Sequence record: MH517022.1
Strand: one strand, 5' to 3'
Length of the DNA: 64,000 bases
Origin: Acinetobacter phage SH-Ab 15599
In this document: one piece after another, positions 1-64,000 of the stretch
Numbering within the stretch: the stretch's first letter is position 1
How the letters are laid out: every line of letters starts with the position of its first letter
Translations under genes and position numbers: made by a program
Notes under the pieces: model-generated
Databases searched by the model: none
The model's input: the letters and a program-made list of their open reading frames with translations, nothing else
What the model was told of the DNA's origin: nothing

Positions 1-109
<109 letters not shown>

Positions 110-396
110 CGCAAGGAGTATCAAACCTGCAGGGACTTCGGAGAAGTAGAACAAATTGTGCGGCAAAGCATTTTGTTCATTTAGAGTTCTGTTAGGCTCT
201 AAATCTTCTCAGAACAACAATAACACTCTTAACCAAAATGCTATTGCCTAACGCTCATGAATACTAATATAATGAGTTCAGTATAAAAAGTCTAATTGGA
301 AAAACCGTTCCTAATAATTTATTTTTCCAATGCTGATATTTTTACTGTAACTATTGGATAACATTAAAATAAATTAAATTATTTTTATTTTACCCC

Positions 397-425
397 TTTA
401 CTTCAGAATTGAACTACATTATAAC
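397..425 (+). promoter_or_regulatory. Sigma70-like early promoter (TTTACT-N17-TATAAC) pointing into the ORF-free region
   Basis: tttact at 397-402, 17-nt spacer, tataac at 420-425. Same architecture as seven other promoters in the window. Confidence 0.5.
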
Positions 426-1058
426 TATCGGGCTGGTGCGTCTTTAACCATGTTTGACAAATCCAGTCCGTATGCGGCAACTGATGAAGAATCAGTACAG
501 TATACTGAATCGAAACAGGAAAGTGAAACCTGTTTGTCACGCTCTCCATCTTATGATGCGCAGTGTGATTGGCGCCAAAATTGAATCGAGCCAGATTATA
601 GGAGACACTTGATACAAAGCTTCTTATTGAAGTGATTTCATTGGTACATCTAGGTCTATAGACCCAATCATCAAATCCAATGATCTTATTGTACTTGTGA
701 CTGTGGAACGTTATGAAACCTATTTGATTGATAATATCTTAGAAATCTGTTTCAAGTTGATCATTTAGTTATTCCTTGGCGTTTAAAAATAATGAAGGAA
801 TAAGGTAGCGTTTATTGAATGTTTATTTCAATAAGGGTTCCGACAGATTGAGTTGTTTTCATTCTGTTGGTTGAGGGCTTCTCAATCTAAGATGACAGAT
901 GAAGTTGATTTTGAAACCTAAGAAATTTCAGATTCAAATTAATCTTGAGAGAGCTAACCGTAAGGTTAAAAGAATTGAGTATCAGCATTTCCAGATTGGA
1001 GATGTCCAATTAACAGATTGGGGCTGTTTAAGTTTTGATTCTCTTGTAAATTACAGAT

Positions 1059-1085
1059 ATCAGATTAATTTCTGATTTATTTTTA
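1059..1085 (+). terminator. Rho-independent terminator-like hairpin (atcaga-ttaatt-tctgat plus T run)
   Basis: 6-bp stem with a 6-nt loop followed by ttattttta. Confidence 0.4.
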
Positions 1086-1169
1086 AATGTAATAACGAGA
1101 GATATTGAATGATGAAACGGTTTGAGAAAAATGGGGAGGTATACCCGTAATTCACACCCCCAGGGGTCA

Positions 1170-1191
1170 ATGCGAGGGCGAAGCCCGAGTA
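1170..1191 (+). repeat. Left copy of the atgcgagggcgaagcccgagta motif (inverted copy at 63897-63918)
   Basis: 22-nt match with one mismatch to the reverse complement of 63897-63918. Confidence 0.7.
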
Positions 1192-1386
1192 TTGACACAT
1201 CGCGAGAAGAAAAAGAAAGCAAAGTAAAAACTACCCTGAAAATCAATCTGCTAAATAATAGTGAAGGGTAGAACGTAGTGAAGATCAATAAACTCACTGC
1301 TGAAATCTATTAAAAATGTAAATAAAGAGTGTTGTTTTTAATTCACTACGTTTTACCCTGTCTCCTCCAATACAATAATAAGTGTT

Positions 1387-1405
1387 CCACACGGTAGGCT
1401 GAGAG
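1387..1405 (+). repeat. ccacacggtaggctgagag motif, copy 1
   Basis: Identical 19-mer at 20383-20401. Near-identical at 35414-35431. Inverted variant at 63851-63869. Confidence 0.8.
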
Positions 1406-1617
1406 TCAAAAATAACACCCAAACTCTACTGTAAATTACAAGCCATAAAAACCCAAAATTAAGATATTATTGTTCATGAACAAAGTGCCCTAATAAAAAT
1501 ACAGAATTGATTTCTGACGTCTTGTTTTTCTTCCCTTATGATAGATTCCACTAAGATATATTCAGCCTTTATATTTCACGATAAAGGGTTATAATTGTTT
1601 CACTCGGAGAAAGACAG

Positions 1618-2310
1618 ATGTCTAAATCAATCACGCTATCTGCTAATACATTGGGTATTTTAAAGGTGGCATCTCAAATTAACAATGCAGTATTGTTCCG
1701 CGCTGGTAATGAAATTAAAGCAACAACAGAATCAGGTATCATCATTCTTCAAGCTACAATCGATGAAGAGTGGCCGCGTGACTTTGCCATTCTTGAGCTC
1801 AATCGTTTATTACAGGTACTGAACCAATCTGCTATGACTGGCGCAGCTCTTCATTTTGAAGACGGTAAAGAGTGTGTTGAAATCAAAGCATCTCGTTCAC
1901 GCGTGCGTTATAACTTCTCTGATATGGAAATGGTTACATCTGTAGACCGTACAATTGTAGTTGAACCTAATGACGTTAATCTCTCTTTTGATTTGAATGA
2001 ACAAACATTAAATGACGTTCGCAAAATGGCGGGTGTATTGGCCCATAGTCATTTACGCATCGAGTGTAAAGACAATACAATTAAACTGATCACTTATGAT
2101 CCAAAATTAGATGACCTGTCTAACGAATATACAACTGAAATTGAAGTTCCAGAAGGCGCTAATTTTGCTGATGGTACTTTCAACATCAAACTTGAAAACA
2201 TGATCTTGTTGCCTGGTTCTCATAAGGTTTCAATTTTTAAAGGCGTTGCTGCTGAATTTGCTCATCAAACTGTGAAAGCAAGTATTTTCATGGGTCTTGA
2301 AAAAATGTAA
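1618..2310 (+). CDS. 45: Sliding clamp (T4 gp45-like)
   Basis: 230 aa. N-terminal and C-terminal blocks align to T4 gp45 by eye. Sits immediately upstream of the gp44 homolog, as in T4. Confidence 0.8.
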   Translation: MSKSITLSANTLGILKVASQINNAVLFRAGNEIKATTESGIIILQATIDEEWPRDFAILELNRLLQVLNQSAMTGAALHFEDGKECVEIKASRSRVRYNFSDMEMVTSVDRTIVVEPNDVNLSFDLNEQTLNDVRKMAGVLAHSHLRIECKDNTIKLITYDPKLDDLSNEYTTEIEVPEGANFADGTFNIKLENMILLPGSHKVSIFKGVAAEFAHQTVKASIFMGLEKM

Positions 2311-2399
2311 TAATAGGGGGAGAATATCTCCCCTTGATTTTACCGACTCTTTACCGTAACATATTATCGTATTACTGAATACATTAAGGACAGATCCAA

Positions 2400-3371
2400 A
2401 TGTCAACTGCAACAATTCAAGCAACTGATCCAACTCACTTTTTGTGGGTCGAAAAATTCCGTCCAGACAACATTGAAGACACAATCTTGCCCCAAGATTT
2501 TAAAGCTTCATTAATGAAGGGTATACAAGAAAGCAAATTACCATCTTTCATTTTTTATTCTCCTTCTCCAGGCACTGGTAAAACTACAACTGCTTTAGCT
2601 GTAGCAAAGTCTGTTGGAAGCGTACTTTTCTTAAACGCATCAATTGATAACTCTATTGATACTATCCGTACTCGTATCACCCAATTTGCAACTACATCAT
2701 CTTTGAATTTTGACAAACCATTCAAAGTCGTAGTATTGGATGAGGCAGACCGTCTATCCCCTGCTGCTCAAGACGGTTTGAAAGCTCTTATTGAAGACGT
2801 TTCAAAGAACTGTTCATTCATCTTAACATGTAATAATAAAGCCAAACTGATTGATCCTTTACGTTCTCGTTGTTCTGAAGTGGACTTCATTTATAGTAAA
2901 GCTCAGCAGCTTGAAGTATCTACATTGATGTTAAAGCGTTTGATTGATATCTTGGAAGCAGAAGGCGTTCCATATGACGTGAAAGCATTAGGTGCTCTAA
3001 CAAAAGCTGTGGCCCCAGACAACCGTAAGTTGTTGCATATTTCTCAAGAATATTTTAACCGTCATGGTAAAATTGATGAAGGCATTTTAGCCCTTCAAAA
3101 ATCTCGTGATGTGAAAACGTATATTGATTGTATCCGTAAAAAGAACTTTGACCCTATGGTTCAGTGGTGCGTAGACAACTCTGATTCAATTGGTGAAGAC
3201 ATTTACCGCTACATCTATGACGCATTGAAAGATGACCTTACAGATCAGTCTCGCGCTTCTCTCATCTTGACTTTGAACGATTACCAACGAGTTCATAATA
3301 CAGTTCCAGACCGTTTTGTACACTTCACTGCTATGTCTACTCAGGTTATGATTGATACAGTATTCAAATGA
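2400..3371 (+). CDS. 44: Clamp loader large subunit (T4 gp44-like, RFC or AAA+ family)
   Basis: WVEKFRP, the Walker A motif SPSPGTGKTT, DEAD-like VLDEADR and an SRC motif. Close match to the T4 gp44 N-terminus. Confidence 0.9.
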   Translation: MSTATIQATDPTHFLWVEKFRPDNIEDTILPQDFKASLMKGIQESKLPSFIFYSPSPGTGKTTTALAVAKSVGSVLFLNASIDNSIDTIRTRITQFATTSSLNFDKPFKVVVLDEADRLSPAAQDGLKALIEDVSKNCSFILTCNNKAKLIDPLRSRCSEVDFIYSKAQQLEVSTLMLKRLIDILEAEGVPYDVKALGALTKAVAPDNRKLLHISQEYFNRHGKIDEGILALQKSRDVKTYIDCIRKKNFDPMVQWCVDNSDSIGEDIYRYIYDALKDDLTDQSRASLILTLNDYQRVHNTVPDRFVHFTAMSTQVMIDTVFK

Positions 3372-3485
3372 GTGGGACTTGGTTTAAATGCGACAGTTGC
3401 ACATTGATTGTTGCATATTATCAACTGAAAGAGGAGTTGTGTCCATATTGCAACTCCTCCGTTACTGATATCGATGAGGTACAAG

Positions 3486-3920
3486 ATGACAGAAGCAAAT
3501 CAACAAGCGCCGAAGAAGTACGGGATGTTTGATGTATTGAATAATATCAACAGCACTAAAGACCGTTCTTTGATGAATGAGCATACATATCGTGCAGCTT
3601 GTTCGCCGTTCTCTATAAACAGAGCTTTGATGCAGAACCCTAGAACAATTATGATTGCCCATGTTGCTAATCGCAATTGTCTTATTGATCCAGAAATGTA
3701 TCATGAGTATATGGTTTCAGCAATTCCAAAAAATAATTCCCGCGTGAAATGGAAAAAACGCGAAGATAAATCTGAACATTTACCTCTTATTATGGGTTAT
3801 TACAAGGTAAATGAGAAAGTTGCTTTGGATTATTTGAAAATCTTGACTAATGATCAAATTAAGGTTATAATTAAGAAAACTGAACGAGGCGGCAGAGTAG
3901 GTCGTGGAAAAAATGAATAG
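3486..3920 (+). CDS. 62: Clamp loader small subunit (gp62-like)
   Basis: YMVSAIPKNNSRVKW matches the T4 gp62 block YLMAAVPRGKRYGKW. Position follows gene 44. Start chosen at the ATG preceded by gagg. Confidence 0.6.
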   Translation: MTEANQQAPKKYGMFDVLNNINSTKDRSLMNEHTYRAACSPFSINRALMQNPRTIMIAHVANRNCLIDPEMYHEYMVSAIPKNNSRVKWKKREDKSEHLPLIMGYYKVNEKVALDYLKILTNDQIKVIIKKTERGGRVGRGKNE

Positions 3921-4389
3921 CTTGTCACAAATTTTAACAAAACTTCCGTTGGGCGAATCGATTCTTGATTACTGTATCGAGATCACTCCTGTAGTTGCAG
4001 CTGACGGGCGTTTCAACTCTTTCAATTCAATTCGAGAGACATTGAAGCGTATTGGGGTTGTATCTAAATCTGACGACAAAGTATTGACCCAATCTTGCCA
4101 TATCTTCTTACACAACGGCAAATATTACATCATGCATTTTATGATGATGTTTATGTTTAATGGTTCTCCTTCAAAAATTACTTTGCGGGATATCAAGCGT
4201 ACTGTAATCGTAGCCAAATTACTTCAGAAATGGGGTTTGGCTACGATTAAGAATCTAGATGTCATTGACGTTGAAACGACTGATAATGAATTAGAAGGTT
4301 TACGCGTTATCAAATATAAAGACGCCAACCAATGGTATTTCAAAAGTCTTTATAAGATGAAAAAGGAAACGCCGAATGGAAATGTATGA
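3913..4389 (+). CDS. regA: RegA translational repressor homolog
   Basis: DKVLTQSCHIFLHNGKYYIMHF matches T4 RegA DKVLYQSCHILQKKGLYYIVHF. The order 45-44-62-regA is conserved with T4. Confidence 0.65.
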   Translation: MNSLSQILTKLPLGESILDYCIEITPVVAADGRFNSFNSIRETLKRIGVVSKSDDKVLTQSCHIFLHNGKYYIMHFMMMFMFNGSPSKITLRDIKRTVIVAKLLQKWGLATIKNLDVIDVETTDNELEGLRVIKYKDANQWYFKSLYKMKKETPNGNV

Positions 4390-5251
4390 TCTAACGCTAC
4401 CCCGTTGGTTGAACTATTGTAAAGCAATGGTTGAAGTGAAAGATGTTGATCCAGTATATGACGGTTTGACAGGCGCGAAAGAAGAAATTGGACATGAACA
4501 ACTCTGTAACTTCTTAGTCTCATTCTCATTGTTTTATTCAATGGAAGAAAGTTGTAAAATTGTCTCAAATAAAATTCCAACTGTATTGATGTGGGATTTT
4601 ATGATTGAACATTACAAATATATGAAGCGCGGTAAAGCTAGACGATATTTCCGTGGCCAGGCTGGTTTGGATTGTCTTCATTATTTGAAAACTCATTTTG
4701 TAAGCCCTGTTCAATTCGTAGAATTAATGTATGCCCCTGACTATAAGGGTATCATGAGAAATTTTGAACCAGTACCTGCTTTCGGGGGTTATCACACTTG
4801 GAAGTGGTTAGATTTCTATGAACGCGTATTAGGTAAACCAGTTGAGCTTGATTATGAGTTGGGTGCAAAGGTTCTTCCGTCTGAACCAACCAAAGGCGCA
4901 AGACTCGTTCATTTAGAAATGTGTCCTCACAAACCGTTTGATTTAGAATCTATTCTGCGTTACATGGTTAATGAATGTAGAGAGCTTGGGCTCAAAGCTC
5001 CTCCATATGACGGGCGTTTAGTCGGTATTCAAGAAATTGAAACTATGCTTTGTGGTATTGTTCACATGTATAAAGGTAAGCATGTTGATTATATCGGTAA
5101 AGATGTAGCAGAGAAATATCTTGATGTTGAACGCATTGGGGAAGCTGATAATGATTGGTTATTGAAACATATGCCTCAGCCTATGTCGAAAGAACTAACA
5201 TTCACCGATCCATATTTCAATAATACTTTTTCTTTAATGGATATTTTATAA
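4376..5251 (+). CDS. Hypothetical protein, 291 aa
   Basis: Long ORF with an RBS (aagga) 8 nt upstream of the ATG. No recognisable motif. Confidence 0.5.
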   Translation: MEMYDLTLPRWLNYCKAMVEVKDVDPVYDGLTGAKEEIGHEQLCNFLVSFSLFYSMEESCKIVSNKIPTVLMWDFMIEHYKYMKRGKARRYFRGQAGLDCLHYLKTHFVSPVQFVELMYAPDYKGIMRNFEPVPAFGGYHTWKWLDFYERVLGKPVELDYELGAKVLPSEPTKGARLVHLEMCPHKPFDLESILRYMVNECRELGLKAPPYDGRLVGIQEIETMLCGIVHMYKGKHVDYIGKDVAEKYLDVERIGEADNDWLLKHMPQPMSKELTFTDPYFNNTFSLMDIL

Positions 5252-5313
5252 CCCATTAAAACAATAGCTTAACAAGGGAAGTAAAATATTTTTAAAAATA
5301 TTTTGAAAACCAC

Positions 5314-5342
5314 TTTACTTCCTACGTTAAAAAGTTAATAAT
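5314..5342 (+). promoter_or_regulatory. Early promoter ccacTTTACT-N17-aataat
   Basis: Matches the recurring promoter architecture. Followed by a leader containing ctcatcggagta before the ATG at 5419. Confidence 0.5.
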
Positions 5343-5418
5343 AGCTTTCATACAGGCTGAGATTGAAAATAAAGAAAATCTAGTCTGAACTTTACTAACA
5401 CTCATCGGAGTATCAGAA

Positions 5419-6099
5419 ATGACTACAGTTACAATCAAAAACGTACAAACTAACGCTTCTGTTGAAATCAATGTTGAAGATGTAAAATTAGCGGCTAAAC
5501 AATTACGTGAAGCAGGTCACTCTATCACTGCAGCTACAATCAACCGTATCTTGGAAACTGAAAAATCATCTGCTGGTTGGACAATCATCAAAGATGGTAA
5601 ACAATTCCCTTGGTCTGAGCGTGATGTTAAAAAATTCAAAATTACTGAAGAAGTTCAACCTACATTTGAGAACCTTTCTCATATCGTTGCAGAACAAGCT
5701 CCTGAAGTTGTTACTGAAGCAGTAGCAGAAGTGGCAGAACAAATTATCGAAGCTGAATATAGCAATGACCCAGACGATTTAACAGCTGATAATGTTAAAT
5801 GGTTAAAACGCAACGCGAAAGGTCCACAAGAGCTAGGCAAAGTGCGTAAAAACTCTAAAGTTTGGGAAATCATTGTATTACTCAAGAAAGAGCGTTTGAC
5901 TCTTAAACAAATCCAAGAAAAATTGTATGAAGTTGGTTTGGATGAAGATCAAATTGACGACTACAAAGTGACTCAAGCATTCTATGACGTAATGTGGAAA
6001 GGTTACAACATTGCTAAGATTGCGGTTGAAGGTGGAGAACCTGTATATGCTATCCGTCACCTTGACTTCACTAAAGTTACAGACATCCTTGTATATTAA
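5419..6099 (+). CDS. Hypothetical protein, 226 aa
   Basis: ORF with RBS ggag. An acidic central region. No recognised motif. Confidence 0.5.
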   Translation: MTTVTIKNVQTNASVEINVEDVKLAAKQLREAGHSITAATINRILETEKSSAGWTIIKDGKQFPWSERDVKKFKITEEVQPTFENLSHIVAEQAPEVVTEAVAEVAEQIIEAEYSNDPDDLTADNVKWLKRNAKGPQELGKVRKNSKVWEIIVLLKKERLTLKQIQEKLYEVGLDEDQIDDYKVTQAFYDVMWKGYNIAKIAVEGGEPVYAIRHLDFTKVTDILVY

Positions 6100-6108
6100 T
6101 AAATGAAA

Positions 6109-6131
6109 GGCGGGAATCCCCGCCTATTTCC
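6109..6131 (+). terminator. Rho-independent terminator (ggcggg-aatc-cccgcc plus tatttcc)
   Basis: GC-rich 6-bp hairpin followed by a T-rich tract. Confidence 0.6.
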
Positions 6132-6152
6132 ACAAATCAAGTGAGTATCAAC

Positions 6153-6500
6153 ATGTATACATTGACCCAACCTCAAATTGCTATGTTACTTGTAGCTGTT
6201 ATTGTTATTTGTTTCATCTTAATCGAGATCATGCGTCTCAAAGAAATGAAACAACAGAAGTTACGCGCTGAATATTTCGCATACCGCGCTCTTTTAGACT
6301 ACTTTGCTCCTTTCAACATTCGCATGATTGAAGTCTCGGAAGGGAAGTACAATTGCGTTCAGTTCTCAAAGAATGGAAAGCCAGTGTTTGATATTCTTTC
6401 TCATAAGGGTTCTGTAGTTTGTTCAAAGGTGGAAGACACTAAAAAGAAACAAGCGTTCAGTGCAACTCAATTAGCTGAAATGTATAAGGTTGAATTCTGA
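6153..6500 (+). CDS. Small membrane protein (N-terminal TM helix)
   Basis: Hydrophobic stretch IAMLLVAVIVICFILIEI near the N-terminus. Confidence 0.4.
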   Translation: MYTLTQPQIAMLLVAVIVICFILIEIMRLKEMKQQKLRAEYFAYRALLDYFAPFNIRMIEVSEGKYNCVQFSKNGKPVFDILSHKGSVVCSKVEDTKKKQAFSATQLAEMYKVEF

Positions 6501-6676
6501 TGCCAAATGTAAAATGCCCGCACTGCGATGAAGAAAACGATAGCGTTGACGTTTCTTTGAATGATGGATTCTGCGCGGAATGTGACAATGAGATCGAAGG
6601 GATCGAGTGTTACCAATGCGGTCATCTGAATATCAACGACGAAGCTAATTGCTCTCAATGCGATTATCCTTTATAA
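6500..6676 (+). CDS. 58-aa zinc-ribbon protein with four CxxC motifs (not in the ORF track because it is under 60 aa)
   Basis: Translated by eye as MPNVKCPHCDEENDSVDVSLNDGFCAECDNEIEGIECYQCGHLNINDEANCSQCDYPL. ATGA overlap with the upstream stop. Confidence 0.45.
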   Translation: MPNVKCPHCDEENDSVDVSLNDGFCAECDNEIEGIECYQCGHLNINDEANCSQCDYPL

Positions 6677-6702
6677 TCCCACAATTATTTTCTGATGCCC
6701 AC

Positions 6703-6731
6703 TTTACTTTCTAGTGATTTGGGCATATAAT
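6703..6731 (+). promoter_or_regulatory. Early promoter cccacTTTACT-N17-TATAAT
   Basis: Perfect -10, 17-nt spacer. Leader tcgctcatcggagta sits 10 nt before the ATG at 6772. Confidence 0.55.
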
Positions 6732-6771
6732 TACTTCACTAAATTCATTATCGCTCATCGGAGTAATTAAA

Positions 6772-7821
6772 ATGACAATCCACGCCTTTATCAATTCTGC
6801 TTTATATCGCAATTCTGAAATCTCTGGTCAATATGTTGTTTTTGGTAAAGAACCAAAGGACAAGGAATGTAAACGAGACTTTTATTTGAAATTGCGTCAT
6901 CCAGATACTGGTAAAGAGTTTGGCGTTCACATTTATGCTAAAGATGTCATTTTTAAAGATGAGAATGCCAACATTGTACATTTAGCTAATGGGCGAGTGA
7001 AGTCTTCCTCAGCTTCTGATTCTCAACCATCAACTGTTGTAACTCAAGAACCTGAGTTGACGGATGAAGAGTTGGATCGTATCATTTACAAACGTTTTCA
7101 AATTATGAGCCAATTGAGCGATTCTCTCATTCTAGGTCATACCAAAGCGTTGATTATTTCAGGAGCTCCTGGTATCTCTAAAACATTCACTCTTGAACAA
7201 AAATTGGATGATGCTTTGGAGTCTGGAGTAATTGAATCATTTGAACATCTCAAGGGGCGTGTTACACCTCTTCAGTTGTTTGTGAAACTTTATGAAAATA
7301 AAGACCCAGGCCACATTCTTTTGATTGATGACGTTAATCTATGGGGAGAAGAGAACTCAATTGAATTATTGAAGGCAGCTCTTGATACGGGTTCAAAACG
7401 TAGTGTAACTTGGGCGTCAACCGCGTCTTGGTTAAAGGAACAGAAGATACCAGAATCATTTGAATATGAAGGTTCTGTTTGTTTTATCACAAACGTTGAT
7501 TTTGACCGAGCAATAGCTCGCAATACATCTGCATCTGTTCACTTGAAAGCTCTTATCTCAAGAGCAAACTATCTTGATTTGAAAGTACACTCAAACAAAG
7601 AGATTCTTATCAGAGTGAAACAAATTGTGCGCGACTCATCTATTCTACAGTCAAATGGATTGTCTGAGGCGGACGGTAAAGAAATGTTACAATGGATGGA
7701 AGATAACATCGAGAAACTACGCGAGTTGTCTCTCCGCACGGTATTGAAGATAGCATCGTATATGAATACAAACCGTACAGATTGGACTGAAATTGCCGAA
7801 GTAATGCTGTTGAAAAAGTAA
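6772..7821 (+). CDS. AAA+ or P-loop ATPase
   Basis: Walker A motif GAPGISKT and Walker B motif ILLIDD. N-terminal roughly 110 aa of unknown function. Confidence 0.6.
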   Translation: MTIHAFINSALYRNSEISGQYVVFGKEPKDKECKRDFYLKLRHPDTGKEFGVHIYAKDVIFKDENANIVHLANGRVKSSSASDSQPSTVVTQEPELTDEELDRIIYKRFQIMSQLSDSLILGHTKALIISGAPGISKTFTLEQKLDDALESGVIESFEHLKGRVTPLQLFVKLYENKDPGHILLIDDVNLWGEENSIELLKAALDTGSKRSVTWASTASWLKEQKIPESFEYEGSVCFITNVDFDRAIARNTSASVHLKALISRANYLDLKVHSNKEILIRVKQIVRDSSILQSNGLSEADGKEMLQWMEDNIEKLRELSLRTVLKIASYMNTNRTDWTEIAEVMLLKK

Positions 7822-7884
7822 TAAACTGTAATATGAGGGTATAATATACCCTCTCTAATCAATATCTCCTAATGAGGAATTAAA

Positions 7885-8577
7885 ATGCATACATTTTGTA
7901 AGAACCGCAACGAACAACCAAAAACAACTGCAGTGTCATCTGTAATGAGCGGTTTGTTTGAATTTTGTGAAGCTATGGACAGCCGTAACCCTCCATCTGA
8001 GTTCATTATCAAAGACCGCAATATTGAATTGTTTCATTACAATGCGAAAATTGGTGTTACCAGAACAGCTGCTACTCAACATGAAGAAATTAAGGGAGAT
8101 GTTTTCACTACAACAGACCAATTGATTATTCACGGTACAAACTGTCTAGGGGTAATGGGGGCTGGGTTCGCTAATGTAGTAAAATATCGTTATCCAGATG
8201 TATATGATGAATATCAATTACATTGTCGCAAGAACATGTCTTTTGTTATTTTGGGTACAGTTCAATTTGTGAAATCTGAATGCATGGACAAGAAGATAAT
8301 TGGCAATGTCTTTACTCAAGAGAGTGTAGCAGGTCGAGTTGCTGGTCGCCCTTTCAAGTACAGAGCATTCATGTTAGCTATGGCAGATGTAGTGAAATAT
8401 TGCAAAGCAAATGGTCTCACTTCTTTTTCAATGCCTCGTATTGGATCTGATCTAGGGGGAGGAGACTGGGAGGTCATTAAACATATCCTTTGGTTCATGT
8501 TCCATAATACAGGGATTAAACCAAATGTATATGTTCTAGAGCGCCCTGCATTTGGTATGTTCAAAGGGGATAAATGA
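7885..8577 (+). CDS. Macro-domain protein (ADP-ribose binding or processing)
   Basis: IIHGTNCLGVMGAGFANVV matches the macro signature (VNAAN...GGGGV..AI). A second glycine-rich block FSMPRIGSDLGGGDWEV is present. True start probably at an internal Met. Confidence 0.6.
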   Translation: MHTFCKNRNEQPKTTAVSSVMSGLFEFCEAMDSRNPPSEFIIKDRNIELFHYNAKIGVTRTAATQHEEIKGDVFTTTDQLIIHGTNCLGVMGAGFANVVKYRYPDVYDEYQLHCRKNMSFVILGTVQFVKSECMDKKIIGNVFTQESVAGRVAGRPFKYRAFMLAMADVVKYCKANGLTSFSMPRIGSDLGGGDWEVIKHILWFMFHNTGIKPNVYVLERPAFGMFKGDK

Positions 8578-8924
8578 TGAACGCTGGATTCTATATGATG
8601 TGTCCATCTTTCCCTATGGTTCAGAGTATTGTACCCGAAGACTTTGCTATCGATAGCCAAATCTCTTACGGGATGCTATATGTAAGACAATACAACGGCG
8701 CTAAAATCAGCATGTTCCGGAAGAAAGATACAACCAGAGGTCAATGCGTCTCTGGAGTGAACGTTGATCTTTTCTTCGGGGAAGTGACCTACAACTGGGC
8801 TTTGAAAGATGTAAATGGACATACATATATCAACTCTGGTGAAAAACATAAGACTGATATTAATCTGAAGAATGTTTGGCTTTATGAAGATATAACCCAA
8901 TTACAACGAGACATTCTCAAATAA
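8574..8924 (+). CDS. Hypothetical protein, 116 aa
   Basis: ORF with ATGA overlap to the upstream gene. Confidence 0.4.
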   Translation: MMNAGFYMMCPSFPMVQSIVPEDFAIDSQISYGMLYVRQYNGAKISMFRKKDTTRGQCVSGVNVDLFFGEVTYNWALKDVNGHTYINSGEKHKTDINLKNVWLYEDITQLQRDILK

Positions 8925-8960
8925 AATTGGATAATTATTTCATTTAATGGTTGATATAAA

Positions 8961-9926
8961 ATGGAACAACGAAATATTGAACAAATTGATCATAAGAATG
9001 GAGTTAACAAAATTCTTGTCGGTTGGATCATCTTCTTCATTATTGAACGTCAGAAGATTTTGAAACGCAAACAAGCGGGACAGACTCCATATACTGAAGA
9101 TCCAATTTTCAATGAATATCGATTTTGTAATGTAGACCGCGAAGATGATCGAGTTACAACTTGGATCAGAGATAACATCCGCGTTCCATATGCTGATCAT
9201 AAAGACCTTTGGTTGATGTTAGCGCTTGCTCGTTGGATTAACTGGCCACCTACTCTTGCCGAATTAGTTGAAAGCAAATACTGGTTTGGCAAACCCGACT
9301 TCTCATTACAGGGTTTAGCCGACGTAATGCTAGAGCGTCAAAAACGGGGTGAAAAGATTTACACTGGGTCTTATATGATCCGAGCTGAATCAGACAAAAA
9401 TTCGCCATTTATAGACAAAACTAAACATGAGTTCGTTTGTCTGAAGGTAATCGGACAATTGGTAGAAGACCGAGAACGTATTGAGGCAGTTCTCAATAAA
9501 CCAGATTGCACACTTCAAGAGTTCAACCACTTGATAACAAGTTACGTCAATTGGGGCGGCTTCATGTCATATGAGCTCGTAACTGATCTGAATCATACTC
9601 GTTATCTTGAGAATGCTTCTGATCGTTACACTTGGTTGAATCCGGGCCCTGGGTTTGTACGCGGAGCCAACCGTCTTATGGGTTTACCTCTGAATGGTAA
9701 TCTCAGTGAAAAGGCTTCTAATGAATACGCTCTTCAAGTAATTGAGCATGCTCATAAGCTATACGATGAGGGTGTTATCCCAAATGACCTCATTGATAAA
9801 TCTCAAATTGATATGCGTTGTATTGAGTCTGCTCATTGTGAAATGGACAAATACCTACGCGTGTTAACTGGAGAAGGTAAACCGAGAGCGAAATTTCACT
9901 CTCATGAACAGTATTACAACATTTAA
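8961..9926 (+). CDS. Hypothetical protein, 321 aa (candidate DNA or nucleotide modification enzyme, inferred from context only)
   Basis: Large ORF immediately upstream of the TS-family gene. No motif recognised. Confidence 0.5.
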   Translation: MEQRNIEQIDHKNGVNKILVGWIIFFIIERQKILKRKQAGQTPYTEDPIFNEYRFCNVDREDDRVTTWIRDNIRVPYADHKDLWLMLALARWINWPPTLAELVESKYWFGKPDFSLQGLADVMLERQKRGEKIYTGSYMIRAESDKNSPFIDKTKHEFVCLKVIGQLVEDRERIEAVLNKPDCTLQEFNHLITSYVNWGGFMSYELVTDLNHTRYLENASDRYTWLNPGPGFVRGANRLMGLPLNGNLSEKASNEYALQVIEHAHKLYDEGVIPNDLIDKSQIDMRCIESAHCEMDKYLRVLTGEGKPRAKFHSHEQYYNI

Positions 9927-9957
9927 TTAAAATTAATTTTTGATTAATCATAACGTT

Positions 9958-10005
9958 GTAAAGATGATAGTATAATGTTCTATCGCTCTTTACAGCGTTT
10001 TATTT
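9958..10005 (+). terminator. Rho-independent terminator (12-bp imperfect stem with tataat in the loop, plus T run)
   Basis: gtaaagatgatag / ctatcgctctttac hairpin followed by agcgttttatttt. Confidence 0.55.
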
Positions 10006-10019
10006 TGGAGAAAACTTAA

Positions 10020-11147
10020 ATGCCAGCCGCCTATCCTTTGTTTATTCGAGGTGCAACTATCAATGAAACGGTCTATAATGCTATCAAAGCAATCATGGAA
10101 AACGGGTCAGAAATTGAAACCCGTAATGGTTCAGCTAAGTTCTTAAATGATTTAACTCTTCAAATCGATGATCCACGCCAGCGTCATCTCAGCCTTAAAG
10201 GGCGTACATCTAACATCTTTCAAATGATGGCTGAAACCTTCTGGGTGATGGCTGGTCATAGTCAAGTGTATAATTATCTCAATTTCTTTTTACCACGCGC
10301 TGTTAATTATAGCGATGATGGTAAAACTTGGCACGGCGCATATGGTCCGCGTCTGTATTGTTATAATCAGATGGAAGACTTGAGAGCAACATTTGTTCGA
10401 GAAGGTAAATCAACGCGCCGCGCTATTCTGATGATTGCGGATCCATCTATTGATAATTTGGATTATATCAGAAGCACTTATCAGTCTGAAACTCCTAAAG
10501 ACATACCATGTAACCGAGAAATTCATTTCTACATTACAGACAATGAATTCCACTGTAAAGTGATTCAACGTTCTGGTGATATGATCTTTGGTACGGGTTC
10601 TATCAATCCATTTGAATTTACATTCCTTCAAGAGTGTATCTATACCCGTCTGATTGAATTGCCTGGGTTTGAAGATGTAAAATTGGGTCATTACCGTTGG
10701 CACGTAACAAACGCTCATATCTATTCAGATCATTTCCAACAAGCTGAAAATATCATTACATCTCATCAGGTTCTAGAGGCGAGAGATTCTGAAGTAATGA
10801 GTATGAAGTGCTTATATAATAGAGAGGAGATGCACGAAATCATAACGGAAGTTGAGAATCTTATCTCAATACCTAATCCAGATTTCCTCATTGAAAAAGT
10901 AAAGAACTTATATCCAATGAGCGATTTTGTTGAACCAATTGAACTTTATCGTTTATTAGTTAGAACATATGCTATCGCAAAACGTTTGAAGACTCTAAAA
11001 TCAGACAAGAAATTAGTTCTTCAATTACCAACAATCAATAATGATTTGTATTATGCCATAACTGAAAGTACATTCCTCAATTTTGAAATTGTACATGGCT
11101 CATATACAAAATATATTTTTAAACCAAGTGACTCTATCGGAGCGTAA
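10020..11147 (+). CDS. Thymidylate-synthase-family pyrimidine hydroxymethylase (gp42-like dCMP or dUMP hydroxymethylase) with a roughly 100-aa C-terminal extension
   Basis: TS-fold motifs: RRAILMIAD, catalytic PC in DIPCNREIHFY, VIQRSGD, and HIYSDH aligned to TS GDTHLYSNH. Cys is followed by Asn rather than His, as in T4 gp42. Confidence 0.75.
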   Translation: MPAAYPLFIRGATINETVYNAIKAIMENGSEIETRNGSAKFLNDLTLQIDDPRQRHLSLKGRTSNIFQMMAETFWVMAGHSQVYNYLNFFLPRAVNYSDDGKTWHGAYGPRLYCYNQMEDLRATFVREGKSTRRAILMIADPSIDNLDYIRSTYQSETPKDIPCNREIHFYITDNEFHCKVIQRSGDMIFGTGSINPFEFTFLQECIYTRLIELPGFEDVKLGHYRWHVTNAHIYSDHFQQAENIITSHQVLEARDSEVMSMKCLYNREEMHEIITEVENLISIPNPDFLIEKVKNLYPMSDFVEPIELYRLLVRTYAIAKRLKTLKSDKKLVLQLPTINNDLYYAITESTFLNFEIVHGSYTKYIFKPSDSIGA

Positions 11148-11150
11148 CCA

Positions 11151-12326
11151 GTGTCCAAGCTTATTGTTTTATGCGGAGAACGCAATACAGGAAAGGATTT
11201 CCTAACTCAAGCTGTAACAAATCATATGAAACAATATGGTATACGCGTACACCGTCTTTCTTTCAGCGATGAAGTAAGACGTATTGCATATAACATTTTT
11301 CCGTTTTTGAAAGACGTTCCAGAAGAAAAGAAAAATGACCCAATCTATGGGGAGCCTAACAATCCATATAACTACTCTTGGCGAGATATCATCAAAGCAG
11401 TAGGTCGTATGCTACGTGATGTTGACCCTGCAATCTTTGCTAAGAAGTGGTGGACAAATCAGGGTCAACGTGTAGTGGATGGTACAGACAAAGACATTTT
11501 CTTTGTAACAGATATGCGCACTCAAAATGAATACGATTTGATTGAAGCAGAAGGTACGCTGGACGACGTAACTTTTGTGAAATTGGTATCTGATACTGGT
11601 CTACCTCCAGATGACTTTGAAGCTTGGACTCGAGATTTTCAAGGAGATTTCTTGTTCAAGAATGAAAGAGATGAAGCGTCTGCTAAGTCATTCTGTGAAA
11701 TTGTAGAGGGGTTTATTCAGCGCCCTAACCGTGCAAATTCTACAATGATTGCTGAATTGTTAACAATTCAAGATGAACTCAATAATGTTTATTCAGGCGA
11801 TACAGATTGGTTGAGTCAAGCTAGTCTTTCAAAATATGCAACTGCTGCTGACCGCGAGTTCTCTGAGTTCTTAGATGAGATCAGTACTCATTGGGCATGG
11901 TGGAAACCAGATACAATCTTTGATGTTAACAAAGCAATGGTTGAATTCTGTGACTTCATTTGTTTCCGTCTTTCAACATTCCTTATCAAGTTCTCAACGT
12001 CAGAACACGATCTTGATTATTCAGCTTTGTTTGATTATGTTAAAACGCGTGACTTCTCTCAAGAAGCCCGTATCAAAGTTGACTATGACGGTTGGTATAA
12101 GATCATCAAAACTGAAGGCTTTGATCTGAATAATGATAATTTGGATGAAGCAATCTTAGGTCTTATGACTGAGATCAACGTAACGTTAGATATGTTTGAT
12201 TTAGACCTAGCCCATTTCCATTCCACTATGATTAAGGTGTTCGAACGCAACCGAGAACGCGGCAAAAAGCTTTCAGCAGGTCTTCCTGTGGATAAGCAAA
12301 ACGAACAAGCAATTTTAACTGTTTAA
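11151..12326 (+). CDS. Fusion of dNMP kinase (gp1-like) with a MazG or gp56-like dCTPase-family NTP pyrophosphatase
   Basis: The N-terminus LIVLCGERNTGKDFLT matches T4 gp1 LIFLSGVKRSGKDTT. The C-terminal half (WAWWKPDT, MVEFCDFICFRL) aligns to T4 gp56 dCTPase (WKPWKK, EIKFELIDQFHF). Confidence 0.7.
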   Translation: MSKLIVLCGERNTGKDFLTQAVTNHMKQYGIRVHRLSFSDEVRRIAYNIFPFLKDVPEEKKNDPIYGEPNNPYNYSWRDIIKAVGRMLRDVDPAIFAKKWWTNQGQRVVDGTDKDIFFVTDMRTQNEYDLIEAEGTLDDVTFVKLVSDTGLPPDDFEAWTRDFQGDFLFKNERDEASAKSFCEIVEGFIQRPNRANSTMIAELLTIQDELNNVYSGDTDWLSQASLSKYATAADREFSEFLDEISTHWAWWKPDTIFDVNKAMVEFCDFICFRLSTFLIKFSTSEHDLDYSALFDYVKTRDFSQEARIKVDYDGWYKIIKTEGFDLNNDNLDEAILGLMTEINVTLDMFDLDLAHFHSTMIKVFERNRERGKKLSAGLPVDKQNEQAILTV

Positions 12327-12338
12327 GGAATCATATAA

Positions 12339-13424
12339 ATGTCTTCTCTGGCGCAACGTCTCATTAAAGCAGCTCCAAAGTCTATGGCCACTATGATCAG
12401 CAAGACTGATATTGGGGTAAAATCTAAAATTGCTTCTTTTGTAATCCCATTGATGAACCTGATGTATAGTGGTTCATTCCAGGGTGGTTTATGTGCTGGT
12501 ATCGTTCAGCTCGTGGGCGACTCTCGTACATTTAAAACCAATAAGGCTGTAACAGCGGCCAAGGCTTATCTGGATACAAACGCCAATCCAGATAATCCTC
12601 CCATCTTAGTCATTTTTGACTCTGAGTTCTCAATACGTCCAGTTATTGAAGCTTTCGGTATCTCAGAAGATCAAGTGGTGTATGTTCCATTTGAGAACCT
12701 TGAAGAACTGAAAACAAACTTGGTTCAAATGATTTCTGAAGTGAAACGTGGTGAAAAGGTTTTCTTCTTAATTGACTCTATCAGTCAGGTTGCTTCTCTC
12801 AAAGAAGTTGCTGATGCATTGAAGGGCGAATCTAAAGCAGATATGACCCGTGCTAAAGAAATGAACTCAATGTTCCGTATGATCACACCTATGTTGGCTG
12901 TACGCGATCTGCCTTTGTTTGCAATTAACAGCTTCTATGATGAAATTGGTAATGATTATGCTGAACCAGTCATCAAAGGTGGTAAACAGAACTTCCTTTC
13001 ATCAGACATCATCTGGTTTGTGAGTCGTTCTCAAGATAAAGATGATACATCTAAAGAATTGAAAGGTTGGTTCTTCAACTATCGCGCATTGAAACATCGT
13101 TTTGTTAAAGAGAAGTCTTTATTCAAATTGCATGTAACATATGACGGCGGTATTGATTGGTCATCTGGTCTGATCGAACTCGGCATCGAGAGTGGCATCA
13201 TCAAATCTTCAGGTGGTTGGTTCAAATTAGATCACCCTAATACTCCTGAAGAGTTGAAGAAAAGTTTTCAGCGTCGTCAAGTTGTTGCTAAGGGCGATAC
13301 TGGATTCCTTGAGTTCTTGCTTTCACTTCCAGAGTTTGAAGCATTCTGTCAAAACAAATACCGTTTAGCCGATGAAGATCGAGAGATTATTTCTCAAGAG
13401 CTTACTGAAGAATCAAAACAGTAA
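12339..13424 (+). CDS. uvsX: UvsX recombinase (RecA-like)
   Basis: N-terminal LIKA...MMN..SG..GG and the GDSRTFKTN motif match T4 UvsX. 361 aa. Confidence 0.9.
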   Translation: MSSLAQRLIKAAPKSMATMISKTDIGVKSKIASFVIPLMNLMYSGSFQGGLCAGIVQLVGDSRTFKTNKAVTAAKAYLDTNANPDNPPILVIFDSEFSIRPVIEAFGISEDQVVYVPFENLEELKTNLVQMISEVKRGEKVFFLIDSISQVASLKEVADALKGESKADMTRAKEMNSMFRMITPMLAVRDLPLFAINSFYDEIGNDYAEPVIKGGKQNFLSSDIIWFVSRSQDKDDTSKELKGWFFNYRALKHRFVKEKSLFKLHVTYDGGIDWSSGLIELGIESGIIKSSGGWFKLDHPNTPEELKKSFQRRQVVAKGDTGFLEFLLSLPEFEAFCQNKYRLADEDREIISQELTEESKQ

Positions 13425-13441
13425 AATCGGTTAACATTTAT

Positions 13442-13470
13442 AGAGGCTAGTTCATTCTAGCCTCTTTTTA
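13442..13470 (+). terminator. Rho-independent terminator (agaggctag / ctagcctct plus ttttta)
   Basis: 9-bp perfect stem followed by a T run. Confidence 0.7.
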
Positions 13471-13476
13471 GGGTAT

Positions 13477-14901
13477 TTGGAAATGCAATTTGAAAATCTC
13501 TTATTGAGTACAATGTTGTATAGACAAGACTTCACGTTTCGTCTAATACATTTCATTAAACCAGAATATTTTTCAGACATTGGACAACGCAATACTTTCA
13601 AAATCATAAATGCATTCTATTTGAAATATAAAGCAGCTCCTACAAAGGACGCTCTGCTGATTAATTTGAATAACACTACATTACCTGAAGCAATCTATGA
13701 GCCTACAGCTTTGGCAATTGCTGCGCTGTATAACCCTCATGATGAACTTTCTAATGAAGATTGGATGTTCGATGAGTCTGAAAAGTGGGCTAAGGAGCGC
13801 GCTTTATTCTTAGCAATGTCTCAAGCCTTGGCGGTGATGAATGGAGAAGATAAGACCATTCAAAAGGACGGTTTACCAGAACTTTTACAACAAGCATTAG
13901 CTGTGAGATTCGATCAATCATTGGGTCATGATTATATTGAAGACGCTAAAGCTCAGTGGGACTATTACCAAAACCCAGCGTTCAAGATAGCTTATTCTCA
14001 AGATATTATGAACAAAGTTACTCAAGGCGGTAATACCAGAAAGACCTTATCAATTGTACAAGCTGGTATCAACGTTGGTAAAACAACTTGGATGCTGAAC
14101 ATAGCTTCAGACTATGCAAAACAAGGGTTGAATGGTATCTATTTCACTCTTGAGATTGCTGAAGAGGTATTGCGTGAGCGCGTCGATGTTAAGATGTTCG
14201 GAGAATCTTCTGAACAGATTAGAGCATTAGATTCATTTGCGTATCTCAACAGAACTCAAAAGATCAGCAAAGAAGGCTTTGGTAAACTTGTAATTAAACA
14301 ATTTCCAGCTTCTACTGTACACGTGGGTCATCTGCGTCACTTCTGTAGAGAGTTTGAAATCAAACACGGTAAAAAACCAGACTTCATCGTGGTTGATTAC
14401 CTAACGTTATTGAACTCAGCAGTGTTACATCCTAGTTCTAAGAGTGATTCAAACACATACTACACTCAAGTGGCTGAAGAATTACGCGCTTTGATGGTTG
14501 AGATGGACGCTATTGGTTGGTCCGCGCAACAATTCAACCGTACTGGTCAGGATGAGAAAGATCCAAAACTATCAAATTCTGGATTGTCTATTGGTGTACA
14601 GGCTACTTCGGACTTTACAGTAGCATTTGTGTCTCCAAATGAATTGAAGGCTCAAAACAAGGCTATTGGTATTGTATTGAAGAACCGTTTTGCTAACAAG
14701 CAACATATACCTAAATTTGCTATCGGTCTTAATGACGATCTTCAAATATTCTTTGATCTGCCAGAAGGTGGTGAATATAAGGATATTAGTGATCGCATGG
14801 ATGAAGAGATTAAAGAAGCATTGTCTCAAGTAGTTGCTATAGAAAAGAAACCAACAGCTACACATGATTTGAGTAGTTTGAATTTTGGTCAACCTGTTTA
14901 A
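13477..14901 (+). CDS. 41: Replicative DNA helicase (gp41, DnaB family)
   Basis: 474 aa. Walker A motif GINVGKTT followed by YFTLEIAEE. Size matches T4 gp41. Sits directly after uvsX as in T4. Confidence 0.9.
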   Translation: MEMQFENLLLSTMLYRQDFTFRLIHFIKPEYFSDIGQRNTFKIINAFYLKYKAAPTKDALLINLNNTTLPEAIYEPTALAIAALYNPHDELSNEDWMFDESEKWAKERALFLAMSQALAVMNGEDKTIQKDGLPELLQQALAVRFDQSLGHDYIEDAKAQWDYYQNPAFKIAYSQDIMNKVTQGGNTRKTLSIVQAGINVGKTTWMLNIASDYAKQGLNGIYFTLEIAEEVLRERVDVKMFGESSEQIRALDSFAYLNRTQKISKEGFGKLVIKQFPASTVHVGHLRHFCREFEIKHGKKPDFIVVDYLTLLNSAVLHPSSKSDSNTYYTQVAEELRALMVEMDAIGWSAQQFNRTGQDEKDPKLSNSGLSIGVQATSDFTVAFVSPNELKAQNKAIGIVLKNRFANKQHIPKFAIGLNDDLQIFFDLPEGGEYKDISDRMDEEIKEALSQVVAIEKKPTATHDLSSLNFGQPV

Positions 14902-14925
14902 TCTTCTATAATATAGCGTAACGCC

Positions 14926-14958
14926 ATAAATATATGATAACATGTTATGGCGTTACGC
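14926..14958 (+). promoter_or_regulatory. 14-bp perfect hairpin immediately upstream of the RBS of the 1282-aa gene
   Basis: gcgtaacgccataa, then a 15-nt loop, then ttatggcgttacgc. No T run follows, so this is more likely an operator or processing site than a terminator. Confidence 0.5.
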
Positions 14959-14973
14959 ATAGAGGATTAACCC

Positions 14974-17900
14974 ATGTCTCAAATTTTTCTAGAAGCATTT
15001 AATAGTCAACCATATGATACCGAGAAGGTTGAAAAGAATGGGTTGATGGATATTGTTTATACATTTCAGGATGAATCAAATAATGAATTTCGTTATCATT
15101 TTGAAAAACGCGTAAACTATGGTCGTAATGTATTTGTTTGTACCCTTGGTCAAAAGACTCCAAATCTAAAAACATACAAGCGCATCTTCTCCAATTTTAA
15201 AAATCCAATGCGTGTAATTGCAACGCTGATTAACATTGTTAAAGACGTACATGCCACTCGTAAAGATGTGAAGGGTATTATCTTTGAGATGCCAACTCAA
15301 GCCTTTGGTGCACACGGTAAATTGGTTGATAAAATCCTAGCTCGTGAATTGCGTTCTGTTATTACTGTTGAAGATATGAATTTCTCTATTGAAGAATTTG
15401 AGAAAATGCAACTTCAAGGTACAGTGACAACAGTGAAGCCTAACCGTATGCAAGATGTGTATACTGGTAAGATCATGAATGATATCTTTGCTCAACGCTC
15501 TGCTGGAACGGCAACAACTCCGGCAAAACAGCCTGTTGAAATGAAGAACATTAACCTCAGTACATTCAAAGCAGCTGCACCTCATGTGCCTCAAGCCGCT
15601 GAACAAAATGCCTCTACTGCCCCGAAGGTTGAAGCTGGTAATCTTAGTGGCCAAACCTTTAAAATCTCTGCTTATGACCGCGTAGAAGGCGCTCGTATGG
15701 AGATTGACTTTGCTAAAGATGATTCCGTCACTATTGGTGGGATCAAACGTCCAATGTCAAATTATCTTACATCTGTTGTAGACAAAGTGTTTGGTTCTCA
15801 ACCAGTTGATACAATCAAGAAGGTTGTAAACAAGTTGGTTGTTGATCTTCATCTCGGTACAGTAGAAATTGCTGACCAATTAGTGAATTTGAAGAAGGTA
15901 TTGGAAAAGGAAGGAGCAAAAGTCTCTCTTGAAACTCCATTCCCAGCTGCTGAAACGTCTCCTGAACCGTTTCCAGGCAGCCAAACTACTGACGGCGTGA
16001 AATTCAACTTCTCTTATGAAACTCATGTTCTCACTATGCCATCTGTTAAGGGCTACGATATTGGTTTAGTTTTGAATCAATTGTTAGGTGCATTCTCAGA
16101 ATCTTTTGAGAAGATGTCAAACAATGCGTATAAGATGGTAAAAGAGGAATTTCCAATTGAAAATTTCCTTGGTTTGTTAGCGAAGGTATCATTCAATAAA
16201 TTGATCGCCACGCGCATTTCCCCTAATTGGAGAAAAATTGTAGATGAAGCAGAGAATGTATACAGTCTATCAACTACATTCTATACATTGGTTGATCCAG
16301 ATTCTGAAAAATTTTTGGATGACTACGGTATCCTTGTTACATTCAAGAAAGATGATGCTGGCGTCTATCGTTTCATGAATTTGCAGTCTAAATCTAAATT
16401 GACAGAAGCAGCTATCAAGAAAGTACAATCTGCAGGAGCTTCAGTTGTTGATCAAGGTATTTCAGTAGCAATTACTGAAGATTGTAATCTTGAAAATAGT
16501 AAGGTTATTGTAGAGTTCATCAAAGCAAGTGACGACGCTTATACATTCGCGAGCCAAAGAGCGATCGATTACAAATTCAACGGTTACAAAGCAACCTACA
16601 AACCGAAGTATGCTGAAGTGAGCGTTCGCTTCAATAATACGCATATCTGCGGTCTTGAAGGGACTCCATTAGGTTCTTGGAACTCTGTTGTTACTAGCGA
16701 TAATACCATTGAATTTCTTATGATCAACAGCATTGAGAAGTTCTATCAATTGATGGATGCTCTCAAAGATTTCAACTTCCCTGAATTGTTGCCAACAGCT
16801 ATTAGAAATGGAAGCCAATACATTGCCGATGTATATGCTACTACTGGTTTGGAACAAGGCGAGAAAATATTCCCGCTTAAATCTGGCGGAGAGCTGAAAG
16901 TGGAGATTTACGGTGGTCTTATCTTCGCTACCATCAGTGGAGCTTCTTTCCCAGTAAATCTCAGACATCCAGAAGTGTTCTTCAACAAAGAGCGCACAAG
17001 CTTCCGTCTTTCTACTCAAGAATACAATACTGATGGCATTAAAGATTTCTTTGCTTCATTTGATGCTTTTATTAATACTCAATTGAACTCGGTTATTGGA
17101 AAAACTAATGAGCCTGTTATCTATGAAGCAACTGGTAAGTTTGAGACCACTGGCGTTGAAATTGTATTGACTCCTAGAGATAAAGTGTCAGCTTCAGTCG
17201 CTAAACAGGTGAAAGAAGTTATCAAAACTGTAGATGATACAGTTGCAGAAGCAGTTCAACCAGTGACTATTGATTTTGATAATCAAGGGCTGATTACCAT
17301 CAAAACAAACAGTATCTTAGCAGCGTATGTTGCTTGTGAACAGTTGATCGAGCAAACGAACAAGATCAGTAACTTTGCTATTATCAAAGTAAAAGAGTTG
17401 TTTGATGCTACTGGTTTCAACAAGAAAAGCCTATCTGTTGAATATAATTTTGAAGTTACTGGCAAAAATTCTGCCAATGTCAAGGTTCCAGCTGGCGCTC
17501 AAAAATCAGTTACAATGATTGCTCATTGTTTAGGGTTCTCTTTGAGTAGTGTTGATAACGGGGTACTTTCATTCCAAGGTGGAAATCCATCAGCTTTACA
17601 TTTTAACATTCATGTTCTTGGTAAACAATTGAAGACTCCGGAACTTTCTACTGATAAACCAGATGTAGTTATTCAGGCAACTAAAACTCTGGCTAAAAAG
17701 GCTCCTAAACTGGATAAAGTACGTCTTAATCCAGAAGCGTACTCATTTACAGCTGACGGGCGAGAGATTGCTCGCGCAGTAAAACGTAAAGTCAAGGGTG
17801 TGGATTCATCTGGTTGGGATGTGAGTGAATTTCAATCTGGAATTTCTCTTACTCAGTACAATTCTGTTGTAACGCTATTCAATGAATTTAAAGCGAAGTA

Positions 17901-18822
17901 CATTGCTTGGTTTATGGAAAATGCGGCTAGTGTTCAGATTCCAGAACTTGACCTTGGTCAATTCTCCACAGTGAAACCTGACGTCAAAGCGGCGTTCAAT
18001 ACTCTTTCTGTGGGTCTTCCGTCTCAAGACCGTGACAACAGTAAAACATTTGAATCAAATGGCGTAATTGTTAAGATTTTTGACAAAGGTGTTTCATTTG
18101 AGTCTGTTACTCCTAAGGGAAGCGTATCAAATATTGAGACTCGTCTGAAAGCTCACGGTTTGAAGACTTCTAAACGTATGGTTGGGGATATTGTTCTCAA
18201 GTTCTCCCGTGGAAGAAACGACTATGAAATGCGTATCAATGAAAATCGCATTATGTTCAAAGGTGTGCCGCAAGGTGTTCCTCATTCAGCTTCAAACTTT
18301 GTCAACGTTCCATCTTCTGTAGCTAATGGAACAGAAGCGCAAAACAACTTGATTAGAGACGGCTTGAGAAAGCTCTACACTGAAGAGGCTCCAGCGGCTC
18401 GTTTCTCTCGCTTCTTAGCTTCTATGTCTAGTCTTAATGAAACAACTAATACAGACGATAGACGTAAATCTCAAGTGACAGTTGACATTGATATGACTAA
18501 GCAAGCGAATGTAGACCTCATCAAGTCAATCCTGTCTCCATCCGGTAAGATGAATGAGTCTATCAAAGAAGATTTGACTGGCGTAGCTCCTAAGCGTAAC
18601 AAAGTTGATAAGAAATTGTTTGAAACTACATTACGCGGTCTAGGGTTCTACCAACCTACATTCTCTTATGGCGGCGCAGGGTTCCAGTTGACTTTGAATG
18701 AAGGTGTAGTTGATATCCTACCAACTTATGGTAATATCGTAAATCTTCAGAAGTTATTGAAGGCTCGTTTGGGCGCTGAGATTGTTACTGATGATCGCGG
18801 CGGCTTAACATTCTGCTTTTAA
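14974..18822 (+). CDS. Large hypothetical protein, 1282 aa, orphan
   Basis: Uninterrupted 3.8-kb ORF with RBS agagga. No recognisable catalytic motif. Occupies the position of primase gene 61 in T4. Confidence 0.6.
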   Translation: MSQIFLEAFNSQPYDTEKVEKNGLMDIVYTFQDESNNEFRYHFEKRVNYGRNVFVCTLGQKTPNLKTYKRIFSNFKNPMRVIATLINIVKDVHATRKDVKGIIFEMPTQAFGAHGKLVDKILARELRSVITVEDMNFSIEEFEKMQLQGTVTTVKPNRMQDVYTGKIMNDIFAQRSAGTATTPAKQPVEMKNINLSTFKAAAPHVPQAAEQNASTAPKVEAGNLSGQTFKISAYDRVEGARMEIDFAKDDSVTIGGIKRPMSNYLTSVVDKVFGSQPVDTIKKVVNKLVVDLHLGTVEIADQLVNLKKVLEKEGAKVSLETPFPAAETSPEPFPGSQTTDGVKFNFSYETHVLTMPSVKGYDIGLVLNQLLGAFSESFEKMSNNAYKMVKEEFPIENFLGLLAKVSFNKLIATRISPNWRKIVDEAENVYSLSTTFYTLVDPDSEKFLDDYGILVTFKKDDAGVYRFMNLQSKSKLTEAAIKKVQSAGASVVDQGISVAITEDCNLENSKVIVEFIKASDDAYTFASQRAIDYKFNGYKATYKPKYAEVSVRFNNTHICGLEGTPLGSWNSVVTSDNTIEFLMINSIEKFYQLMDALKDFNFPELLPTAIRNGSQYIADVYATTGLEQGEKIFPLKSGGELKVEIYGGLIFATISGASFPVNLRHPEVFFNKERTSFRLSTQEYNTDGIKDFFASFDAFINTQLNSVIGKTNEPVIYEATGKFETTGVEIVLTPRDKVSASVAKQVKEVIKTVDDTVAEAVQPVTIDFDNQGLITIKTNSILAAYVACEQLIEQTNKISNFAIIKVKELFDATGFNKKSLSVEYNFEVTGKNSANVKVPAGAQKSVTMIAHCLGFSLSSVDNGVLSFQGGNPSALHFNIHVLGKQLKTPELSTDKPDVVIQATKTLAKKAPKLDKVRLNPEAYSFTADGREIARAVKRKVKGVDSSGWDVSEFQSGISLTQYNSVVTLFNEFKAKYIAWFMENAASVQIPELDLGQFSTVKPDVKAAFNTLSVGLPSQDRDNSKTFESNGVIVKIFDKGVSFESVTPKGSVSNIETRLKAHGLKTSKRMVGDIVLKFSRGRNDYEMRINENRIMFKGVPQGVPHSASNFVNVPSSVANGTEAQNNLIRDGLRKLYTEEAPAARFSRFLASMSSLNETTNTDDRRKSQVTVDIDMTKQANVDLIKSILSPSGKMNESIKEDLTGVAPKRNKVDKKLFETTLRGLGFYQPTFSYGGAGFQLTLNEGVVDILPTYGNIVNLQKLLKARLGAEIVTDDRGGLTFCF

Positions 18823-18839
18823 TCCAAACTGAATAAATT

Positions 18840-18868
18840 GAGGGAGCTATATGCTCCCTTGATTTTTT
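18840..18868 (+). terminator. Rho-independent terminator (gggagc-tatat-gctccc plus ttgatttttt)
   Basis: Hairpin followed by a T run after the 1282-aa gene. Confidence 0.7.
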
Positions 18869-18919
18869 ATTATTACACTATTTTATATTATAATTTATTT
18901 GCCCATTTGGAGATACAGA

Positions 18920-20308
18920 ATGAACGTTCATGAAATAATTCAAGCAACAAAGGCTGCTAAAGGTTCAAACAATAAGATTGGATTGTTGAACAATAACAGC
19001 AATAACAAATTGTTGGAAAACTTTTTGGCCACAACATATGATACCCGTGTATCATTTTATGTAAACAAATTTACAATGGGGGAACCCTCTGTTCAAGCCT
19101 ATGACGATATTGAAGTTGAGAATATGCTAGACTTCGTTCAATCATTGTCAGAACGCTTACTCACTGGTAACGCTGCCTTAGAAGCAATTACAGAGTTTAC
19201 TGGTCAATTGTCTGCTGAAGGTCAATCTTTATTCAACATGTTGATCAAACGCGACATTAAAGCAGGTGTTGCTGCAGGTACATTAATCAAAGTCTGGCCA
19301 AAGTCTATTTTTATTGAACCGTATCAACGTTGCTGTCTTGCTAAAGATACCAAAACTGATCTTCGTAACTGGGGCATGTATATCTCTCAGTTGAAGGCTG
19401 ACGGGATGTTCTCTTCTGCTAGTTGTTCAACTGAAATTGGTCATATTGCAAGCCGCGCTGGTACAATCTACCCTAAGAGTGCAGCATTTGATTTGGTGAA
19501 CTCAGAATTACAATCGCACGCTCATTTGGAAGCATTTCCAGGGGTTCTGGTTGGAGATTGTACTGTTGAAGGTGAGTTGATTGTTGTAAAAGATGGTAAA
19601 GAGTTACTCCGCGCTGAATCAAACGGTATGTTGAACTCATTACAACAGTCTGGCGAAGCTCTGCCTGAAGGTTATGACCTTGTTTATCATGTTTGGGATA
19701 TCCTTCCAACTGCGCGACGTACCTATAAGGGTACATTCAATGTAGCTTACAAACAACGCTTTGACGTAATTGAACGTTTGTTCGGTCAGGCTGGTGTCCG
19801 CGTGAAACCAATTGAAACCAAATTCTTCAATACATATGCTGAATGTGTGGCGCACTTCTTGGAAACAATCGGTCTTGGAAAAGAAGGTACAATCATCAAA
19901 CATCCATCAGCAACTTGGATGGACGGCGATAACCCTCTCCAAATCAAGATGAAGATTGAAGCTGAGTGTGAGCTACGTGTGAAAGGTTTCAATCCAGCTG
20001 AAGAAGCCTCGAAGTATGAACATCAATTTGGATCATTACAGTGTGAATCAGAAGATGGTTTGTTGGCAGTAGGCGTTTCATCTGGTTTGACTGACGCAAT
20101 GCGTACTGAACTTCATGCTATGGGAGACTCTCTGATTGAGTGCGTCATTACAGTTAAGTTTAATGACGTCATGCTTCCTAAAGAAGATCAAAACAAACAT
20201 AGTCTATTCCTACCTCGATTCGTTGAGTTGCGCCTAGATAAATCTTCAGCCGACTCGCTTCCACGTATTTTTGACATCTTTGAAGACGCTAAAAAGAATG
20301 CTTCGTGA
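18920..20308 (+). CDS. 30: ATP-dependent DNA ligase
   Basis: Adenylation motif KADG within SQLKADGMF. Size of about 460 aa resembles T4 gp30. Start placed at the ATG after ggag. Confidence 0.8.
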   Translation: MNVHEIIQATKAAKGSNNKIGLLNNNSNNKLLENFLATTYDTRVSFYVNKFTMGEPSVQAYDDIEVENMLDFVQSLSERLLTGNAALEAITEFTGQLSAEGQSLFNMLIKRDIKAGVAAGTLIKVWPKSIFIEPYQRCCLAKDTKTDLRNWGMYISQLKADGMFSSASCSTEIGHIASRAGTIYPKSAAFDLVNSELQSHAHLEAFPGVLVGDCTVEGELIVVKDGKELLRAESNGMLNSLQQSGEALPEGYDLVYHVWDILPTARRTYKGTFNVAYKQRFDVIERLFGQAGVRVKPIETKFFNTYAECVAHFLETIGLGKEGTIIKHPSATWMDGDNPLQIKMKIEAECELRVKGFNPAEEASKYEHQFGSLQCESEDGLLAVGVSSGLTDAMRTELHAMGDSLIECVITVKFNDVMLPKEDQNKHSLFLPRFVELRLDKSSADSLPRIFDIFEDAKKNAS

Positions 20309-20328
20309 GTGAGCAATAATTACTAAAA

Positions 20329-20401
20329 TCCATAAAAATTGCCCTGTTATTAACAGGGCTTTTTAGTGGTATTTTTAATGTTCCACACGGTAGGCTGAGA
20401 G
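20329..20401 (+). repeat. Composite intergenic element: tccataaaaattgc, terminator hairpin, spacer, ccacacggtaggctgagag
   Basis: Hairpin gccctgttattaacagggc plus T run at 20341-20365 (terminator for the ligase gene). Motif at 20383-20401. Same arrangement at 35359-35431 and, degenerate, at 51106-51180. Confidence 0.7.
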
Positions 20402-20461
20402 GTAAGAATTTATATGGGTTAGCAACATAAAAATAAATCTTAATTATTTTTGCCTAACCAC

Positions 20462-20490
20462 TTTACTTAAAACTTGAAAAGCGCTATTAT
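20462..20490 (+). promoter_or_regulatory. Early promoter ccaCTTTACT-N17-TATTAT
   Basis: Leader tcgctcaacggagta 10 nt before the ATG at 20529. Confidence 0.55.
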
Positions 20491-20528
20491 ATCTCTATCA
20501 AATATATTATCGCTCAACGGAGTAGACC

Positions 20529-20831
20529 ATGATTTCACTAGATACATTTCAAGCTCAAGTTCTTTTATCAATCGCACGTTGTTCTGATGTGAACAAGAAG
20601 GGCATAAGAATGGATGACCTTGCGTCTAAAGAAGACATTGAAACTAAAGACTATGGCTCTGCCCGCGTTGCTAAGATGGTTGGTTGTAATTATACCGTTT
20701 TAACTGAAACAATCAATTTTCTTCAACAAGAAGGATATATCAACTCAGTTGAACGCAGAAATGGAAAAGTCCTTATGATGTTTACTGATAAAGGCTACAA
20801 AATGATTAAAGAAATGGTAGCAGCAGCTTAA
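20529..20831 (+). CDS. Small putative winged-helix DNA-binding protein
   Basis: 100 aa. Pattern resembles MarR-like or winged-helix proteins. Weak call. Confidence 0.4.
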   Translation: MISLDTFQAQVLLSIARCSDVNKKGIRMDDLASKEDIETKDYGSARVAKMVGCNYTVLTETINFLQQEGYINSVERRNGKVLMMFTDKGYKMIKEMVAAA

Positions 20832-20928
20832 ACAATAATCCCAAATACAATGGCGTCTAAATGGCGTCATTTTTATTGCTTCTCCATAAATATTCTCAGT
20901 ACAAGAATTTTAACATTGGAAGAAGCCC

Positions 20929-22689
20929 ATGAGCAATCGCCAACCAGATAGTTTTGACTTCAGAGATATTCAAGAGTCATTACAACAGTTCTTATCAACA
21001 GACCCTAGATTCCAAGATGTGAACTGGAAAGGTTCAGTTGCGGCTAGGATGATAGACCTTCATGCATATAACACTTCTATCAACGCATCTTCTGTAGGAT
21101 TCGCCTTTAATGAAGGATCGTTGCATTCAGCTACAATCAGAGAAAATGCAGCTGCTAAGGCCAGCGGAGTTCTTAATTATCTCCCTGCATCCAAGCGCTG
21201 TTCTGAATTGTACGTAAAATTAGAAGTATCTCCTTCAACCGTCAATCCAGATAGTGAAATTGCATTTGACCGAGAAGTAAGATTTGTTGGCGTTAGCAAT
21301 CAGGTTACTCTTAATTTTGTACCAGATACCACTTATAAAGCTCAGCTTGAAGACGGATTGTATACATTCCCTTCAGTGAGACTTATACAAGGTGAACGTG
21401 TAACTAACAGATTTATTGTTAATACCGCACAATCTATTGAAACATATATTATCCCAAATCAAAATATTGATATCAATACTTTGAATGTTATGGTGAAAGA
21501 GGGCGATACCCTCATGCCTTACACTCGGTATAAACATCCTAATCAACTTGGTAAAAACAATCGTTTATTTTATCTCCGCATTAACCCTATGGGACAATAT
21601 ACAATAGAGTTCGGAGATAATGTATTCAGTCGTCAATTGGAATACGCTGAAACTGTTGTTATAGATTACGTTTCAACTAAGGGAGATGAAGGAAACGGAG
21701 CCGCTAAAGTAGCCCCGTCTGGAGCCATTGGAGGTTCAACTAACATTGCGGTGACAATGTTATCTCAATACAGTACTGGAGGCGCTGATGAAGAGTCTAT
21801 TGAATCCATCAAACGTTTAGCTCCACTAGGATTTGGTTCAAACGGGGCTTGTGTTACAGATGCAGACTTCATCTCCGCTACCAAAGAGATCATGGGCGAT
21901 TCAATCTCTGTAAATGCTTGGGGCGGTGAACAAAATGATCCTCCAAAATATGGTTATACATTCATCTCTGTGAGAGGCAAAGATGGTAATGCTATTGACC
22001 AATATACAAAGGATTATTTGAAAGAACAACTACAGCCGCTTTGTGTTGGACAAATTACTCCTGTAATCAGAGATGCTGCTATCACATATCTCTATACAGA
22101 TGTGAAATTTGATTATAATGAAAATAGAACTGTCTTAACCAAATCTCAATTGGAACGTAAGGTTGAAGAAGCCTTGATTGCATATTCCAAGAGAAATCTA
22201 GAACAATTCAGTCAAGATTTTGATAACTCTGTTTTAAACGCATATGTCAAATCTATTGATAATTCTATTACTATTGGACAAACCAATATAGCATTTTATC
22301 AATATAATGATCAAGCTGAAGCCAACTACTATTTCAGTGGAAAACAGTCATTCGATTTTCCTATTGTAGATGGATCTGTAGTTGTGAGTGGATTTAAACC
22401 TCTGGAGACGGATAACAATCTGTACAACTACGAGTTATATGAATCAAACAAACAATTATTGATGAGACGTATCAATATTGCAAATGGCAGCATTTCTTTG
22501 TATCCAGGCAAATACGGAAGTGTTGATCATGCAAATGGCGTAGTCAATATTCAGAATCTCTATATTGATGAATTATCTCCGCGTTTGAAGGTATTTGTTC
22601 AGAAGGATGCTTTGGACAAATCTGCAAAGGCAGAGAAGGATGTGATATTCCAGATTGACGTCGGTACTGTTACGGGGGCTAAACTATGA
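20929..22689 (+). CDS. 6: Baseplate wedge protein (gp6-like)
   Basis: Blocks align to T4 gp6: EFGDNV...VIDYVSTKGDEGNGAA versus YFGEGE...IEYISTNGADANGAV, and EESIESIKRLAPLG...CVTDADF versus PEDIERIRELGTIK...CVTATDYDTF. Confidence 0.7.
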   Translation: MSNRQPDSFDFRDIQESLQQFLSTDPRFQDVNWKGSVAARMIDLHAYNTSINASSVGFAFNEGSLHSATIRENAAAKASGVLNYLPASKRCSELYVKLEVSPSTVNPDSEIAFDREVRFVGVSNQVTLNFVPDTTYKAQLEDGLYTFPSVRLIQGERVTNRFIVNTAQSIETYIIPNQNIDINTLNVMVKEGDTLMPYTRYKHPNQLGKNNRLFYLRINPMGQYTIEFGDNVFSRQLEYAETVVIDYVSTKGDEGNGAAKVAPSGAIGGSTNIAVTMLSQYSTGGADEESIESIKRLAPLGFGSNGACVTDADFISATKEIMGDSISVNAWGGEQNDPPKYGYTFISVRGKDGNAIDQYTKDYLKEQLQPLCVGQITPVIRDAAITYLYTDVKFDYNENRTVLTKSQLERKVEEALIAYSKRNLEQFSQDFDNSVLNAYVKSIDNSITIGQTNIAFYQYNDQAEANYYFSGKQSFDFPIVDGSVVVSGFKPLETDNNLYNYELYESNKQLLMRRINIANGSISLYPGKYGSVDHANGVVNIQNLYIDELSPRLKVFVQKDALDKSAKAEKDVIFQIDVGTVTGAKL

Positions 22690-24488
22690 AGCACTCTACC
22701 CTAGTTGGGAAGCATCTGCCTAGACATTTCAAAAATCAGTATGCAGATTTTGTTTTGTTTATAGAGACGTACTACAAATATATGGAAACCCCAGGCTTCA
22801 TGAATGAAGTCATCAGGGGTCGTATCCAGCGAGGAGACTCTGAACTCGTAAGAGATGATCCAGAGTTGTTTATTCAGACTCAAGATGAACGTTTGTCTGG
22901 CATACGTCAAGACCTTGCAGATATTGATGTCGCCAATTGGAGACCGCCTGAATGGTGGATCAACAATATGGTTGATATCCAAAACATGGAGCGCATCAGA
23001 GAGACATTAAAAACATTTGAGGATCAAACATTTAAAACTTCAGATGGGACTAATTTTGATGCGCAATTTGTACATGATTCAACAGTTTCATCTTGGATGT
23101 CAGATTCTGGATTTCCAGAAGCTACGTTGTTTGGAGGCGATCATGTATTGACAGCTCGTATCCTTCGTTCTTTGTATCAATTGAAAGGAACAACAAAGGC
23201 TTTGGAATTGTTTTTCAATGTCTTCTATGGAGAGGCTGTAAGCATTATTAACCCTAATAATCTGATAGCCGTGTTGGATGACAACTTTGTTTTGGATTCC
23301 AGTGTCGTATTGAAAGATGATATTGTATTCTCTGAATTTGGTATTATCATCAAGGCTAAGCACGATAAATCATATTATGAACCTTTGTTCACAGACGTAT
23401 ACTTGAAGATGTTCCATCCATCTGGGTTCGGCGTCAATTTCATTGAAGGCCAGCCAGATGAAACGCCTATAGTTGTTAGACAATTGGATATTGATTTGTT
23501 TAAACCGTATGCAAACGGTATTTCCAATAACGGAACAATTCAAGTGAAACAACTACAAGGTGGTAATAGTTGGGAATATACAATTGACGGCGGTTCTGTA
23601 TACAGAAAGGGGTATGGAACGACTTTCCAAATATCTGATGGTCATTATCTATCTGGAAAGGTAGGAGCGAGACAAATTACCCCTGCTGGAGAAAAGTCCC
23701 AAACCAAGTTCATGGGGGCTTTCTATGTAGAAACAAAACAACCTTTGGTTACCGTATTCGCCGACTCAGAATATAAGAGAATCAAGGGCAGTACGTTACC
23801 ACGTATCAAAGTTGAACTGTTCAAATATTCTGGAGAACTTCTTCAAACTACCAAATCTGATAATTCTGGCATTTACAGATTTGTATTTCTTGATGGTATT
23901 CCAGTAGGCGAATATGTTATTACAGTTACATCAACTGCTGGAAATCAATCAACAATTACTTTCAATGCAAACTACCAAGACAAGTTGTATCCTGTTCCAA
24001 ATCTGAAATTGGTTAATGATACTGGAGGGAGTGCAACTGATTACATCTCTAAAGACGGGCTTGTTGAAGTCTCTGAAAGTCAGGGTTACGCATGGGAATA
24101 TTCAACAAACGGCGGTTCCACTTGGAATGATGGTTCTGGCACTTCATTTAGATTGAAGCACGGCAAATATCGGTCTGCGACTATCATGGCTAGAACCAAG
24201 AAAGGTATTTTCCATAGCCAATCAGGTTTTATTAACGCCCCTGTAAATATCATTTTGTTGAACCCTAAAATCAATGTATCCAGAGTTGAAGATAAATTGA
24301 TAATCAACTCTACAGACGTACAGACAGTATCTGTTTATAACAACGGTTCTTACGTTGGGACATATGATCTCAAAAACAACAATGTGGAACTGTTTATACA
24401 ACCCGTGGATTGGGATGAATATCGTATAGTTGGAACTGACATGGCGGGTAACACAACCGAAGTCAACTATACTGTTCAAATCCTATAA
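22686..24488 (+). CDS. Baseplate or tail structural protein with tandem Ig-like repeats
   Basis: 600 aa. Internal repeats WEYTIDGGSVYRKGYGTTFQISDGHY and YAWEYSTNGGSTWNDGSGTSFRLKHGKY. Located between gp6 and the sheath. Confidence 0.5.
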   Translation: MKHSTLVGKHLPRHFKNQYADFVLFIETYYKYMETPGFMNEVIRGRIQRGDSELVRDDPELFIQTQDERLSGIRQDLADIDVANWRPPEWWINNMVDIQNMERIRETLKTFEDQTFKTSDGTNFDAQFVHDSTVSSWMSDSGFPEATLFGGDHVLTARILRSLYQLKGTTKALELFFNVFYGEAVSIINPNNLIAVLDDNFVLDSSVVLKDDIVFSEFGIIIKAKHDKSYYEPLFTDVYLKMFHPSGFGVNFIEGQPDETPIVVRQLDIDLFKPYANGISNNGTIQVKQLQGGNSWEYTIDGGSVYRKGYGTTFQISDGHYLSGKVGARQITPAGEKSQTKFMGAFYVETKQPLVTVFADSEYKRIKGSTLPRIKVELFKYSGELLQTTKSDNSGIYRFVFLDGIPVGEYVITVTSTAGNQSTITFNANYQDKLYPVPNLKLVNDTGGSATDYISKDGLVEVSESQGYAWEYSTNGGSTWNDGSGTSFRLKHGKYRSATIMARTKKGIFHSQSGFINAPVNIILLNPKINVSRVEDKLIINSTDVQTVSVYNNGSYVGTYDLKNNNVELFIQPVDWDEYRIVGTDMAGNTTEVNYTVQIL

Positions 24489-24519
24489 TAGCATAAGTAA
24501 TTCAAATGGGAGTTTCACT

Positions 24520-25032
24520 ATGGCTTTTTCTATCTCACCACAGGTGAACATTTACGAGAATGACGCCACGTCCTTATCAGTTCCTTTTGTTGGGGGTGTA
24601 GTAGGGGCTATGGCTGGACTTTCTCAATGGGGATCGGTATCAAAACCGATCCAATTGACTAAAGGATTTGATGAGTATCTTGAAAGATTAAGAGAGCCGA
24701 CTGTTGAATGTTTACAATCATTCTACATCGCTAAGGATTTCCTTCAATACAATGGCGCAATGATGTTTGTTAGAGCCGTTGGCCCAAAAGCAAGAAATGC
24801 TTGTTGGCAACCTGCTGGTGATAACGTAAAACATGATTTTATCAGTATTTCATCTGCTCCTCATCTAAATATTGTTGATACATCTTCTGAGCCGAATGCT
24901 AATGTGGAATTGTCTCTGAATGGAGTCATTGAAGCTAAGCAGATTACAGATCAAAATGGTAAGACGACTTTCCAAATTGAAGTGCCAGAAGGCAAGAAGA
25001 TTGTATACATGAAATTGACGAAAGTCGATTGA
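24520..25032 (+). CDS. Tail-sheath N-terminal-domain paralog with a C-terminal Ig-like extension
   Basis: MAFSISPQVNIYENDA...QWGSVSKPIQL...FYIAKDFLQYNGAMMFVRAVGPKARN aligns to the T4 gp18 N-terminus (FQWGPAFQIKQV...FMSAMNFLQYGNDLRVVRAVDRDTAKN). An extra 75 aa follows. RBS ggga. Confidence 0.6.
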   Translation: MAFSISPQVNIYENDATSLSVPFVGGVVGAMAGLSQWGSVSKPIQLTKGFDEYLERLREPTVECLQSFYIAKDFLQYNGAMMFVRAVGPKARNACWQPAGDNVKHDFISISSAPHLNIVDTSSEPNANVELSLNGVIEAKQITDQNGKTTFQIEVPEGKKIVYMKLTKVD

Positions 25033-25096
25033 GAAGGTGTTAAAACCTAAGTAAACAGAGTTGAATTTAAACAACTAATGGATAAGGAGGAAGCTG

Positions 25097-25402
25097 ATGG
25101 CTTTCAATATTTCTCCTCAAATTAACATCTTTGAAGTCGACAATACAACCTTTGTCGAAACCAAGGGTGATACGATGGGGGCAATGGCGGGTTACTCTCG
25201 CTGGGGAGCAGCAAACAAGGTTGCTCTTATCACTTCTGGCGCTGCTCAGTTCGCTGAACAATTCTTCAAACCAGATACGCAGACTGCTCTGCCATTCTTT
25301 GTTGCAACGGATTTCCTTCGTTATAGCAACAAGATGATGTTTATCCGAGTTGTAGGTGACAAGGCTAGAAACTCTATTGTTGACACTGAATTAGGAGCAT
25401 AA
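25097..25402 (+). CDS. 18: Tail sheath N-terminal fragment (first roughly 100 aa of gp18)
   Basis: MAFNISPQINIFEV...RWGAANKVALI...FFVATDFLRYSNKMMFIRVVGDKARN. Strong RBS aaggagg. Stops with TAA 5 nt before the next ATG. Confidence 0.65.
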   Translation: MAFNISPQINIFEVDNTTFVETKGDTMGAMAGYSRWGAANKVALITSGAAQFAEQFFKPDTQTALPFFVATDFLRYSNKMMFIRVVGDKARNSIVDTELGA

Positions 25403-25407
25403 CAATA

Positions 25408-27015
25408 ATGGCTACAGCATCAAACGTTTTGGTATTAAACGAAGACGAATTGGAGTTTGCTGATTTTGCAGGTTCGCCATTTATTGGTCGCTATCCAGGC
25501 AGTCTAGCAAACGGCATCATGATTTCAATCGCCGATTCAGCTACATTTAGCACTTGGCCATTTGCCTACGCATTTGAGTTTACTCCAGATGCTGGTCAAT
25601 ACGCTATTGCAGTGCTTGATACAACTGGCAAAATTCGCGGTACAGGTTCTGCTTACCAACAGTTCAATGTATACTTTGAACGTATTCGTACAGCTGACCC
25701 AGCGGTAGATTCTACTATCACATTTGGTGGAGCTACTGTTTCTTATAACACAGCCGATACAATGGAAGTGTTCTTGAACAAAGTTGAAACTGCGTTCTTG
25801 GCTGCTGCTTCTAACAATACAAAGTATTCTGTTGTTTCTAAGAAAGTGAGTGGTAACACTGCAGTGATGACTATTAACAACCTAGTGTTGGGAAGTCAGA
25901 CACCTGCATTTACTACTGATGAATACATTCATATCTCTAAAGCGGTCACCAAAGCTGGTGGTTACGGTACGATGATTGAAAAGTATGAATCTGTTTCTAT
26001 GAATCGTGGCGCTAAGAAGGAAGATGGTACAACCAACTATTCTCCTGATATCATCAACCGTCGTTCAGTATGGATTTATCAAAACCCTGCTATCTCAACG
26101 TTGACTCCTGGCGATTACGTTTTAGCTGGTGGCGTGGACGACTATGACACGACTCTTTACAATGCTTTATTGGCATATAAAAATGCTGAAAAGTACAAAT
26201 TCAATTACTTGTTCGGTGCAACTCGTCCACTCGAGAAAAAACTGATTCATGAAATTGTAGAAGGTCGTCGTGACTGTATCGGGTTCGTTGCGCCTGATAT
26301 GAATGACGTTGTAAACAATACTGGACGCGAAATGGAATCAGTAATTGATTTCCGTAATGTGCGTTTCAATATTGCATCAACATACGTCTTCACTACTGAC
26401 AACTGGGCTCAAGTGTACGATCAATACAATGACCGTTATGTTTGGATTCCAACTTGTGGCGGTACTGCAGGTTTGAAAGCTCGTACTACAAACAACGAAA
26501 ACGCGTGGAAATCGCCAGCTGGTTACACTCGTGGTGTTTACTCTGGTTACAACCGTTTAGCTTGGTCTGCAGAAAAGGCTCAGCGCGACGAGTTGTATAA
26601 GATTGGTGTCAACTCTATTGTTGACGCGGGTTCTGACGGTATTATCTTGTTTGGCGATAAGATGACTACCAACAAACCTACTGCATTCAGCCGTATCAAT
26701 GTGCGTTCTGCGTTCATCGTAGCTGAACAGTCAATTGCCAACTATGCGAAATACTACTTGTTTGAGAATAACAACGCTGAAACGCGTTCTCAATTCTTGA
26801 ACGCTGTGAATCCATTCTTCCGTAAGATGGTTACACAAGAGGCGTTTGAACGAGTGGAAACTCAAGTTGACGAAAACAACAACCCGTTGTCTGTTCGTCA
26901 AGAGAACCGCTTTGTTGGTAACTTCCGTATCTGGCCTCAGTATAGCATCAATTACATTGATCTGTACTTCCAAGCTGAAGGAACTAATGCTTCTTTTGAA
27001 GAAAATGAAGCATAA
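25408..27015 (+). CDS. 18: Tail sheath body (gp18 middle and C-terminal domains)
   Basis: C-terminus VWIPTCGGTAGLKARTTNNENAWKSPAGYTRG...FSRINVRSAFIV...NFRIWPQYSINYIDLYFQA aligns to T4 gp18 RWVPLAADIAGLCARTDNVSQTWMSPAGYNRG...FDRINVRRLFNM...TFYIQPARSINYITLNFVA. Confidence 0.85.
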   Translation: MATASNVLVLNEDELEFADFAGSPFIGRYPGSLANGIMISIADSATFSTWPFAYAFEFTPDAGQYAIAVLDTTGKIRGTGSAYQQFNVYFERIRTADPAVDSTITFGGATVSYNTADTMEVFLNKVETAFLAAASNNTKYSVVSKKVSGNTAVMTINNLVLGSQTPAFTTDEYIHISKAVTKAGGYGTMIEKYESVSMNRGAKKEDGTTNYSPDIINRRSVWIYQNPAISTLTPGDYVLAGGVDDYDTTLYNALLAYKNAEKYKFNYLFGATRPLEKKLIHEIVEGRRDCIGFVAPDMNDVVNNTGREMESVIDFRNVRFNIASTYVFTTDNWAQVYDQYNDRYVWIPTCGGTAGLKARTTNNENAWKSPAGYTRGVYSGYNRLAWSAEKAQRDELYKIGVNSIVDAGSDGIILFGDKMTTNKPTAFSRINVRSAFIVAEQSIANYAKYYLFENNNAETRSQFLNAVNPFFRKMVTQEAFERVETQVDENNNPLSVRQENRFVGNFRIWPQYSINYIDLYFQAEGTNASFEENEA

Positions 27016-27067
27016 ATAAATCAAATGAGAGGGAGTTCTACTCCCTCTTCACAGTGAGGAATGATTA

Positions 27068-27595
27068 ATGTCAGTTCAAGACCTAAAGAATGCGGTGAAG
27101 AGTGGTTTGTATCGTAACCACAAATTCCGCATTCTCTTCAACTTTCCTGAGTTCGCAGGTACAGCTGATGTTGTAAAACAAGCAGCTATTTTAGCGCGTT
27201 CTTCAAAGACTCCAGCTTCAACTCTGGGTGTTATTGAAGTACCGTTTGAAGGACGTACAGTTCCGTTGCCAGGTGATCGTCAGTTTGAAGAATTTACTGT
27301 TACCTTGTTAGCGGTAAACGATTTCAAAGTGCGTAATACATTAGAAATTTGGTCTGAAGCAATGAACGGTAGTGAATCAAACACTACTACATCTTTGGAT
27401 TATACTGATTTCTTACGCGACATTACCGTTGAGTTGCTTAATATTAACGATCAAGTTATCAAAACATATACATTGCAAGACGCATGGCCAAACCTTCTAG
27501 AAGGTGTTGACTTAGATCGCGGCGCAATGGATAACTCGTCTGAATTCAATATTTCGTTGCGTTACTTACAATATGTTTCAGACACAACTCGATAA
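27068..27595 (+). CDS. 19: Tail tube protein (gp19-like)
   Basis: 175 aa. GDRQFEEFTVTLL matches T4 gp19 GDRTFDDWTVTVM. Follows the sheath gene. Confidence 0.75.
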   Translation: MSVQDLKNAVKSGLYRNHKFRILFNFPEFAGTADVVKQAAILARSSKTPASTLGVIEVPFEGRTVPLPGDRQFEEFTVTLLAVNDFKVRNTLEIWSEAMNGSESNTTTSLDYTDFLRDITVELLNINDQVIKTYTLQDAWPNLLEGVDLDRGAMDNSSEFNISLRYLQYVSDTTR

Positions 27596-27606
27596 GGTGT
27601 AACAAC

Positions 27607-29154
27607 ATGGCAGGTTCATGGATTGGTTTAACGAGCAAAAAGGCAAAGGACCTTGAAAAGAAGATCGTTCCGTATCAACTACGTGCAACGGATCCACTTG
27701 ATGGTTCCCTTCTCTTTAGCGGATTCCACCATGAATCTGCTAAGTTGGCTCTGGATGGAACGTTTCAAAACAGTTCTGCTCTCATTAATGAATATCGCGA
27801 TATGGCGATGGATCCAGATGTTGACATGGCTGTTGATGATATTATCAACGCTATTGTAACCTGTGAAGAAGATAAGAAAGCCGTTGAACTTGACTTCAGT
27901 AAGGTCGATATCAGCGAGAAAATGATGGACAGATTCAGAGAAGAATTTGACTTCATTTTAGACCTTATGGATTTTAATGAAAATGGATATGAACGTATCA
28001 GACAATGGTACGTCGACGGAAGACAGTATATCCAACCTATTATCAATCCAGCATCTAAGAAACAAGGCTTAGCCAAATTGGTGTTTCTTGATTCTCGTAC
28101 AGTTCAGAAAGTGAAGATGATTGAACGTCGTCACGCTGTAAGAGAAGGGAAACAGGTTGATGAAATTGCTACAATTAAAAGTTGTTTCGTTTTTAACCCG
28201 TATTGGGCTCCCGAATACAACACCTTCTCTAACAGCTTATCAATGCCAGCTGTAACTCGTTTAGACAATCAAGAATTAAACGAGGACAGCCTTATTTACG
28301 TGCATTCTGGCGTAAAAGATCCATTGACTGGGGTAGTGGTATCAGATTTAGAGAAAGCCAAAAAACCACTTAATAACCTTAAAATGCTACGTGATGCTCA
28401 GGTTATCTACCGTCTGACGCGTTCTGTTGAGAAAAGAGTGTTTAAGGTGGATGTAGGTTCACTACCTCCTAAGCAAGCTGAAGAGCAGATGAAAAGGGTC
28501 ATCCGCGAGCATAAAACGAAACTTGAATATGACCCTAAAACTGGTAAAGTTAATGGACGTGGTCATCAACAACATATGTTACAAGACTTCTGGCTACCAG
28601 TACGTGAAGGCGGTAGAGGTTCAGATGTAACAACATTAGCTGGTGCACAAAACCTTTCTGAAATTGATGATATCTTATATTTCCAAAAACTTCTTTACCG
28701 TTCATTGAATACTCCGGAAGGACGTCTGGGCGAACAACAACCTGTGATTTTTGGCAATAGAAACGCTGAAATGACTAGAGATGAATGGAAATTTAACAAA
28801 TTCATCATGCGTAAGCGTAAACGCTATGCTGACGGCGTCTTCATTCCGCTATTGCGTGTTCAATTGATCTCAAAGGGTGTTGTAACAGAAGAACAATGGG
28901 ATGAATTATTCGCTCGCCAACTTCAGTTCAAATGGACTTCAGACTCTTGGGTTGAAGATCAACAAGAGACTGATCAACTCCTTAATAGATTCAACAATAT
29001 ATCAGCAGTTGAAGAACAAGTTGGTAAATACGTTTCAATGGAGTGGGTATACGAGAACATCTTGCGGTTCACACCTGAACAGATTCAACGCGAGAAAGAA
29101 CGTATAGCCAAAGAGCCAAAACCAATCGAGGAGAATCCAAATGACGGATACTAA
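27607..29154 (+). CDS. 20: Portal protein (gp20-like)
   Basis: 515 aa. Position is sheath, tube, portal, then protease, as in T4. Size is similar to T4 gp20. Confidence 0.75.
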   Translation: MAGSWIGLTSKKAKDLEKKIVPYQLRATDPLDGSLLFSGFHHESAKLALDGTFQNSSALINEYRDMAMDPDVDMAVDDIINAIVTCEEDKKAVELDFSKVDISEKMMDRFREEFDFILDLMDFNENGYERIRQWYVDGRQYIQPIINPASKKQGLAKLVFLDSRTVQKVKMIERRHAVREGKQVDEIATIKSCFVFNPYWAPEYNTFSNSLSMPAVTRLDNQELNEDSLIYVHSGVKDPLTGVVVSDLEKAKKPLNNLKMLRDAQVIYRLTRSVEKRVFKVDVGSLPPKQAEEQMKRVIREHKTKLEYDPKTGKVNGRGHQQHMLQDFWLPVREGGRGSDVTTLAGAQNLSEIDDILYFQKLLYRSLNTPEGRLGEQQPVIFGNRNAEMTRDEWKFNKFIMRKRKRYADGVFIPLLRVQLISKGVVTEEQWDELFARQLQFKWTSDSWVEDQQETDQLLNRFNNISAVEEQVGKYVSMEWVYENILRFTPEQIQREKERIAKEPKPIEENPNDGY

Positions 29155-29344
29155 AGAACAACTGGCGGAAGCAATCTTGGCTATCAAAGAAGATGACCAA
29201 GGTGTTCTCGACTCAAATACAACTGCTGCTCTTACGGGCGCAATCACAAATCGTTTGGATGTAGCTTTACAAAAGCGTAAAGATGATATTCGTTGCGATC
29301 AACTTAAAGGCAAATTCCTTGGTACAGATGACATTGAGGGTTAA
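29141..29344 (+). CDS. Small prohead core protein (gp67-like position)
   Basis: 67-aa ORF between the portal and protease genes. Confidence 0.4.
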   Translation: MTDTKEQLAEAILAIKEDDQGVLDSNTTAALTGAITNRLDVALQKRKDDIRCDQLKGKFLGTDDIEG

Positions 29345-29347
29345 TCA

Positions 29348-29626
29348 ATGACTAATATCAATATGGAGGCCATTACTGAAAAGTTCATCTATAAGGTGAA
29401 CTTCAAAGGTAAAAAGCGTAAAAAATTGGAATGTCCTCCTGGATATCATCCAAACGCGGATGGCACTGCTTGTGTACCGATGACTGCTTCTATGAAGACT
29501 CATCTAAAACAAGGCGCTCGTAAGACTAAAATAACCAAGAAAGGTATGGGTATCAACTATATCAAACGGGTTGTTAAAAAGACGCGACGCGCTATGAAAT
29601 TCCGTAAACAAACATACGGTCTGTGA
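29348..29626 (+). CDS. Basic small head or internal protein (gp68-like position)
   Basis: 92 aa, very K/R-rich. Confidence 0.35.
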   Translation: MTNINMEAITEKFIYKVNFKGKKRKKLECPPGYHPNADGTACVPMTASMKTHLKQGARKTKITKKGMGINYIKRVVKKTRRAMKFRKQTYGL

Positions 29627-30300
29627 GAAAGAGTATGGATGGTTTATTATTGTTGCGGGAATCCACTGACCAAGTGGAAATTTTACGTGAAAATACTGCC
29701 ACTGGCTCAGCGATGTACATTGAAGGTCCTTTCATCAGCTGCAACATGAAAAACCGAAATGGGCGCGTTTACCCTCGTTCAATGATGGAAGCTGTAGTTG
29801 ATCAATATCAACGTGAATACATTAATGAACGCAGAGCTATTGGTGAGTTTATTCACCCTGAATACCCATATCCAAACCCAAAAATGGCTGCTCTTCGTAT
29901 TGACTCTTTAACTTGGCAGGGCGATCTTGTTATCGGTAAAGCCAAAGTTTTAGAAGGTATGGAAGATGGTAAAAAATTGAAGACTCTCATCGAAGAGGGT
30001 TTCAAGCTAGGTGTTTCAACTCGCGGCTTAGGTAAACTGGCTCGTGACAAGGTCACCGTTGAACAATATCGAATGAATGCGGTTGATGCTGTTGATTTAC
30101 CGTCTGGTCAACCTTGTTACTTTGATGTTGTTAATGAATCCGCTCTGTGGTACCCTACAGAGACGGGTGGTTGGGTTCAACGTAATGAAGATGGTCATAT
30201 CATTAATGAAGCCGATGATGCTGCGCAAGTAGCAGAATTCAATATGGATTCATTTTTGAAACGACTTGATGAAGCTCTTCATCAAAAGATTTATCGTTGA
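29623..30300 (+). CDS. 21: Prohead core protease (gp21-like)
   Basis: NRNGRVYPRSMMEAVVDQY matches T4 gp21 NRNGRIYPKDLMEKAIEEY. Confidence 0.8.
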   Translation: MRKSMDGLLLLRESTDQVEILRENTATGSAMYIEGPFISCNMKNRNGRVYPRSMMEAVVDQYQREYINERRAIGEFIHPEYPYPNPKMAALRIDSLTWQGDLVIGKAKVLEGMEDGKKLKTLIEEGFKLGVSTRGLGKLARDKVTVEQYRMNAVDAVDLPSGQPCYFDVVNESALWYPTETGGWVQRNEDGHIINEADDAAQVAEFNMDSFLKRLDEALHQKIYR

Positions 30301-30345
30301 CTTAGTAAAATTAACAAGAGTTCAACCCTCTTTGAATAGGAATAA

Positions 30346-31107
30346 ATGACCATGTCACAAGTAATTGTAGCATTGTTAGCCGAGGCCAAGATTGACGAAG
30401 CCCTAGCTGATAAAATTGTAGAAGCTTTTGAACAAAAGCTTGAAGAAGGTATTACCAACGGCGTTGAAACCCGTCTTGTTGAAGAACAACAAAAATGGGC
30501 TTTGACGCAAGCAACTTTAGTTGAAGATGCGATCAATGGTATCGTTGACGGTTGGGCTGCTGCTAATACTTCACTATTGGAAAATAGCGTAAAAGCTGAA
30601 ATTGTAAATGAATCAATTGATGCTATTCGTAATCTTGTTGGTTTCAAACCAGAAGAGTTTAACGAATCTGTTAACCAATATGCTGAAGGTAAAATTAGCA
30701 CCTTAAACGGCACGATTGATACCATTCAATCTCAGTTAGATGAACAAACCAAACTCAATGAAGAAATGACAAAAGAATTGGTTGGTTTCCGTCGCGCTGA
30801 AATCTTTGCAGAAGCAACTGAAGACCTTTCAGAACTTTCTTGTGACAAGATCCAAGAAGCTCTTGAAAAGCAAGAATTTGACGCTGATGAACAGTTCAAA
30901 TCATTTGTTGTTAGTCTAGCAGAAGCTCATCGTCCAGCTAAAACTGTTGAAGGTACTCCTGACACTTCAGTTGACACGGTTGCAACACAAGCTCAGATTA
31001 ATGAACAAACTGATCTAGCAGGTCAGGGCGGTACGCAAACTCAAACCCAAAAGCCAGTGTCACTCGTTGAAGCAACTTTGGCCCAAATGAACGGCGTAAA
31101 ATCTTGA
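30346..31107 (+). CDS. 22: Prohead scaffold protein (gp22-like)
   Basis: Acidic, coiled-coil-rich 253-aa protein between the protease and the major capsid gene. Confidence 0.6.
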   Translation: MTMSQVIVALLAEAKIDEALADKIVEAFEQKLEEGITNGVETRLVEEQQKWALTQATLVEDAINGIVDGWAAANTSLLENSVKAEIVNESIDAIRNLVGFKPEEFNESVNQYAEGKISTLNGTIDTIQSQLDEQTKLNEEMTKELVGFRRAEIFAEATEDLSELSCDKIQEALEKQEFDADEQFKSFVVSLAEAHRPAKTVEGTPDTSVDTVATQAQINEQTDLAGQGGTQTQTQKPVSLVEATLAQMNGVKS

Positions 31108-31176
31108 TCAATTAGATCAAGATTTTGCCTTAACTAAATAATTCCATCAAGTTTATATATCCGAGGAACTAAGGTC

Positions 31177-32520
31177 ATGGATAAAACAAAACAAGCCACT
31201 GAACAATTCAACGAAAGCGTGAAGAAGTGGGAACCGATTATCGAAGGTACAGACAAGTCTGCTGAAACCAACTTCAGCCGCCTTTCGCGTAAAGGTATTA
31301 TGACTCAGCTTCTTGAAAACCAAGAAAACTGGTGTAATAACAACGTTCAAACGTTAATGGAAGCAGCTCCTACTAACACCATTGGTGGCGGCGCAGTTGC
31401 AACTTGGGCTCCTGTTCTTATCCGTATGGCGAAACGTGCTCAACAAGCGCTTATCTCAATGGATTTCTTCGGTACTCAGCCTGCAACAACTCCTGATACG
31501 TTGATCTTTGCTTTACGTTCTCGTTACACTTCACAAACTGGCCCAGAAGCTTTATTTGGTAAACCAAATGCTGCATTCTCTGGTGCGGGTGCTGATGTAG
31601 GTTCTACATCTGGTTTCACTGAAGAGTTCATTACTGGCGCAGGTGCTACAACTCAGCCTACTACTGGTACGGCAATGACAACTGCCAACGCTGAATTGTT
31701 AGGTTCAGATGCGTCTCATAAATGGGGTCGTATGGCGATCAGCATTGAAAAACAAACAGTATCTGTTGGTACTCGCGGTTTATATGCTGACTACACTAAC
31801 GAATTACGCCAAGATTTAATGGCAGTTCATGGTGAAAACGCTGACGAAATCATTTCAAGCTTGCTTGTAAATGAAATCCTAGCTGAAATGAACCGTGAGT
31901 TCATTACAACTATGAACATCTCTGCTAAGCTTGGTGCTAAAACTGGTACTGCCACTCCAGGTAAATACAACCTTACAACTGACTCTGATGGTCGTTGGTT
32001 ACTTGAACGCCTCAAAGCGTTATTGTTCCGCATTGAGTTAGAAAACAACGCAATTGCGATTGATACTCGTCGTGGTCGTGGTAACCGTCTCTTAACTTCA
32101 GCTAACGTTGCATCTGCTCTTGCGATGGCTGGTATGTTAGACTTCTCTCCTGCAATTGCTGCAAACGGTGAGTTGGACATCGACCCTACTGGTCAAACAT
32201 TCTGTGGTGTGTTGGCATCTGGTCAACGTGTATACATCGATCCATTTGCTGACGTGAACTACGTAACTGTTGGTTACAAAGGCGCGACTGAATTGGATGC
32301 TGGTATCTACTACGTTCCTTACACTCCGCTTGAAATGCACCGTGCTCAAGACCCTGAGACTATGCAACCGCGTATGGCATTCAAAACTCGTTATGCAGTA
32401 TCTGCTAACCCGTTCTTTGCTCAAGACGCTACTGGTGCTGCGACTCCAGGCAAAGGTCTTGGTCCTCAGTCAAACGGTTACTACCGGAAATTTTTAGTGA
32501 ACGGCCTCGAGATCGCATAA
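31177..32520 (+). CDS. 23: Major capsid protein (gp23-like)
   Basis: WEPIIEG near the N-terminus and DAGIYYVPYTPLEMHRAQDPETMQPRMAFKTRYAVSANPF, which matches T4 gp23 DAGIYYAPYVALTPLRGSDPKNFQPVMGFKTRYGIGINPF. Confidence 0.9.
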   Translation: MDKTKQATEQFNESVKKWEPIIEGTDKSAETNFSRLSRKGIMTQLLENQENWCNNNVQTLMEAAPTNTIGGGAVATWAPVLIRMAKRAQQALISMDFFGTQPATTPDTLIFALRSRYTSQTGPEALFGKPNAAFSGAGADVGSTSGFTEEFITGAGATTQPTTGTAMTTANAELLGSDASHKWGRMAISIEKQTVSVGTRGLYADYTNELRQDLMAVHGENADEIISSLLVNEILAEMNREFITTMNISAKLGAKTGTATPGKYNLTTDSDGRWLLERLKALLFRIELENNAIAIDTRRGRGNRLLTSANVASALAMAGMLDFSPAIAANGELDIDPTGQTFCGVLASGQRVYIDPFADVNYVTVGYKGATELDAGIYYVPYTPLEMHRAQDPETMQPRMAFKTRYAVSANPFFAQDATGAATPGKGLGPQSNGYYRKFLVNGLEIA

Positions 32521-32550
32521 TATCTCGTCTCCGATTCATAGAAAGAAAAA

Positions 32551-32571
32551 GCCCCGCAAGGGGCTTTTTCT
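32551..32571 (+). terminator. Rho-independent terminator gccccgcaaggggc plus tttttc (copy A)
   Basis: Perfect 5-bp GC stem with a GCAA tetraloop and a T run. An identical 25-mer recurs at 33609-33633. Confidence 0.8.
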
Positions 32572-32622
32572 TTTGTCAATAAAATAGTATAATGAATATT
32601 TTAGCAAATACAACTAATCATT

Positions 32623-33609
32623 ATGTCATTCTATGTTTACAAACTAACAGTTGAAGATCAAGAGTTACCATTTTATATTGGTAAAGGACAAGGCAACAGA
32701 GCGTACTATCATTTCAAGAACGATTGTTTCAACAATGACTCAAATCGCCACAAAGTCAATACGATACTCAAAGCCAAGAAAGAAGGCAAAGAGATATTGG
32801 TTGAGTTTGTGAAGCACAATTTGACGGAACAAGAAGCTCTTCAGTTCGAAATGGAACTCATCTCTCGTTATGGTAGAAGGGATATTGGAACTGGATGTCT
32901 CACAAATATGACAAACGGCGGAGATGGGGTAAGTGGTCTAGTTCACTCTGAAGAAACAAGAAAGAAATTAAGCAATATATCTAAACAACAATTCAGTTCT
33001 CCAGAGGCGAGAGAACAACTGAGATTGTATAGCAGAAAGGCTCAACAGATAATCTGGGGAAGAGATAGACAAAAACACGTAGAAAGGGTCAAGAAGCAAG
33101 CCAAAGAGAATTATGAAAACGGCAATAAAGAAAATCTCTTAAACGGCATTAAAAACTGGGTAGAGACTAATCCAGAACAAGTGTTGGAACGTAATAAAAA
33201 GATTAAGGAAGCCATGAGTTCGGACAAGAATAGACAACTCGTAGGCGAAAGAACTAAACGCCTCTATAATGATCCAAGCTACCGTGCAGCTGTATTCCCG
33301 CCGTTCCATCGTTCACCTCGGTATTTGAAACCATCTGCGCCTGATTTAAGAGAACGTCAAATGTTATGTGCATGCCTCGGTCTGTTTTACAATTTTTGGG
33401 TTGAGAATGGTAAGAGAACATTCAGTTTCTATGAGAACCCTAACAGCGTTGGATTTGCTTTCGATAACAAGATACTGGTTCAACCAATTAAACAATTTCA
33501 AATGGGATACAACCCGTGGGATTGTGAAGAGTATGTGCAGTGGCATACGACTCAACCAGTAGATCAATATTGGAAAGAATTGAATATTACCAATAAGAGG
33601 GTAAAATAA
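32623..33609 (+). CDS. GIY-YIG homing endonuclease (Seg-like) with NUMOD-like repeats
   Basis: N-terminus YVYKLTVEDQELPFYIGKGQGNRAYYH is the GIY-YIG motif. Downstream SEETRKKLSN-type repeats resemble NUMOD modules. Confidence 0.85.
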   Translation: MSFYVYKLTVEDQELPFYIGKGQGNRAYYHFKNDCFNNDSNRHKVNTILKAKKEGKEILVEFVKHNLTEQEALQFEMELISRYGRRDIGTGCLTNMTNGGDGVSGLVHSEETRKKLSNISKQQFSSPEAREQLRLYSRKAQQIIWGRDRQKHVERVKKQAKENYENGNKENLLNGIKNWVETNPEQVLERNKKIKEAMSSDKNRQLVGERTKRLYNDPSYRAAVFPPFHRSPRYLKPSAPDLRERQMLCACLGLFYNFWVENGKRTFSFYENPNSVGFAFDNKILVQPIKQFQMGYNPWDCEEYVQWHTTQPVDQYWKELNITNKRVK

Positions 33610-33611
33610 AA

Positions 33612-33632
33612 GCCCCGCAAGGGGCTTTTTCA
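33612..33632 (+). terminator. Rho-independent terminator gccccgcaaggggc plus tttttc (copy B)
   Basis: Identical to copy A. Flanks the homing endonuclease gene on its other side. Confidence 0.8.
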
Positions 33633-33665
33633 ATTCTTGATTGGAATAAACAATTAAAATATATC

Positions 33666-33694
33666 TTTACTTGAGAATAAAATCATACTATTAT
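33666..33694 (+). promoter_or_regulatory. Early promoter TTTACT-N17-TATTAT
   Basis: Leader cactctttggagta sits 9 nt before the ATG at 33756. Confidence 0.5.
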
Positions 33695-33755
33695 ACGCTT
33701 CATACAGAACAAACTGTATAGAATCTTACATAATATCACTCTTTGGAGTATCAAA

Positions 33756-34127
33756 ATGCTTTTAACAATGGATAACATTTCTAATTTTGTATCTGAAAAT
33801 TCAGAAGTTATGAACCTTCAATCTGTCTTAGAAACATTAGGATTCCGTGGCGCAGGTAACCAAGTTGCTTTTGGTATACTTTCTAAACGAGTTATTTTTG
33901 GCGCTCAATTTTTAAAAATGATGGGCGTTAACCCGAGTAAAGCAAAATCTTTAAACCCTCAATTCAAGTTTGTTGAATGTGAATATATTGAAGAGCCACT
34001 AGATTTCTCTCAATTCCAACCTGTTGGTCGTATGGAGTCAAGCTTTACAGTATATGATATTAGCAAACTGGGTGATGTATTTGTATTGCGGGCGCAGAAC
34101 GGTTGTAAAGCAATAGTAACAATGTAA
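33756..34127 (+). CDS. Hypothetical protein, 123 aa
   Basis: ORF behind a promoter plus RBS, ended by a bidirectional terminator. Confidence 0.45.
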   Translation: MLLTMDNISNFVSENSEVMNLQSVLETLGFRGAGNQVAFGILSKRVIFGAQFLKMMGVNPSKAKSLNPQFKFVECEYIEEPLDFSQFQPVGRMESSFTVYDISKLGDVFVLRAQNGCKAIVTM

Positions 34128-34159
34128 TAAAAAGCCCCTCAGGTGAGGGGCTTTTCTTT
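34126..34159. terminator. Bidirectional terminator at the convergence point of the two arms (gcccctc-aggt-gaggggc)
   Basis: A-tract upstream and a T-tract downstream. A nearly identical hairpin occurs at 40188-40205. Confidence 0.75.
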
Positions 34160-34166
34160 GTCTGGG

Positions 34167-34715
34167 CTAGACGCCGCCATATGCCTTTACGCTTACGAGT
34201 TTCACGCCACTGTTGAGATGCTTCTTCAGAATAGTCTCAATAGGTTTAGCATCAGCCTTTCCAGCCTTCTGTTGTTTACCCGCTTCTTTGAGAAGATCAT
34301 TGATAACTTTTTCATCAAAACAGAGTTCAATGTCAGCTCTCTTACCAACAGGGCGTTTGCTACCTGCATACAACTGTACCTGAACATCGGAGATATACAG
34401 AGCAAAGTCTTCATCTCCTTTTAATACAGCTAAGAACGTTCCTGCTCTCACAGTTGCTTCTGTCAGGCCATCTTCCCCTTCATCATCTTCATCCCCGTCT
34501 TTATCTTCTTGCAACTGATAAGACAACACTGAATCTGTCATCACACCGCCGTCATTGATTGCCTTTTGAATAAGACGCAATGCAGACTTATTTTGAGACT
34601 TGAACGACACAGATGATTCAGATAGATGAACCTGTACGCCGCCGCCAAAGAATTGAAGAGTCGGTTTGTTCCAACCTTTGGATTCAAGAAGGGTTTTCAT
34701 TGCAGAGTATTTCAT
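34167..34715 (-). CDS. Hypothetical protein, 182 aa
   Basis: Last ORF of the minus arm. Acidic DGDEDDEGEDG tract. Confidence 0.45.
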   Translation of the reverse strand: MKYSAMKTLLESKGWNKPTLQFFGGGVQVHLSESSVSFKSQNKSALRLIQKAINDGGVMTDSVLSYQLQEDKDGDEDDEGEDGLTEATVRAGTFLAVLKGDEDFALYISDVQVQLYAGSKRPVGKRADIELCFDEKVINDLLKEAGKQQKAGKADAKPIETILKKHLNSGVKLVSVKAYGGV

Positions 34716-34752
34716 TGCATTTCTCCTTAGAAATAATGATTACTTAAAAGAC

Positions 34753-34781
34753 TTTACTTTCAAATTGAAATATATTATATT
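34753..34781 (+). promoter_or_regulatory. Early promoter CTTTACT-N17-TATATT
   Basis: Leader acgctcaacggagc sits 9 nt before the ATG at 34815. Confidence 0.45.
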
Positions 34782-34814
34782 TAATTCTCTCAATAACGCT
34801 CAACGGAGCTTGAT

Positions 34815-35147
34815 ATGAAAATCTCATTAGAGACTAACCAAAGATTCGATCTATCATTAAAATCGCCTCTTAATATTACAACCGATCTCCTAGAGGCAAT
34901 CAAAGCTGAGAAATGTAAATTCATTGATATAGAAGTAGAAAAGAAAGTCATAGATGTTCAATATCGTACCAAAACTGGTATCTTTCTGGGTGTTATGATT
35001 ATTAAAAAATCAAATGGCGGTATTGAATTGATCATAGATAATGACGGAGAAAAGATTAAGAACCTACACAACCTTACACATGAAGAGCTATTAGCAGAAC
35101 TTGAGACATTGCCTATCGCCAGATATGTTTATCTCGGTACACTATAA
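34815..35147 (+). CDS. Hypothetical protein, 110 aa
   Basis: ORF with the conserved leader and RBS. Confidence 0.4.
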   Translation: MKISLETNQRFDLSLKSPLNITTDLLEAIKAEKCKFIDIEVEKKVIDVQYRTKTGIFLGVMIIKKSNGGIELIIDNDGEKIKNLHNLTHEELLAELETLPIARYVYLGTL

Positions 35148-35158
35148 AAGAAAGGAGC

Positions 35159-35341
35159 TTAATGCTCCTTTTTCTTTCCAACAACTATCATAACAGTGCG
35201 CCGATATCCGGTGGTATAATCTTTAACCGATTTTGGTTTTCCATTCCACTTATACCATCCACCACCTTTGATATCATTCAGATCAGTACCTTTTGCAACT
35301 TCAGTCGTATTCATTTCTTTCTCCGCTTCGTCTTTGTTCAT
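35159..35341 (-). CDS. Hypothetical small protein, 60 aa
   Basis: Short ORF. Weak call. Confidence 0.3.
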   Translation of the reverse strand: MNKDEAEKEMNTTEVAKGTDLNDIKGGGWYKWNGKPKSVKDYTTGYRRTVMIVVGKKKEH

Positions 35342-35358
35342 GATCAGTATATCCTAAA

Positions 35359-35431
35359 TTCCATAAAAATTGCTCTGATATATACAGAGCAATTTGACTG
35401 TATTTTATATGTCCCACACGGTAGGCTGAGA
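35359..35431 (+). repeat. Composite element copy 2 (tccataaaaattgc, hairpin gctctgatatatacagagc, cccacacggtaggctgaga)
   Basis: Same order and orientation on the plus strand as the copy at 20329-20401, although the flanking genes here are on the minus strand. Confidence 0.7.
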
Positions 35432-35436
35432 CATAG

Positions 35437-35994
35437 TTAATTCTCTGTATCTACTGGCTTGCAAAGATATGTATCGGGATACTCTTGCACAGAGTTTATA
35501 TCCATAGCATATTTCGCAGGGCGTTGACCAAGAATTTTGAGTGGAGGCGCATTCCCAGATTCACTAATACACTCTCCAAACTGATTATACATTCGCATTT
35601 GCTCAGTTGGATCTTCAAATACAACAACGTATTCATTTGTACGGAAAGATTGGACTTTCGAAACAATTAAGGTCTTTCTGTTCTTCTGAATGATCTGTTG
35701 TCCATCTTGAAGTTTATCCATGTCAACCATCTTCCAGCCCATATCATATCCTTGTATAGTGAAGATATTCAAGGCAGGTATGTCCATAGCAACTTTACCG
35801 CGTTCATCTACAATGATTCTGAACGAAGTTTGGTCATCTTTGGTATTCTCCCCATTATAGAGAACCAACTTCAAATCATAGAGGGCGTAAGTGTCTTTGA
35901 CATTATTAGTCTTGTTTCTTTCCTTAACAAGATAGATTCCAGCATCTGTGGACACTGTAGTTACATTGGGAACGAAATCAGCTACATTAACCAT
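35437..35994 (-). CDS. Hypothetical protein, 185 aa. Tandem paralog B
   Basis: VADFVPNVTTVSTDAGIYLVKE and EYVVVFEDPTEQMRMYN parallel the upstream paralog EDFVPNLTRVKLKNGHIYLIKE and YYIVFEDENMVIMSYD. Confidence 0.5.
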   Translation of the reverse strand: MVNVADFVPNVTTVSTDAGIYLVKERNKTNNVKDTYALYDLKLVLYNGENTKDDQTSFRIIVDERGKVAMDIPALNIFTIQGYDMGWKMVDMDKLQDGQQIIQKNRKTLIVSKVQSFRTNEYVVVFEDPTEQMRMYNQFGECISESGNAPPLKILGQRPAKYAMDINSVQEYPDTYLCKPVDTEN

Positions 35995-36544
35995 TGTTAT
36001 ACACAGCTCCTATAATAGTGAAAGGGTCAACTGTTCCTGCTGCGGTGCTTCGTAATGTACGAGCATCCTTATCATAAGACATGATGACCATATTTTCATC
36101 TTCAAATACAATATAATACACATAACCCATCTTTTGAGTTAAGTCCTTTTGAATGCGAGCAATTGTATGTTCTTGACCACAATACATTTTGACTGTATCG
36201 CCGATCTGAAGTTTATTGATATTAACTTTACGCCAAGAAGTAATTTCGCTTTCGATGTTATGCGTTTCTGAGAATTCATAAATTGCCGGAATAGAACCGC
36301 CGACGTAGAATGGTAGTTGAATATCAATATCTTGAAAGGATTCGTTTTCCATTCTTACCAAATACAACTTACCTGAAGTCCAGTTGACGCTTATTCCTTC
36401 AACTTCTTTTATTAGGTAGATGTGTCCATTTTTCAATTTGACTCGTGTCAAATTCGGTACAAAATCTTCAACAGAAATCCGTTCACTTGCATCATTCTTC
36501 ATACTATTGTAAATTGGGGTATCAACTTTCATTTCAGTTCTCAA
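35987..36544 (-). CDS. Hypothetical protein, 185 aa. Tandem paralog A
   Basis: See paralog B. Equal length. Overlapping stop and start. Confidence 0.5.
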   Translation of the reverse strand: MRTEMKVDTPIYNSMKNDASERISVEDFVPNLTRVKLKNGHIYLIKEVEGISVNWTSGKLYLVRMENESFQDIDIQLPFYVGGSIPAIYEFSETHNIESEITSWRKVNINKLQIGDTVKMYCGQEHTIARIQKDLTQKMGYVYYIVFEDENMVIMSYDKDARTLRSTAAGTVDPFTIIGAVYNNG

Positions 36545-36822
36545 TATAGGTGTTCAGAATAAAGAGTACCAACACACTTGTCTTGGTCTCGTATGATTTG
36601 ATTTGCTGCTAGAGCTATTGTCCAAGCCTCTTCTCGCTCCACAAACCGCTTTTTGTTAGTGAGGAACCCTTGAGTCCAAAGATGATAATTCTCAACTTCT
36701 GGATCAAAGATTTCATCAGCAATGCGAAAGAATATTTCATCTCCGTGTCTGATAGACGGTATTACGTGACCAGACGGAGATTTGGCCGCAGCCATTACAA
36801 TACGTTCATTCATACTATTCAT
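36541..36822 (-). CDS. Hypothetical protein, 93 aa
   Basis: ORF in the operon. ATGA overlap. Confidence 0.4.
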   Translation of the reverse strand: MNSMNERIVMAAAKSPSGHVIPSIRHGDEIFFRIADEIFDPEVENYHLWTQGFLTNKKRFVEREEAWTIALAANQIIRDQDKCVGTLYSEHLY

Positions 36823-37054
36823 TCACAGTTAATTCACAAGATTCAACTGGGAATATCTTGATAGCATGTTTGGTTCTGATTTCTATGACGCGAACGCTAG
36901 TAAATTCAAAATTACCCTTTGGACCAGTGAATGTATACACTTTACCGTCAACTGGAGACTTACAACGAGCTGTAATTGTAGCCTTGCTATTGTAGACAAA
37001 TGCTGTAGATGACATTGATACAAGCAATAAAGCCGCGATTAAAATTGTTTTCAT
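36815..37054 (-). CDS. Small secreted protein (signal peptide)
   Basis: N-terminus MKTILIAALLLVSMSSTAFVYN looks like a classical signal peptide. Confidence 0.45.
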   Translation of the reverse strand: MKTILIAALLLVSMSSTAFVYNSKATITARCKSPVDGKVYTFTGPKGNFEFTSVRVIEIRTKHAIKIFPVESCELTVNE

Positions 37055-37482
37055 TCTGAATCTTCTCCAGTAATTTGTTTAAATGTGAATTTCATTTCAA
37101 CGTGATCCGTTTCAGCAGTGTATTCACCTCTCGGTTCATAATCGAACCCGTAAGAAAATTCACGGATTCCTTCAAATCCAAAGTGGAATGATTCATGAGG
37201 GAAGTCGTCTGGATTATCAATTTTGTAAACCAGAGATGTATCCATGAAGACTTCTACATCAGCGATCATCTTCTTGTCCGCAAGAGTTAAACCAATTGCC
37301 AAACGGTCTTCAACATCGAGTTTAACGTCTAAAGACTGACGGAACTCTCCTTCGTTTACATTCAGCAGAATGGTACCAGTCTCGAACCAGTATTGGCAAG
37401 AGAATGTTTTCAATTCCAATACCAATTTCTGGTTATGAGTCATAATATGATTCTGGTTTATTTCAATAAAAATTTGTTCCAT
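37051..37482 (-). CDS. Hypothetical protein, 143 aa
   Basis: ORF in the operon. Confidence 0.45.
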   Translation of the reverse strand: MEQIFIEINQNHIMTHNQKLVLELKTFSCQYWFETGTILLNVNEGEFRQSLDVKLDVEDRLAIGLTLADKKMIADVEVFMDTSLVYKIDNPDDFPHESFHFGFEGIREFSYGFDYEPRGEYTAETDHVEMKFTFKQITGEDSE

Positions 37483-37577
37483 GAGACATCTCTCCCTCGC
37501 TGGGATTATACCAATAACAATGGTTGTTTATACAGGATAGAGTTATTATATTATGAAAAGGGAAATTGAATTATTTT

Positions 37578-37988
37578 TCAATTTCCCTTGTTTTGACTAG
37601 AGAAAGATAGGTTTGAAAGGTCTTGGTTTTTATTCCCTATAACTTCCCCATTCAAGGAAAGACCTCCAGAAGCAACTTTTGCCATGGATTCAAAGACCAC
37701 CATTTGAGCTTTGGTTAGCATGGCACTTTGTTCAGAGATATTTCCTTCACAATCCAACTTAATGCCACAAACAACCTTATCCTTTTGTTTTACCAAGAAG
37801 AAATTTGTTTTCATTATGGTTGTATATGTAAATTTCTTATAATGGAATTCCAAAGTACCTGTATCCATATACTCTAGGATTAAATCAGTTGGTACAACTT
37901 CTCCGTCAATAACCATTTGGAGATTTTGGTTGAGAGTTATAACTCTATTTTCAACTACAATAGCTGGTACGCCATAGAAATTAAGCAC
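37578..37988 (-). CDS. Hypothetical protein, 136 aa
   Basis: ORF in the operon. Confidence 0.4.
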   Translation of the reverse strand: MLNFYGVPAIVVENRVITLNQNLQMVIDGEVVPTDLILEYMDTGTLEFHYKKFTYTTIMKTNFFLVKQKDKVVCGIKLDCEGNISEQSAMLTKAQMVVFESMAKVASGGLSLNGEVIGNKNQDLSNLSFSSQNKGN

Positions 37989-38424
37989 TTTGTGCCTCCT
38001 TATATTCTAAAAATTCTTTGAGACGTTTATTACTGTATATGTTGAAATCAATCTCTGAGAAATCAACAGTACACAATAATTCAATGTCTTTAGCTTTTAC
38101 ATTTGAAAGAACGACCTGTACTTGAAAGTCGTCATCGGATTTGATAGACGAGTATTCAGGATCATCCATTGTTTGGTAATCAGAGATATCAACCAACAAG
38201 ATTGCTATCTCATCATATTTGAATATTTCAGGGTATGTGTCAGATATCAATAGTTGAACCCAGTCGTCTGAAACGTAATGACCTAGTGGATCATGGTTAT
38301 CGGATGTATTTGGAACGGCGTGGAGGATAAGTCCAAACTGTAATATACTGTCCAAATTTTCTAACGGGGTTATATGATACCAACTCACATTTATTCTCCC
38401 TTGAAGTATTTCAACATCAAACAA
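37981..38424 (-). CDS. Hypothetical protein, 147 aa
   Basis: ORF in the operon. Confidence 0.4.
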   Translation of the reverse strand: MFDVEILQGRINVSWYHITPLENLDSILQFGLILHAVPNTSDNHDPLGHYVSDDWVQLLISDTYPEIFKYDEIAILLVDISDYQTMDDPEYSSIKSDDDFQVQVVLSNVKAKDIELLCTVDFSEIDFNIYSNKRLKEFLEYKEAQSA

Positions 38425-39185
38425 TATTTGTAAATGTCTGTATAACGATATGGACCATTTACTTCTAATTTGTCAGATAACAAATTAGTCTTCTCCCTCT
38501 TTTGAACAGTTTCGTTTACAAACTTCATGATTGGTTCTATTGTATCTTGACCGTTCAAATCTGTTTCGTCAAGACCCAAGAGCTTATCAATTTTATGATA
38601 ACCAATTTCTGTTGGTTCTTTCTTAGACCCCTTTACAAAGAACAAAATTATGTTGATAACTGTACAAAAGAATACAAGAAACCAAAAGCCATGAACCCAA
38701 GTAGGTTCTTCCGCTGTATTACGCAACATAATAAGAATTGGCCAGACGATAGCCGTGTACCACATCCAGATGTAATTGCGAGAGACGTATTTTTGAGCAT
38801 ATTCAGAATATTCAACCCAGATGTTTGGATCGTTGAATCTCACTTTCAGTTCATCTGTATTTGGATTGGAGTTGACTAGACCTAGGATGAATACAATCAT
38901 TTCTGTCGGATCAGTGGCGTCTTCCAAACTAACAATAGACTTGGAACCCAAGAAATCGTCTATTTCTTGACGCTTTTTCAGAGCTTGTATAACAGAATCT
39001 GGGGCGCAGACAAGACCGTTCAGGAGTATAGTCTTCTCCACTAGCTCTCCTAGAAGCTTAGACATATTACCGTGGTTCATTTCAACGCAACGGCGAAATG
39101 AAGCTGCCGCGCGATTTTGTAAAGCTTTCATATCCGTATTAGTTATGAATATGTTTGGTAAACCAAAAGTTTTATTGTTACTCAT
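38391..39185 (-). CDS. Membrane protein, 264 aa
   Basis: Hydrophobic helices: YIWMWYTAIVWPILIML and FWFLVFFCTVINIILFFV. Confidence 0.45.
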   Translation of the reverse strand: MSNNKTFGLPNIFITNTDMKALQNRAAASFRRCVEMNHGNMSKLLGELVEKTILLNGLVCAPDSVIQALKKRQEIDDFLGSKSIVSLEDATDPTEMIVFILGLVNSNPNTDELKVRFNDPNIWVEYSEYAQKYVSRNYIWMWYTAIVWPILIMLRNTAEEPTWVHGFWFLVFFCTVINIILFFVKGSKKEPTEIGYHKIDKLLGLDETDLNGQDTIEPIMKFVNETVQKREKTNLLSDKLEVNGPYRYTDIYKYCLMLKYFKGE

Positions 39186-39721
39186 GAGCGTCTCACCAAG
39201 AATGCACCTTTGTTACCAACAGTTTCAACGTCATGCGGGTAAATGGTTTTAAACCATTTGTTTTCTGGAATTGGAACGCCGCCTGTAACACAACCTTCAA
39301 CGCGCACATTCTCTACAAATGAACCGTCAGGGAGATATGTAGGTTTATTGGCGAAATAGATTTGTTTACCGTCAGCTTGTACAGCTAGGAATCTGTAACG
39401 CTTACTTGGAGCGTATCTGAACAAGTCTCTATCCCATTCAGGTTCTGGCGGTTGTTCTATTTCAATTTGACAGATATGACTAATAGGAATGATATGATCT
39501 GGAAAATCTTCTTCAGGCTTGTTAGGGGTTGGAGAGTATTTCCAAGCGCCCTTTTCATAAAGCAGATGAAGAACCTGACTACAAGAACCTAGACAGATGT
39601 AATGACCTTCGTCAATTTCATCTTCTGGTGAATATTCTTTGAATAGAAGCATTTTACCCTCGTTAGGAGTTAGCAATTTAATGGAATTATAATGTAATAG
39701 AGGTCTATAGACAAAAATCAA
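39182..39721 (-). CDS. Hypothetical protein, 179 aa
   Basis: ORF with overlapping stop and start. Confidence 0.45.
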   Translation of the reverse strand: MIFVYRPLLHYNSIKLLTPNEGKMLLFKEYSPEDEIDEGHYICLGSCSQVLHLLYEKGAWKYSPTPNKPEEDFPDHIIPISHICQIEIEQPPEPEWDRDLFRYAPSKRYRFLAVQADGKQIYFANKPTYLPDGSFVENVRVEGCVTGGVPIPENKWFKTIYPHDVETVGNKGAFLVRRS

Positions 39722-39732
39722 ATATTGCCCAC

Positions 39733-39761
39733 TTTACTTGTTTGATTTTTACCATTATACT
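39733..39761 (+). promoter_or_regulatory. Early promoter cccacTTTACT-N17-TATACT
   Basis: Leader aactctcaacggagatt sits 10 nt before the ATG at 39811. Confidence 0.5.
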
Positions 39762-39810
39762 ATATCTGTACCAACAACGGTACGTTTGCTAACTCTCAAC
39801 GGAGATTATA

Positions 39811-40182
39811 ATGATTACTTTCAAGTGCGTGCGTCAACCCCAAGTCGTTCTTCATGAACCAGTTGACTCGTTAAATTTATTTGATAAAATTACATTTGAT
39901 TGTTATTTTGTAAATGAATTTCTAAAGAACAATGAATACAATTTAGAAGTATCAATGACTGAGAACCTCAAATATGTATCTTTCTTCGTAAGAAACAAGA
40001 TCAACTTTGATGGTATGTCTATCAAATTAGAAGGAGACAGAGTGATCTGCAAACACGTATATCTGAAAACCAATTACAATTTCTCAAGAGAAGGTTTTTA
40101 TGAATTCATGCAACAAGAAGGTATAAAGAGTGGAGCTGGGTATTTTGAGATTGTCTCTGATCTGATAAGAGCAATCAAATAA
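39811..40182 (+). CDS. Hypothetical protein, 123 aa
   Basis: Plus-strand ORF inside the minus arm, with its own promoter, leader and terminator. Confidence 0.45.
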   Translation: MITFKCVRQPQVVLHEPVDSLNLFDKITFDCYFVNEFLKNNEYNLEVSMTENLKYVSFFVRNKINFDGMSIKLEGDRVICKHVYLKTNYNFSREGFYEFMQQEGIKSGAGYFEIVSDLIRAIK

Positions 40183-40213
40183 AAGAAGCCCCTCAAGTGA
40201 GGGGCTTTTCTTT
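40183..40213. terminator. Bidirectional terminator (gcccctc-aagt-gaggggc), near-identical to the one at 34134
   Basis: Same hairpin with a single loop change. A-tract and T-tract on the two sides. Confidence 0.75.
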
Positions 40214-41249
40214 AGAAGTCTATTCTAAATTTGTTCCGCTGTAATCCACTCTTAATCAGATCACTGTCGACAATACTCAACTGTCTTGCGCCTCTCTCAT
40301 TTGAATACTCAAACGGAGTTCTTGGTAGTTGTCCAACCTTCATTAAAAAGTCCAATACATAAGAATAAGATTCGATATTCAATGTATGAGCCTTTTCATT
40401 AACCAACTTGTGGAATACAGTTGGACACTCTCTCATTACGGCGCATAAAACGGAATGAGACACGACCGTAAGATCATTGCGTTGTCTAGGAGACCAGTTA
40501 ATACTATTCAACCAAGCATTGAAATCTTTGAATAGTTTTGTCTCTTGACGTTTATCTTGAGATTTGAAATCAAATACGTCTTTACGACAGTATGGAGAAT
40601 GGTATAACCATCTGAAGAAATCGGAGTGATTATTGAATGAATTGTCTACATCATAATAAGGTAAATGTTCGAGTTCAAAAATATTCAAGAACTGATACCA
40701 GTTGTTCAGGATGAGAGTTTCATGTTTCTTACCAGCTGTGGTGAATGTATAATATAAGCCGTCTGGTTTCAAAGATAGATTATATTTTTCAACCATACGT
40801 TGAAGAATTTGAGAAGCCATTCCATATGAATAGAAGCAACGAGCAAAGTTAATCTCAGACTCATTGAAGAACTGAGCGTCCACGCTGTACATTCTACCAG
40901 ATTGAGCGTTCATCTTTACTAGCATACACTGCTCATTAATGAATTGAACATATTGATTTTCACGCCCTTGAATTCTGTCATTATCTTTCATGAAGTCTTC
41001 AATTGGACTACGCCATAGAGTCATATCTGGATTATCTGAATGACTATATGCACAGGCCGTTAACAACTTCATTTTATTACGGCCTTTATCTATAATGAAA
41101 CAATCAACGTCGCCGTGGTCTTCCTTCTCTACGAAGTTGCGAGGGAACATGATTTCAGTATAACCAAATAAGTCTTTGAACATACGTTCGACTTTACGAA
41201 GCTCGGCTGTAGAGAGTCTTTCTAGACCAACAAATGCTTTACCGCCCAT
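40212..41249 (-). CDS. Hypothetical protein with a possible nucleotidyltransferase-like acidic motif
   Basis: 345 aa. FPRNFVEKEDHGDVDCFIID could be an NTase DxD-like motif. Speculative. No further motifs recognised. Confidence 0.35.
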   Translation of the reverse strand: MGGKAFVGLERLSTAELRKVERMFKDLFGYTEIMFPRNFVEKEDHGDVDCFIIDKGRNKMKLLTACAYSHSDNPDMTLWRSPIEDFMKDNDRIQGRENQYVQFINEQCMLVKMNAQSGRMYSVDAQFFNESEINFARCFYSYGMASQILQRMVEKYNLSLKPDGLYYTFTTAGKKHETLILNNWYQFLNIFELEHLPYYDVDNSFNNHSDFFRWLYHSPYCRKDVFDFKSQDKRQETKLFKDFNAWLNSINWSPRQRNDLTVVSHSVLCAVMRECPTVFHKLVNEKAHTLNIESYSYVLDFLMKVGQLPRTPFEYSNERGARQLSIVDSDLIKSGLQRNKFRIDF

Positions 41250-41394
41250 TTTGAAAACCTCTTATAACAATTAGCGTTATCATATTGTATTGTCTAAACC
41301 ATATCAAATAATCAATGAATTGTTTTAGCCAATCCAACCCTCAGAATGAGTGATTTTAACAATTAAAATTTTATAGTATTTTTTAATTTGATTA

Positions 41395-41423
41395 TTTACT
41401 TTTCATGAATCATCCATTATAAT
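41395..41423 (+). promoter_or_regulatory. Early promoter TTTACT-N17-TATAAT upstream of the HU-like gene
   Basis: Perfect -10. Leader ends acttttggagaaatgac before the ATG. Confidence 0.55.
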
Positions 41424-41490
41424 GGATTTCCATAACAAGGGAATAATTCTCTGTTTACTTTAAATGTCAAACAACTTTTGGAGAAATGAC

Positions 41491-41766
41491 ATGAACCGTA
41501 CTGACTTAATCGCTGCTGTAGCAAAAGAAACTGGTAACACTCAAGCTGTTGTTGAAGCTGTAATTAAAGCATCTGAAGGTAAAATTGCTGAAGCCCTAAT
41601 TGCTGGCGAAAACGTACAACTTGTTGGCTTTGGTACTTTTAAATCAACGCCTAAAGAAGCAACAACTGCTCGTAACCCTAAAACTGGCGAAGAAGTGGCA
41701 GTTGCAGCTACAAACCGCGTTACATTCAGCGTTTCAGATGCTCTGAAAGAACGTTTGAAAAAATAA
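41491..41766 (+). CDS. HU or IHF-family (DNABII) DNA-binding protein
   Basis: MNRTDLIAAVAKETG...GENVQLVGFGTFKSTPKEATTARNPKTGEEVAVAATNRVTF is the canonical HU signature (GFGTF, R.ARNP.TGE). Confidence 0.8.
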   Translation: MNRTDLIAAVAKETGNTQAVVEAVIKASEGKIAEALIAGENVQLVGFGTFKSTPKEATTARNPKTGEEVAVAATNRVTFSVSDALKERLKK

Positions 41767-41776
41767 TTTGATGCTG

Positions 41777-41816
41777 GGCATTAAAAAAGAGGCTGTTAAG
41801 CCTCTTTTTTAATGCC
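41777..41816. terminator. Very strong bidirectional terminator (18-bp perfect stem ggcattaaaaaagaggct / agcctcttttttaatgcc)
   Basis: Perfect inverted repeat with a 4-nt loop. A-tracts and T-tracts are built into the stem. Sits between the convergent HU gene and the 41862 gene. Confidence 0.8.
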
Positions 41817-41861
41817 TAGAATAAACAGACAAAATAAAAGGAGCCAAAAGGCTCCTTAGTT

Positions 41862-42119
41862 TTAAACAATATGCGGAGGTTCGACTAATGGTTCAGGGTC
41901 GCCCGTTTTACGCTTCGCTAATGTAGTCTGAAGCTCGATGATACGAGTGTTGAGTCTATCATTCTCATCCCGCTCATCCTCCAGTTCAGCTTCTAGAGCA
42001 ATAATATGTAATTGAGATTTTTTAAGCTCGCGTTTCAGGAACTTATTTTCTGACACTAGATGTTCTCCGTAAGCGAGTATGAAGAACGCAATAATGAAAC
42101 CTAAGATATAGACCATCAT
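41862..42119 (-). CDS. Small membrane coiled-coil protein (possible i-spanin or FtsB-like)
   Basis: N-terminal TM segment MMVYILGFIIAFFILA, then a coiled coil, then a Pro-rich tail. Confidence 0.4.
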   Translation of the reverse strand: MMVYILGFIIAFFILAYGEHLVSENKFLKRELKKSQLHIIALEAELEDERDENDRLNTRIIELQTTLAKRKTGDPEPLVEPPHIV

Positions 42120-42445
42120 GTGTTTAATCCTATAACAATAGCGACCAGCACCATAATATGAAGTATTTGATCAGTTTTGAAACTAATCCGTTTGTTGTTC
42201 TTACTGTAATCAATAATGAAGTGCGATACATACATTAACAGAGCAGCAGCTATATTACCCGTAACAACCCAGACCAACAGAGCGTGGATAGCGCAGTGAG
42301 CTGATAGTACGATGTACCATTGAGCAAATTTTTCTTTACTCTTATTGATTGCAATGTAATCATTCTGTAGTGCAAAGTCCCCTAGACAATGAAGACAGTA
42401 CAAAATAAATAACATCCCGAGTGGGTTAAGACTGTAAAAGTCCAT
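42116..42445 (-). CDS. Membrane protein (DUF3307-like)
   Basis: HCLGDFALQ motif, three or four hydrophobic helices. Confidence 0.4.
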   Translation of the reverse strand: MDFYSLNPLGMLFILYCLHCLGDFALQNDYIAINKSKEKFAQWYIVLSAHCAIHALLVWVVTGNIAAALLMYVSHFIIDYSKNNKRISFKTDQILHIMVLVAIVIGLNT

Positions 42446-42454
42446 TTAATTTCC

Positions 42455-42480
42455 CCTTAAAAAGCCCCTCTCGGGGCTTC
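42455..42480 (-). terminator. Terminator hairpin agcccctc-tc-ggggct with a T-tract on the minus strand
   Basis: GC-rich hairpin downstream of the 42490 gene, in minus orientation. Confidence 0.55.
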
Positions 42481-42489
42481 CAATTATTG

Positions 42490-42996
42490 TTAAACAACGT
42501 GTTGATAAACGCCCGTCAAACGCTCCCGCGCTTCTTTGGCAGCTGTGATTTGAGATGTAGCTAATACAACAACCGCGTCTCGTTCAGGGTTGTTAGATTC
42601 TCTGATACGTAACCGCACCTCATCAGTTGGGGTTACAAATACATAAAGGTCCGCGCCTTCAAACCAACCCAAATAGAAATGAGAGTCTTTAATATCATCG
42701 TTTTTAAACATATGTTGTTTAGGAATTACACCAAGAGTCATTTTCAGATTATCTTCATCGACCAATTCCACTTTAGCGCTCTTAATTTCTAGACCGCCGT
42801 ACAATTCAAGAGATTCATACCCTTGAATTTGTTTATTGATATGTTCTTGAAGTTGAGCTACATCGTCTGGATGGAACTTCTCTCCAGCTTCTGTATATTT
42901 GTGTTTCACGTCTGCCAAGAGACGCGTTGCTTGTTCACAAAATACCAAAGTGGTCTCTTGGTTCTTGATTGTTTGTTCTTGTAGATCAGTGGACAT
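42490..42996 (-). CDS. Hypothetical protein, 168 aa
   Basis: ORF in the operon. Confidence 0.45.
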   Translation of the reverse strand: MSTDLQEQTIKNQETTLVFCEQATRLLADVKHKYTEAGEKFHPDDVAQLQEHINKQIQGYESLELYGGLEIKSAKVELVDEDNLKMTLGVIPKQHMFKNDDIKDSHFYLGWFEGADLYVFVTPTDEVRLRIRESNNPERDAVVVLATSQITAAKEARERLTGVYQHVV

Positions 42997-42998
42997 GT

Positions 42999-43958
42999 TT
43001 ACTCCGATTTGTTAACTGTATCCCAACGATACGTTGATAGTGTACAAATATCGCTTCCATTCATAAGGCTGAGTGAAATGATACCATTAGATAAATTGAA
43101 TTTACCAAAACAATAATATTGAGGACCAAATTCTATGTCTGTTAAATCAACATGAACAAAACGGCGATACGGGTTCTCCGGCAGACCACTCAGAATGAAT
43201 TCATCATTCTTTTTCTTAGCCAAAAGACCAGATAGAAACACCAGATTGTTATTATCATTGATAATAGGCATATTGAATGTTGATTTCAATAAAGTGTCCA
43301 GCAATGATGATCTGAAATCAATTCCTTCAATCTGGAATGTTACGTTGCTTCTAGGTCTACTTTCTTTCAATGTAGCAATAAGCTGGCGTATGGAGTTCAA
43401 CACTTCAATGAATATAATGTTATGGGACATATCTGTCGCATTTTTCAATGTAAGTTTATCAGTATTGAAATGGTCACCAATGAAGTGTAATTTGATATCA
43501 GAATCATCTTCATGATTTTGAGATTGTTTATGATTAATTGACCAGATACAACGGTTTATAGAACGTTCCAAAGCTTCTTTCAAGTTGTTTTTAGCAGGAT
43601 CATATGAGATGTTGAAATCTCGAATGATGAAATGCTCAACCTTGTCTTTGAGAGATGGCGTACCAACTACATTGTAAGCTTGTAGATCAATTTTGGGAAA
43701 GTTTTCAACCAATGATGAGACCAACTTGCGTTCAGCCTTATCGGTGGGTCTACGTGTAACAACAGAAGGCGCTTTCTGAGCTACTTTATCCAGAGTATTA
43801 GTTGTATTGCTACTCGACAAAGCGATCTCGTCAGCCCATAGTCTTACTGTAGAAAGCGGCATATCGTATTGTTTTGCTACCGTTCTAGCGTGTAAACCTT
43901 TCTTCAATGCAGCCTTCACTGCATCCTTAAACTCTTCTGTATAGCGTCGTTTTGACAT
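42999..43958 (-). CDS. Protein with an IS3-transposase-like N-terminal HTH fused to a 270-aa unknown domain
   Basis: MSKRRYTEEFKDAVKAALKKGLHARTVAKQYDMPLSTVRLWADE strongly resembles the HTH_Tnp_1 OrfA N-terminus. The rest is unrecognised and has no DDE motif. Confidence 0.5.
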   Translation of the reverse strand: MSKRRYTEEFKDAVKAALKKGLHARTVAKQYDMPLSTVRLWADEIALSSSNTTNTLDKVAQKAPSVVTRRPTDKAERKLVSSLVENFPKIDLQAYNVVGTPSLKDKVEHFIIRDFNISYDPAKNNLKEALERSINRCIWSINHKQSQNHEDDSDIKLHFIGDHFNTDKLTLKNATDMSHNIIFIEVLNSIRQLIATLKESRPRSNVTFQIEGIDFRSSLLDTLLKSTFNMPIINDNNNLVFLSGLLAKKKNDEFILSGLPENPYRRFVHVDLTDIEFGPQYYCFGKFNLSNGIISLSLMNGSDICTLSTYRWDTVNKSE

Positions 43959-44075
43959 GATACGTTTACCTGATAGTATGTATAACAGATATTATAATGT
44001 AAAATATATTGTTTTCATAAAATCAAGAAAGGAGACATCTCTGTCTCCTTTCAAGGTTTGTTGGATCATCTTCGA

Positions 44076-44651
44076 TCAGGTATTCAACAATTGATTGGAA
44101 AGTTCGCTTCTCTCGTGAATCAGCTTATTCCAAGCAAATCCCATTGCAACTGCCGCCACAATAGAACCGCCAATGATAGCTAGTGGGGATAGTTCATAAC
44201 CCAAAACAGCTAGTCCGAATACCAATGTAAGTGCAAGTCCAACAGTTATAAAAAATGCCCAACGCATAATATCAATTTTAACTTCATTTTGTTTCAATTG
44301 AATTAATGTGCCGAGCATTTCTTGAGAGATAACATAAGAACGGAAGTCGCGGATGTCATAAAATTGACGTTTGATCCAAGATACAAATACATTAATGAGA
44401 AGTCTATTTTGGTCTCGCCCAAACCGTAATACTCCTTCATTTAATGCATTGATCACCGCTTTGCTATCAATATCGTCAAAAAAGTTGAAGACAGCTGTGG
44501 CAATTTCCTCAGCTGTCGAAATACTGTTTTTGAACGACGTCTGTAAATCTAAACACATAGAATACAAGTTGATAGCAACTTCGTCTTCTGTTTGGTCAAT
44601 AGGTTTGACCCACTCATATTGTTTAGAGATTTCAGGTATCGTCAGCATCAT
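44076..44651 (-). CDS. Hypothetical protein with a C-terminal double TM anchor
   Basis: C-terminus FFITVGLALTLVFGLAVLGY...IIGGSIVAAVAMGFAW. Confidence 0.45.
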   Translation of the reverse strand: MMLTIPEISKQYEWVKPIDQTEDEVAINLYSMCLDLQTSFKNSISTAEEIATAVFNFFDDIDSKAVINALNEGVLRFGRDQNRLLINVFVSWIKRQFYDIRDFRSYVISQEMLGTLIQLKQNEVKIDIMRWAFFITVGLALTLVFGLAVLGYELSPLAIIGGSIVAAVAMGFAWNKLIHERSELSNQLLNT

Positions 44652-44661
44652 AGTCTAACTC

Positions 44662-46308
44662 CTAGAAAAGGGAGTTAAGGCTGAATGAAGTCGGTGCCTT
44701 AGCCTCCCATTTGATTGCGACTAAAAAGTTTGTAAGTGGATTGATAAAACATTTACTGAATGCAGCATCTTTATCAATGAACTTCTCAAGATTAAACTCC
44801 TTCGGTAGTTGATCATCATACGCAATAACTTCCATACCAAACGGTGAGCCTTTTCTTAAAGGTAACACGTAGTATTTATTGCCGCTACGAAGTGGCATAA
44901 TTTGCGGTGCATCAACCTTAGTTAATAAGGTATTATGATTTATCGCCCCTTTAACATGATATGGGGTTCCTTTAACCGCAACGCCGTTACTGAGATAATC
45001 TTCAATATTGTTGATATTCTGAGCCGCCCCGTATTCATTGATATTACGAGATTTCATGAATTCAACTTCACACTTTGCTACAAAATCATGTAGTTCAGTT
45101 TTCTTCTCTTCAAGAGCCAATTGATAGCCCGTTTTCATCCACTCACGGCAGAACATTGGGTAGTTAGACTTGCGAGCCTCTAAACCAACGATTTTAAGCT
45201 TAGGAGTGGCGTAGCGCACGCCTTCGTTATCAGTTAATAACATAGCGTAACGCTTCTTGGTTGTAAAGATTGCTACCATAGCAATAGCTTCACGTTTGAA
45301 GAACAAAGCGTTGATTGGACAGTTATATGATGAAGCTAGTTCTTCAGCCCATTGAATGTATAGAGGTTCAATGGTTGTAGTCATCAATTCATCAAGCTTA
45401 TCTGTAATCTCAGAATCTGATAATTCGTCCCATCCAGAAGCCTTAACCACACCTTTGAACTCAGTATAGATCGAGTCAGTATCTCCATAGAAGCAATGGT
45501 CACCTTCAAGATTATAAGTTTTGTTGATCCATTCATTCAACTTAAACATAATATGTCGAGTTGAACATTGACCCGCAGTTGTAATAGCTTCAGCAATACG
45601 GATTTCAAAGTGGTCGGCGAAGTTTTCATTTGCAATCGCGCCATAACCCGCGTTTGCAGCAATCTTATGTGCGTGTTGGTTTGAGTCTCCGTTTTGGATT
45701 TTTGTTTCCCAAACATCATATTCTTTGTAATACGCTTCTGTCTTCTCTAATTGCTCATCCAAGTATTTTTTCTTGAAGGATTCAAGAGAACGTTCATCGT
45801 CTTTCATTGCCTTTTTAATGACCTTACGCGTATCATATAGGTCTTTGAATACACGGCGCAACAATGAAGGTTTTTCAGTCTTAAACATTGCAAGGTTTGG
45901 AGCCATACAGACTTTCAAACGTTTGAGAGTTTGGAACTGATATGGGGCTTCAAAGTAGATGTCCCAAATACCTTTACGCTCACGGAAACGTTGAGCATAT
46001 AAACGGGTGTATTGGGTTTGTTCTTCTTCCGGAATATCATCCATCTCTTGAGCCAGAGCGTCAAGAATCTTCTCTGTAATACCCCAAGGTACAAGCGTCT
46101 CAATACCCATGTTGAATTGTTGTGCCATATGCGGATAACCTATGTGTTCAGATGAGTTCGTGATTCTCACCTCGGAATTACATCCAGCTGTATGTCGCCA
46201 TACAGAGCAGACTATATCATCACCCACGTTATACGTTTGGTACGCTGTTGTAAGTAGCGCAGATGAGCTATACTCACCGTGTCTCCCGTTTCCATTTAAG
46301 CCATACAT
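44662..46308 (-). CDS. 43: DNA polymerase gp43, C-terminal fragment (family B palm, fingers and thumb)
   Basis: Motif B KIAANAGYGAIANENF and motif C YGDTDS. The track extends to 46323 through a GTG. The first ATG is at 46308, one nt after the stop of the HNH gene. Confidence 0.85.
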   Translation of the reverse strand: MYGLNGNGRHGEYSSSALLTTAYQTYNVGDDIVCSVWRHTAGCNSEVRITNSSEHIGYPHMAQQFNMGIETLVPWGITEKILDALAQEMDDIPEEEQTQYTRLYAQRFRERKGIWDIYFEAPYQFQTLKRLKVCMAPNLAMFKTEKPSLLRRVFKDLYDTRKVIKKAMKDDERSLESFKKKYLDEQLEKTEAYYKEYDVWETKIQNGDSNQHAHKIAANAGYGAIANENFADHFEIRIAEAITTAGQCSTRHIMFKLNEWINKTYNLEGDHCFYGDTDSIYTEFKGVVKASGWDELSDSEITDKLDELMTTTIEPLYIQWAEELASSYNCPINALFFKREAIAMVAIFTTKKRYAMLLTDNEGVRYATPKLKIVGLEARKSNYPMFCREWMKTGYQLALEEKKTELHDFVAKCEVEFMKSRNINEYGAAQNINNIEDYLSNGVAVKGTPYHVKGAINHNTLLTKVDAPQIMPLRSGNKYYVLPLRKGSPFGMEVIAYDDQLPKEFNLEKFIDKDAAFSKCFINPLTNFLVAIKWEAKAPTSFSLNSLF

Positions 46309-46309
46309 T

Positions 46310-47209
46310 TCAGGCACCCACACTTGGCTGTACTATGTCTTGCGACTGTCTAGTCGTTGAACCTTTCAGAATTTCTTTGATCTTTACAGTATAAACAGAA
46401 ACATCTAATCCTTTGAGATTTAATGGTCTGACGTAATTGGAAGTGAGAGCGCCGCTGTTAGTAAAAATCGCTTTACCATCAACATGAGCCTTTCTATAAA
46501 AATCGAACAATTGTTCTTCTGTCCAATTCTTAATTTCTTCTTTCTTACGTTCAAGACTAGCTTTGAATTTGTTCTTTCCTTCTTCAGATTGCATAGGGTT
46601 GTTTGTAGAGAACCCCTTGCCATCTAAATGATGAACTAATTCTCCAGAAGTATATCTTGGATCATTCTTTTCAGTCATGAATATATTCCCATCTTTGTCT
46701 TTTACAACAACTCGACCAGTCATATATTCTTTACTTTTTTGAACGATAGCTTTAGCAGTCTCTGCATCAGCGCCCATATATTTCTTCCCTTTCATATCAA
46801 GGCGTTGTACACCTTTCTTTGAAAGACTAATCTTTTGCTTCACATCTTCTCTTTTAGAAGGATTGTTTTCTCCGCTGTTTAGTTCTCTAGCTAATTTTCT
46901 TGCCGACTCACAATATTCAGCCCCATCTCTGGTTGTTACCATAAGATGATAGGCATATCCTGTAGATTGAGTCTTTGCACCTAGCATAAGAAGTCTATGT
47001 GCTTCCACGTGTTCTAATATAGATAATTCTACAATATTCCACTTGGCGTTTCTGTACTCATAAAAATCGCAGATTGGTAAAATATGATGGCGCTCAACAA
47101 CATCAGAACCTTTAGCAGATTGAATGTATTCAACGTATTGCTCTAGCAACGCGCTGTCTCCATTCTTATAAGTCTGCTTCAAAGCATCTAACATCTGTTT
47201 ACCGTTCAT
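46310..47209 (-). CDS. HNH homing endonuclease with NUMOD-like modules, inserted inside gene 43
   Basis: HHILPICDFYEYRNAKWNIVELSILEHVEAH is an HNH motif. GENNPSKREDVKQKISLSKKG is a NUMOD3-like repeat. Reading frame differs from both pol fragments. Confidence 0.8.
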   Translation of the reverse strand: MNGKQMLDALKQTYKNGDSALLEQYVEYIQSAKGSDVVERHHILPICDFYEYRNAKWNIVELSILEHVEAHRLLMLGAKTQSTGYAYHLMVTTRDGAEYCESARKLARELNSGENNPSKREDVKQKISLSKKGVQRLDMKGKKYMGADAETAKAIVQKSKEYMTGRVVVKDKDGNIFMTEKNDPRYTSGELVHHLDGKGFSTNNPMQSEEGKNKFKASLERKKEEIKNWTEEQLFDFYRKAHVDGKAIFTNSGALTSNYVRPLNLKGLDVSVYTVKIKEILKGSTTRQSQDIVQPSVGA

Positions 47210-47301
47210 AATCACTAACTCTGACTTGGCTGCTGATTGTCTCAGTGAGATTTCCCAGCAATTAAAGAGATTTTCATTGTGTTATTTCTAACACAAGCCC
47301 C

Positions 47302-48576
47302 CTATATGTTAAGGGCATTTGCATCGCTAGACATTACATTTTCATAACGCCCTGGGGTCACCTCTTTAACATAACCTCCGGCATAGTCTGGTTTTGAGTT
47401 TACGCGTGGACGAATTTCAGAAAACTCATTGTTACGCGCCCCGTAACCATACATGAGATATTGCCAAGGTAACACGGTTGCATTTGTATCATCTGGATTA
47501 CAGTGATACAAGAATGCTAATGTATACGCCAGTTGCAATAGTTTTGTTTTCTGAGCAATACGCAATACCAAGTTTACGTCGTGAATGTTATATCCAATAT
47601 AGTTTTGGTAATCTTTGATATAAAATTCTGTTAAGCTTGAGAACTCGCTATGATCAACCTTTTCTTCTTTGAGATAATGTTGAGCTGCAGTATTCAGCTT
47701 GTTGTTATCCAATTCAATAAAGCCGTGTTTTGCTACACTTTCTTTTAAGTCTAGGTTTGAAATACCTGAGATTGTAAATGTAACCTCTTCACCATATTTG
47801 CCGTTGAAGGTACGTTTGCGACAGTAACCATGAGGTGAAATACGATTCAGAATATCTCGACCCAACAGCTTATCAATGCGGTTACAGAAGTACGCAATAT
47901 CAAACGTATCACTGTTCCAACCTGAGATGTAGTCATATTGGTGGGATTCATACTGATCTACAAAATCATACAGAAGATCAATTTCATTATCATATCCAAC
48001 ATAGACAATGTCTTCTGGCTTGACCGTCTTACGAACTTGCTCAGGTAATTTGTTTACATCAAATGTACCCAAATCATGGCCTTGGAAATGCTCTAGACCT
48101 AACACATAGAACTTTTCAGTGAATGTATCATATGTTGTAATGGCTGTAATAGGGTATAAGGCTAATGCAGGATCAGGGAAGGGGCCAGGCTGAATTTTAC
48201 CGTCAGCAGTAATTGTACCAGATTCAACCTCAATATCGACCAATGCCCCTCTGATATATTTCATATCAAATTTGATTTCTTTTTCAGGGTAATGCTCTGC
48301 TGAGTATTGAGCTAATGGGTTATCAATACCGTAGATTTTGAAGTTGGGGATGTTCTTCATCTGCTCCATCCACTCTTCCATAGCGTAGTTGTTATCAAAC
48401 ACTATGCGTTCAAGAGGGATACCATTCAGAGACTTATAAGGACTATCAGCATTTGTAGATACGGTATACAAAGAAGGCTGAAAACTAATTTCACGCATCT
48501 TTCTCACGCCGTCTTCAACATAGCGCTCAAGAATGCGGTCTTTCTGTTTTGTTAGGTTGGTATAAAAGCGTTGCAT
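47302..48576 (-). CDS. 43: DNA polymerase gp43, N-terminal fragment (exonuclease domain up to motif A)
   Basis: MQRFYTNLTKQKDRILERYVEDGVRKMREISFQPSLYT parallels the T4 gp43 N-terminus. The fragment ends ...VMSSDANALNI at a TAG inside the motif-A (DxxSLYPS) position. Confidence 0.85.
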   Translation of the reverse strand: MQRFYTNLTKQKDRILERYVEDGVRKMREISFQPSLYTVSTNADSPYKSLNGIPLERIVFDNNYAMEEWMEQMKNIPNFKIYGIDNPLAQYSAEHYPEKEIKFDMKYIRGALVDIEVESGTITADGKIQPGPFPDPALALYPITAITTYDTFTEKFYVLGLEHFQGHDLGTFDVNKLPEQVRKTVKPEDIVYVGYDNEIDLLYDFVDQYESHQYDYISGWNSDTFDIAYFCNRIDKLLGRDILNRISPHGYCRKRTFNGKYGEEVTFTISGISNLDLKESVAKHGFIELDNNKLNTAAQHYLKEEKVDHSEFSSLTEFYIKDYQNYIGYNIHDVNLVLRIAQKTKLLQLAYTLAFLYHCNPDDTNATVLPWQYLMYGYGARNNEFSEIRPRVNSKPDYAGGYVKEVTPGRYENVMSSDANALNI

Positions 48577-48654
48577 TTACATGCTCCTTAGGTAATCAGA
48601 AATATTATAGCTTGTTTTTAGTGGTTAATAGATATATCAAAAAGGAATATCATT

Positions 48655-49164
48655 ATGAAGCCGCCTGTTTATTCAAATGCTCAATCTAATAATGCTATGT
48701 GTATTATAGAGACCATGGAAAATGTTCAGTTCAAGCTTTATGACTTTCAACTCCCGATGCTATCTTTCAACTCAACAATTTTGGGCACTGATAGTAAGGT
48801 ACAAATCAGAGTACCAGGCACTCATGTAGAGTTTGATTTCCTCCAAATCAACTTCTTTGTAGATGAATTATGGGAAAACTACTTTGAATGTTACGATTGG
48901 TCTATGTTAACAATCGGTAGCCCTGACCCATTTGAACATACAAAAACCATTTCTATTGTTCCCCTAGATAGTAATAAGAACCCAGTTGGACGCGTCTTCG
49001 TCTTTTTAGATGCTCATATTATGAATATGGCACCTGTTCAATTAGACGGAGAAGGAGAAACAACTGATATCGTTATGGGATTAACAATTTCCTTCTCTGA
49101 AATGAAAGTTGAAAAATGGTTTGATGCAGATGGATCAACCAATGTAGTTATCTCCAAGGACTAA
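48655..49164 (+). CDS. Hypothetical protein, 169 aa
   Basis: Plus-strand ORF with RBS aaggaa. Confidence 0.4.
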   Translation: MKPPVYSNAQSNNAMCIIETMENVQFKLYDFQLPMLSFNSTILGTDSKVQIRVPGTHVEFDFLQINFFVDELWENYFECYDWSMLTIGSPDPFEHTKTISIVPLDSNKNPVGRVFVFLDAHIMNMAPVQLDGEGETTDIVMGLTISFSEMKVEKWFDADGSTNVVISKD

Positions 49165-49194
49165 AGTGGCGGCATACCACTTTAGTCCTCTTTT

Positions 49195-49974
49195 TTACAA
49201 CAAGAATAACGGCGGGATATCATACCAATCTGCATGTTGACGGTGAAATCTGAAGACCTTATCCAATGTCTCGTCTCTTAATGAATCCACTGATTGAACG
49301 AATACATGAGCTGTAGTACGTTTTTTATCTTCTTCAGAAGAGATAATCACTACATCATCAATCTTTTCGCCGTAGCGTTCTTCATGCATCAAAGCATATA
49401 GACAGCCCTGAATGAAATAGTCTCTCATATCAGAACGTCCAAACACGTAGTTTTTGTTTTTGTAGTCAATGATCGCCTTACGATTTCTGAAAACGCCCAT
49501 CAAGTCGCAACGTCCTGCCACTTTCATCTTCTCGGAATACAATGCGTGTTCGACGTATGACCAACTGTTGAGTTCCATTAATGAGAGACGAATCTGCTCA
49601 TACATGAAAGTGAATTCGCCTACTCCAGCTTGAACGTCATAAGGTATACCCTGAATATAATGTTCAAGGGCCTCATGAATAGCCGTTCCACGATCTGTAG
49701 AACGCTTACAGATTCTATCGGCCTCAGCTTTGCCTACTCGGTTACGCCAAGCGATGATCTGGGAATCGTCTTCAAAAGCCCCTAATAGTGTGGTTACAGA
49801 CGGGTAGACGCCGCCATTTGGAGGTCTGTAATACCGTCTATCATTAAAATGAAATGTCTCGCCCCATTGATTGTCCGGAACCAGATTTGGAATAACTCTT
49901 AAATCAAATTTCTTATCAGGGGTGCGCCCTACGCCCTCAAGTTTTATTCGCTTCAGGTCTGCTAATGAAGCCAT
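49195..49974 (-). CDS. PD-(D/E)xK-family nuclease (Cas4 or YqaJ-like exonuclease fold)
   Basis: Ordered motifs YPSVTTLL, GTAIHEALE, AGRCDLMG and IIDYK fit a D...D/E-x-K nuclease core. Confidence 0.5.
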   Translation of the reverse strand: MASLADLKRIKLEGVGRTPDKKFDLRVIPNLVPDNQWGETFHFNDRRYYRPPNGGVYPSVTTLLGAFEDDSQIIAWRNRVGKAEADRICKRSTDRGTAIHEALEHYIQGIPYDVQAGVGEFTFMYEQIRLSLMELNSWSYVEHALYSEKMKVAGRCDLMGVFRNRKAIIDYKNKNYVFGRSDMRDYFIQGCLYALMHEERYGEKIDDVVIISSEEDKKRTTAHVFVQSVDSLRDETLDKVFRFHRQHADWYDIPPLFLL

Positions 49975-49977
49975 TGT

Positions 49978-50325
49978 TTACTCCAATGGTAATGTTTGAT
50001 CTATTTCTAAAAAGTCGTCATACCCGTATATGGTACCGCCCATGTCTCTCATATCCTCAGATGTAAGATGAAGAGTCCAATCCCAACATTTATGATAATG
50101 CGAATAAAAGATATAGAGGAGATTCAACCCAAGACAATAGCGGTTGTCAAAGGATGCATTTCTCTGTTTGATATGTTCTTGTACTGTCTTTGAAAAACGG
50201 TATCTGGGTTTAACAGATACACCTATTTCTTCCATTTTAGCAACAACTTTCTCAATCTGTTCATCTGTTAGCTCATAAACATTAATCGCGACAAATGTAT
50301 TGATCTTGAATACAGTTTTGAACAT
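49978..50325 (-). CDS. Hypothetical protein, 115 aa
   Basis: ORF in the operon. Confidence 0.35.
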   Translation of the reverse strand: MFKTVFKINTFVAINVYELTDEQIEKVVAKMEEIGVSVKPRYRFSKTVQEHIKQRNASFDNRYCLGLNLLYIFYSHYHKCWDWTLHLTSEDMRDMGGTIYGYDDFLEIDQTLPLE

Positions 50326-50328
50326 ATT

Positions 50329-50511
50329 TCACCCCTTAACCAGATCAAGAAAACATTCAACAATCTTAAATGGCATGAATACAACAATCAAGAAGAAAAG
50401 GAACATGTTGACATGTTTACCGTACCAACCCTTTGACCAAGCATATTCATTTAGAGCCGCTACCAGTATCAGGGTTGTAACAGAGAGTAGGGCAACCGCA
50501 GCATATTCCAT
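50329..50511 (-). CDS. Small two-TM membrane protein
   Basis: 60 aa with two hydrophobic segments. Confidence 0.3.
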   Translation of the reverse strand: MEYAAVALLSVTTLILVAALNEYAWSKGWYGKHVNMFLFFLIVVFMPFKIVECFLDLVKG

Positions 50512-50522
50512 ATCTATAATCC

Positions 50523-51020
50523 TTATGTACCGCTCATCATACGCTTGAAGTCAATAGCATATTTGATGGCATATAGACGTTCAGACATCATTTTCTTAGA
50601 GTCTTCAAGATACTTCACAATGCGTTCTTGAACTTGAAGTTCCATTTTAGCAAGAATAAGGTCTTCATCGACCTTCATATATTCATCAACCTCTGTTTTC
50701 ATAACAGATACGCGGAGAGGTTTTTGAGCATACTCTTCCTCACTAGACTTGCCCAAATAATACTTCTTGGCCTTGTTCTTTGCAAGATCAAAACGAATAA
50801 TTTGTTTTTCCAAAGCCTTATATTCTCTTGTATAATGGCGTTGAATCATGGTATGGATCTTGACGTGGCGCAAGGCTTCAGAATCCAACATTTCTGAATT
50901 AACTTCAAGAACTTCTTCAATTTCCTTTTGAATCTGTTCAAAACGAGCTTCATTCTCAGCAATACGTTGAGAAGTTGCTTCACGGGCAGTTTGTAACGGC
51001 GTTTTTTCAGTTGACATCAC
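50523..51020 (-). CDS. uvsY: UvsY recombination mediator
   Basis: YLGKSSEEEY, MKTEV and the C-terminus IKYAIDFKRMMSG align with T4 UvsY (YSGRGDGDEF, MKTVL, IKHIQDMRAFEAG). Near uvsW, as in T4. Confidence 0.65.
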   Translation of the reverse strand: MMSTEKTPLQTAREATSQRIAENEARFEQIQKEIEEVLEVNSEMLDSEALRHVKIHTMIQRHYTREYKALEKQIIRFDLAKNKAKKYYLGKSSEEEYAQKPLRVSVMKTEVDEYMKVDEDLILAKMELQVQERIVKYLEDSKKMMSERLYAIKYAIDFKRMMSGT

Positions 51021-51105
51021 TAATCTCCAATGGAATGACGTATTATAATAGAAAAATAATCACTATTATAAAAACAACTTTGTGAGTGGACAAAATTTTT
51101 CTAAA

Positions 51106-51180
51106 TCCATAAAAAATGCCCTGTAGGAATCAGGGCGAAAGGTGTGTTATTTTAACAAGACACACGGTAGTGCGGTACAG
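51106..51180 (+). repeat. Degenerate composite element copy 3 (tccataaaaaat, hairpin gccctgtaggaatcagggc, cacacggtag)
   Basis: Same plus-strand orientation. The hairpin with an upstream A-tract acts as the minus-strand terminator for the 51181 gene. Confidence 0.55.
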
Positions 51181-51891
51181 TTAATAACTCGATGTTAAAT
51201 TCATCTGAGAATTGATAATACTACTGATTGCTACAATATCATTTAAATCAATTAATGTTTCTAGATTAATTTTAATATTATAGTAATCCCCCATATCTTG
51301 AAAAGAGTGAGTCAATGATAAATCGTCTTTGACAAGCTCTTTGATATCAATATATGGGTTACCAGTTGAATCAATACCAAGACCGCAAAATGCATGATAC
51401 ATTCCATATAGGTCTTGTTTTCCTCTCAAATGACCAGTGATCATAAAAGAACCATGAACGGTTTGACCAATAAGAGGTTTATCAATGTTCAATTCATAGG
51501 CTGTATGAACTTGGTTGATAGAAGTCCTTTGAATATCCGTTGTTACAGGGAAGAAGTCAAACAGCTCATAACCATCCATCTTACGGAGATTGGCTGTAGC
51601 CGTTACTTCATAGAACCCGTTTAAACGTTTATCAAGAGAGTTGTGAACCTTAATCACATGTCCTTCTTTCAGGAAACTACCTTGTTGTGCATCTGTTAAA
51701 GCCTGATTGATGTCACTATAGTCTTTTACAACCTGAATGAAATTTCTCTGTTGAATGGATGCATCAATTCCAGCCATGGTTCTGATCTTACGACCATCTT
51801 CAAGCTCAACTGTGTCCTTCACACCCCCATTTACAAATCTGTTTAATTTGAAAATAAGAGTTTTTAATGCAGAAATAGATACTTCCATCAT
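51181..51891 (-). CDS. Hypothetical protein, 236 aa
   Basis: ORF with ATGA overlap to the upstream gene. Confidence 0.45.
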   Translation of the reverse strand: MMEVSISALKTLIFKLNRFVNGGVKDTVELEDGRKIRTMAGIDASIQQRNFIQVVKDYSDINQALTDAQQGSFLKEGHVIKVHNSLDKRLNGFYEVTATANLRKMDGYELFDFFPVTTDIQRTSINQVHTAYELNIDKPLIGQTVHGSFMITGHLRGKQDLYGMYHAFCGLGIDSTGNPYIDIKELVKDDLSLTHSFQDMGDYYNIKINLETLIDLNDIVAISSIINSQMNLTSSY

Positions 51892-52637
51892 TACATCTCC
51901 GCTAATTTGTAAACAGTGATTGTAGTTCCGGAACCAATTGTAACTTCGACCTTCACAGTATCGCCTTCAACATACATACGGTTGACTTTAACAAGATCAA
52001 AGTTGTTACCAATATAACCTTGAGTTGTCCAATATGTATTAGCGCCTTTAACGCAACCAGTGAACTCTACATTACAGATGTCATTAGAGGTTTCAGCGCG
52101 AATCAAAAGCTTAACGGTGTTGTATTCAAAACGGTTGAATGAATAAACCATTTTGTTGCCGCCTGTTAATTCAGCGATATCTGCCTGCTTAGCATCCTTT
52201 GTCCATTTACAAGGGATCCATTGTTTCAAAACGCCATCATAGTATTCAAGAGATTGAACACCACCTTTGTTTTTCAACAAAGAGACTTCATTGCCTTTCA
52301 AACCAGCGCTTGGAACATTTGAAGAACGTTCTGTGGTATCTTGGAAAGTACCAACAAACCCTCTCTTGAGTTTATCGAGAGCGATTTTGTCATCTTCAGA
52401 AAATATAACAGAACCGTCAATGGTTTCAAATAGAGTTTTCAACCATTCTGGATCGTCAAATTTCAATTTCCAGTCATAGAGATACTTCACAGAGTCAGCT
52501 GAAGCGACTTTATCAGCGCCCCCACCAAGACCGTCTGCTACAATATCATCTAATGAAATTTTTCCAGCAACAGAAGCCAAGATTTTATCAATCTCGGCCC
52601 CTGTATAACGACTTAAAAAACTATTAGCCATTATCAT
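51891..52637 (-). CDS. Hypothetical protein (possible virion or fibre-associated), start uncertain
   Basis: Likely start MIMANSFLSRYTGAEIDKIL after RBS agagga. Beta-rich C-terminus. Confidence 0.4.
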   Translation of the reverse strand: MIMANSFLSRYTGAEIDKILASVAGKISLDDIVADGLGGGADKVASADSVKYLYDWKLKFDDPEWLKTLFETIDGSVIFSEDDKIALDKLKRGFVGTFQDTTERSSNVPSAGLKGNEVSLLKNKGGVQSLEYYDGVLKQWIPCKWTKDAKQADIAELTGGNKMVYSFNRFEYNTVKLLIRAETSNDICNVEFTGCVKGANTYWTTQGYIGNNFDLVKVNRMYVEGDTVKVEVTIGSGTTITVYKLAEM

Positions 52638-52962
52638 TGTCCTCTTTTGATGAGCCCAACTTATTGGCGCCAGGCACAATGCTCTTCAACCAGCTCATAC
52701 CGTCCTTCTCAAGTAAGGCTAAAATTGGGTATGAAAGGAACCCCAAAATCATAAACAGACCATCTCTGTAATATAAATCTTTAGGGACAAATGACCCAGC
52801 TACGTTACCAACGAAGAATGCGATAACAATGGAAGCAAGAAGCAACCAACCGTTAAATGGTTCTTTGGATTGAGTCAATCTGTAGATGTAGGAAGCTATA
52901 CCGCCAAAAATGCCAACTCCACCTGCGATCAACAGTTCATAAAAACGCTCAAATAAGTTCAC
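52624..52962 (-). CDS. Small membrane protein (three or four TM)
   Basis: Hydrophobic segments throughout. Could be holin or immunity-like. Confidence 0.4.
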   Translation of the reverse strand: MNLFERFYELLIAGGVGIFGGIASYIYRLTQSKEPFNGWLLLASIVIAFFVGNVAGSFVPKDLYYRDGLFMILGFLSYPILALLEKDGMSWLKSIVPGANKLGSSKEDNDNG

Positions 52963-53067
52963 AGGATATATCCCCTTGTGTTCAGGGAGTATCTCCCTGC
53001 CGCAGACATCTAGTGCCCTTTAAAAAGGGCGTCTGTAGAACGCCCTTTGATTCATGAAGGTATTTAA

Positions 53068-54462
53068 TCAAACTTTCACAGATTCAATATCGGCAGCTAA
53101 AAGGAACTCTGGCGTTTTCTTTTCCAATTCATTGTATTCAGATTGAGCCTTTTGAAGTAACTTTTGAACTCTCTCAATACGTTCATCAGTTAATGCTAAA
53201 ATGTCTGATTCTAAGAATCGTTTAATGAGAGCATCATTATCAACAATATTTCTCAGCTCTGATTCAATTTCTGGACGCTTCTTTTTCAACAGTTCTGGAT
53301 TTGCTAACCAGAATTTAATATACTTGATGAGAGATTCATACCAGTGTACGTGATACTCTAACAACTCAAGCTTGTAATTCTTACGCACTTGAATCCACCA
53401 AAGGCGTTCTTCAATCCAATATTTCAATAGATCAGTAGCAGAATCAAAAGACTTGATACAGTTGTCAAAACCCCATACATTGATATTTTCAGTAAATGAG
53501 CTGTTCAATTTGAAGATGGAATGCAACTTATCAATTGTTTGTTTACCAAATTCTCTGCTGTGACGTATAATGATTTTCCAATTGCCTTCTGTAGATTCAT
53601 CATCAAATGATACAATCTTCTTGGAAGTTAACAAAGGTAATAATACGCGCTGTTTGTACTTCTCATATTGGAACGGCGAGAACGGAGGCAAGTCTGTAAT
53701 TGTAGTTGTAGTCTGATTGTTACGTTCAATGACACCAGTAATGATAAATTGTTTTGGGTCTTTAGCTTGAACAACCGTACCTTTGAAACCATTGAAACTT
53801 GGAATCATGAATTTTTCAGGTATCTCTTTTTCAGGAGATGTGAGATAGGCAGCAATTGCCTTTTTAATGTTAAGAATGTTTCGAGGTAAAATGTTGGACG
53901 AATAGCCAAACCCAATACCGAATCCACCGTTAATAAGAATTAAGGGCAATTTAGGAAGGAAAAAGTCTGGCTCGATCTCATCCCCGTCTGTTTCTTTATA
54001 ATTGATAATGGACAGGTCATCTTCATCAAACATTTCATCAATGGCTGTAGTACGTCGTACAAAAATGTAACGACCATCAGTTGCTCTGTTATCAATAGCT
54101 GTACCAAACTGACCTTCTTTTTGTAATAATGGATAGTTATTAGCTCCAGCAAAATCTTGAGCCAACCCGATTACAGACTCAATAAGAGAGCTTTCCCCGT
54201 GTTGATAATGCGTCTTGCTTGAGGTAAATGAAGCAAGGTTGTTAACCTTAACACTTTCTCCCTCTTTGATTTCTTTCATTACGGTGTAGATGACCTTGCG
54301 CTGAGACATCTTCAAACCATCTACAGCAGACGGGATAGAACGTTCATTATCATATTGAACGTATGGTTTAAAATCATTTTCAATGAATTCATTAATTGGA
54401 ACTATTTGAACGTCAAACATGTTTCTGGTACTCTGAAATGAAATAGGGATATCATAAGACAT
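53068..54462 (-). CDS. 52: Topoisomerase II medium subunit (gp52, GyrA-like)
   Basis: IPSAVDGLKMSQRKV and NNYPLLQKEGQFGTAIDNRATDGRYIFVR align with T4 gp52 (IPNMIDGFKPVQRFV, NNFPLLDGQGNFGSRTVQKAAASRYIFAR). Confidence 0.85.
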   Translation of the reverse strand: MSYDIPISFQSTRNMFDVQIVPINEFIENDFKPYVQYDNERSIPSAVDGLKMSQRKVIYTVMKEIKEGESVKVNNLASFTSSKTHYQHGESSLIESVIGLAQDFAGANNYPLLQKEGQFGTAIDNRATDGRYIFVRRTTAIDEMFDEDDLSIINYKETDGDEIEPDFFLPKLPLILINGGFGIGFGYSSNILPRNILNIKKAIAAYLTSPEKEIPEKFMIPSFNGFKGTVVQAKDPKQFIITGVIERNNQTTTTITDLPPFSPFQYEKYKQRVLLPLLTSKKIVSFDDESTEGNWKIIIRHSREFGKQTIDKLHSIFKLNSSFTENINVWGFDNCIKSFDSATDLLKYWIEERLWWIQVRKNYKLELLEYHVHWYESLIKYIKFWLANPELLKKKRPEIESELRNIVDNDALIKRFLESDILALTDERIERVQKLLQKAQSEYNELEKKTPEFLLAADIESVKV

Positions 54463-54483
54463 CCCTGTAGATAAGTTTAATTA

Positions 54484-54849
54484 TCAATAATTAAAGGCGC
54501 GGAAGGAAACTGTATTATATTTGTCAGTCTGAGCGCTCAAGTGTTGACACTGTTGATAACCGCAATATTGATCTAAAGTGTCATCGCTCAATAGAGCAAA
54601 TTGGATAGCTTTGAAAATCTTATTGGTGGCAGTATCTGGGAATTGAACATTCTTCACCAAAACATCGCAAATGTTTCTTTGAAGATTCAAGTCCATGAGA
54701 CTAGAGTCAACTTCAACCAAATACGCAGAAATGGTGTTTCCGCTGGCCTTCATTGCAATAGCTTGAGGGCCAGTTTCATCTATGATAGTATAGTCATAGA
54801 AAGCCTGGAGTGTTACATTATAGATAGCCATTAGTGAGATGTCTCGCAA
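54484..54849 (-). CDS. Hypothetical protein, 121 aa
   Basis: ORF in the operon. Confidence 0.35.
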   Translation of the reverse strand: MRDISLMAIYNVTLQAFYDYTIIDETGPQAIAMKASGNTISAYLVEVDSSLMDLNLQRNICDVLVKNVQFPDTATNKIFKAIQFALLSDDTLDQYCGYQQCQHLSAQTDKYNTVSFRAFNY

Positions 54850-55178
54850 TTTGGGATAAATTTATGACGTAGTGGTTCTGGAACTGTTCCTGCGCTCCAC
54901 ACATTGTTTGATTCAAATGTCGTTCCATCTTTCAATTTGAATTTAAACAAACGACCAGCATGTCCCAAAAATGAACGATCTCGCTCAGTGACGTTAGGTT
55001 TATGACCTCCATCAGACAGTGTTACATACCATTGGTTTACCAATAGCTTTCCATTCTGGTACTTGATATACGCTTCATCCCAGAAATTACAATAGAAACA
55101 TGTAGAATGATCTGGGCAATTATAGTCGCATTTTTCAGTTGACATTTTAGGTTTATCAGTCATATTGAATCTCCGCAA
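54831..55178 (-). CDS. Hypothetical Cys-rich protein, 115 aa
   Basis: ORF in the operon. CDYNCPDHSTCFYC cluster. Confidence 0.35.
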   Translation of the reverse strand: MRRFNMTDKPKMSTEKCDYNCPDHSTCFYCNFWDEAYIKYQNGKLLVNQWYVTLSDGGHKPNVTERDRSFLGHAGRLFKFKLKDGTTFESNNVWSAGTVPEPLRHKFIPNCETSH

Positions 55179-55554
55179 ACCAGTGAGCTTTGTTTTGAGG
55201 CTTCATACGAGCGGCAAAGTATGAAATTGGACGAGCGTAAGCCTCTCCCTTTGAATTAACATATGAGACCATTACAGGCCAGTTCTCTGTTGTAGAGTTA
55301 AGAACAGCCAACACCTTATACGGTTCCCCTTTGCCCTTATGGATGCATTCGTCCCCTTCTTCAATATTGTAACGCCCGTGATAAGTTGGATAACCGTATT
55401 CATTCATATGACCGCCGCCACAACCTTCACAACCCTGAGGCCAAGATTTAAATTCCCATTGGAAATCATCAGCTTGTTCTCCCATAGTCAAATCATTTTC
55501 ATCCGCGTCAACGCCCATTACGAGCTGAGTGCATTGTGCACAGAAATCAGCCAT
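55156..55554 (-). CDS. DUF1653-like protein with an N-terminal Cys cluster
   Basis: KGEPYKVLAVLNSTTENWPVMVSYVNSKGEAYARPISYFAARM resembles the DUF1653 core. Confidence 0.4.
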   Translation of the reverse strand: MADFCAQCTQLVMGVDADENDLTMGEQADDFQWEFKSWPQGCEGCGGGHMNEYGYPTYHGRYNIEEGDECIHKGKGEPYKVLAVLNSTTENWPVMVSYVNSKGEAYARPISYFAARMKPQNKAHWFAEIQYD

Positions 55555-55747
55555 TTATTCTCTCCAATTAAAAACTATTATTGCCAATATAAAACAAAGG
55601 ACTGCTAAAAATCCAAACAGAAAAATAAGTAACTTCATAGCAGTCGAATAATCCATTACTATTCTCCTTTACAAAATAAACAAGCTATACAGACAGCAAA
55701 TGAAGTTGCGAGTATAGAGAACGCTCCCGAAAATATAGCAACCCCAA

Positions 55748-56494
55748 TCATTGGTTAATTTCCAAAATAAACTGAAGATTACCAAAGCCTTGTTTCTTGA
55801 ACAAAGCGATTTCTCCAATCTTTATCCCAGGATATTCAGCGTCCATCAATGGGCCGTATTCTGAACAGTTGACTTTGATATCTTTGCCTAGTTTAAATCC
55901 AGAATGAATAGCCTCGATAACAGCTTCAGGAGTTTTCAAATAACGTTTGTATTGAATAGGAGACGTTTTGATTGAACCTTTGTTAACAACAACTGCGTTC
56001 TTATCAGTGAAAACATTATGCATAGGGATATAAGAATCTCCCCAGAAAGATTCCTTTCGGTGAGGTTGAATCCACATCTTGGCACCAATACAACCCTCAG
56101 CATCTACTACAAATTTGTAAGTTATATTGTCAATCATCAAACGGAAATCTTCCAAATCAACTTCTTCAAAATGTTTAGCTGCATAAGCCATATCAATAGC
56201 AGTCGCTTGTTTTGATGCCACTTTGAAAGCAACGTAGTGTTTACCTGCTTCGACAACTGTTTTGTTACCATTGATGATAATAGCATCAATGTTTTCTTTG
56301 AATGTTGGTTTAGGAATTACAGAACCAAAATGAAAATCTATGAGCTTTTGAGAAGCTGGAGCAAGAGTTGAGATGAAAGTTGGAATATAATTTTGACCCG
56401 TATGGTTGAACGGCGTTACAATGTAAAAATCATCTTTGTCGTATTTGTTAACAAGAATTTTTTGAAAACCAGAAATATAGAAGCCTTCAGACAT
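55748..56494 (-). CDS. Hypothetical protein, 248 aa
   Basis: ORF with an RBS. No motif recognised. Confidence 0.5.
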   Translation of the reverse strand: MSEGFYISGFQKILVNKYDKDDFYIVTPFNHTGQNYIPTFISTLAPASQKLIDFHFGSVIPKPTFKENIDAIIINGNKTVVEAGKHYVAFKVASKQATAIDMAYAAKHFEEVDLEDFRLMIDNITYKFVVDAEGCIGAKMWIQPHRKESFWGDSYIPMHNVFTDKNAVVVNKGSIKTSPIQYKRYLKTPEAVIEAIHSGFKLGKDIKVNCSEYGPLMDAEYPGIKIGEIALFKKQGFGNLQFILEINQ

Positions 56495-56593
56495 TTTGAT
56501 ACTCCAATGAGCGATAGTAATTAAAAACCCTTAGATGGGTTACATCTAAGGGCTATTATAATGAACATTTTGTTCTGGTTTTAAAATCAAGTT

Positions 56594-56806
56594 TTATTCT
56601 AAAACCAACAATGTTTCAAAACGAGGAGTTGTATCCTTCAAATAGGAACCAACTCTGAATGACTTGTAATCAACGCCTTTTAGTGTTTGTTTCCCCTTGG
56701 GTCGTATAAAAAGACCTCTATGTTTCAAGAACTTCTTCAAATCATGAATGGTCTTGAAATGACGTTCTACCATACGTTTCCGTTCATCAATAGTGATTAC
56801 AAGCAT
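56594..56806 (-). CDS. Hypothetical small protein, 70 aa
   Basis: Short ORF. Confidence 0.3.
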   Translation of the reverse strand: MLVITIDERKRMVERHFKTIHDLKKFLKHRGLFIRPKGKQTLKGVDYKSFRVGSYLKDTTPRFETLLVLE

Positions 56807-56817
56807 GAATCAATTCC

Positions 56818-57021
56818 TTAGAATGGAGAGTCTGCAACAATATTTACGATAATATCTGTCATGTTGTGTTTAGAGACTTCATGGCTGACGCCTTTCACAA
56901 TATAACGTTTTTGATTAATGAAAACGTCTTCATTCTTACGAGGAACCACTTGGGCATTATTATCAACGTAAATCAGTTGAGTTTTGTCTCTGTATTTAAT
57001 AATCATGTTAAAGCTACCCAC
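56818..57021 (-). CDS. Hypothetical small protein, 67 aa
   Basis: Short ORF overlapping the start region of the topoisomerase gene. Confidence 0.3.
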   Translation of the reverse strand: MGSFNMIIKYRDKTQLIYVDNNAQVVPRKNEDVFINQKRYIVKGVSHEVSKHNMTDIIVNIVADSPF

Positions 57022-58856
57022 TCTTTGCGGTCATCTGCGCGGTCTGGGTCAAATGATAAAGACAGAAGTGGATCATCTCGTTCTTCATCATATTCAACTT
57101 GAACGTAACAGTCTGGATTTGAAAGGAATGAAAGGAATTTTACAGAATCATGTGAACCTAGACCTTTACAGTATTTGGTTACTGCTTTAGGTTTATCTTC
57201 AATGAACTCTTTATAACTTCTTTCGTCATAAAAATCATATTCTTTGTTCTTATATTTCACCAAGAAAATAGGTGTGTTCAAGAACATGATACGACCTTGT
57301 TTCAACAATTCAGGGAAGAAATTTTTGAAGAACAAAACTAACAACCCACGAATATGCATACCGTCTAGGTCGGCATCTGATGCGATCACAACTTTTTTGT
57401 AGCGCATCTTATCGTAATTGGTATCACCCAACTTCAAATTCAAAATGCTAAGCACATAAAGAATCTCTTGTGTGAATACCGACTTCACATCTTTGTCATA
57501 ACTGTTTTCGGGTTTACCGCGTAAGGGGAATAAACCGTGGATTTTAGGGTCAGAAGCAGCCTTGAATGGGTTTAGGGCTGAGTCCCCCTCTGCCAAGAAC
57601 AAAATACACTGATCTCGGTTTGTAGATGTAGCTGGTCGATATTTTGGAATATCGTGGTAACCAGCTTTGCGAATAGCTTCAACCTCAGCTTCCATCTCTT
57701 TGAGGCCATTCAACAATTGACGGCGTTTAGCCCACTCAACAATAGAGGCAACAGTTGGTGACGCCAACAATTGTTTAATGAATTTCTCTGATAACTTCAG
57801 TTGACTTCCATAGTCTTTTACAGAAGTGATCAACTTCTCTTTGGTCTGAGAGTTATAACGGGGGTTGTTAATCTTACAATCAATGAACAAACGCAAATTG
57901 TTTTTGATGTCTGATGGTGGCACTTTCTGTTTTGTTTTCTTTTCAATGTGAGATCGAACTGCCTCTACAATTTTTTCAGAAACATAATCAACATGAGTAC
58001 CGCCGTCAAAAGAAGGGGTAGAGTTTACAAATGATACATGCTTGAAACCATCTTTTGAAAGACTAACGCCAATGATCCAACGGTCTTGAGATTGAATTGT
58101 ACATTCTGGCTCGTAAGCCTTGATGAAGTCTTCAAATGTATTGATATTGATCTTCTTTCCGTTATAGAAAACTTCAAGATTAGGGTTGGTGAACGCAATT
58201 TCATAACAACGGCGTTCAATTAAACGTAACGTATCAATATCAAAACTAGCATTAAGAATTGATAAATCGGGTTTATATGAAATTGTTGTACCATTACCAC
58301 AAGGCATCATCTCTGAAACATCTGGTTCGGTACGGGTTTTCATATGATCAGTAAAGACCTGATTGAACATCATACCTTTATAAACAGTTTGTACTCTGAA
58401 CTCTTTTGAGAAGATGTTAACCAGAGAAGCCCCTTCACCGTTTTGTCCAGTTGTAAGAGAGTCTGCATCATCGCTGAAGTTGGAGCCTGAGCGCAACTCA
58501 CCAAAGATCATCTCAGGGATGTATTGGTTATATTCAGGGTGTTTGACAACTGGAATACCGCCATTATCTCTTACAACAATACGACCTTCAACTGGATCAA
58601 CATCAACAGTGATTTTGTTTAGGTTTTTACCTTCTTTGGTGCGAGCGTGGTCAGCAGAGTTTGAAATAATTTCATCAAACAGTTTATGGAAAGCTGGAGA
58701 TGATACCAAAGTACCCTCTACAATCTTTCCATCTTCAATATACCAAGTCTTCAACTCAACTGGGTTGATAGAGCCAACATAACGGGCTGGACGTAACAAG
58801 ACGTGATCAATCTCGTCAAGTTTTTTATACTTTGCCCATTCTTGATTTTCACTCAT
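57003..58856 (-). CDS. 39: Topoisomerase II large subunit (gp39 with the gp60 portion contiguous, GyrB-like)
   Basis: 617 aa. EIDHVLLRPARYVGS is the GyrB N-terminal signature. The length equals fused 39+60, so there is no bypass element or split. Confidence 0.85.
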   Translation of the reverse strand: MSENQEWAKYKKLDEIDHVLLRPARYVGSINPVELKTWYIEDGKIVEGTLVSSPAFHKLFDEIISNSADHARTKEGKNLNKITVDVDPVEGRIVVRDNGGIPVVKHPEYNQYIPEMIFGELRSGSNFSDDADSLTTGQNGEGASLVNIFSKEFRVQTVYKGMMFNQVFTDHMKTRTEPDVSEMMPCGNGTTISYKPDLSILNASFDIDTLRLIERRCYEIAFTNPNLEVFYNGKKININTFEDFIKAYEPECTIQSQDRWIIGVSLSKDGFKHVSFVNSTPSFDGGTHVDYVSEKIVEAVRSHIEKKTKQKVPPSDIKNNLRLFIDCKINNPRYNSQTKEKLITSVKDYGSQLKLSEKFIKQLLASPTVASIVEWAKRRQLLNGLKEMEAEVEAIRKAGYHDIPKYRPATSTNRDQCILFLAEGDSALNPFKAASDPKIHGLFPLRGKPENSYDKDVKSVFTQEILYVLSILNLKLGDTNYDKMRYKKVVIASDADLDGMHIRGLLVLFFKNFFPELLKQGRIMFLNTPIFLVKYKNKEYDFYDERSYKEFIEDKPKAVTKYCKGLGSHDSVKFLSFLSNPDCYVQVEYDEERDDPLLSLSFDPDRADDRKEWVALT

Positions 58857-59050
58857 TTGGGTAAATCTCCAAAATCAAATACTTTAACACTTAGGTGACT
58901 TGGTACACCTTGGTTGTCACGGTTCTTCAGAATTTTACATTCAACGGGTTGACCATTTTGATTTTCTATGATATTGCGTTTAGCAACTTGTCTATCAGCA
59001 AACACAGAAATGAACATTTGTTCTAAATCAGCAGGCATTTGAACGCTCAT
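58853..59050 (-). CDS. Hypothetical small protein, 65 aa
   Basis: Short ORF. Confidence 0.3.
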   Translation of the reverse strand: MSVQMPADLEQMFISVFADRQVAKRNIIENQNGQPVECKILKNRDNQGVPSHLSVKVFDFGDLPK

Positions 59051-59448
59051 GATTGTTTATCCACAAATTCAATGAAGTCAGCTGGAGTTTCAATTTCAAC
59101 GACATCCAACTCATCTAAAATAGATAGGTCGCAGTCTCGGCTGATGTTCATGTAATCATCTTTCTTGCGAACAATATGTTTTCCATGACCAAATAGAGCT
59201 ACGTGACCAATACCATATTGCTGAACAATACTTGAGTCATGACGTGTTAACATCACTGGCGCAAACGTTCCATTACCGCGCTTATAGTTGTCTTTTAGAA
59301 TGTCTTTAGCAGCCTGAGTAATACAAGAGTGTTTAGTTGAAACAACTATGCCTAAAGGAGAATTGGCGATAAGGTCTTTGCTTTCTAAATCAGAATGAGC
59401 AGCAACCATTCCCTTGTATTCAAAGATATGTAATGTATATTTTTTCAT
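59047..59448 (-). CDS. Hypothetical protein, 133 aa
   Basis: ORF in the operon. Confidence 0.4.
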   Translation of the reverse strand: MKKYTLHIFEYKGMVAAHSDLESKDLIANSPLGIVVSTKHSCITQAAKDILKDNYKRGNGTFAPVMLTRHDSSIVQQYGIGHVALFGHGKHIVRKKDDYMNISRDCDLSILDELDVVEIETPADFIEFVDKQS

Positions 59449-59514
59449 TTATAAAGCCCCAAGGCTGATTAGCATTGGGGCTATTATATTCTCAGATATG
59501 TTAGAGATAGAAAA

Positions 59515-60996
59515 TCAAATTTGCATCATTATAGAATTAATTGGATGCCCTTCTTCAACATAGATGCTCAGACGTTCTCCGGCAAATTCCATTGACTTGT
59601 TCTTCTTGCCACTGAATTGCATAATATCAAAGATATCATAGATATAAGCAATATCTTTTGAATCATGCAGACGCAATAGACGACCAATGGATTGTTGAAT
59701 TGAAATGTTAGTCTTTCTAGGGTGAGCATATACCAAGTTATGAAGCTTCTTGATACTGATACCAGTTGAGGTTGTACCATAGGTTGCTAACAGAACAATA
59801 TCATCTCCGCGTTCAATGATAGCTTTGATATCATCCCGTTCTTCAACTTTGATATCTCCATGAATAACAAAATGGTAAACGCCCTTCTCAGTAAGCTTAG
59901 CACTGATTATTTCAATATGCTCAATGTTATTGAATAAGAATAGGCTATTTCCTTTCAGTCTTGATGCAAGGCGTACAATAACATCATTACGAGGTTCATA
60001 CTCAATAAGAAAGTCCATCTCGTCTCTATAGTTTGGATTATTACGCCACTTTCTTCTCACTTCTGTCGGATATTCCAATCCAATCATGTTAACAACGGTT
60101 TTAGTGGCTAATCCTCTGTCTTGAAGTTCTTTTGTTGAGATGAGACGTAATGAGTCACCAAAATGTTTAGCAACCTTCATTCTATGATCTTCACTGTTAC
60201 GTCTTAATGTAGCAGTTAGACCTAGACGTTGCCAACAGTTGATACAGTTATTAGCAATATTATCAAGAGTGTCAGAACCGAAAGTGTGAGCTTCATCTCC
60301 CATAAGGAAATTGAACCCATAAAAATACTCTCTTTCTTGCTTCCCAAGAGTTTGCCAAGTGCAGATGATAATCTGTTTTCTTGAATAAGGAGATACGCCG
60401 TCACCAGCCTTATGACAATTCATATCTACTGACCAATTAGAGTCATGAGATGAATAATCTCCAAAGTCAGCGTATGTCTGATTCACTAATTGTAAAGTTG
60501 GGACAACAATAAGAATCTTGCCTTCCTCTCCCATCATCTCTTGCCAAAATCTACAACATAGATATTGTAATAGAGTCTTACCAGCAGATGTAGCAGCCAA
60601 AGCCAAATATCTTGAATACTTGATACTGTTGTATAGACCTTCTACTTGGTAGTCATAAGGAGTTATTTTGTTACCGCCGCTTCTAATATCAAGATTGTCA
60701 ACCCATTCTTGAATATCTTTGCGCTCGATTGGTCTGATGATTTCTTTAATACATTCCTGGATGTCTGCTTTTTCTTCGTATAATTTACAATAACTGAGAA
60801 CCATGGATAACATACCAGATGGAAATGTTCCATTTTTTCTATTGAACAGGCGCTTCTTTCCATCCCATTTTGAGAATTGATTTTGTTGGAACTCTGGTTC
60901 CTTATATCTCATTTCTTCGTACAAGCTCTGAATCAGACTCTCATTATCGGTCTCAATAAAGAATGTACTTGCATTTACAGCGCCGATATAAGCCAT
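59515..60996 (-). CDS. uvsW: UvsW-like SF2 helicase
   Basis: Walker A motif ATSAGKT and the DEAH box LMGDEAHTF. 493 aa, like T4 UvsW. Confidence 0.8.
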   Translation of the reverse strand: MAYIGAVNASTFFIETDNESLIQSLYEEMRYKEPEFQQNQFSKWDGKKRLFNRKNGTFPSGMLSMVLSYCKLYEEKADIQECIKEIIRPIERKDIQEWVDNLDIRSGGNKITPYDYQVEGLYNSIKYSRYLALAATSAGKTLLQYLCCRFWQEMMGEEGKILIVVPTLQLVNQTYADFGDYSSHDSNWSVDMNCHKAGDGVSPYSRKQIIICTWQTLGKQEREYFYGFNFLMGDEAHTFGSDTLDNIANNCINCWQRLGLTATLRRNSEDHRMKVAKHFGDSLRLISTKELQDRGLATKTVVNMIGLEYPTEVRRKWRNNPNYRDEMDFLIEYEPRNDVIVRLASRLKGNSLFLFNNIEHIEIISAKLTEKGVYHFVIHGDIKVEERDDIKAIIERGDDIVLLATYGTTSTGISIKKLHNLVYAHPRKTNISIQQSIGRLLRLHDSKDIAYIYDIFDIMQFSGKKNKSMEFAGERLSIYVEEGHPINSIMMQI

Positions 60997-61040
60997 TGTT
61001 GGTCACTCTGTGGAAATTCATATTACTTATGAATATTAAG

Positions 61041-61370
61041 TCAGAATTGCCAAGACTCTATTGCTTCTTTGATTATCTCAGCGTGACAAGGTCTAGGAGC
61101 ACACCAACACTCTAATTTCAATGTCCCTTGTTTTGAGAGGTCTCTGAGTCTTCTCAATTCTTGTATTATGACTTGGTCTTGTTCAAAGTATACCTTAGCC
61201 CAGAGCCAGTCTTTATATTTCAATATAGCTTGTTCAACAGTTCTTGCTTTGAACCGAGCTATGGTATCATTGGAATGAGAAAATGGATTACCCAATAAAG
61301 ATGGGCGACCAACATACACTGTCTCGCCCGTTCTGTAATCCATATTGCGTTTATTGGTTACCAGAATCAT
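61041..61370 (-). CDS. DUF4326-like small protein
   Basis: GNPF ... CWCAPRPCHA pattern. Confidence 0.4.
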   Translation of the reverse strand: MILVTNKRNMDYRTGETVYVGRPSLLGNPFSHSNDTIARFKARTVEQAILKYKDWLWAKVYFEQDQVIIQELRRLRDLSKQGTLKLECWCAPRPCHAEIIKEAIESWQF

Positions 61371-61767
61371 AGATATATCTGTAATCCTTGATTGCTTGCT
61401 CTAGTGCTGGTTTCTCGAATAGAGTAGCATATTTGTTACTCCCTTGATTGATACTGTATAGAATATCAATCGCTTCTGCTAGACCTCTTTCAAATGCTTT
61501 GATTTGAGAAATTGAATCAGTTATACGTTTGAGGACAGAGAGGTTCATGAGTTCTTGAGCTTCATCAATGGCTCGATAGATTTCTTGCTCTGCCTTTACC
61601 CAAACCTTCCAATTGAAACGCCAATATTCTCCATCAACTATCTTTACAAAGGTTGGGATATTATGCATGGAATTGATATATAGCAGTTCAGATTCATCTG
61701 GGGCTGTTTCCAAAGTATCTTTAACGTCTTCAATTCTGCGGGATATAATGAACTCTTTTAATTTCAA
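61351..61767 (-). CDS. Hypothetical protein, 138 aa
   Basis: ORF in the operon. Confidence 0.4.
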   Translation of the reverse strand: MKLKEFIISRRIEDVKDTLETAPDESELLYINSMHNIPTFVKIVDGEYWRFNWKVWVKAEQEIYRAIDEAQELMNLSVLKRITDSISQIKAFERGLAEAIDILYSINQGSNKYATLFEKPALEQAIKDYRYIYDSGNQ

Positions 61768-61991
61768 GATAGTTCTACCTTACGTTTGTTCAACTTCTTC
61801 AATCGTTTATTTTTACGGCGGTTGAAGTCTGCTATTTGTTTAGCAACGCGATCTGAAGATGAAGGAGAAGGTGGCAATTTACTATCAACTACCTTCTCCC
61901 ATGGACCAAAGAATGATAACCCATCTGACATATGAGACAGATGGTATTTGAGTATCATTCCAGTTGAGTTATCTTTACTGTAGCCCATCAT
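61764..61991 (-). CDS. Hypothetical basic protein, 75 aa
   Basis: K/R-rich C-terminus. Confidence 0.3.
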   Translation of the reverse strand: MMGYSKDNSTGMILKYHLSHMSDGLSFFGPWEKVVDSKLPPSPSSSDRVAKQIADFNRRKNKRLKKLNKRKVELS

Positions 61992-61996
61992 ACCAA

Positions 61997-62326
61997 TTAC
62001 TCCAGATTTTCAATTTGCTCATCTGTCATAGCAGATAGTTGAGCTTGTTGACTCTTCGGTTTTGAACGCATTGCCTGGTTGATTTTATTTTGCTTATCAA
62101 CAGCGTGACGGAACTTACGGCGCTGATCTTTAGCAGCTTGTTTGGCTGCGCGTTTTTCCAACTGACGTTGAGAACGTCCAGTGGTATTCCGAGGGGTAGG
62201 AGTGAAGACATATTCAGCTTCATCTTCAAAGATTTGTCGCTTTTCTTCAGCAACCATTGGTATCTCTGATGCCGCTATAGAGGCAAATTGAGAACCAACA
62301 AGACCAATACGTCGTAAACTCATCAT
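61997..62326 (-). CDS. Hypothetical basic protein, 109 aa
   Basis: K/R/Q-rich. Confidence 0.35.
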   Translation of the reverse strand: MMSLRRIGLVGSQFASIAASEIPMVAEEKRQIFEDEAEYVFTPTPRNTTGRSQRQLEKRAAKQAAKDQRRKFRHAVDKQNKINQAMRSKPKSQQAQLSAMTDEQIENLE

Positions 62327-62327
62327 T

Positions 62328-62846
62328 TCAATTACTCCAAAGTGATTCGCTATAAGAAGCTCTCACATTCATTAAACAAATACCAAGATTATTATTTCCA
62401 AAGCCGTTCATACTAGTCCCCCAATATGAATCATGCCACCAATTGACTTCAATCAATGTCTTTGAACCCGTACTCAATAACAACTCTTTCAAGTCTGGGT
62501 TGTTATCAAATTTCTTTTGATTTAACAGTTGCATACAACGCAATCTGTTCTTCATGAAATCCATATCAACTGGATGTTCAAGTAAAAATTCTTTTGTCTC
62601 TGGAGAAGACATATGTTTCAAAGGAGCTGAAAACTTCTTGCTTTCTTGAGGGCTCATACCAGAAATAAGACGTTTAGTTTCATCTCTTCTGAACTTGAGA
62701 GCTTGATAAGCGGCTTCAGTTGAATGATAAGGAATATGTTTCCATTCTACAGGTATGTTGAGTACAAACATATTACTCAAGAACCGATATTCCTTAAAGA
62801 AGCCTCTAACTTCAATATCAGGATTAACAAACCATGGCTTAAACAT
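62328..62846 (-). CDS. NADAR (YbiA or DUF1768) domain protein
   Basis: FLSNMF, then STEAAYQALKF, then LLLSTGSKTLIEVNWWHDSYWGTSMNGFGNNNLGICLMNVRA. This matches the YbiA or NADAR consensus (F.SNF, SE.Y.QA.KF, LL.TG..LVE...D.YWG.G.G.N.LG.LLM.VR). Confidence 0.75.
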   Translation of the reverse strand: MFKPWFVNPDIEVRGFFKEYRFLSNMFVLNIPVEWKHIPYHSTEAAYQALKFRRDETKRLISGMSPQESKKFSAPLKHMSSPETKEFLLEHPVDMDFMKNRLRCMQLLNQKKFDNNPDLKELLLSTGSKTLIEVNWWHDSYWGTSMNGFGNNNLGICLMNVRASYSESLWSN

Positions 62847-63066
62847 TAGAGACTTCCTTGATCAATTTATCAACTTCATGAATTGCTTCTGTTATTGTAT
62901 TCTTGAAGATTGCTTTACCGCCTTTTACATTTTGAATTCTGAACGATTCAAGTGTAGTTGGATAATAAGAGTTATCAACATGGTTTGAAATAACATAGTC
63001 GCCTTTCTTGAAAGAACCCTTATGCGTAATTCTCCAACCATCTAATGAGATTTCTTTAATTTTCAT
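62839..63066 (-). CDS. Hypothetical protein, 75 aa
   Basis: ORF overlapping the start of the downstream gene. Confidence 0.35.
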   Translation of the reverse strand: MKIKEISLDGWRITHKGSFKKGDYVISNHVDNSYYPTTLESFRIQNVKGGKAIFKNTITEAIHEVDKLIKEVSNV

Positions 63067-63417
63067 AATAAAGTTCCGTAACGTTCATCAACCATTCTCT
63101 ATCACTACTCTCATTGACTGGCCATATTCAACTACCATCGTTCAAGAGAATGTTTTCAACTGAAGGGTTATTACTATTGTTCTCAGTCTGGTCTTGAACG
63201 GTAATAACCGCAGCCCCTTCTCGGCAACTGTTAATCTACAAACCTGAACCACCTCACTTTTCATGTCTACACAATATAATTTCATTGATAGACCCCAGCT
63301 ATTGGATAGTAACCTTACTTCAGCCTCTGTTGATGAATCTAAGATATAGCACCTATCATAGTATCATATCTCGACCGTATATAAAATCAAATAAAAAAGA
63401 GGCTTGCGCCTCTTTCT

Positions 63418-63699
63418 TTACTTCTTACAGTCTTTCTTTGTTGACCGTTCTTTACATTTGTCCGATGTAGTAGACCTATAAGGGATTGGAACAGTCGTAG
63501 GAGCTTTATACACTGTAGGTTTATAAGGGGCAGCAGCTTTGGGTGCAGGTACACTGGCTCGTACACTAGGGCTTGGAGCAATCACTACTCTTGCAGAAGC
63601 TCCGGCAAACCCAACTGCGTGAGCTACAGTTGAGAATGCAATAGCGCACATTACTGATACGGCTGGAAATACAATTCTTAAAAATTTTGGAACGTACAT
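63418..63699 (-). CDS. Small secreted Pro/Ala-rich protein (signal peptide)
   Basis: MYVPKFLRIVFPAVSVMCAIAFSTVAHA signal-like N-terminus. RBS aggag. Hairpin terminator at 63396-63416. Confidence 0.4.
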   Translation of the reverse strand: MYVPKFLRIVFPAVSVMCAIAFSTVAHAVGFAGASARVVIAPSPSVRASVPAPKAAAPYKPTVYKAPTTVPIPYRSTTSDKCKERSTKKDCKK

Positions 63700-63850
63700 G
63701 ATTGACTCCTATAAAGAACTTCTATAATAAGGCTGGAAACGTTCATTTATTATAAATCAATAATTCGTTGGCTTTGTTCATGAACAAAAATATTTAAAAT
63801 TGTCTTTTTATTGTCTGGAATTAACAAAGGAGTTTGATTGTTATTTTTGT

Positions 63851-63869
63851 CTCTCAGCCTACCCTGTGG
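63851..63869 (-). repeat. Inverted variant of the ccacacggtaggctgagag motif (ccacagggtaggctgagag on the minus strand)
   Basis: The reverse complement of 63845-63875 reads cgccacagggtaggctgagagacaaaaataaca, compared with tccacacggtaggctgagagtcaaaaataaca at 1386-1417. Confidence 0.7.
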
Positions 63870-63896
63870 CGAGAGTCATTTTGCTGTACTCGGTAA

Positions 63897-63918
63897 TACT
63901 CGGGCTGCGCCCTCGCAT
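63897..63918 (-). repeat. Inverted copy of the atgcgagggcg(a/c)agcccgagta motif
   Basis: The reverse complement gives atgcgagggcgcagcccgagta, compared with atgcgagggcgaagcccgagta at 1170-1191. Confidence 0.7.
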
Positions 63919-64000
63919 CACCTCAAAACCTGTTGCGGTGAGCAATCGGGAATAGGAACCACCCTTTCTCAGATTCTTCTCTTGAATACATAACCGACCA

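Follow-up and report, generated by a model that had tools for sequence, protein, structure and literature searches.

A candidate gene for a large, structured noncoding RNA before the sliding-clamp gene in Acinetobacter phage SH-Ab 15599

The record of Acinetobacter phage SH-Ab 15599 (MH517022.1, 143,204 bp) opens with some 1.5 kb of DNA ahead of the sliding-clamp gene gp45 in which no gene is convincing, and the question that this locus raises is what the stretch is for. The window that was analysed, 64,000 nucleotides long, is the start of that record; its positions 1-105 are 105 A in a row, with no evident meaning as phage sequence, and the interval considered here is 106-1617. The locus is a divergent junction, from which tail genes run leftward and replication genes rightward. 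An earlier, sequence-only reading of the window had described the phage as T4-like, which holds for its T4-type replication module and is otherwise only a loose fit, SH-Ab 15599 being distantly related to the Ackermannviridae (PMC8878043, PMC10057805). The same reading had proposed that a promoter at 397-425 and a terminator at 1059-1085 delimit a noncoding RNA of about 650 nt. The noncoding RNA starting from that promoter is supported by the conservation of the locus, by compensatory changes on the + strand and by a structure-dependent match to a covariance model; the proposed extent is not, as the conserved structure continues well beyond 1085. The interval is very probably a selected, structured element of + strand RNA, and we hold with moderate confidence that ~430-1359 (+) encodes a large ncRNA of ~930 nt with extensive structure (Table 1).

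Table 1. Features at the start of the SH-Ab 15599 record, in window coordinates
Feature	Position	Strand	Description
Promoter P1 (putative)	397-425	+	-35 TTTACT 397-402, 17-nt spacer, -10 TATAAC 420-425; extended box CCCCTTTACTT
5'-terminal hairpin	430-469	+	H1 430-436/463-469 enclosing H2 440-442/456-458
SHAb15599_00001, hypothetical protein	450-584		44 aa; GenBank annotation
Unpaired conserved GTATGCGGCAA	470-480	+	Follows the 5' hairpin; conserved island
Lineage-variable hairpins	481-495, 498-507, 513-535, 536-569	+	Minimum-energy fold; 481-569 not alignable across lineages
Three-helix domain	609-694	+	H6 620-623/629-632; H7 639-644/677-682; H8 GGTC-TATA-GACC 653-664
Three strong hairpins	769-803, 811-835, 845-888	+	Predicted fold; correspondence with nACB2 uncertain
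SHAb15599_00002, hypothetical protein	899-1075	+	58 aa, ATG; GenBank annotation
Short-hairpin run	956-967, 985-1005, 1006-1021	+	Predicted folds; 956-967 is AACC-GTAA-GGTT
Px domain	1022-1122	+	Closing helix 1022-1029/1115-1122 around composite hairpin 1034-1109
Conserved 20-mer TGATGAAACGGTTTGAGAAA	1110-1129	+	Contains the Px 3' strand; colinear island; unique in the window
Hairpin H_A	1166-1196	+	GTCAATG-CGAG-GGC-GAA-GCC-CGAG-TATTGAC; tandem G.A pairs, GAA loop
Unpaired AAAATCAATCTGCTAAATAATAGTG	1239-1263	+	Most conserved unpaired segment; 22/25 positions identical in all lineages
Terminal hairpin H_B	1265-1359	+	18-bp stem 1265-1282/1342-1359; 59-nt loop with conserved patches
Tail	1360-1560	+	Lacks structure; rich in A and C, poor in G; may serve Rho as an entry site
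gp45 promoter region	1561-1617	+	Box TTCAGCCTTTATA 1561-1573; TTTATA-16-TATAAT 1568-1595; GGAG 1606-1609
gp45 sliding clamp	1618-2310	+	Downstream neighbour; 100% identical to SHAb15599_00003
gp44 clamp loader	starts 2400		After gp45

Conservation of the region in related phages, which had been named as a check on the candidate, is found in that a gap of like size and position recurs in the phage nACB2 and in three metagenomic contigs, L003, L006 (L006/L087) and L101, in each of which a gene-free stretch of ~1.45-1.55 kb separates a leftward tail-lipase gene from the rightward gp45. nACB2, with a gp45 59.7% identical to that of SH-Ab 15599, is the only phage-record relative above 33% in a tblastn search with gp45, and in its first 50 kb no other annotated gap exceeds 178 nt, this one being 8 times longer than any. 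The other sources yielded little: a nucleotide search of phage records with the interval and with the gp45-gp44 region returned no matches, a pattern scan of IMG/VR with five conserved motifs found the L006/L087 contig only, and from scans with a gp45 profile came L006 as the one useful contig of viral origin, plus a single short contig from a metagenome, with no match in bacterial genomes. A search with the tail lipase added one relative, L101. Two further IMG/VR motif matches, which lie inside helicase genes, were set aside as chance. The other phages from the tail-lipase search are unrelated ones that have only a tail-fibre module in common. L003 and nACB2 are 98.9% identical across the junction, and the material amounts to two deep lineages only, SH-Ab 15599 against nACB2 with L003, L006 and L101; the element has so far been found in four genomes or contigs of these two deep lineages. 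Colinear islands common to the window and nACB2 comprise the promoter, TTTGNCAAATCC..CC.TAT.CGGCA, a GGTC-loop-GACC hairpin, TGATGRAAYGGTWTGAGAAA, hairpin H_A and AAAATCAATnnnCTAAATAATAGTG, the cross-lineage alignment of ~690-1020 being unreliable.

Protein coding does not account for this conservation. The earlier observation that 106-1617 holds no convincing gene is borne out, with 29-42 stops per frame in all six frames and no conserved ORF; the accompanying statement that no ORF exceeds 45 codons is wrong, given + strand ORFs of 58 aa (ATG, 899-1075) and 52 aa (TTG, 454-612) and a − strand ORF of 89 aa at 1028-1297. Likewise, the 43-aa peptide at 450-581, which had been taken for the longest, does lack a Shine-Dalgarno sequence and is exceeded by the 58-aa ATG ORF. 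No Shine-Dalgarno precedes either annotated ORF (450-584, 899-1075), and both are singleton clusters among ~15 billion proteins. With tblastx, no protein-level similarity to nACB2-type regions was detected (gp45 control, 7.5e-99); the sole short match covers the promoter and the 5' hairpin in several frames and therefore reflects nucleotide conservation, not protein. A frameshifted or degenerate protein gene spanning the interval, the finding that had been named as counting against a noncoding RNA, was accordingly not found, as there are stops in every frame, no similarity at the protein level and ORFs that are singletons.

Evidence for a selected RNA structure comes from within the nACB2 lineage, where one sequence alone served to predict the fold and another supplied the substitutions (e.g., L003 folded and L006 overlaid). 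Over L003 2920-3420 there are 88 positions at which L003 and L006 are not the same. On the + strand of the L003 fold, 11 pairs are changed on both sides in L006 and still paired (null 2.5 ± 1.4; P<0.0005), and 13 pairs are broken as against 33.7 ± 3.7 in the null (P<0.0005). The reciprocal test, with L006 as the reference, agrees (P<0.0005 for both + comparisons), so that the + strand range over the tests is 9-11 double-changed pairs kept (null 1.6-2.5) and 13-20 broken (null 34-40). When L101 was added and the whole RNA considered, the + strand result held in three of the four reference folds (P<0.0005). Identical tests on the − strand were not significant or weakly so, and failed over the whole RNA. 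Between L006 and L101 there are 11 substitutions; all four that fall in + strand pairs keep the pairing, being wobble-compatible, whereas all six in − strand pairs break it. RNAalifold predicted 140 pairs, of which 10 carry changes on both sides, with none disrupted (0-1 in slid controls), and a 61-nt insertion in L006 falls exactly within a hairpin loop. A possible tetraloop-receptor motif in helix H4 of nACB2 was dropped, since by inspection it is not conserved in L006. Base-pairing is thus under selection, and on the + strand only.

The start of the structured region coincides with that of a plausible transcript. The promoter at 397-425, which had been called a consensus one, does have both hexamers at 17-nt spacing; it is not a strict consensus, because its -10 hexamer ends in C in place of the final T, and for that reason a consensus scan does not list it. 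In 1-3000, 14 promoter-like sites were found where 10.9 were expected, which is no excess over chance, and neither P1 nor the hairpin at 1059-1085, taken alone, is better than chance. The weight of P1 comes from its conservation in the relatives and from its membership of a CTTTACTT...ATTATAAT family in the genome: CTTTACTT-N-ATTATAAT stands at the colinear place in nACB2, L003 and L006, with TTTACT-17-TATAAT there, and further members of the extended-box family precede the ORFs at 6703, 39733 and 41395 of the 64-kb window. Hexamers at 17-nt spacing that are conserved and recur upstream of genes are what a sigma-70-type, T4-early-like promoter presents. The 5' hairpin (-15.7 kcal/mol, z -3.1) begins where a transcript would be expected to start, some 5 nt past the -10 box; in H1/H2, four of the ten pairs are changed on both sides between the lineages and none is broken, as against 0 in slid controls.

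Downstream of the 5' hairpin, the two structures that had been singled out earlier are both present, the hairpin AAACAGG/CCTGTTT at 513-519/529-535 and the 12-bp palindrome GGTCTATAGACC at 653-664, the latter being H8. The former lies in a lineage-variable part, at the counterpart of which L006 has an additional hairpin that is absent from nACB2; the latter belongs to a domain kept across lineages, in which H7, CATTGG/CCAATG in the window versus GAATATAG/CTATATTC in nACB2, encloses 32 nt with a GGTC-loop-GACC hairpin in both. A covariance model of the H5-H8 domain, R2, was built from L003 and L006 only, and its top match on both strands of the 64-kb window is 609-694, with 27.8 bits (E 0.0025) and 16.2 bits for the next best. 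R3, a sequence-only model from the alignment of R2, gave no match at 609-694, and the match therefore rests on structure. Another model, R1, covering Px to H_A in the nACB2 lineage, missed the corresponding region of the window, its best matches lying elsewhere with E of at least 0.26; an inner hairpin of 85 versus 43 nt and the derivation of the model from a single lineage may be the cause.

Over ~756-1400 the + strand of the window is strongly structured (z down to -5.9) and more stable than the − strand. In 769-888 the + strand z falls to -4.9, with -45 kcal/mol on the + strand versus -28 kcal/mol on the − strand. The run of short hairpins that follows is found likewise in nACB2, immediately before the next helix, and the 10-mer YTGAGTATCA is common to both. 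That next helix closes the Px domain (-27.7 kcal/mol, z -4.7), and reads GGCTGTTT/AAACGGTT in the window versus GTATCGTT/AATGGTAT in nACB2, so that four of its eight pairs are changed on both sides. H_A (-18.9 kcal/mol, z -4.9) has the form GTAATG-CGAG-C-GAA-G-CGAG-TATTAC in nACB2, where the deletions are matched on both arms. Its cap, AATGCGAGCGAAGCGAGTATT, also occurs exactly in 7 unrelated bacterial contigs at the tip of DNA palindromes, and in several of these contigs the palindromes resemble integron attC sites. At the end of the element stands H_B (-33.1 kcal/mol, z -5.9), the place of which is taken in nACB2 by a 16-20-bp stem of unrelated sequence; one of its pairs is G-C in L003, G.U in L006 and A-U in L101. 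H7, Px, H_A and H_B are thus, like H1/H2, compensated between the two lineages. MAFFT with RNAalifold failed on the H_B region, the stems being out of register between lineages. We propose that H_B is the 3' end or a processing site of the RNA. A search within the window for antisense partners of the conserved single-stranded motifs found none.

These results bear unequally on the other explanations that can be offered for the locus. That it holds small or degenerate protein genes, be it the two annotated ORFs (44 and 58 aa) or the remnant of a gene, has in its favour the GenBank labels of 450-584 and 899-1075 as hypothetical proteins, and is hardly credible given that both are singletons without a Shine-Dalgarno, that nACB2 has no conserved ORF or protein-level similarity, and that the nucleotide changes at 430-480 are compensatory within a hairpin and not synonymous; it is all but certain that the two hypothetical proteins with which the GenBank record opens are not genes. 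Improbable too, if less extremely so, is a ~650-nt RNA that runs from P1 to 1059-1085, with the part downstream a separate element. The terminator on which it depends does exist as a hairpin, ATCAGA/TCTGAT (1059-1064/1071-1076), with the U-run TTTATTTTT directly after the stem at 1077-1085. However, the stem is weak, its 6 bp including 2 G-C pairs and amounting to -5.9 kcal/mol where a stable G+C-rich stem would be looked for; it is not listed by a terminator scan; nothing in nACB2, L003 or L006 corresponds to it; and it is the tip of the longer composite hairpin 1034-1109, which the covarying Px helix closes and thereby spans. No conserved promoter for a second RNA is found downstream of 1085, and the conserved structure runs on through 1166-1196 and 1239-1263 to 1359. 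More serious, though still rather unlikely, is that the element is a structured 5' leader, in which case P1 transcripts would cross 1.2 kb into gp45-gp44-gp62-regA and the structure would act in cis on that operon, whether by stability, by Rho resistance or attenuation, or by being processed at the 1265-1359 hairpin. In the window and in L003 alike, the stretch from P1 to gp45 has no intrinsic terminator, the first being found after gp45, and the element has the same strand and a fixed place upstream of gp45 in all relatives, as a leader would. Against this, gp45 has a promoter of its own, overlapping a box, TTCAGCCTTT(T/A)TA, that is kept in three lineages, L090 among them, and this speaks for an element independent of gp45. 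Moreover, the structured body is parted from gp45 by ~250 nt of unstructured, C-rich and G-poor RNA, a point in favour of termination by Rho, the transcript being an untranslated one: z is ~0 over 1400-1600, and the C/G ratio is 1.6-1.9 in 1360-1560 versus 0.73 in the RNA body (the tail of nACB2 is milder, at 1.2). By inference, the tail is a possible Rho entry site. Finally, in lineages whose gp45 is 46-52% identical, the 195-480 nt of upstream DNA that could be compared does not resemble the element, and in L086 it holds a small ORF. Between a leader and a stand-alone RNA acting in trans, we give the latter an even chance.

Two further explanations place the function of the locus in DNA replication or in the DNA itself. 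In the first, to which we give little probability, slightly more than to the 650-nt unit, transcription from P1 would yield a folded pre-primer, comparable to ColE1 RNA II or the transcripts of T4 oriF/oriG, that hybridises to the A+T-rich 1360-1560 and primes the leading strand at the head of the replication cluster. Several features favour it: as in those systems there is a putative untranslated transcript with its own promoter, close to A+T-rich DNA and replication functions, the transcript would be folded as RNA II is, the locus is at the divergent junction of tail and replication genes, the DNA after the G-rich RNA body (C/G 0.73) has 30-33% G+C, and H_A contains GCGAAGC, a mini-hairpin of great stability that also occurs at the origins of single-stranded phages. 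Yet the RNA over the A+T-rich stretch would be C-rich and not G-rich as in RNA II and oriF/oriG, the opposite of what stabilises an R-loop; no iterons or repeat arrays were found; and, compared with T4 origin transcripts, the element is longer and far more structured, T4-type origins requiring a promoter and an unwinding element and not 900 nt of covarying structure. In the second, which is very improbable, the structures act in single-stranded DNA, as + strand hairpins for priming, packaging or recombination. The exact occurrence of the H_A cap in DNA palindromes elsewhere is in keeping with this, but the structured region opens where transcription from a conserved promoter would be expected to begin, the + strand alone tolerates its many G.U pairs and the transitions G-C/G.U/A-U, and we know of no precedent for ~900 nt of continuous selected DNA folding.

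If the element is a large noncoding RNA, it is one that no known family matches. A check against Rfam 15 (window 1-3000, L003 and L006; E<=10), which covered among others GOLLD, ROOL, OLE, HEARO, 6S, RNase P, tmRNA, group I/II introns and riboswitches, gave no family that reaches its gathering score; the best matches in the element are to microRNA and snoRNA models, at 18-27 bits versus gathering scores of 39-64, and none is common to the lineages. The absence of tRNA signatures noted in the sequence-only reading extends to the whole 64-kb window, in which ARAGORN reports 0 tRNA or tmRNA genes. On this reading, the element is a new RNA family, of a known but poorly understood kind, the large phage ncRNAs.

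Among these, GOLLD and ROOL are large ornate RNAs, often borne by phages or prophages, that form RNA-only homo-oligomers (PMC12286853) and are, as RNAs of this type, frequently found near tRNAs (PMC7567579). The present element shares with them the features by which large ornate phage ncRNAs are recognised, being hundreds of nucleotides long, ORF-free, conserved, phage-carried and rich in covarying helices on one strand. It differs from them in that it has no Rfam match and no tRNA within 64 kb, in that its carrier is a lytic Acinetobacter myovirus, and in that it has been seen in four genomes or contigs only. Phage K has been reported to produce lncRNAs (PMC9241854), and phage ICP1 has a ~800-nt ncRNA, its most abundant transcript, in an ORF-less gap of ~1 kb (PMC7567579). 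The latter and the present case have in common a ~1-kb ORF-less gap in a large lytic myovirus, no adjoining tRNA and one long transcript, predicted here; they differ in that the gap of ICP1 adjoins the lysis cluster and not gp45. Homology to the ICP1 RNA is not supported, there being no sequence match and R2 scoring 14.4 bits (E 0.065) in the ICP1 gap, which is background. A sponge RNA of the CsrB/RsmZ type was likewise considered, as the nACB2 lineage has 9 + strand copies of CTGAG and 0 of its complement (P ~4e-6), L003 and L006 having 8-9 copies, some of which form C-UGA-G hairpin loops. Unlike in CsrB/RsmZ, the motif is not conserved, the window having 1 CTGAG and, instead, 8 CAGAT (CAGAT(T) being enriched), and because the repeated motif is lineage-specific this reading was dropped. 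Nothing was found, in motif counts or in an antisense search in the window, that points to a specific partner or target.

In the model that we favour, the stand-alone RNA, host RNA polymerase would start at P1 early in infection, as its conserved sigma-70-type promoter suggests. The transcript would begin within the 5'-terminal hairpin and fold as a chain of at least 10 helices or domains, whose pairing, to judge from the covariation, is kept by compensatory changes, and it would end with the 18-bp hairpin 1265-1359, which is likewise supported by covariation, the 3' end itself probably lying near 1360. The 5' and 3' hairpins may shield the ends and so let the RNA accumulate; transcription would stop by Rho or by processing in the C-rich tail past 1360, and gp45 would then be expressed from the conserved promoter that it has itself. 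By means of its fold the RNA may act in trans, whether as a scaffold or decoy that binds protein or as a particle that assembles itself, and would in this resemble GOLLD, ROOL and the ~800-nt RNA of ICP1, being neither a message nor a guide.

For the record itself, the consequence is a corrected annotation of its start, from which the two hypothetical proteins are dropped. For the biology of these phages, there is a fair chance, if somewhat less than even, that the element represents an undescribed class of giant ornate RNA (~0.8-0.93 kb), specific to a new group of Ackermannviridae-related Acinetobacter phages, made early from a host-type promoter and acting as a folded particle in its own right; such an RNA may, for example, self-assemble in the manner of GOLLD and ROOL, or trap a host protein of defence or RNA metabolism as infection begins. 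Among the RNAs of bacteria and phages, such a size combined with extensive selected structure is rare, and the few known examples (GOLLD, ROOL, OLE) have recently proved to be striking RNA-only assemblies. The candidate described here is carried by a cultured phage, relevant to therapy against Acinetobacter baumannii, for which strand-specific time-course RNA-seq has been published with MH517022.1 as the reference (PMC13458397).

The proposed structured RNA gene (window ~430-1359, + strand), which lies upstream of the sliding-clamp gene gp45, carries short repeated motifs that are specific to each lineage. In L003, L006, and L101, three metagenomic contigs of the lineage of the related phage nACB2, the RNA region holds 8-9 copies of CTGAG on the + strand and none of its complement (P ~4e-6), with part of the copies in these nACB2-type sequences forming C-UGA-G hairpin loops, and the window instead has 8 CAGAT and 6 CAGATT (expected 0.5). 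When L003 is compared with L006 and L101, the identity falls inside the RNA gene from ~95% in the right 760 nt to ~79% in the left 700 nt, a drop which suggests a recombination breakpoint within the gene in nACB2-type sequences.

The tip of the hairpin H_A is in nACB2 the 21-mer AATGCGAGCGAAGCGAGTATT (window counterpart 1169-1193), which also occurs exactly in seven unrelated bacterial contigs from metagenome-assembled genomes (within L092-L099; our own chance estimate is ~0.3), capping a longer palindrome in every one of them. Five of these seven palindromes resemble integron attC sites, with TAACGCC...GTTAG ends, and two of the contigs were searched for direct repeats, with no array being detected.

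The stretch upstream of P1, the promoter at window 397-425, is likewise gene-free and folds well, both in the window (106-396) and in L003 (2549-2888), with the folding in the window being stronger on the - strand (z -4.9 at 106-255). In the nACB2 lineage this stretch contains a second CTTTACTT box (L003 2586) and, immediately 5' of P1, a strong bidirectional terminator-like hairpin (L003 2845-2878), which attracts many weak sRNA-type Rfam matches; a separate small RNA upstream of P1 is possible. The conserved segment CATAYRCGGCAA, located 3' of the 5' hairpin (window 430-469), recurs upstream of P1, where the second copy has the inverted orientation in the nACB2 lineage (TTGCCGTGTATG) and the direct orientation in the window (TGCGGCAA). 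The two copies may represent a pair of DNA-binding sites flanking the promoter, or may be due to chance.

Farther to the left, the record starts with 105 consecutive A (window 1-105), a run that is absent from the relatives at the corresponding junction, where the sequence of L003 is continuous. The run probably arose as an artefact of the assembly or of the record, and the tail genes, as the true neighbour on the left, would sit at the opposite end of the SH-Ab 15599 record.

Coordinates of the repeated segment and of the promoter-like sites
Feature	Sequence	Coordinates	Position
CATAYRCGGCAA segment copy	L003	2730-2741	
CATAYRCGGCAA segment copy	L003	2963-2974	
CATAYRCGGCAA segment copy	window	161-168	
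CATAYRCGGCAA segment copy	window	473-480	
(CCCA)CTTTACTT site	window	5313-5345	5' of + strand ORF
(CCCA)CTTTACTT site	window	6703-6731	5' of + strand ORF
(CCCA)CTTTACTT site	window	39733-39761	5' of + strand ORF
(CCCA)CTTTACTT site	window	41395-41423	5' of + strand ORF

In relatives with ~52% gp45 identity (L086 181-400, and likewise L005), inspection of the sequence finds a small cysteine-rich ORF upstream of gp45 replacing the RNA element, and L101 alone has a GIY-YIG homing-endonuclease-like gene (3065-3640) between gp45 and the clamp-loader gene gp44. Conserved in three lineages (the window, L003, and L090), a TTCAGCCTTT(T/A)TA box is positioned ~45-55 nt 5' of the gp45 start (window 1561-1573), with TGTTCAT and TTGATTT, farther 5', being similarly conserved; this could be an activator-dependent (middle-type) promoter. 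A further family of promoter-like sites, in which an extended (CCCA)CTTTACTT box is combined with an A/T-rich -10, precedes ORFs elsewhere in the window, and these sites are probably early promoters of the phage.

Follow-up and report, generated by a model that had tools for sequence, protein, structure and literature searches.

Matched leader-like modules head the two converging gene arms of Acinetobacter phage SH-Ab 15599

The window analyzed here, the 64,000 nucleotides at the start of Acinetobacter phage SH-Ab 15599, carries two inverted copies of a composite non-coding element, one at the head of each of two gene arms. These modules look like matched transcription-control leaders, not like a DNA-inversion switch, and we give an even chance to the specific reading that they are paralogous cis-regulatory leader modules, each heading one converging block of genes. 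The left and right arms converge, as read from the list of open reading frames and the annotation of phage nACB2, and their blocks contain replication and nucleotide-metabolism genes. The left module adjoins gp45 and the clamp loader; the neighbors of the right module are a small secreted-type ORF without a family match, an unannotated 74-aa ORF, a NADAR-domain protein, and a helicase. Each module occupies the last 230-420 nt of its long non-coding region, and the order of elements is the same on both sides: box A, a hairpin, the 19-nt box B, a 99-nt tract with a palindrome, a promoter-like site, and the first gene (Table 1). On the right, the window ends 30 nt beyond box A.

Table 1. Positions of the elements of the two modules, the dispersed cassettes, and gp45 in the window
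Feature	Position	Strand	Basis
Early-type sigma70-like promoter candidate, TTTACTT-N16-TATAAC	397..425	+	Consensus match only
Box A, left, purine-rich, GAGAAAAATGGGG	1124..1136	+	One copy per non-coding region in both phages; aligned
Leader hairpin, left (motif 1)	1166..1196	+	RNA folding and stem-pair changes
Late-promoter-like motif GCTAAATAAT, directly 5' of the long hairpin, left copy only	1249..1258	+	Motif comparison
Long hairpin, 18-bp arms, A-rich loop of ~59 nt (the "A-rich insert")	1265..1359	+	Arm complementarity
Box B, left, CCACACGGTAGGCTGAGAG (motif 2)	1387..1405	+	Motif search
AT-rich conserved tract, left, with small palindrome CTGTAAATTACA, ending in palindrome TTGTTCATGAACAA (1470-1483)	1406..1485	+	82% identical to right copy
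Promoter-like TTGATT-N24-TATGAT, ~75 nt upstream of gp45	1507..1542	+	Class over-representation
gp45, T4 gp45-type sliding clamp, first left-arm gene	1618..2310	+	100% identical to SHAb15599_00003; tblastn matches annotated gp45 clamps
Hairpin and box B cassette after the DNA ligase gene	20301..20401	+	Bidirectional terminator hairpin 20341-20359, 24-nt spacer, box B
Hairpin and box B cassette at the arm-convergence junction	35332..35432	+	Box B abuts stop codon of minus-strand gene 35437-35994
Degenerate hairpin and box B cassette between a minus-strand ORF and uvsY	51078..51177	+	Hairpin T-run on minus strand
Promoter-like TTGATT-N25-TATTAT, upstream of the first right-arm ORF (63699-63418)	63724..63760	-	Class over-representation
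AT-rich conserved tract, right, ending in palindrome TTGTTCATGAACAA (63774-63787)	63772..63850	-	Left/right alignment
Box B, right, CCACAGGGTAGGCTGAGAG, 25-27 nt after the hairpin	63851..63869	-	Motif search
Leader hairpin, right, left-type architecture, GCA triloop	63892..63922	-	RNA folding
Box A, right, GAGAAAGGGTG	63960..63970	-	One copy per non-coding region in both phages

The sequence-only reading had described two short motifs near both ends of the window, and both are present. Motif 1, ATGCGAGGGCGAAGCCCGAGTA, lies at 1170-1191 on the plus strand and recurs with one mismatch at 63918-63897 on the minus strand; at up to three mismatches, two matches were found in the window and none in 100 shuffles. 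The core of motif 2, CACACGGTAGGCTGAGAG, lies at 1388-1405 on the plus strand and, again with one mismatch, at 63868-63851 on the minus strand, and shuffled sequences likewise yielded no matches, so that neither motif is expected by chance. The reported spacing of the motifs was accurate, at 194 nt in the left copy and 25 nt in the right one, and so was their inward direction, with the left copy pointing toward gp45 (1618, plus strand) and the right copy toward the ORF at 63699 (minus strand). The description of both motifs as end repeats was correct as far as their presence at the ends is concerned, but motif 2 is not specific to the ends and also occurs at 20384, 35415, and 51161.

Similarity between the two copies is not limited to these short motifs, an outcome that had been considered at the outset; collinearity reaches well past them. 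Positions 1387-1485 and 63869-63772 align over 99 nt with 82% identity (pairwise BLAST E = 1e-21). Upstream of the motifs, both copies have a GAGAAA(R)GGG box (1124 and 63970), and downstream they share an identical 14-bp palindrome (1470 and 63787-63774) followed by TTGATT-N24/25-TATNAT (1507-1542 and 63760-63724). In a scan of the window, the perfect palindrome was found in the left and right modules only. A role as a widespread operator was considered and rejected, with 18 weaker matches against 9.35 expected, mostly in coding sequence and taken as noise.

The sole close relative of SH-Ab 15599 is nACB2, the one phage matched when the module and a cassette were compared by BLAST with 50,697 phage records; the two genomes share 60-68% nucleotide identity. 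In nACB2, the same order of elements is found at both orthologous sites, each inside a non-coding region of 1.2-1.6 kb. The useful further relatives were L006, L009, L010, L011, and L012. Since most of them are close to nACB2, there are effectively two independent lineages, and covariation statistics are therefore weak. Exact-pattern scans of IMG/VR with both motifs gave no matches, and gp45 scans of metagenomes and GTDB returned distant relatives or none. The non-coding regions that hold the modules have no conserved coding capacity, and tblastx searches of the left one for small ORFs revealed no conserved coding signal and no convincing ORF linked to a ribosome-binding site. When nACB2 is compared with an IMG/VR relative, identity is 98.2% over the 556 nt that separate box A from the start of gp45 and 92.2% over the adjoining gp45 coding sequence. 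Such conservation of the left module in a close pair could reflect recent recombinational exchange, not selection.

Motif 1 folds into a compact hairpin. In the left copy, the lower stem measures 8 bp and includes a conserved G.U pair; the rest consists of a 2x2 internal loop (tandem G.A), a GC stem of 4 bp, and a triloop, GAA. The predicted folding energy of the left hairpin was -18.9 kcal/mol (z = -5.4) on the plus strand versus -11.5 kcal/mol (z = -2.9) on the opposite strand, and that of the right hairpin was -19.1 kcal/mol (z = -5.6) on the minus strand, which is the sense strand there, versus -8.1 kcal/mol (z = -0.8) on the plus strand. A third hairpin gave -12.0 kcal/mol (z = -4.3) in sense and -4.1 kcal/mol (z = -0.4) in antisense. 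At two outer stem pairs, both sides differ among the two window copies, nACB2, and L010 with pairing kept, a compensatory pattern. A predicted fold that is stable on the inward, sense strand only suggests that the element is an RNA. The right copy of nACB2 is without the G.A hairpin; this element is thus not indispensable to a right-hand module.

The AT-rich tract presents a different picture. It contains blocks conserved across five sequences, and no conserved pairing was found on either strand between box B and the palindrome, which favors recognition of the sequence itself. The idea that the two copies are structured non-coding RNA genes is consequently borne out in part: the strand-specific hairpin of motif 1 fits an RNA, but the tract is unstructured, there is no mark of separate RNA genes, and Rfam gave no match. 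The Rfam search of the whole window at the gathering threshold had no matches, and the search of both regions at permissive E-values produced sub-threshold, chance-level matches only, among them one to MIR408 that merely reflects the long hairpin of the left module. No tRNA or tmRNA genes were found in the window. Pairing of box A with box B or with CCUCC-like tracts was rejected on manual inspection (4-5 bp only, not conserved).

The left module holds two elements of its own. What had been taken for an A-rich insert of 170 bp in the left copy is not an insert but a conserved module that is present in the left copy of nACB2 as well. The arms of the long hairpin (1265-1282 and 1342-1359) are 94% complementary. 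At the matching place in nACB2, after the same CTAAATAATAGTG anchor, there is a 16+4-bp hairpin with unrelated arm sequences, and a C-to-T change in L010 leaves pairing intact only as G.U on the plus strand. On these comparisons, the long hairpin is probably preserved by structure, not by sequence. The late-promoter-like motif that precedes it is kept at the matching position in nACB2. In both phages, ACTAAATAAT also precedes the major capsid gene, and the late-like CATAAATA / ACTAAATA motif precedes structural genes; TATAAATA is absent from the whole window. Together, the motif and the long hairpin would provide the sliding-clamp operon with a late transcript carrying a protective 5' stem-loop.

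Two classes of promoter-like sites, all of them consensus matches, accompany the modules. The TTTACTT-N16-TAWWAY class has five matches against 0.19 expected, and the nACB2 record begins with a perfect orthologous copy, CTTTACTT-N16-TATAAT, that is found in L006 and L010 too. The TTGATT-N23-25-TATDAT class has 13 matches against 0.36 expected, and all 10 that were checked are co-oriented with the downstream gene. The earlier proposal of transcription or replication signals heading the arms is the best-supported direction, given the long non-coding arm heads, the strongly over-represented promoter-like class just downstream, and the conservation in nACB2. A further leader, of 300 nt, lies at 63,064-63,362.

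These elements can be arranged into a tentative sequence of events. An early sigma70-type promoter about 1 kb upstream (on the left, the candidate at 397..425, which would transcribe the left non-coding region inward) would send a non-coding leader transcript inward. This transcript would carry box A and the very stable tandem-G.A hairpin with its GNA triloop, and the hairpin would act on RNA as a protein-binding, processing, stabilizing, or read-through element. Box B would follow as a 19-nt recognition sequence, common to at least three other hairpin and box cassettes at transcription-unit boundaries. In the unstructured AT-rich tract beyond it, the terminal 14-bp palindrome is a likely operator for a dimeric regulator, and the TTGATT-N24-TATNAT promoter would drive the gene that opens the arm. 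The phage also encodes a winged-helix protein (20529-20831) and an HU-like protein (41464-41766). Since the two arms bear the same set of signals, they could be switched on and off jointly.

Beyond the modules, box B is a dispersed repeat. The window has five copies (left, right, 20384 plus, 35415 plus, and a degenerate copy at 51161 plus), and the two genomes together have 12, several of them at orthologous positions; a hairpin lies 21-31 nt upstream of 10 of the 12. The three dispersed cassettes of the window are about 100 nt each and 64-100% identical, with GC stems flanked by A- or T-runs; the hairpins beside box B in the left and right modules have no proper T-run. The ligase cassette has an ortholog in nACB2 at 18790 and a further copy in L011, the cassette next to uvsY (identified by Pfam) has an nACB2 ortholog at 47856, and an analogous cassette occupies the other convergent junction of nACB2, at 84118. 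Box B is opposite to local transcription at 35415 and 51161 and, in nACB2, at 34416, 47856, and 84118. With its orientation inconsistent in this way, a single transcription-level role cannot explain every copy.

Two rival explanations of box B make use of its strand. One takes it for a strand-specific site in DNA, such as a single-strand nick like those of T5 or phiKMV, which might serve as a clamp entry for T4-type late transcription. The phiKMV-type nick consensus is a motif of about 19 nt with a handful of copies per genome, much as box B is, SH-Ab 15599 encodes a T4-type clamp and clamp loader, and 10 of the 12 copies lie on one strand whatever the local gene direction. This bias is not significant with orthologs counted once (6 of 7 loci), however, and the right-hand copy of either phage lies on the opposite strand. 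No nicking enzyme was identified. We consider such a hypothetical nick site very improbable.

The other rival holds that box B marks small or 3'UTR-derived RNAs: the opposite-strand CUCUCAGCCUACCGUGUGG, with a terminator hairpin about 24 nt further on, would constitute a seed-and-terminator RNA that pairs with sense box B in both leaders and in other 5' regions. Families of small RNAs typically combine a conserved seed with variable terminator stems. In minus-strand arms, the reverse complement of box B comes directly after a stop codon and before a T-run hairpin (35415 and 51161; 47856 and 84118 in nACB2), the hairpin at 47856 pairs better on the minus strand (U.G replacing C.A), and sense-oriented copies are those of the left and right modules, 20384, and nACB2 71698, the last overlapping a ribosome-binding site. 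This pattern comes from only about seven independent loci, and no credible promoter precedes the reverse-complement box in either module, where the -35-like and -10-like spacers are only 13-15 nt. The right hairpin has no U-tail in that direction, and no Rfam match was obtained. Such RNAs are, in our estimate, distinctly unlikely.

Several other identities of box B were tried and rejected. A consensus scan for sigma70 promoters was negative, with a -10-like TA at +10/+11 in about half of the copies, not including those of the two modules. The reading as a direct repeat of GGTAG half-sites lost weight through L011, where the second half-site differs. A DnaA box (TGTTCCACA) is disfavored by flanking bases that other copies do not conserve. 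For a T7-like promoter of a phage single-subunit RNA polymerase, the one large protein without an assigned identity (1282 aa) lacks polymerase motifs and had no match in Pfam or PDB.

The two modules have also exchanged sequence. The left and right copies are 81% identical in the window and about 50% identical in nACB2, and orthologous copies are 50-55% identical; thus, one copy was recently copied onto the other. On this sequence comparison, the high left/right identity is in all probability the result of recent copying (gene conversion) between inverted copies and not a sign of an inversion switch. The proposal that the repeats mediate inversion of the 62.7-kb segment, whether programmed or as frequent genome isomerization, could draw on the inverted copies, their 82% identity over 99 nt, and their clear exchange of sequence since the split from nACB2. 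However, the window and nACB2 are collinear in order and orientation, and of three metagenomic relatives, L006 and L010 agree with nACB2 at the left junction and L012 agrees on the right, where its contig ends inside the non-coding region; no inversion was seen in any relative in this small sample. No invertase or recombinase is annotated in nACB2, whose own copies, at about 50% identity, are too diverged for homologous exchange and yet keep the arrangement. The modules, moreover, hold many features with an obvious regulatory reading. The inversion proposal thus found no support, and we regard it as very unlikely.

A further rival casts the modules as origins of the T4 oriF/oriG kind, in which a promoter transcript enters the easily unwound AT-rich tract, a persistent R-loop primes the leading strand, and two inverted origins at the outer arm ends fire inward. 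In its favor, the AT-rich tract that follows box B is conserved and has no structure on either strand, and the non-coding regions have a G+C content of 31-35% versus 38-39% for the genomes. A box B cassette also sits immediately before uvsY, which is where T4 has ori(uvsY). The GC skew, negative before both non-coding regions, becomes positive there and reverts to negative at the convergent junctions, but it follows the coding strand everywhere and therefore does not discriminate between the hypotheses. Neither iterons nor repeat arrays were found in the non-coding regions, and no DnaA box is conserved, the overlap of TGTTCCACA with box B being lost in other copies. Transcription control accounts more simply for the strand-specific hairpins and for a promoter placed immediately before the first gene. 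In our estimate, an origin at each arm head is unlikely.

A bolder version of the leader reading also seems unlikely to us: the non-coding regions of 1.2-1.6 kb would be dedicated control centers of a kind not yet described for a T4-type phage, and their long leader RNAs, with the tandem-G.A hairpin and box A, would reprogram RNA polymerase by processive antitermination of the nut or put type or else prime R-loop replication. In both cases, a phage-specific factor would be addressed through box B, in DNA or in RNA, and would mark operon boundaries elsewhere in the genome as well. Only if the antitermination or the origin reading proves true would a new biological principle follow. SH-Ab 15599 and nACB2 represent a poorly studied clade, distantly allied to Ackermannviridae, whose host is Acinetobacter baumannii and whose interest lies in phage therapy and in its hypermodified DNA. 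No non-coding elements were described in the searched papers that mention either phage. The present analysis supplies a first map of the signals of this clade: the early-type class, the unusual TTGATT-N24-TATAAT class, a variant late motif, the box B cassette, and the two leader modules. If the modules coordinate both arms of replication genes, they would offer handles for engineering or attenuating the phage and would illustrate how regulatory copies in inverted orientation evolve in concert.

Among known systems, invertible segments of the Hin/Gin/Cin type have a recombinase beside the repeat and occur in both orientations among isolates. Here, none is found among the genes named beside the modules, and one orientation was observed (in the window, in nACB2, and at the junctions of L006, L010, and L012, a small sample). 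The T4 origins ori(uvsY)/oriF and ori(34)/oriG resemble the modules in having a promoter followed by a low-structure AT-rich tract, in the company of T4-type replication proteins and, here, of a box B cassette beside uvsY. They differ in their MotA-dependent middle promoter; the modules are without a Mot box, no MotA is annotated in nACB2, the box B copy beside uvsY faces away from that gene, and an R-loop would be an analogy here.

The nutL/nutR sites of lambda and putL/putR of HK022 are likewise two related copies in opposite orientation, in the leaders of two operons and downstream of an early promoter, although leader transcription in SH-Ab 15599 is deduced from consensus promoters only. 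In those sites as in the modules, a linear box is accompanied by a compact and very stable hairpin with a purine loop, which acts at the RNA level, in our case as predicted by folding. In their details they differ: the nut boxA CGCTCTTTA is unmatched, box A here being GAGAAAGGGGTG; the nut boxB has a GNRA-like pentaloop and put has two specific stem-loops, in place of which the modules have a GAA or GCA triloop and tandem G.A; and the order and spacing of elements are not the same. The nut and put operons diverge from a common control region, whereas the arms of SH-Ab 15599 converge. The right copy of nACB2 lacks the hairpin, and for SH-Ab 15599 an N-like protein and site-dependent read-through of downstream terminators would be hypothetical.

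There is a loose likeness to PeSL and PmSL, cassettes of T4-like phages that unite a terminator and a promoter (Arbiol et al. 2010, PMC2839356; Comeau et al. 2014, PMC4122927). These are intergenic repeats of about 100 bp that join a stem-loop terminator to conserved transcription signals, are dispersed in phages with a T4-type replication module, and resemble one another closely enough for recombination inside one genome; the box B cassettes, whose GC stems may terminate transcription, and the hairpin-TTGATTTT-N-TATAAT sites fit this description. The box B cassettes are likewise repeated, but with five copies in 64 kb they fall far below PeSLs in number. The PeSL core is a sigma70-like (-35/N17/-10) or Mot-box promoter, whereas the core here is box B, CCACACGGTAGGCTG, for which the sigma70 scan was negative and which has no TGCTT Mot box; promoter-like sites occur separately in its vicinity. 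PeSLs lie in hyperplastic ORFan regions, with indels between close relatives; the box B cassettes, in contrast, are positionally conserved between two phages sharing 60-68% nucleotide identity and occupy orthologous core sites, after ligase, before uvsY, and at the arm junctions. The left and right modules add RNA hairpins, box A, and the palindrome to this plan, none of which PeSLs possess.

The modules heading the left and right gene arms (L and R) each carry a leader hairpin (motif 1) and a 19-nt box B (motif 2), none of which would be expected in shuffled sequence. According to the ORFs and the annotation of the relative nACB2, the genes of the left arm are oriented rightward (1618 to ~35.1 kb) and those of the right arm leftward (63,699 to ~35.2 kb); thus, both copies point into their own arm, and the arms converge. 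The positions and inward orientation proposed in the sequence-only reading were borne out. Similarity limited to two short motifs would have refuted that reading, but the resemblance is collinear and longer: L 1387-1485 and R 63869-63772 are 82% identical over 99 nt (E = 1e-21), and the copies also share a purine-rich box A, a palindrome, and a promoter-like site. The 1.5-kb stretch 106-1617, which displayed no conserved coding capacity, has L as its final 500 nt, and R opens a non-coding region that extends past the window end. The first left-arm ORF (1618-2310) encodes a T4 gp45-type sliding clamp 100% identical to SHAb15599_00003, which makes the window the first 64 kb of the SH-Ab 15599 genome (143,204 bp). 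A run of 105 A residues at 1-105, apparently the record start, most likely stems from the assembly or the record end and has no biological meaning.

Elements of the two modules and related sites in the window and in relatives
Feature	SH-Ab 15599 window	Relatives	Remarks
Motif 1	1170-1191 (+); 63918-63897 (-)		One mismatch
Motif 2 core	1388-1405 (+); 63868-63851 (-)		One mismatch
Box A, GAGAAA(R)GGG	L and R		35-45 nt 5' of motif 1
Perfect palindrome, TTGTTCATGAACAA	L and R, nowhere else in window		End of 99-nt tract
TTGATT-N24/25-TATNAT	L and R		3' of palindrome, then arm's first gene
Inward promoter candidate equivalent to CTTTACTT-N16-TATAAT of nACB2	397-425		Class: 5 matches vs 0.19 expected
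Left hairpin, sense	-18.9 kcal/mol, z -5.4	nACB2: -12.0 kcal/mol, z -4.3	
Left hairpin, opposite strand	-11.5 kcal/mol, z -2.9	nACB2: -4.1 kcal/mol, z -0.4	
Right hairpin, sense	-19.1 kcal/mol, z -5.6		
Right hairpin, opposite strand	-8.1 kcal/mol, z -0.8		
TTGATT class (+)	1507, 9940, 12196, 18859, 41388		
TTGATT class (-)	39721, 41315, 44026, 51251, 56590, 59518, 63390, 63760		
Late-promoter-like	1251, 14925, 20885, 27011, 31134	nACB2: 29845, 93659, 115587/115600, 130313, 133172	
Long hairpin arms	1265-1282 / 1342-1359		18 bp, directly 3' of late-like motif
Box B, after ligase gene	20384	nACB2: 18790; L011	
Box B, just upstream of uvsY	51161 (degenerate)	nACB2: 47856	UvsY by Pfam
Box B, convergent arm junctions	35415	nACB2: 84118	
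Box B, directly 5' of start codon		nACB2: 71698	No hairpin found 5'
Box B		nACB2: 34416	No hairpin found 5'

Among 50,697 phage records, Acinetobacter phage nACB2 (OQ032512, 136.6 kb) was the sole close relative, its nucleotide identity to the window being ~68% across the replication genes and the amino-acid identity of gp45 60%; it was compared over its full length. Contigs from public assemblies were added: L006, near-identical to nACB2 and covering its circular junction; L010, L011, and L012, all from one IMG/VR metagenome and 88-98% identical to nACB2; and L009, with a 65% identical gp45 and only 240 nt of upstream sequence. The searched part of the literature naming SH-Ab 15599 or nACB2 describes no non-coding elements. 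At the orthologous places, nACB2 has 1.45 and 1.2 kb of non-coding DNA, each stretch opening with an inward consensus promoter, CTTTACTT-N16-TATAAT. The pair recurs there in the same order as in the window (box A, hairpin, box B, and AT-rich tract, then a TCATGA-centred palindrome, promoter, and first gene), except that the hairpin is absent from the right copy. In L006 and L010, the left non-coding region runs across the circular junction into a tailspike/lipase gene. Two independent contigs from more distant metagenomic relatives, L007 (1-195) and L009 (1-148), break off <200 nt upstream of gp45, the latter near the expected position of box B; assembly breaks at a repeated element would fit, as could coincidence.

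Structure prediction on both copies yielded a strand-specific motif 1 hairpin. The sense (inward) strand folds into an 8-bp stem with a conserved G.U pair and a 2x2 internal loop of tandem G.A, topped by a 2-4-bp GC stem and a GAA or GCA triloop; the two outermost pairs are altered on both sides with pairing kept. Such strand asymmetry is expected if the element is read in RNA, or in single-stranded DNA of the sense strand, and the predicted folds argue for a leader transcribed inward.

The promoter-like site closing each module belongs to the TTGATT-N23-25-TATDAT class, whose 24-nt spacer is unusually long and which has 13 matches in the window vs 0.36 expected. All 10 sites checked, including those of L and R, are directed toward the downstream gene, and many lie directly 3' of a terminator hairpin whose T-run is TTGATTTT itself. 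This class may be the middle-mode promoter of the clade. In the divergent intergenic region 41279-41464, 5' of a gene for an HU-type DNA-binding protein (41464-41766), one promoter fits both the TTGATT-N24 and TTTACTT-N16 patterns, with TTCATGAATCA in the spacer. A conserved ~300-nt non-coding leader (window 63064-63362 [-], nACB2 60534-60835 [-], L012 775-1110) separates a terminator/promoter from the gene at 63066. Its predicted consensus fold contains 12 pairs with both-side changes and a long-range stem in which the invariant Shine-Dalgarno-like GAAAAGTGAGGTGGTTCA pairs with the region just 5' of the downstream start codon. This leader is a candidate structured cis-regulatory RNA.

The stretch between motifs 1 and 2 of L, previously taken for an extra A-rich insert, is no accident: the left copies of nACB2, L006, and L010 share the same module (1194-1386). 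It opens with GCTAAATAATAGTG; the ACTAAATAAT found there also precedes the major capsid gene of either phage. The T4 late promoter TATAAATA is absent from the entire 64-kb window; in its place, structural genes are preceded by CATAAATA (baseplate, tube, and tailspike) or ACTAAATA(AT). This suggests that (C/A)(A/C)TAAATA is a variant consensus for the late promoter of the clade. CATAAATA also lies upstream of a 1,282-aa ORF (14974-18822 [+]) between the helicase and ligase genes, which had no Pfam or PDB match and is conserved with its 1,093-aa nACB2 counterpart only in the first ~177 and last ~103 residues. The arms of the long hairpin of the left module are wholly different in nACB2 yet form 16 perfectly complementary pairs (16+4 bp when extended by manual pairing), and a C-to-T difference in L010 leaves that pair intact only on the sense strand, as G.U. 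Thus, its structure is conserved and its sequence is not. We infer that a late transcript starting at the foot of this hairpin would supply the clamp operon with late mRNA bearing a protective 5' stem-loop.

Box B does occur at both ends, as proposed, but it is a dispersed repeat: a profile from 11 copies located 12 sites in the window and nACB2. In 10 copies, box B lies 21-31 nt 3' of the end of a hairpin (23-25 nt in the dispersed hairpin-box B cassettes). Plus-strand copies number 10 of 12 irrespective of local gene direction, the two exceptions being right-hand copies; with each independent locus counted once, the bias is 6/7 and not significant. In minus arms, a stop codon is followed at once by the reverse complement of box B and then by a hairpin that has a minus-strand T-run and looks like the sense terminator. 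No conserved pairing was found from box B to the palindrome on either strand, and box B did not match a sigma70 promoter. No single role fits box B, which is best described as a conserved recognition sequence that accompanies hairpins where transcription units meet or end. Immediately 3' of the ligase cassette lies a gene for a small winged-helix protein (20529-20831 [+]) with 24% identity to its nACB2 positional ortholog, as opposed to 60-67% for the neighbours compared (gp45, ligase, and helicase); this fast-evolving DNA-binding protein is a candidate reader of box B or the palindrome. Distinct from these cassettes are two pairs of bidirectional terminator repeats (32542-32570 / 33603-33631 and 34129-34159 / 40183-40213), 93-94% identical GC hairpins with symmetric A and T runs.

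Over the box B-to-palindrome tract, L and R are 81% identical in SH-Ab 15599 and 50% in nACB2, and orthologs are 50-55% identical between the phages. Paralogs closer than orthologs imply that one copy was overwritten by the other after the phages split, and the G.A hairpin of the window's right copy, missing from that of nACB2, fits this. Such overwriting is gene conversion, or replacement, between inverted copies. Identity between nACB2 560-1116 and L010 3441-3996 (556 nt, from box A up to the start of gp45) is 98.2%, in contrast to 92.2% in the gp45 coding sequence and 77-88% in the upstream portion of the left non-coding region, reflecting either strong constraint or recent exchange.

Inverted repeats could also serve inversion of the 62.7-kb segment, as had been proposed. 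However, order and orientation of both arms are identical in the window and nACB2, the contigs agree on the side covered (L006 and L010 left; L012, which ends inside the right non-coding region, right), and no recombinase is annotated in nACB2, whose copies keep the arrangement though too diverged for homologous exchange. Inversion may be an occasional side effect of recombination; there is no sign that it is the function of the copies.

That the modules are replication origins has a low probability. There are echoes of T4 oriF in the unstructured AT-rich tract that follows a promoter and in the cassette next to uvsY, and both non-coding regions mark a switch of GC skew from negative to positive, which reverts at the convergent junctions. 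However, the skew tracks the coding strand everywhere and so does not discriminate for or against an origin, and no iterons were found in the non-coding regions. Of the transcription or replication signals envisaged at the heads of the arms, transcription control would more simply account for the strand-specific hairpins and for the promoter-like sites just 5' of each arm's first gene.

Paired, matched cis-regulatory leader modules heading the two arms are the most economical reading, their likeness being maintained by gene conversion. The RNA hairpin would act on the inward leader transcript, box B would be a recognition box shared by both leaders, the palindrome would provide an operator-like site in each module, and the unusual promoter class would complete it. 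The modules are loosely like lambda nut sites in logic and resemble T4-type terminator-promoter cassettes, but lack the defining sequence features of either. Where they follow a terminator hairpin, the TTGATT sites are reminiscent of the composite terminator-promoter (PeSL/PmSL) cassettes known from T4-like phages (PMC2839356, PMC4122927).

Follow-up and report, generated by a model that had tools for sequence, protein, structure and literature searches.

Positions 5314-5418 of Acinetobacter phage SH-Ab 15599 (MH517022.1) carry a promoter, a leader and a Shine-Dalgarno (SD) sequence set in a longer conserved box, directly ahead of the gene that starts at 5419. Similar units recur in the 64,000-nt stretch analysed here, which we call the window, and they raise the question of what the box does: whether it is read by a regulatory factor, and at which level, or is simply one way of building a ribosome-binding site. 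The phage belongs to a clade of Acinetobacter phages classified in Ackermannviridae and is not T4-type; the sole close relative found is Acinetobacter phage nACB2, with ~70% nucleotide identity.

A promoter family and the box in its leaders

The original prediction was a family of at least eight early promoters with the pattern TTTACT-N17-TATAAT, six of which feed leaders with a common box. A pattern scan finds TTTACTT-N16 followed by a -10-like hexamer at 8/8 of the listed positions, all intergenic and on the + strand (Table 1). The -35 and the 17-nt spacer between the hexamers are present in all eight, with -10 elements that match at 5 to 6 of 6 positions, but the exact TTTACT-N17-TATAAT occurs at 6703 and 41395 only (2 found in the window, 0.09 expected). 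Both strands of the window together hold 46 TTTACT hexamers, nine of which have a good -10 (at least 5/6 matches, 16 to 18 nt away). These nine are all intergenic and on the + strand, amounting to 9/20 intergenic copies versus 0/26 copies within genes. They comprise the eight listed promoters and a further one at 341, a tandem site of the same promoter type.

The 26 nt 5' of the promoters are 69 to 100% A+T, compared with 62% for the window, and are UP-like. A conserved CCAC upstream of the -35 had also been proposed; the C directly 5' of TTTACT is indeed near-invariant (7/8 in the window, and all sites in nACB2 and in a distant 165-kb uncultivated viral genome, UViG), but the full CCAC is found at only 4/8 promoters, so that support for it as an element of its own is weak and what is left is this single C, with A/T-rich DNA farther 5'. 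The best explanation of these sequence features is that the promoters are a strong class, probably used by the host sigma-70 RNA polymerase, and it is solely for this resemblance to sigma-70 promoters that we call them early. T4 early promoters likewise tend to have a -35 of the TTTAC type. They belong to a UP/-35/TGn/-10 class (Hinton 2010, PMC2988021) and, like the present family, have a -10 close to consensus, a spacer of 17 bp, A/T-rich DNA upstream and additional conserved bases around the -35. The present, putatively early promoters differ in having the TGn extended -10 of the T4 'uber' class at 0/8 sites, a C-TTTACTT -35 and, presumably, an Acinetobacter host.

Table 1. Promoters, leader boxes and the candidate factor gene in the window; -10 hexamers come from the pattern scan, and hyphens set off the central part of each box.
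Feature	Position	Strand	Sequence elements	Gene or context
RegA-family translational repressor homolog	3913..4389	+		158 aa; candidate factor only
Promoter P397	397..425	+	TTTACTT-N16-TATAAC	without box; faces ~1.2 kb without convincing ORF
Promoter P5314	5314..5342	+	ccac-TTTACTT, 17-nt spacer, AATAAT	26 nt upstream 96% A+T
Leader box	5395..5413	+	CTAACA-CTCATCGGAG-TAT; 26.9 bits	ATG 5419; 226-aa ORFan, ortholog nACB2_006
Promoter P6703	6703..6731	+	ccac-TTTACTT-N16-TATAAT	
Leader box	6748..6766	+	TTATCG-CTCATCGGAG-TAA; outer pair G.U	ATG 6772; NrdC.10-like, 349 aa
Promoter P20462	20462..20490	+	TATTAT	terminator-like hairpin 20341-20359 upstream
Leader box	20507..20525	+	TTATCG-CTCAACGGAG-TAG	ATG 20529; 100-aa winged-helix-like protein; terminator-like hairpin 20849-20871 after gene
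Promoter P33666	33666..33694	+	TATTAT	hairpin GCCCCGCAAGGGGC upstream
Leader box	33733..33751	+	ATATCA-CTCTTTGGAG-TAT	ATG 33756; 123-aa ORFan, no nACB2 homolog; terminator-like hairpin 34130-34155
Promoter P34753	34753..34781	+	TATATT	
Leader box	34793..34811	+	ATAACG-CTCAACGGAG-CTT; outer pair G-C; hairpin -3.8 kcal/mol (predicted)	ATG 34815; 110-aa ORFan
Promoter P39733	39733..39761	+	TATACT	
Leader box	39789..39807	+	CTAACT-CTCAACGGAG-ATT; outer pair U-A	ATG 39811; 123-aa ORFan
Promoter P41395	41395..41423	+	TATAAT	without box; drives HU-like DNA-binding protein gene 41491-41766
Seventh box	56499..56517	-	CTATCG-CTCATTGGAG-TAT; 23.8 bits	ATG 56494; 248 aa, ortholog nACB2_068

The leader box CTCNNNGGAG is present in 7 copies in the window (both strands scanned; shuffles expect 3.1) and in 10 copies in nACB2. 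The six copies noted earlier, at 5401, 6754, 20513, 33739, 34799 and 39795, are all confirmed, and a seventh that had been missed lies at 56502-56511 on the minus strand. All 17 copies sit 6 to 9 nt 5' of an ATG and none is found elsewhere; in the window, each of the seven lies 6 to 8 nt ahead of a real ORF's ATG. GGAGTA ends 4 to 6 nt short of the ATG, closer than the 9 to 10 nt first given for the box.

The original prediction had staked the motif on its being commoner before starts than elsewhere, and this is what we find. CTC at the box offset accompanies 7/32 GGAG-type ribosome sites in the window versus 0/252 other GGAGs (Fisher 1.2e-7), with the same enrichment in nACB2 (Fisher 2e-9), and among the gaps compared the bias of CTC...GGAG is seen with a 3-nt gap only. 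No such ribosome-site bias appears in the control genomes, a Kuttervirus, an Aeromonas T4-type phage and T4. Scored with a weight matrix, members in the window reach at least 20.7 bits and everything else at most 11.6 bits. The 'reduced form' proposed ahead of uvsY scores below 8 bits, lacks the CUC and is an ordinary GGAG site rather than a member.

The consensus of the conserved 19-nt box is wTAWCR-CUC-AWYG-GAG-UA. Loop position 1 is A in 20/21 sites and loop position 3 a pyrimidine in 21/21, and conservation extends to an invariant loop length and to the upstream TAWC. The box follows a TTTACTT/-10 promoter by 17 to 58 nt in 16/17 copies. This -10-to-box distance is variable, whereas GGAG-to-ATG is steady at 6 to 9 nt; the box is thus anchored to the ATG and not to the promoter, which fits control at the RNA level. 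To that extent the common post-transcriptional control first proposed for these leaders holds up, while the two candidates named for it, RegB and RegA, are weakened (see below).

Coding sequence contains no copy of the box, where synonymous-codon shuffles expect 3.4 in sense and 1.9 in antisense (P 0.027 and 0.17, respectively; both are zero in 0.3% of shuffles). This depletion, marginally significant and on the sense strand only, weakly hints that the box does harm outside ribosome sites, from which it is absent across 200 kb. Its distribution is best explained if it marks the first cistron behind TTTACTT promoters. The exception is the box at 56511, which has no TTTACT promoter; upstream of it, TATAATA (56560-56554) is followed by a leader hairpin (56554-56526) that resembles a terminator. 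Conversely, two or three promoters of the class have no box, and the nACB2 ortholog of the HU-like gene (41491-41766) likewise lacks one.

A predicted mini-hairpin at the Shine-Dalgarno sequence

Within the box, CUC is predicted to pair with GAG and, together with a flanking pair, to form a 4-bp stem closed by a 4-nt loop, so that three of the four SD bases are paired. In the 5395..5413 box the helix would be A5400-CUC/GAG-U5411, with loop AUCG and a predicted -2.8 kcal/mol. RNAalifold predicts the same helix, and each 16-mer folds likewise on its own. The flanking pair is a standard one in all 17 copies (AU 9, GU 5, UA 2, GC 1, unpaired 0), and slid registers are 28 to 53% paired. The flanking-pair result is matched by 2/500 shuffles, a test that overstates independence because the box sites are partly related by duplication. 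Since three of the four stem pairs are invariant, the covariation rests on one pair and three sequences. Twelve of the 17 sites are perfect 4+4 inverted repeats, and the other five are G...T.

The free hairpin is predicted to be weak, at -1.4 to -3.8 kcal/mol. Box ribosome sites are less structured overall than other GGAG sites (MFE -4.45 versus -7.26, p 5e-5), and their SD is predicted to be more paired, with a probability of being unpaired of 0.24 versus 0.41 (p 0.006). Conservation in the box is greater than a generic SD-masking stem would require. Conserved loop letters and a stem that appears compensated, via a single covarying pair, are what would be expected of a hairpin translational operator. 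The present analysis suggests two points that go beyond the original prediction, namely that the box forms an SD hairpin and that the units behave like the PeSL-type cassettes described below.

The MS2 coat-protein operator is a phage hairpin translational operator. Another is that of T4/RB69 gp43, a hairpin with loop UAAC and a SELEX variant CAAC (PMC3014915). Like these, the box is a small hairpin with conserved loop letters at or adjoining a ribosome site, and the AAUAAC...CUCAAC of its flank bears a superficial resemblance to the gp43 loop AAUAACUC. Those operators are single-copy and autoregulatory, whereas each genome has the box at 7 to 10 different genes, the DNA polymerase genes not among them, and its predicted 4-bp stem takes in the SD itself.

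Relatives, cargo and the cassette

The box has a narrow range. Megablast of 5000-9000 against GenBank phages gives no match, and a protein-based search with gene 5419 finds no relatives. Scans for the promoter-plus-box pattern recover three nACB2-like fragments in IMG/VR and one in metagenomes; the other 82 metagenome matches, and 16/16 matches in bacterial or archaeal genomes, are due to chance. Rfam has nothing at gathering score (one chance snoRNA match, E ~1), a full-text search for CTCAACGGAG returns unrelated primers only, and the motif goes unmentioned in the nACB2 paper. We rejected a motif common to phages of the host genus or to T4-type phages; the best matches outside nACB2, in T4-type Aeromonas phages, share the 3' half ACGGAGTAAATCAAATG only, without the CUC.

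A capsid search identifies six loci, among them one clade, the 165-kb UViG, with the same promoter type. Its leaders carry ACTCAAC beside the SD with no GAG partner, and no consistent SD hairpin was found in them; the shared ACTCAAC there lies outside any SD hairpin. Either the hairpin or the sequence could be the relevant feature of the box.

In orthologous leaders of the window and nACB2, the conserved parts are the -35, the -10 and the box only, and the nACB2 promoter orthologous to P5314 shares its AATAAT. Some nACB2 leaders are near-identical over ~45 nt. Judged from these sequences, conservation is higher in promoter and box than in the genes that they appear to drive, most of them ORFans: genes 33756 and 34815 have no nACB2 homolog, gene 20529 is 25% identical to its nACB2 counterpart, and the nACB2 cassette syntenic with 39789..39807 has an A-U outer pair and an ORF unrelated to gene 39811.

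The cassette outlasts its cargo and terminator-like hairpins bound several units. In both respects the units resemble the promoter-early stem-loops (PeSLs) that serve T4-type phages as regulatory cassettes (Arbiol et al. 2010, PMC2839356; Comeau et al. 2014, PMC4122927). PeSLs conserve roughly 100 bp including the SD and support recombination (PMC2839356). The units here are likewise repeated intergenic stretches of ~100 bp that combine an A/T-rich region and a strong sigma-70-type early promoter with an SD and an ATG; ORFans lie downstream, and cargo is swapped at syntenic positions. They differ in that the phage is not T4-type and that a terminator stem-loop, though often present, is not fixed in every unit: hairpins are located 5' of both P20462 and P33666 and within the leader of the 56511 unit, and none was detected at 5314, 6703 or 39733. 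The SD-embedded mini-hairpin predicted here is distinctive and undescribed for PeSLs.

What may read the box

We lean, with somewhat less than even confidence, toward reading 5314-5418 as one copy of a repeated early-gene cassette in which the box is a shared immediate-early translational operator read by a factor. A sigma-70 promoter with an A/T-rich upstream region, a C-TTTACTT -35, a 17-bp spacer and a TAtAaT -10 would produce a leader that is short and otherwise weakly structured, with the ribosome-binding site inside the box hairpin. Being weak when free, this hairpin would be opened by ribosomes, and the immediate-early genes would be translated without delay. A factor specific for the sequence, and most probably encoded by the phage, would subsequently bind or cut the box and so block the 30S subunit, and the whole immediate-early set would be shut off together via the box. 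A more ambitious proposal, which we make only tentatively and think rather unlikely, is that this clade of Acinetobacter phages has an early shut-off system of its own, functionally parallel to T4 RegB/RegA, with the box as its recognition site. The SD tetraloop hairpin plus TAWC would then be read by a phage-made protein without sequence similarity to RegB, either an RNA-binding protein or an endoribonuclease, and if all immediate-early mRNAs were silenced at the box, the genome would avoid the motif elsewhere.

The hairpin could instead be intrinsic ribosome-site design with no dedicated factor, a weak structure that tunes how strongly a gene is translated or shields the SD of genes behind very strong promoters; box uniformity would then reflect one cassette copied by recombination or gene conversion, PeSL-like, and not protein recognition. 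That the cassette outconserves its cargo and is tied to ORFans and terminators, as PeSLs are (PMC2839356), agrees with such copying, as do the near-identical nACB2 leaders, and the hairpin's lowering of predicted SD accessibility, with no candidate factor found, also speaks for an intrinsic design. We nevertheless hold this explanation to be doubtful, as the surrounding leader and its nACB2 counterpart have diverged with indels, yet box, loop letters and upstream TAWC are retained in both, and simple SD masking tolerates other loop lengths and sequences. The persistence of ACTCAAC in a distant phage without the stem, and the absence of the box elsewhere in 200 kb, also speak against it. At the DNA level, the palindrome ACTC-N4-GAGT might serve a DNA-binding protein, for example the 100-aa winged-helix protein, or recombination during cassette exchange. 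The perfect inverted repeats, the winged-helix-like product of one box gene and the need of PeSL-type exchange for conserved DNA (PMC2839356) would suit it. This is nonetheless very improbable, given that the G...T sites pair in RNA yet form no DNA palindrome, that the box keeps a single orientation to the gene and a fixed 6 to 9 nt to the ATG at variable promoter distance, and that a dimeric operator would be expected to specify more than eight bp.

A RegB-like endoribonuclease, cutting within GGAG and inactivating immediate-early mRNAs as in T4, was one candidate of the original prediction and now looks quite improbable. As at T4 sites (PMC1702504, PMC3014915), GGAG-type SDs of early genes stand behind early promoters in an extra conserved context that implies class-specific post-transcriptional control; the 3' spacer is A-rich, and absence outside ribosome sites is what a harmful cleavage site would produce. 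The T4 RegB/S1 site, however, is a single-stranded GGAGRAYARAA with nothing needed 5' of GGAG (Durand et al. 2006, PMC1702504), and RNA secondary structure protects against RegB (PMC1702504, PMC3014915). The context that RegB requires is thus 3' of GGA, A-rich and single-stranded, whereas that of the box is 5' (CUCAWY) and predicted to be paired with the SD; position 5, the base after GGAG, is U in 18/21 box sites. A sequence-level search with T4 RegB (tblastn) finds no homolog either in the window or in nACB2, whose genome is complete; the best E is 3.5.

The RegA half of the original prediction is right about the homolog, which the window does encode (tblastn E 5e-12; 37% identical to T4 RegA; Pfam PF01818, 78.2 bits, cutoff 25) and whose RNA-binding helix has the conserved T18 and R21. 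A RegA-family protein is also encoded by nACB2. The T4 RegA regulon includes 44, 45, regA and rIIB, and clamp and clamp-loader genes are typical targets. The box is nevertheless absent from the ribosome sites of 1618 (the gp45 position; tblastn with T4 gp45 itself gives no significant match), 2400 (clamp-loader ortholog) and 3913 (regA). Known RegA operators lie at or just 5' of the AUG, with specificity that differs between phages, and RB69 RegA selects UAA repeats (PMC3014915); UAA follows GGAG at 9/17 box sites, and the box, too, would mark a multi-gene regulon of ribosome sites. Those operators are unstructured and A/U-rich (PMC3014915) and cover replication genes, whereas the core here is a G/C-containing predicted hairpin on ORFan early genes. 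RegA is moreover widespread in T4-like and Ackermannviridae phages, including locus L094, and the box is confined to a small clade. The RegA homolog is the sole identifiable candidate factor yet a poor fit to known RegA operators, and we regard repression of the box genes by it as improbable.

The seven box-driven proteins include none that is basic and none that matches a known RNA-binding or nuclease family. Further ideas were considered and rejected. An antisense 'anti-box' small RNA finds no complementary copy in the window or nACB2. Extended pairing with the 16S 3' end is limited, by inspection, to GGAG with CCUC, which we take to be the anti-SD sequence; the flanking C and U mismatch. 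For a CsrA-type site, whose consensus we assume to be A-N-GGA in a loop, the register and closing pairs do not fit.

To our knowledge, post-transcriptional immediate-early shut-off is understood in detail for T4 only (RegB/S1, RegA). The box is a compact, sharply defined cis element from a remote and little-sampled clade of myoviruses, one with a RegA homolog and in which no RegB was found. Its presence at most of the genes behind these promoters suggests that they are switched on and off together after transcription. It would define the immediate-early gene set of these phages with no experiment needed, and could serve as bait RNA or as a reporter handle for whatever factor reads it. The units would also extend the idea of a mobile promoter/ribosome-site cassette, the PeSL, past T4-type phages, and promoter plus box might be put to use in Acinetobacter as a strong expression module with phage timing.

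The TTTACTT promoter class in the window and its relatives

No near-identical match to the window was found among GenBank phages. The one phage closely related to it, Acinetobacter phage nACB2 (OQ032512.1, 136,560 bp, classified in Ackermannviridae), is collinear with it at about 70% DNA identity, with 61 to 72% identity in the two well-conserved proteins compared. The complete nACB2 genome (loci L001-L003) served as an independent test set. A 165-kb uncultivated phage (IMGVR_UViG_3300046457_000084; loci L092, L097, L098, L099) is more distant, its capsid protein being 56% identical.

The window contains a sigma-70-type promoter family. All eight positions of the original prediction have TTTACTT and, 16 nt beyond it, a hexamer resembling a -10. 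The proposed consensus, TTTACT-N17-TATAAT, is exact at only two of the eight (2 observed in the window versus 0.09 expected), with one -10 mismatch in the other six; the proposed CCAC extension shrinks to one near-invariant C adjoining the -35, the remaining letters being variable. The class is nonetheless well delimited. Of the 46 TTTACT hexamers counted over the two strands, only nine are followed at 16 to 18 nt by a -10 matching at least 5/6 positions; each of these is intergenic and + strand, and none of the 26 copies within genes qualifies; the ninth promoter-like site, at 341, is tandem to 397. The 26 nt upstream of the promoters are 69 to 100% A+T, and a TGn extended -10 is absent from all noted promoters. 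nACB2 has 13 to 14 promoters of the TTTACTT form, nine with perfect TATAAT and a 17-nt spacer, and the 165-kb phage has at least eight copies of ccacTTTACTT-N16-TATAAT. A generic sigma-70 scan of the window is uninformative (88 matches versus 62 expected in shuffles), and the weight therefore falls on the TTTACTT class itself. Likeness to host-type and T4 early promoters (PMC2988021) suggests that these promoters are of the early class.

A second promoter-like class in the window consists of TATAATA without a -35. Of its 24 copies, 16 fall between genes, and many stand in the correct orientation with a gene starting 24 to 62 nt downstream, DNA polymerase, uvsY, and structural genes among them. 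The class probably represents middle or late promoters, and nACB2 has a gene for a gp55-like late sigma factor. Promoters 341 and 397 lead into ~1.6 kb (1-1617) in which no ORF is convincing and nothing resembles nACB2 at the nucleotide level. In nACB2, a TTTACTT promoter at position 2 is likewise followed by ~1.1 kb that carries no annotation. The window region could be a genome end or a noncoding early transcript. The 21-nt intergenic repeat TTCCACACGGTAGGCTGAGAG occurs in four copies with 0 to 3 mismatches (0 expected), two of them ~20 nt beyond terminator hairpins, and two nACB2 early promoters have the related GGGTTCCAGACGGTAGGTTGGAAC upstream of them. A 291-aa protein (4376-5251, +) has a near-threshold Pfam match to ADDT, an amino acid:DNA transferase (24.5 bits; cutoff, 26.2), which hints at thymidine hypermodification of phage DNA, as in other Ackermannviridae.

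Coordinates of promoters, leader boxes, hairpins, and repeats
Feature	Genome	Position	Strand	Remark
TTTACTT promoters	Window	397, 5314, 6703, 20462, 33666, 34753, 39733, 41395	+	
Leader boxes	Window	5401, 6754, 20513, 33739, 34799, 39795		
Seventh leader box	Window	56502-56511	-	
Decayed box-like copy, CGCTCAACGTAGTAC	nACB2	61822 (L002)	-	GGAG to GTAG; no start codon after
Terminator-like hairpin and U-run	Window	56526-56554	-	Between promoter and box, 248-aa gene leader
Hairpin of different sequence	nACB2	54110-54140	-	Same place, ortholog leader
Terminator-like hairpins, upstream side	Window	Before promoters 20462, 33666		
Terminator-like hairpins, downstream side	Window	After genes 20529, 33756, 34815, 39811		
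TTCCACACGGTAGGCTGAGAG copies	Window	1385-1405, 20381-20401, 35412-35432	+	
TTCCACACGGTAGGCTGAGAG copy	Window	63851-63871	-	
TATAATA sites	Window	7840, 14907, 24484	+	
TATAATA sites	Window	37550, 48609, 51047/51070, 56560, 59488, 63754	-	

The leader box and its cassettes

A 19-nt box centred on the SD is exclusive to first cistrons behind TTTACTT-class promoters. The box CTCNNNGGAG has seven copies in the window, both strands counted: it is present at all six leaders originally named and at a seventh site on the - strand, and the conserved stretch extends beyond the motif first described (wTAWCR-CTC-AWYG-GAG-TA). All seven precede the ATG of an ORF by 6 to 8 nt, as do all 10 nACB2 boxes by 7 to 9 nt. 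The box is commoner before starts than elsewhere, with CTC at the box offset in 7 of 32 GGAG-type ribosome sites and 0 of 252 other GGAGs (Fisher 1.2e-7); the corresponding nACB2 counts are 10/68 and 0/397 (Fisher 2.5e-9). This CTC-GGAG bias is limited to a 3-nt gap, other gaps and other trinucleotides being background-like. Weight matrix scores are bimodal, with members at 18.5 bits or more and all else at 12.1 or less, the one exception being a decayed nACB2 copy. The "reduced form" at uvsY, once proposed as a relative, stays under 8 bits and is a GGAG site of the ordinary kind. Rfam and the literature yielded no record of the motif.

The decayed copy lies close to nACB2's 1.2-kb unannotated region. 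At the window ribosome site CACTCGGAGAA (1600-1617, +), CUC abuts GGAG with no loop, and the box family excludes it. This site serves a 230-aa gene (ATG, 1618) downstream of a TATAAT at 1590-1595; the gene is a sliding-clamp (gp45) candidate by position only, and T4 gp45 gave no significant match.

A box lies 17 to 58 nt downstream of a TTTACTT promoter in 10/10 cases in nACB2 and 6/7 in the window, always at the first cistron. Because its distance to the promoter varies and its distance to the ATG is fixed, the box is part of the ribosome-binding region, not of the promoter. Promoters without a box include 397 and 41395 (HU-like gene) in the window, and the first, 61679, and that of the HU-like gene ortholog in nACB2. 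The seventh window box sits downstream of a TATAATA element and a terminator-like hairpin, and the orthologous nACB2 unit has a normal TTTACTT promoter. The hairpin in this 248-aa gene leader may be a conserved leader attenuator.

The promoter-box units behave like PeSL (promoter-early stem-loop) cassettes. Box-driven genes are for the most part ORFans; nACB2 has well-conserved counterparts of two (identities of 61% and 72%) and barely conserved ones of another two (25% and 35%), and two have no homolog there. At the nACB2 position syntenic to 39811, the unit is retained with an unrelated ORF, and when orthologous leaders are aligned in pairs, nothing but the -35, -10, and box stands out. PeSLs of T4-type phages comprise an A/T-rich region, sigma-70 promoter, stem-loop, SD, and ATG, precede ORFans, and mediate modular exchange (PMC2839356, PMC4122927). 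The window cassettes, several of them bounded by terminator-like hairpins, resemble them in overall architecture and in keeping the unit while the cargo changes; they occur in another phage lineage and carry an additional conserved RNA element.

A conserved potential hairpin at the SD

The box holds a conserved potential 4-bp hairpin, predicted to enclose a 4-nt loop that ends on the first G of GGAG. The bases before CUC and after GAG are pairable at all 17 distinct sites (AU 9, GU 5, UA 2, GC 1). Pair counting finds 100% of cells paired, equalled by 2/500 shuffles, with slid registers at 28 to 53%; three of the four pairs are invariant and the sites are partly duplication-related. RNAalifold independently gives the CUC/GAG helix, which folding of each box 16-mer also yields (-1.4 to -3.8 kcal/mol). 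At one syntenic cassette position a double change separates U-A (window 39795) from A-U (nACB2 36251), and the outer pair of another ortholog pair is G.U at nACB2 103034 and A-U in an IMG/VR locus (L005). Compared with the other 83 GGAG ribosome sites in both genomes, box sites carry less structure as a whole (mean MFE, -4.45 versus -7.26 kcal/mol; p 5e-5), yet their SD is more likely to be paired (probability unpaired, 0.24 versus 0.41; p 0.006). As modeled, the box leader would be open RNA bearing one isolated small hairpin.

Possible recognition of the box and candidate factors

The loop never varies in length, its first base is A in 20/21 sites and its third always a pyrimidine, and TAWC upstream of CTC is conserved; this loop and TAWC conservation exceeds the needs of SD masking. 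In the 165-kb phage a distinct leader is conserved, cTTCATTGGTAGCGAAACTCAACTGAAAGGAA...ATG, with AAGGA as SD. ACTCAAC just upstream of the SD is common to this leader and the window box; the 165-kb phage leaders have no GAG partner and no consistent predicted hairpin. Each of at least eight promoters there is followed by a near-identical leader of ~40 nt, TTCATTGGTAGCGAAACTCAACTGAAAGGAA...ATG, and the family, with no match among GenBank phages, is separate from the box while sharing ACTCAAC. Conservation beyond masking and the presence of ACTCAAC in these leaders that lack the GAG partner suggest that a macromolecule reads the box sequence; either the hairpin or the sequence may be the recognized feature.

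Across 200 kb (window plus nACB2), box copies are confined to ribosome sites; dinucleotide shuffles predict about 10 in total at random positions. Synonymous-codon shuffles of 250 called genes predict 3.4 sense and 1.9 antisense copies, and zero in coding sequence has P values of 0.027 and 0.17, respectively, with both zero in 0.3% of shuffles. These figures are no more than suggestive of avoidance elsewhere in the genome. The motif occurs five times in 50 kb of Kuttervirus BSP101, nine times in 40 kb of Aeromonas phage AhFM11, and once in 46 kb of T4, in coding sequence and terminators and with no ribosome-site bias. AhFM11, a T4-type phage, has repeated ribosome sites, ATCACGGAGTAAATCAAATG (L118, 19990-20025), that nearly match the 3' half of the nACB2 box leader without CUC; the examined match comes after an intergenic stem-loop, TAGGACCAT...ATGGTCCTA, an arrangement like that of PeSL-type units. 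Unrelated myoviruses may have the GGAGTAAATCAAATG spacer in common as a strong ribosome site.

The G...T sites, single orientation, and ATG anchoring favor RNA over a DNA palindrome; a DNA-level site is very improbable. A RegB-like endoribonuclease, originally proposed to cut at GGAG, is an improbable reader: no T4 RegB homolog was found in the window or the complete nACB2 genome, and the RegB site is a single-stranded GGAGRAYARAA with no 5' requirement, protected by structure (PMC1702504, PMC3014915). The window does encode the predicted RegA homolog (3913-4389; tblastn E 5e-12; Pfam PF01818, 78 bits), which keeps T18 and R21 of the RNA-binding helix. That the box is its operator nevertheless seems unlikely: known operators are unstructured and A/U-rich (T4 AAAAUUGUUAUGUAA, RB69 UAA repeats; PMC3014915), the clamp and clamp-loader genes of the window have no box, and RegA occurs widely, in contrast to a box restricted to the nACB2/window clade.

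These three readings are weaker than two others. No complementary "anti-box" RNA was found, and no box-gene product resembles an RNA-binding protein or nuclease. An intrinsic ribosome-site design, spread through cassette copying, is a real if lesser possibility. We tentatively prefer a model in which the box would be a shared translational operator read by a putative factor, with immediate-early timing of the box genes.
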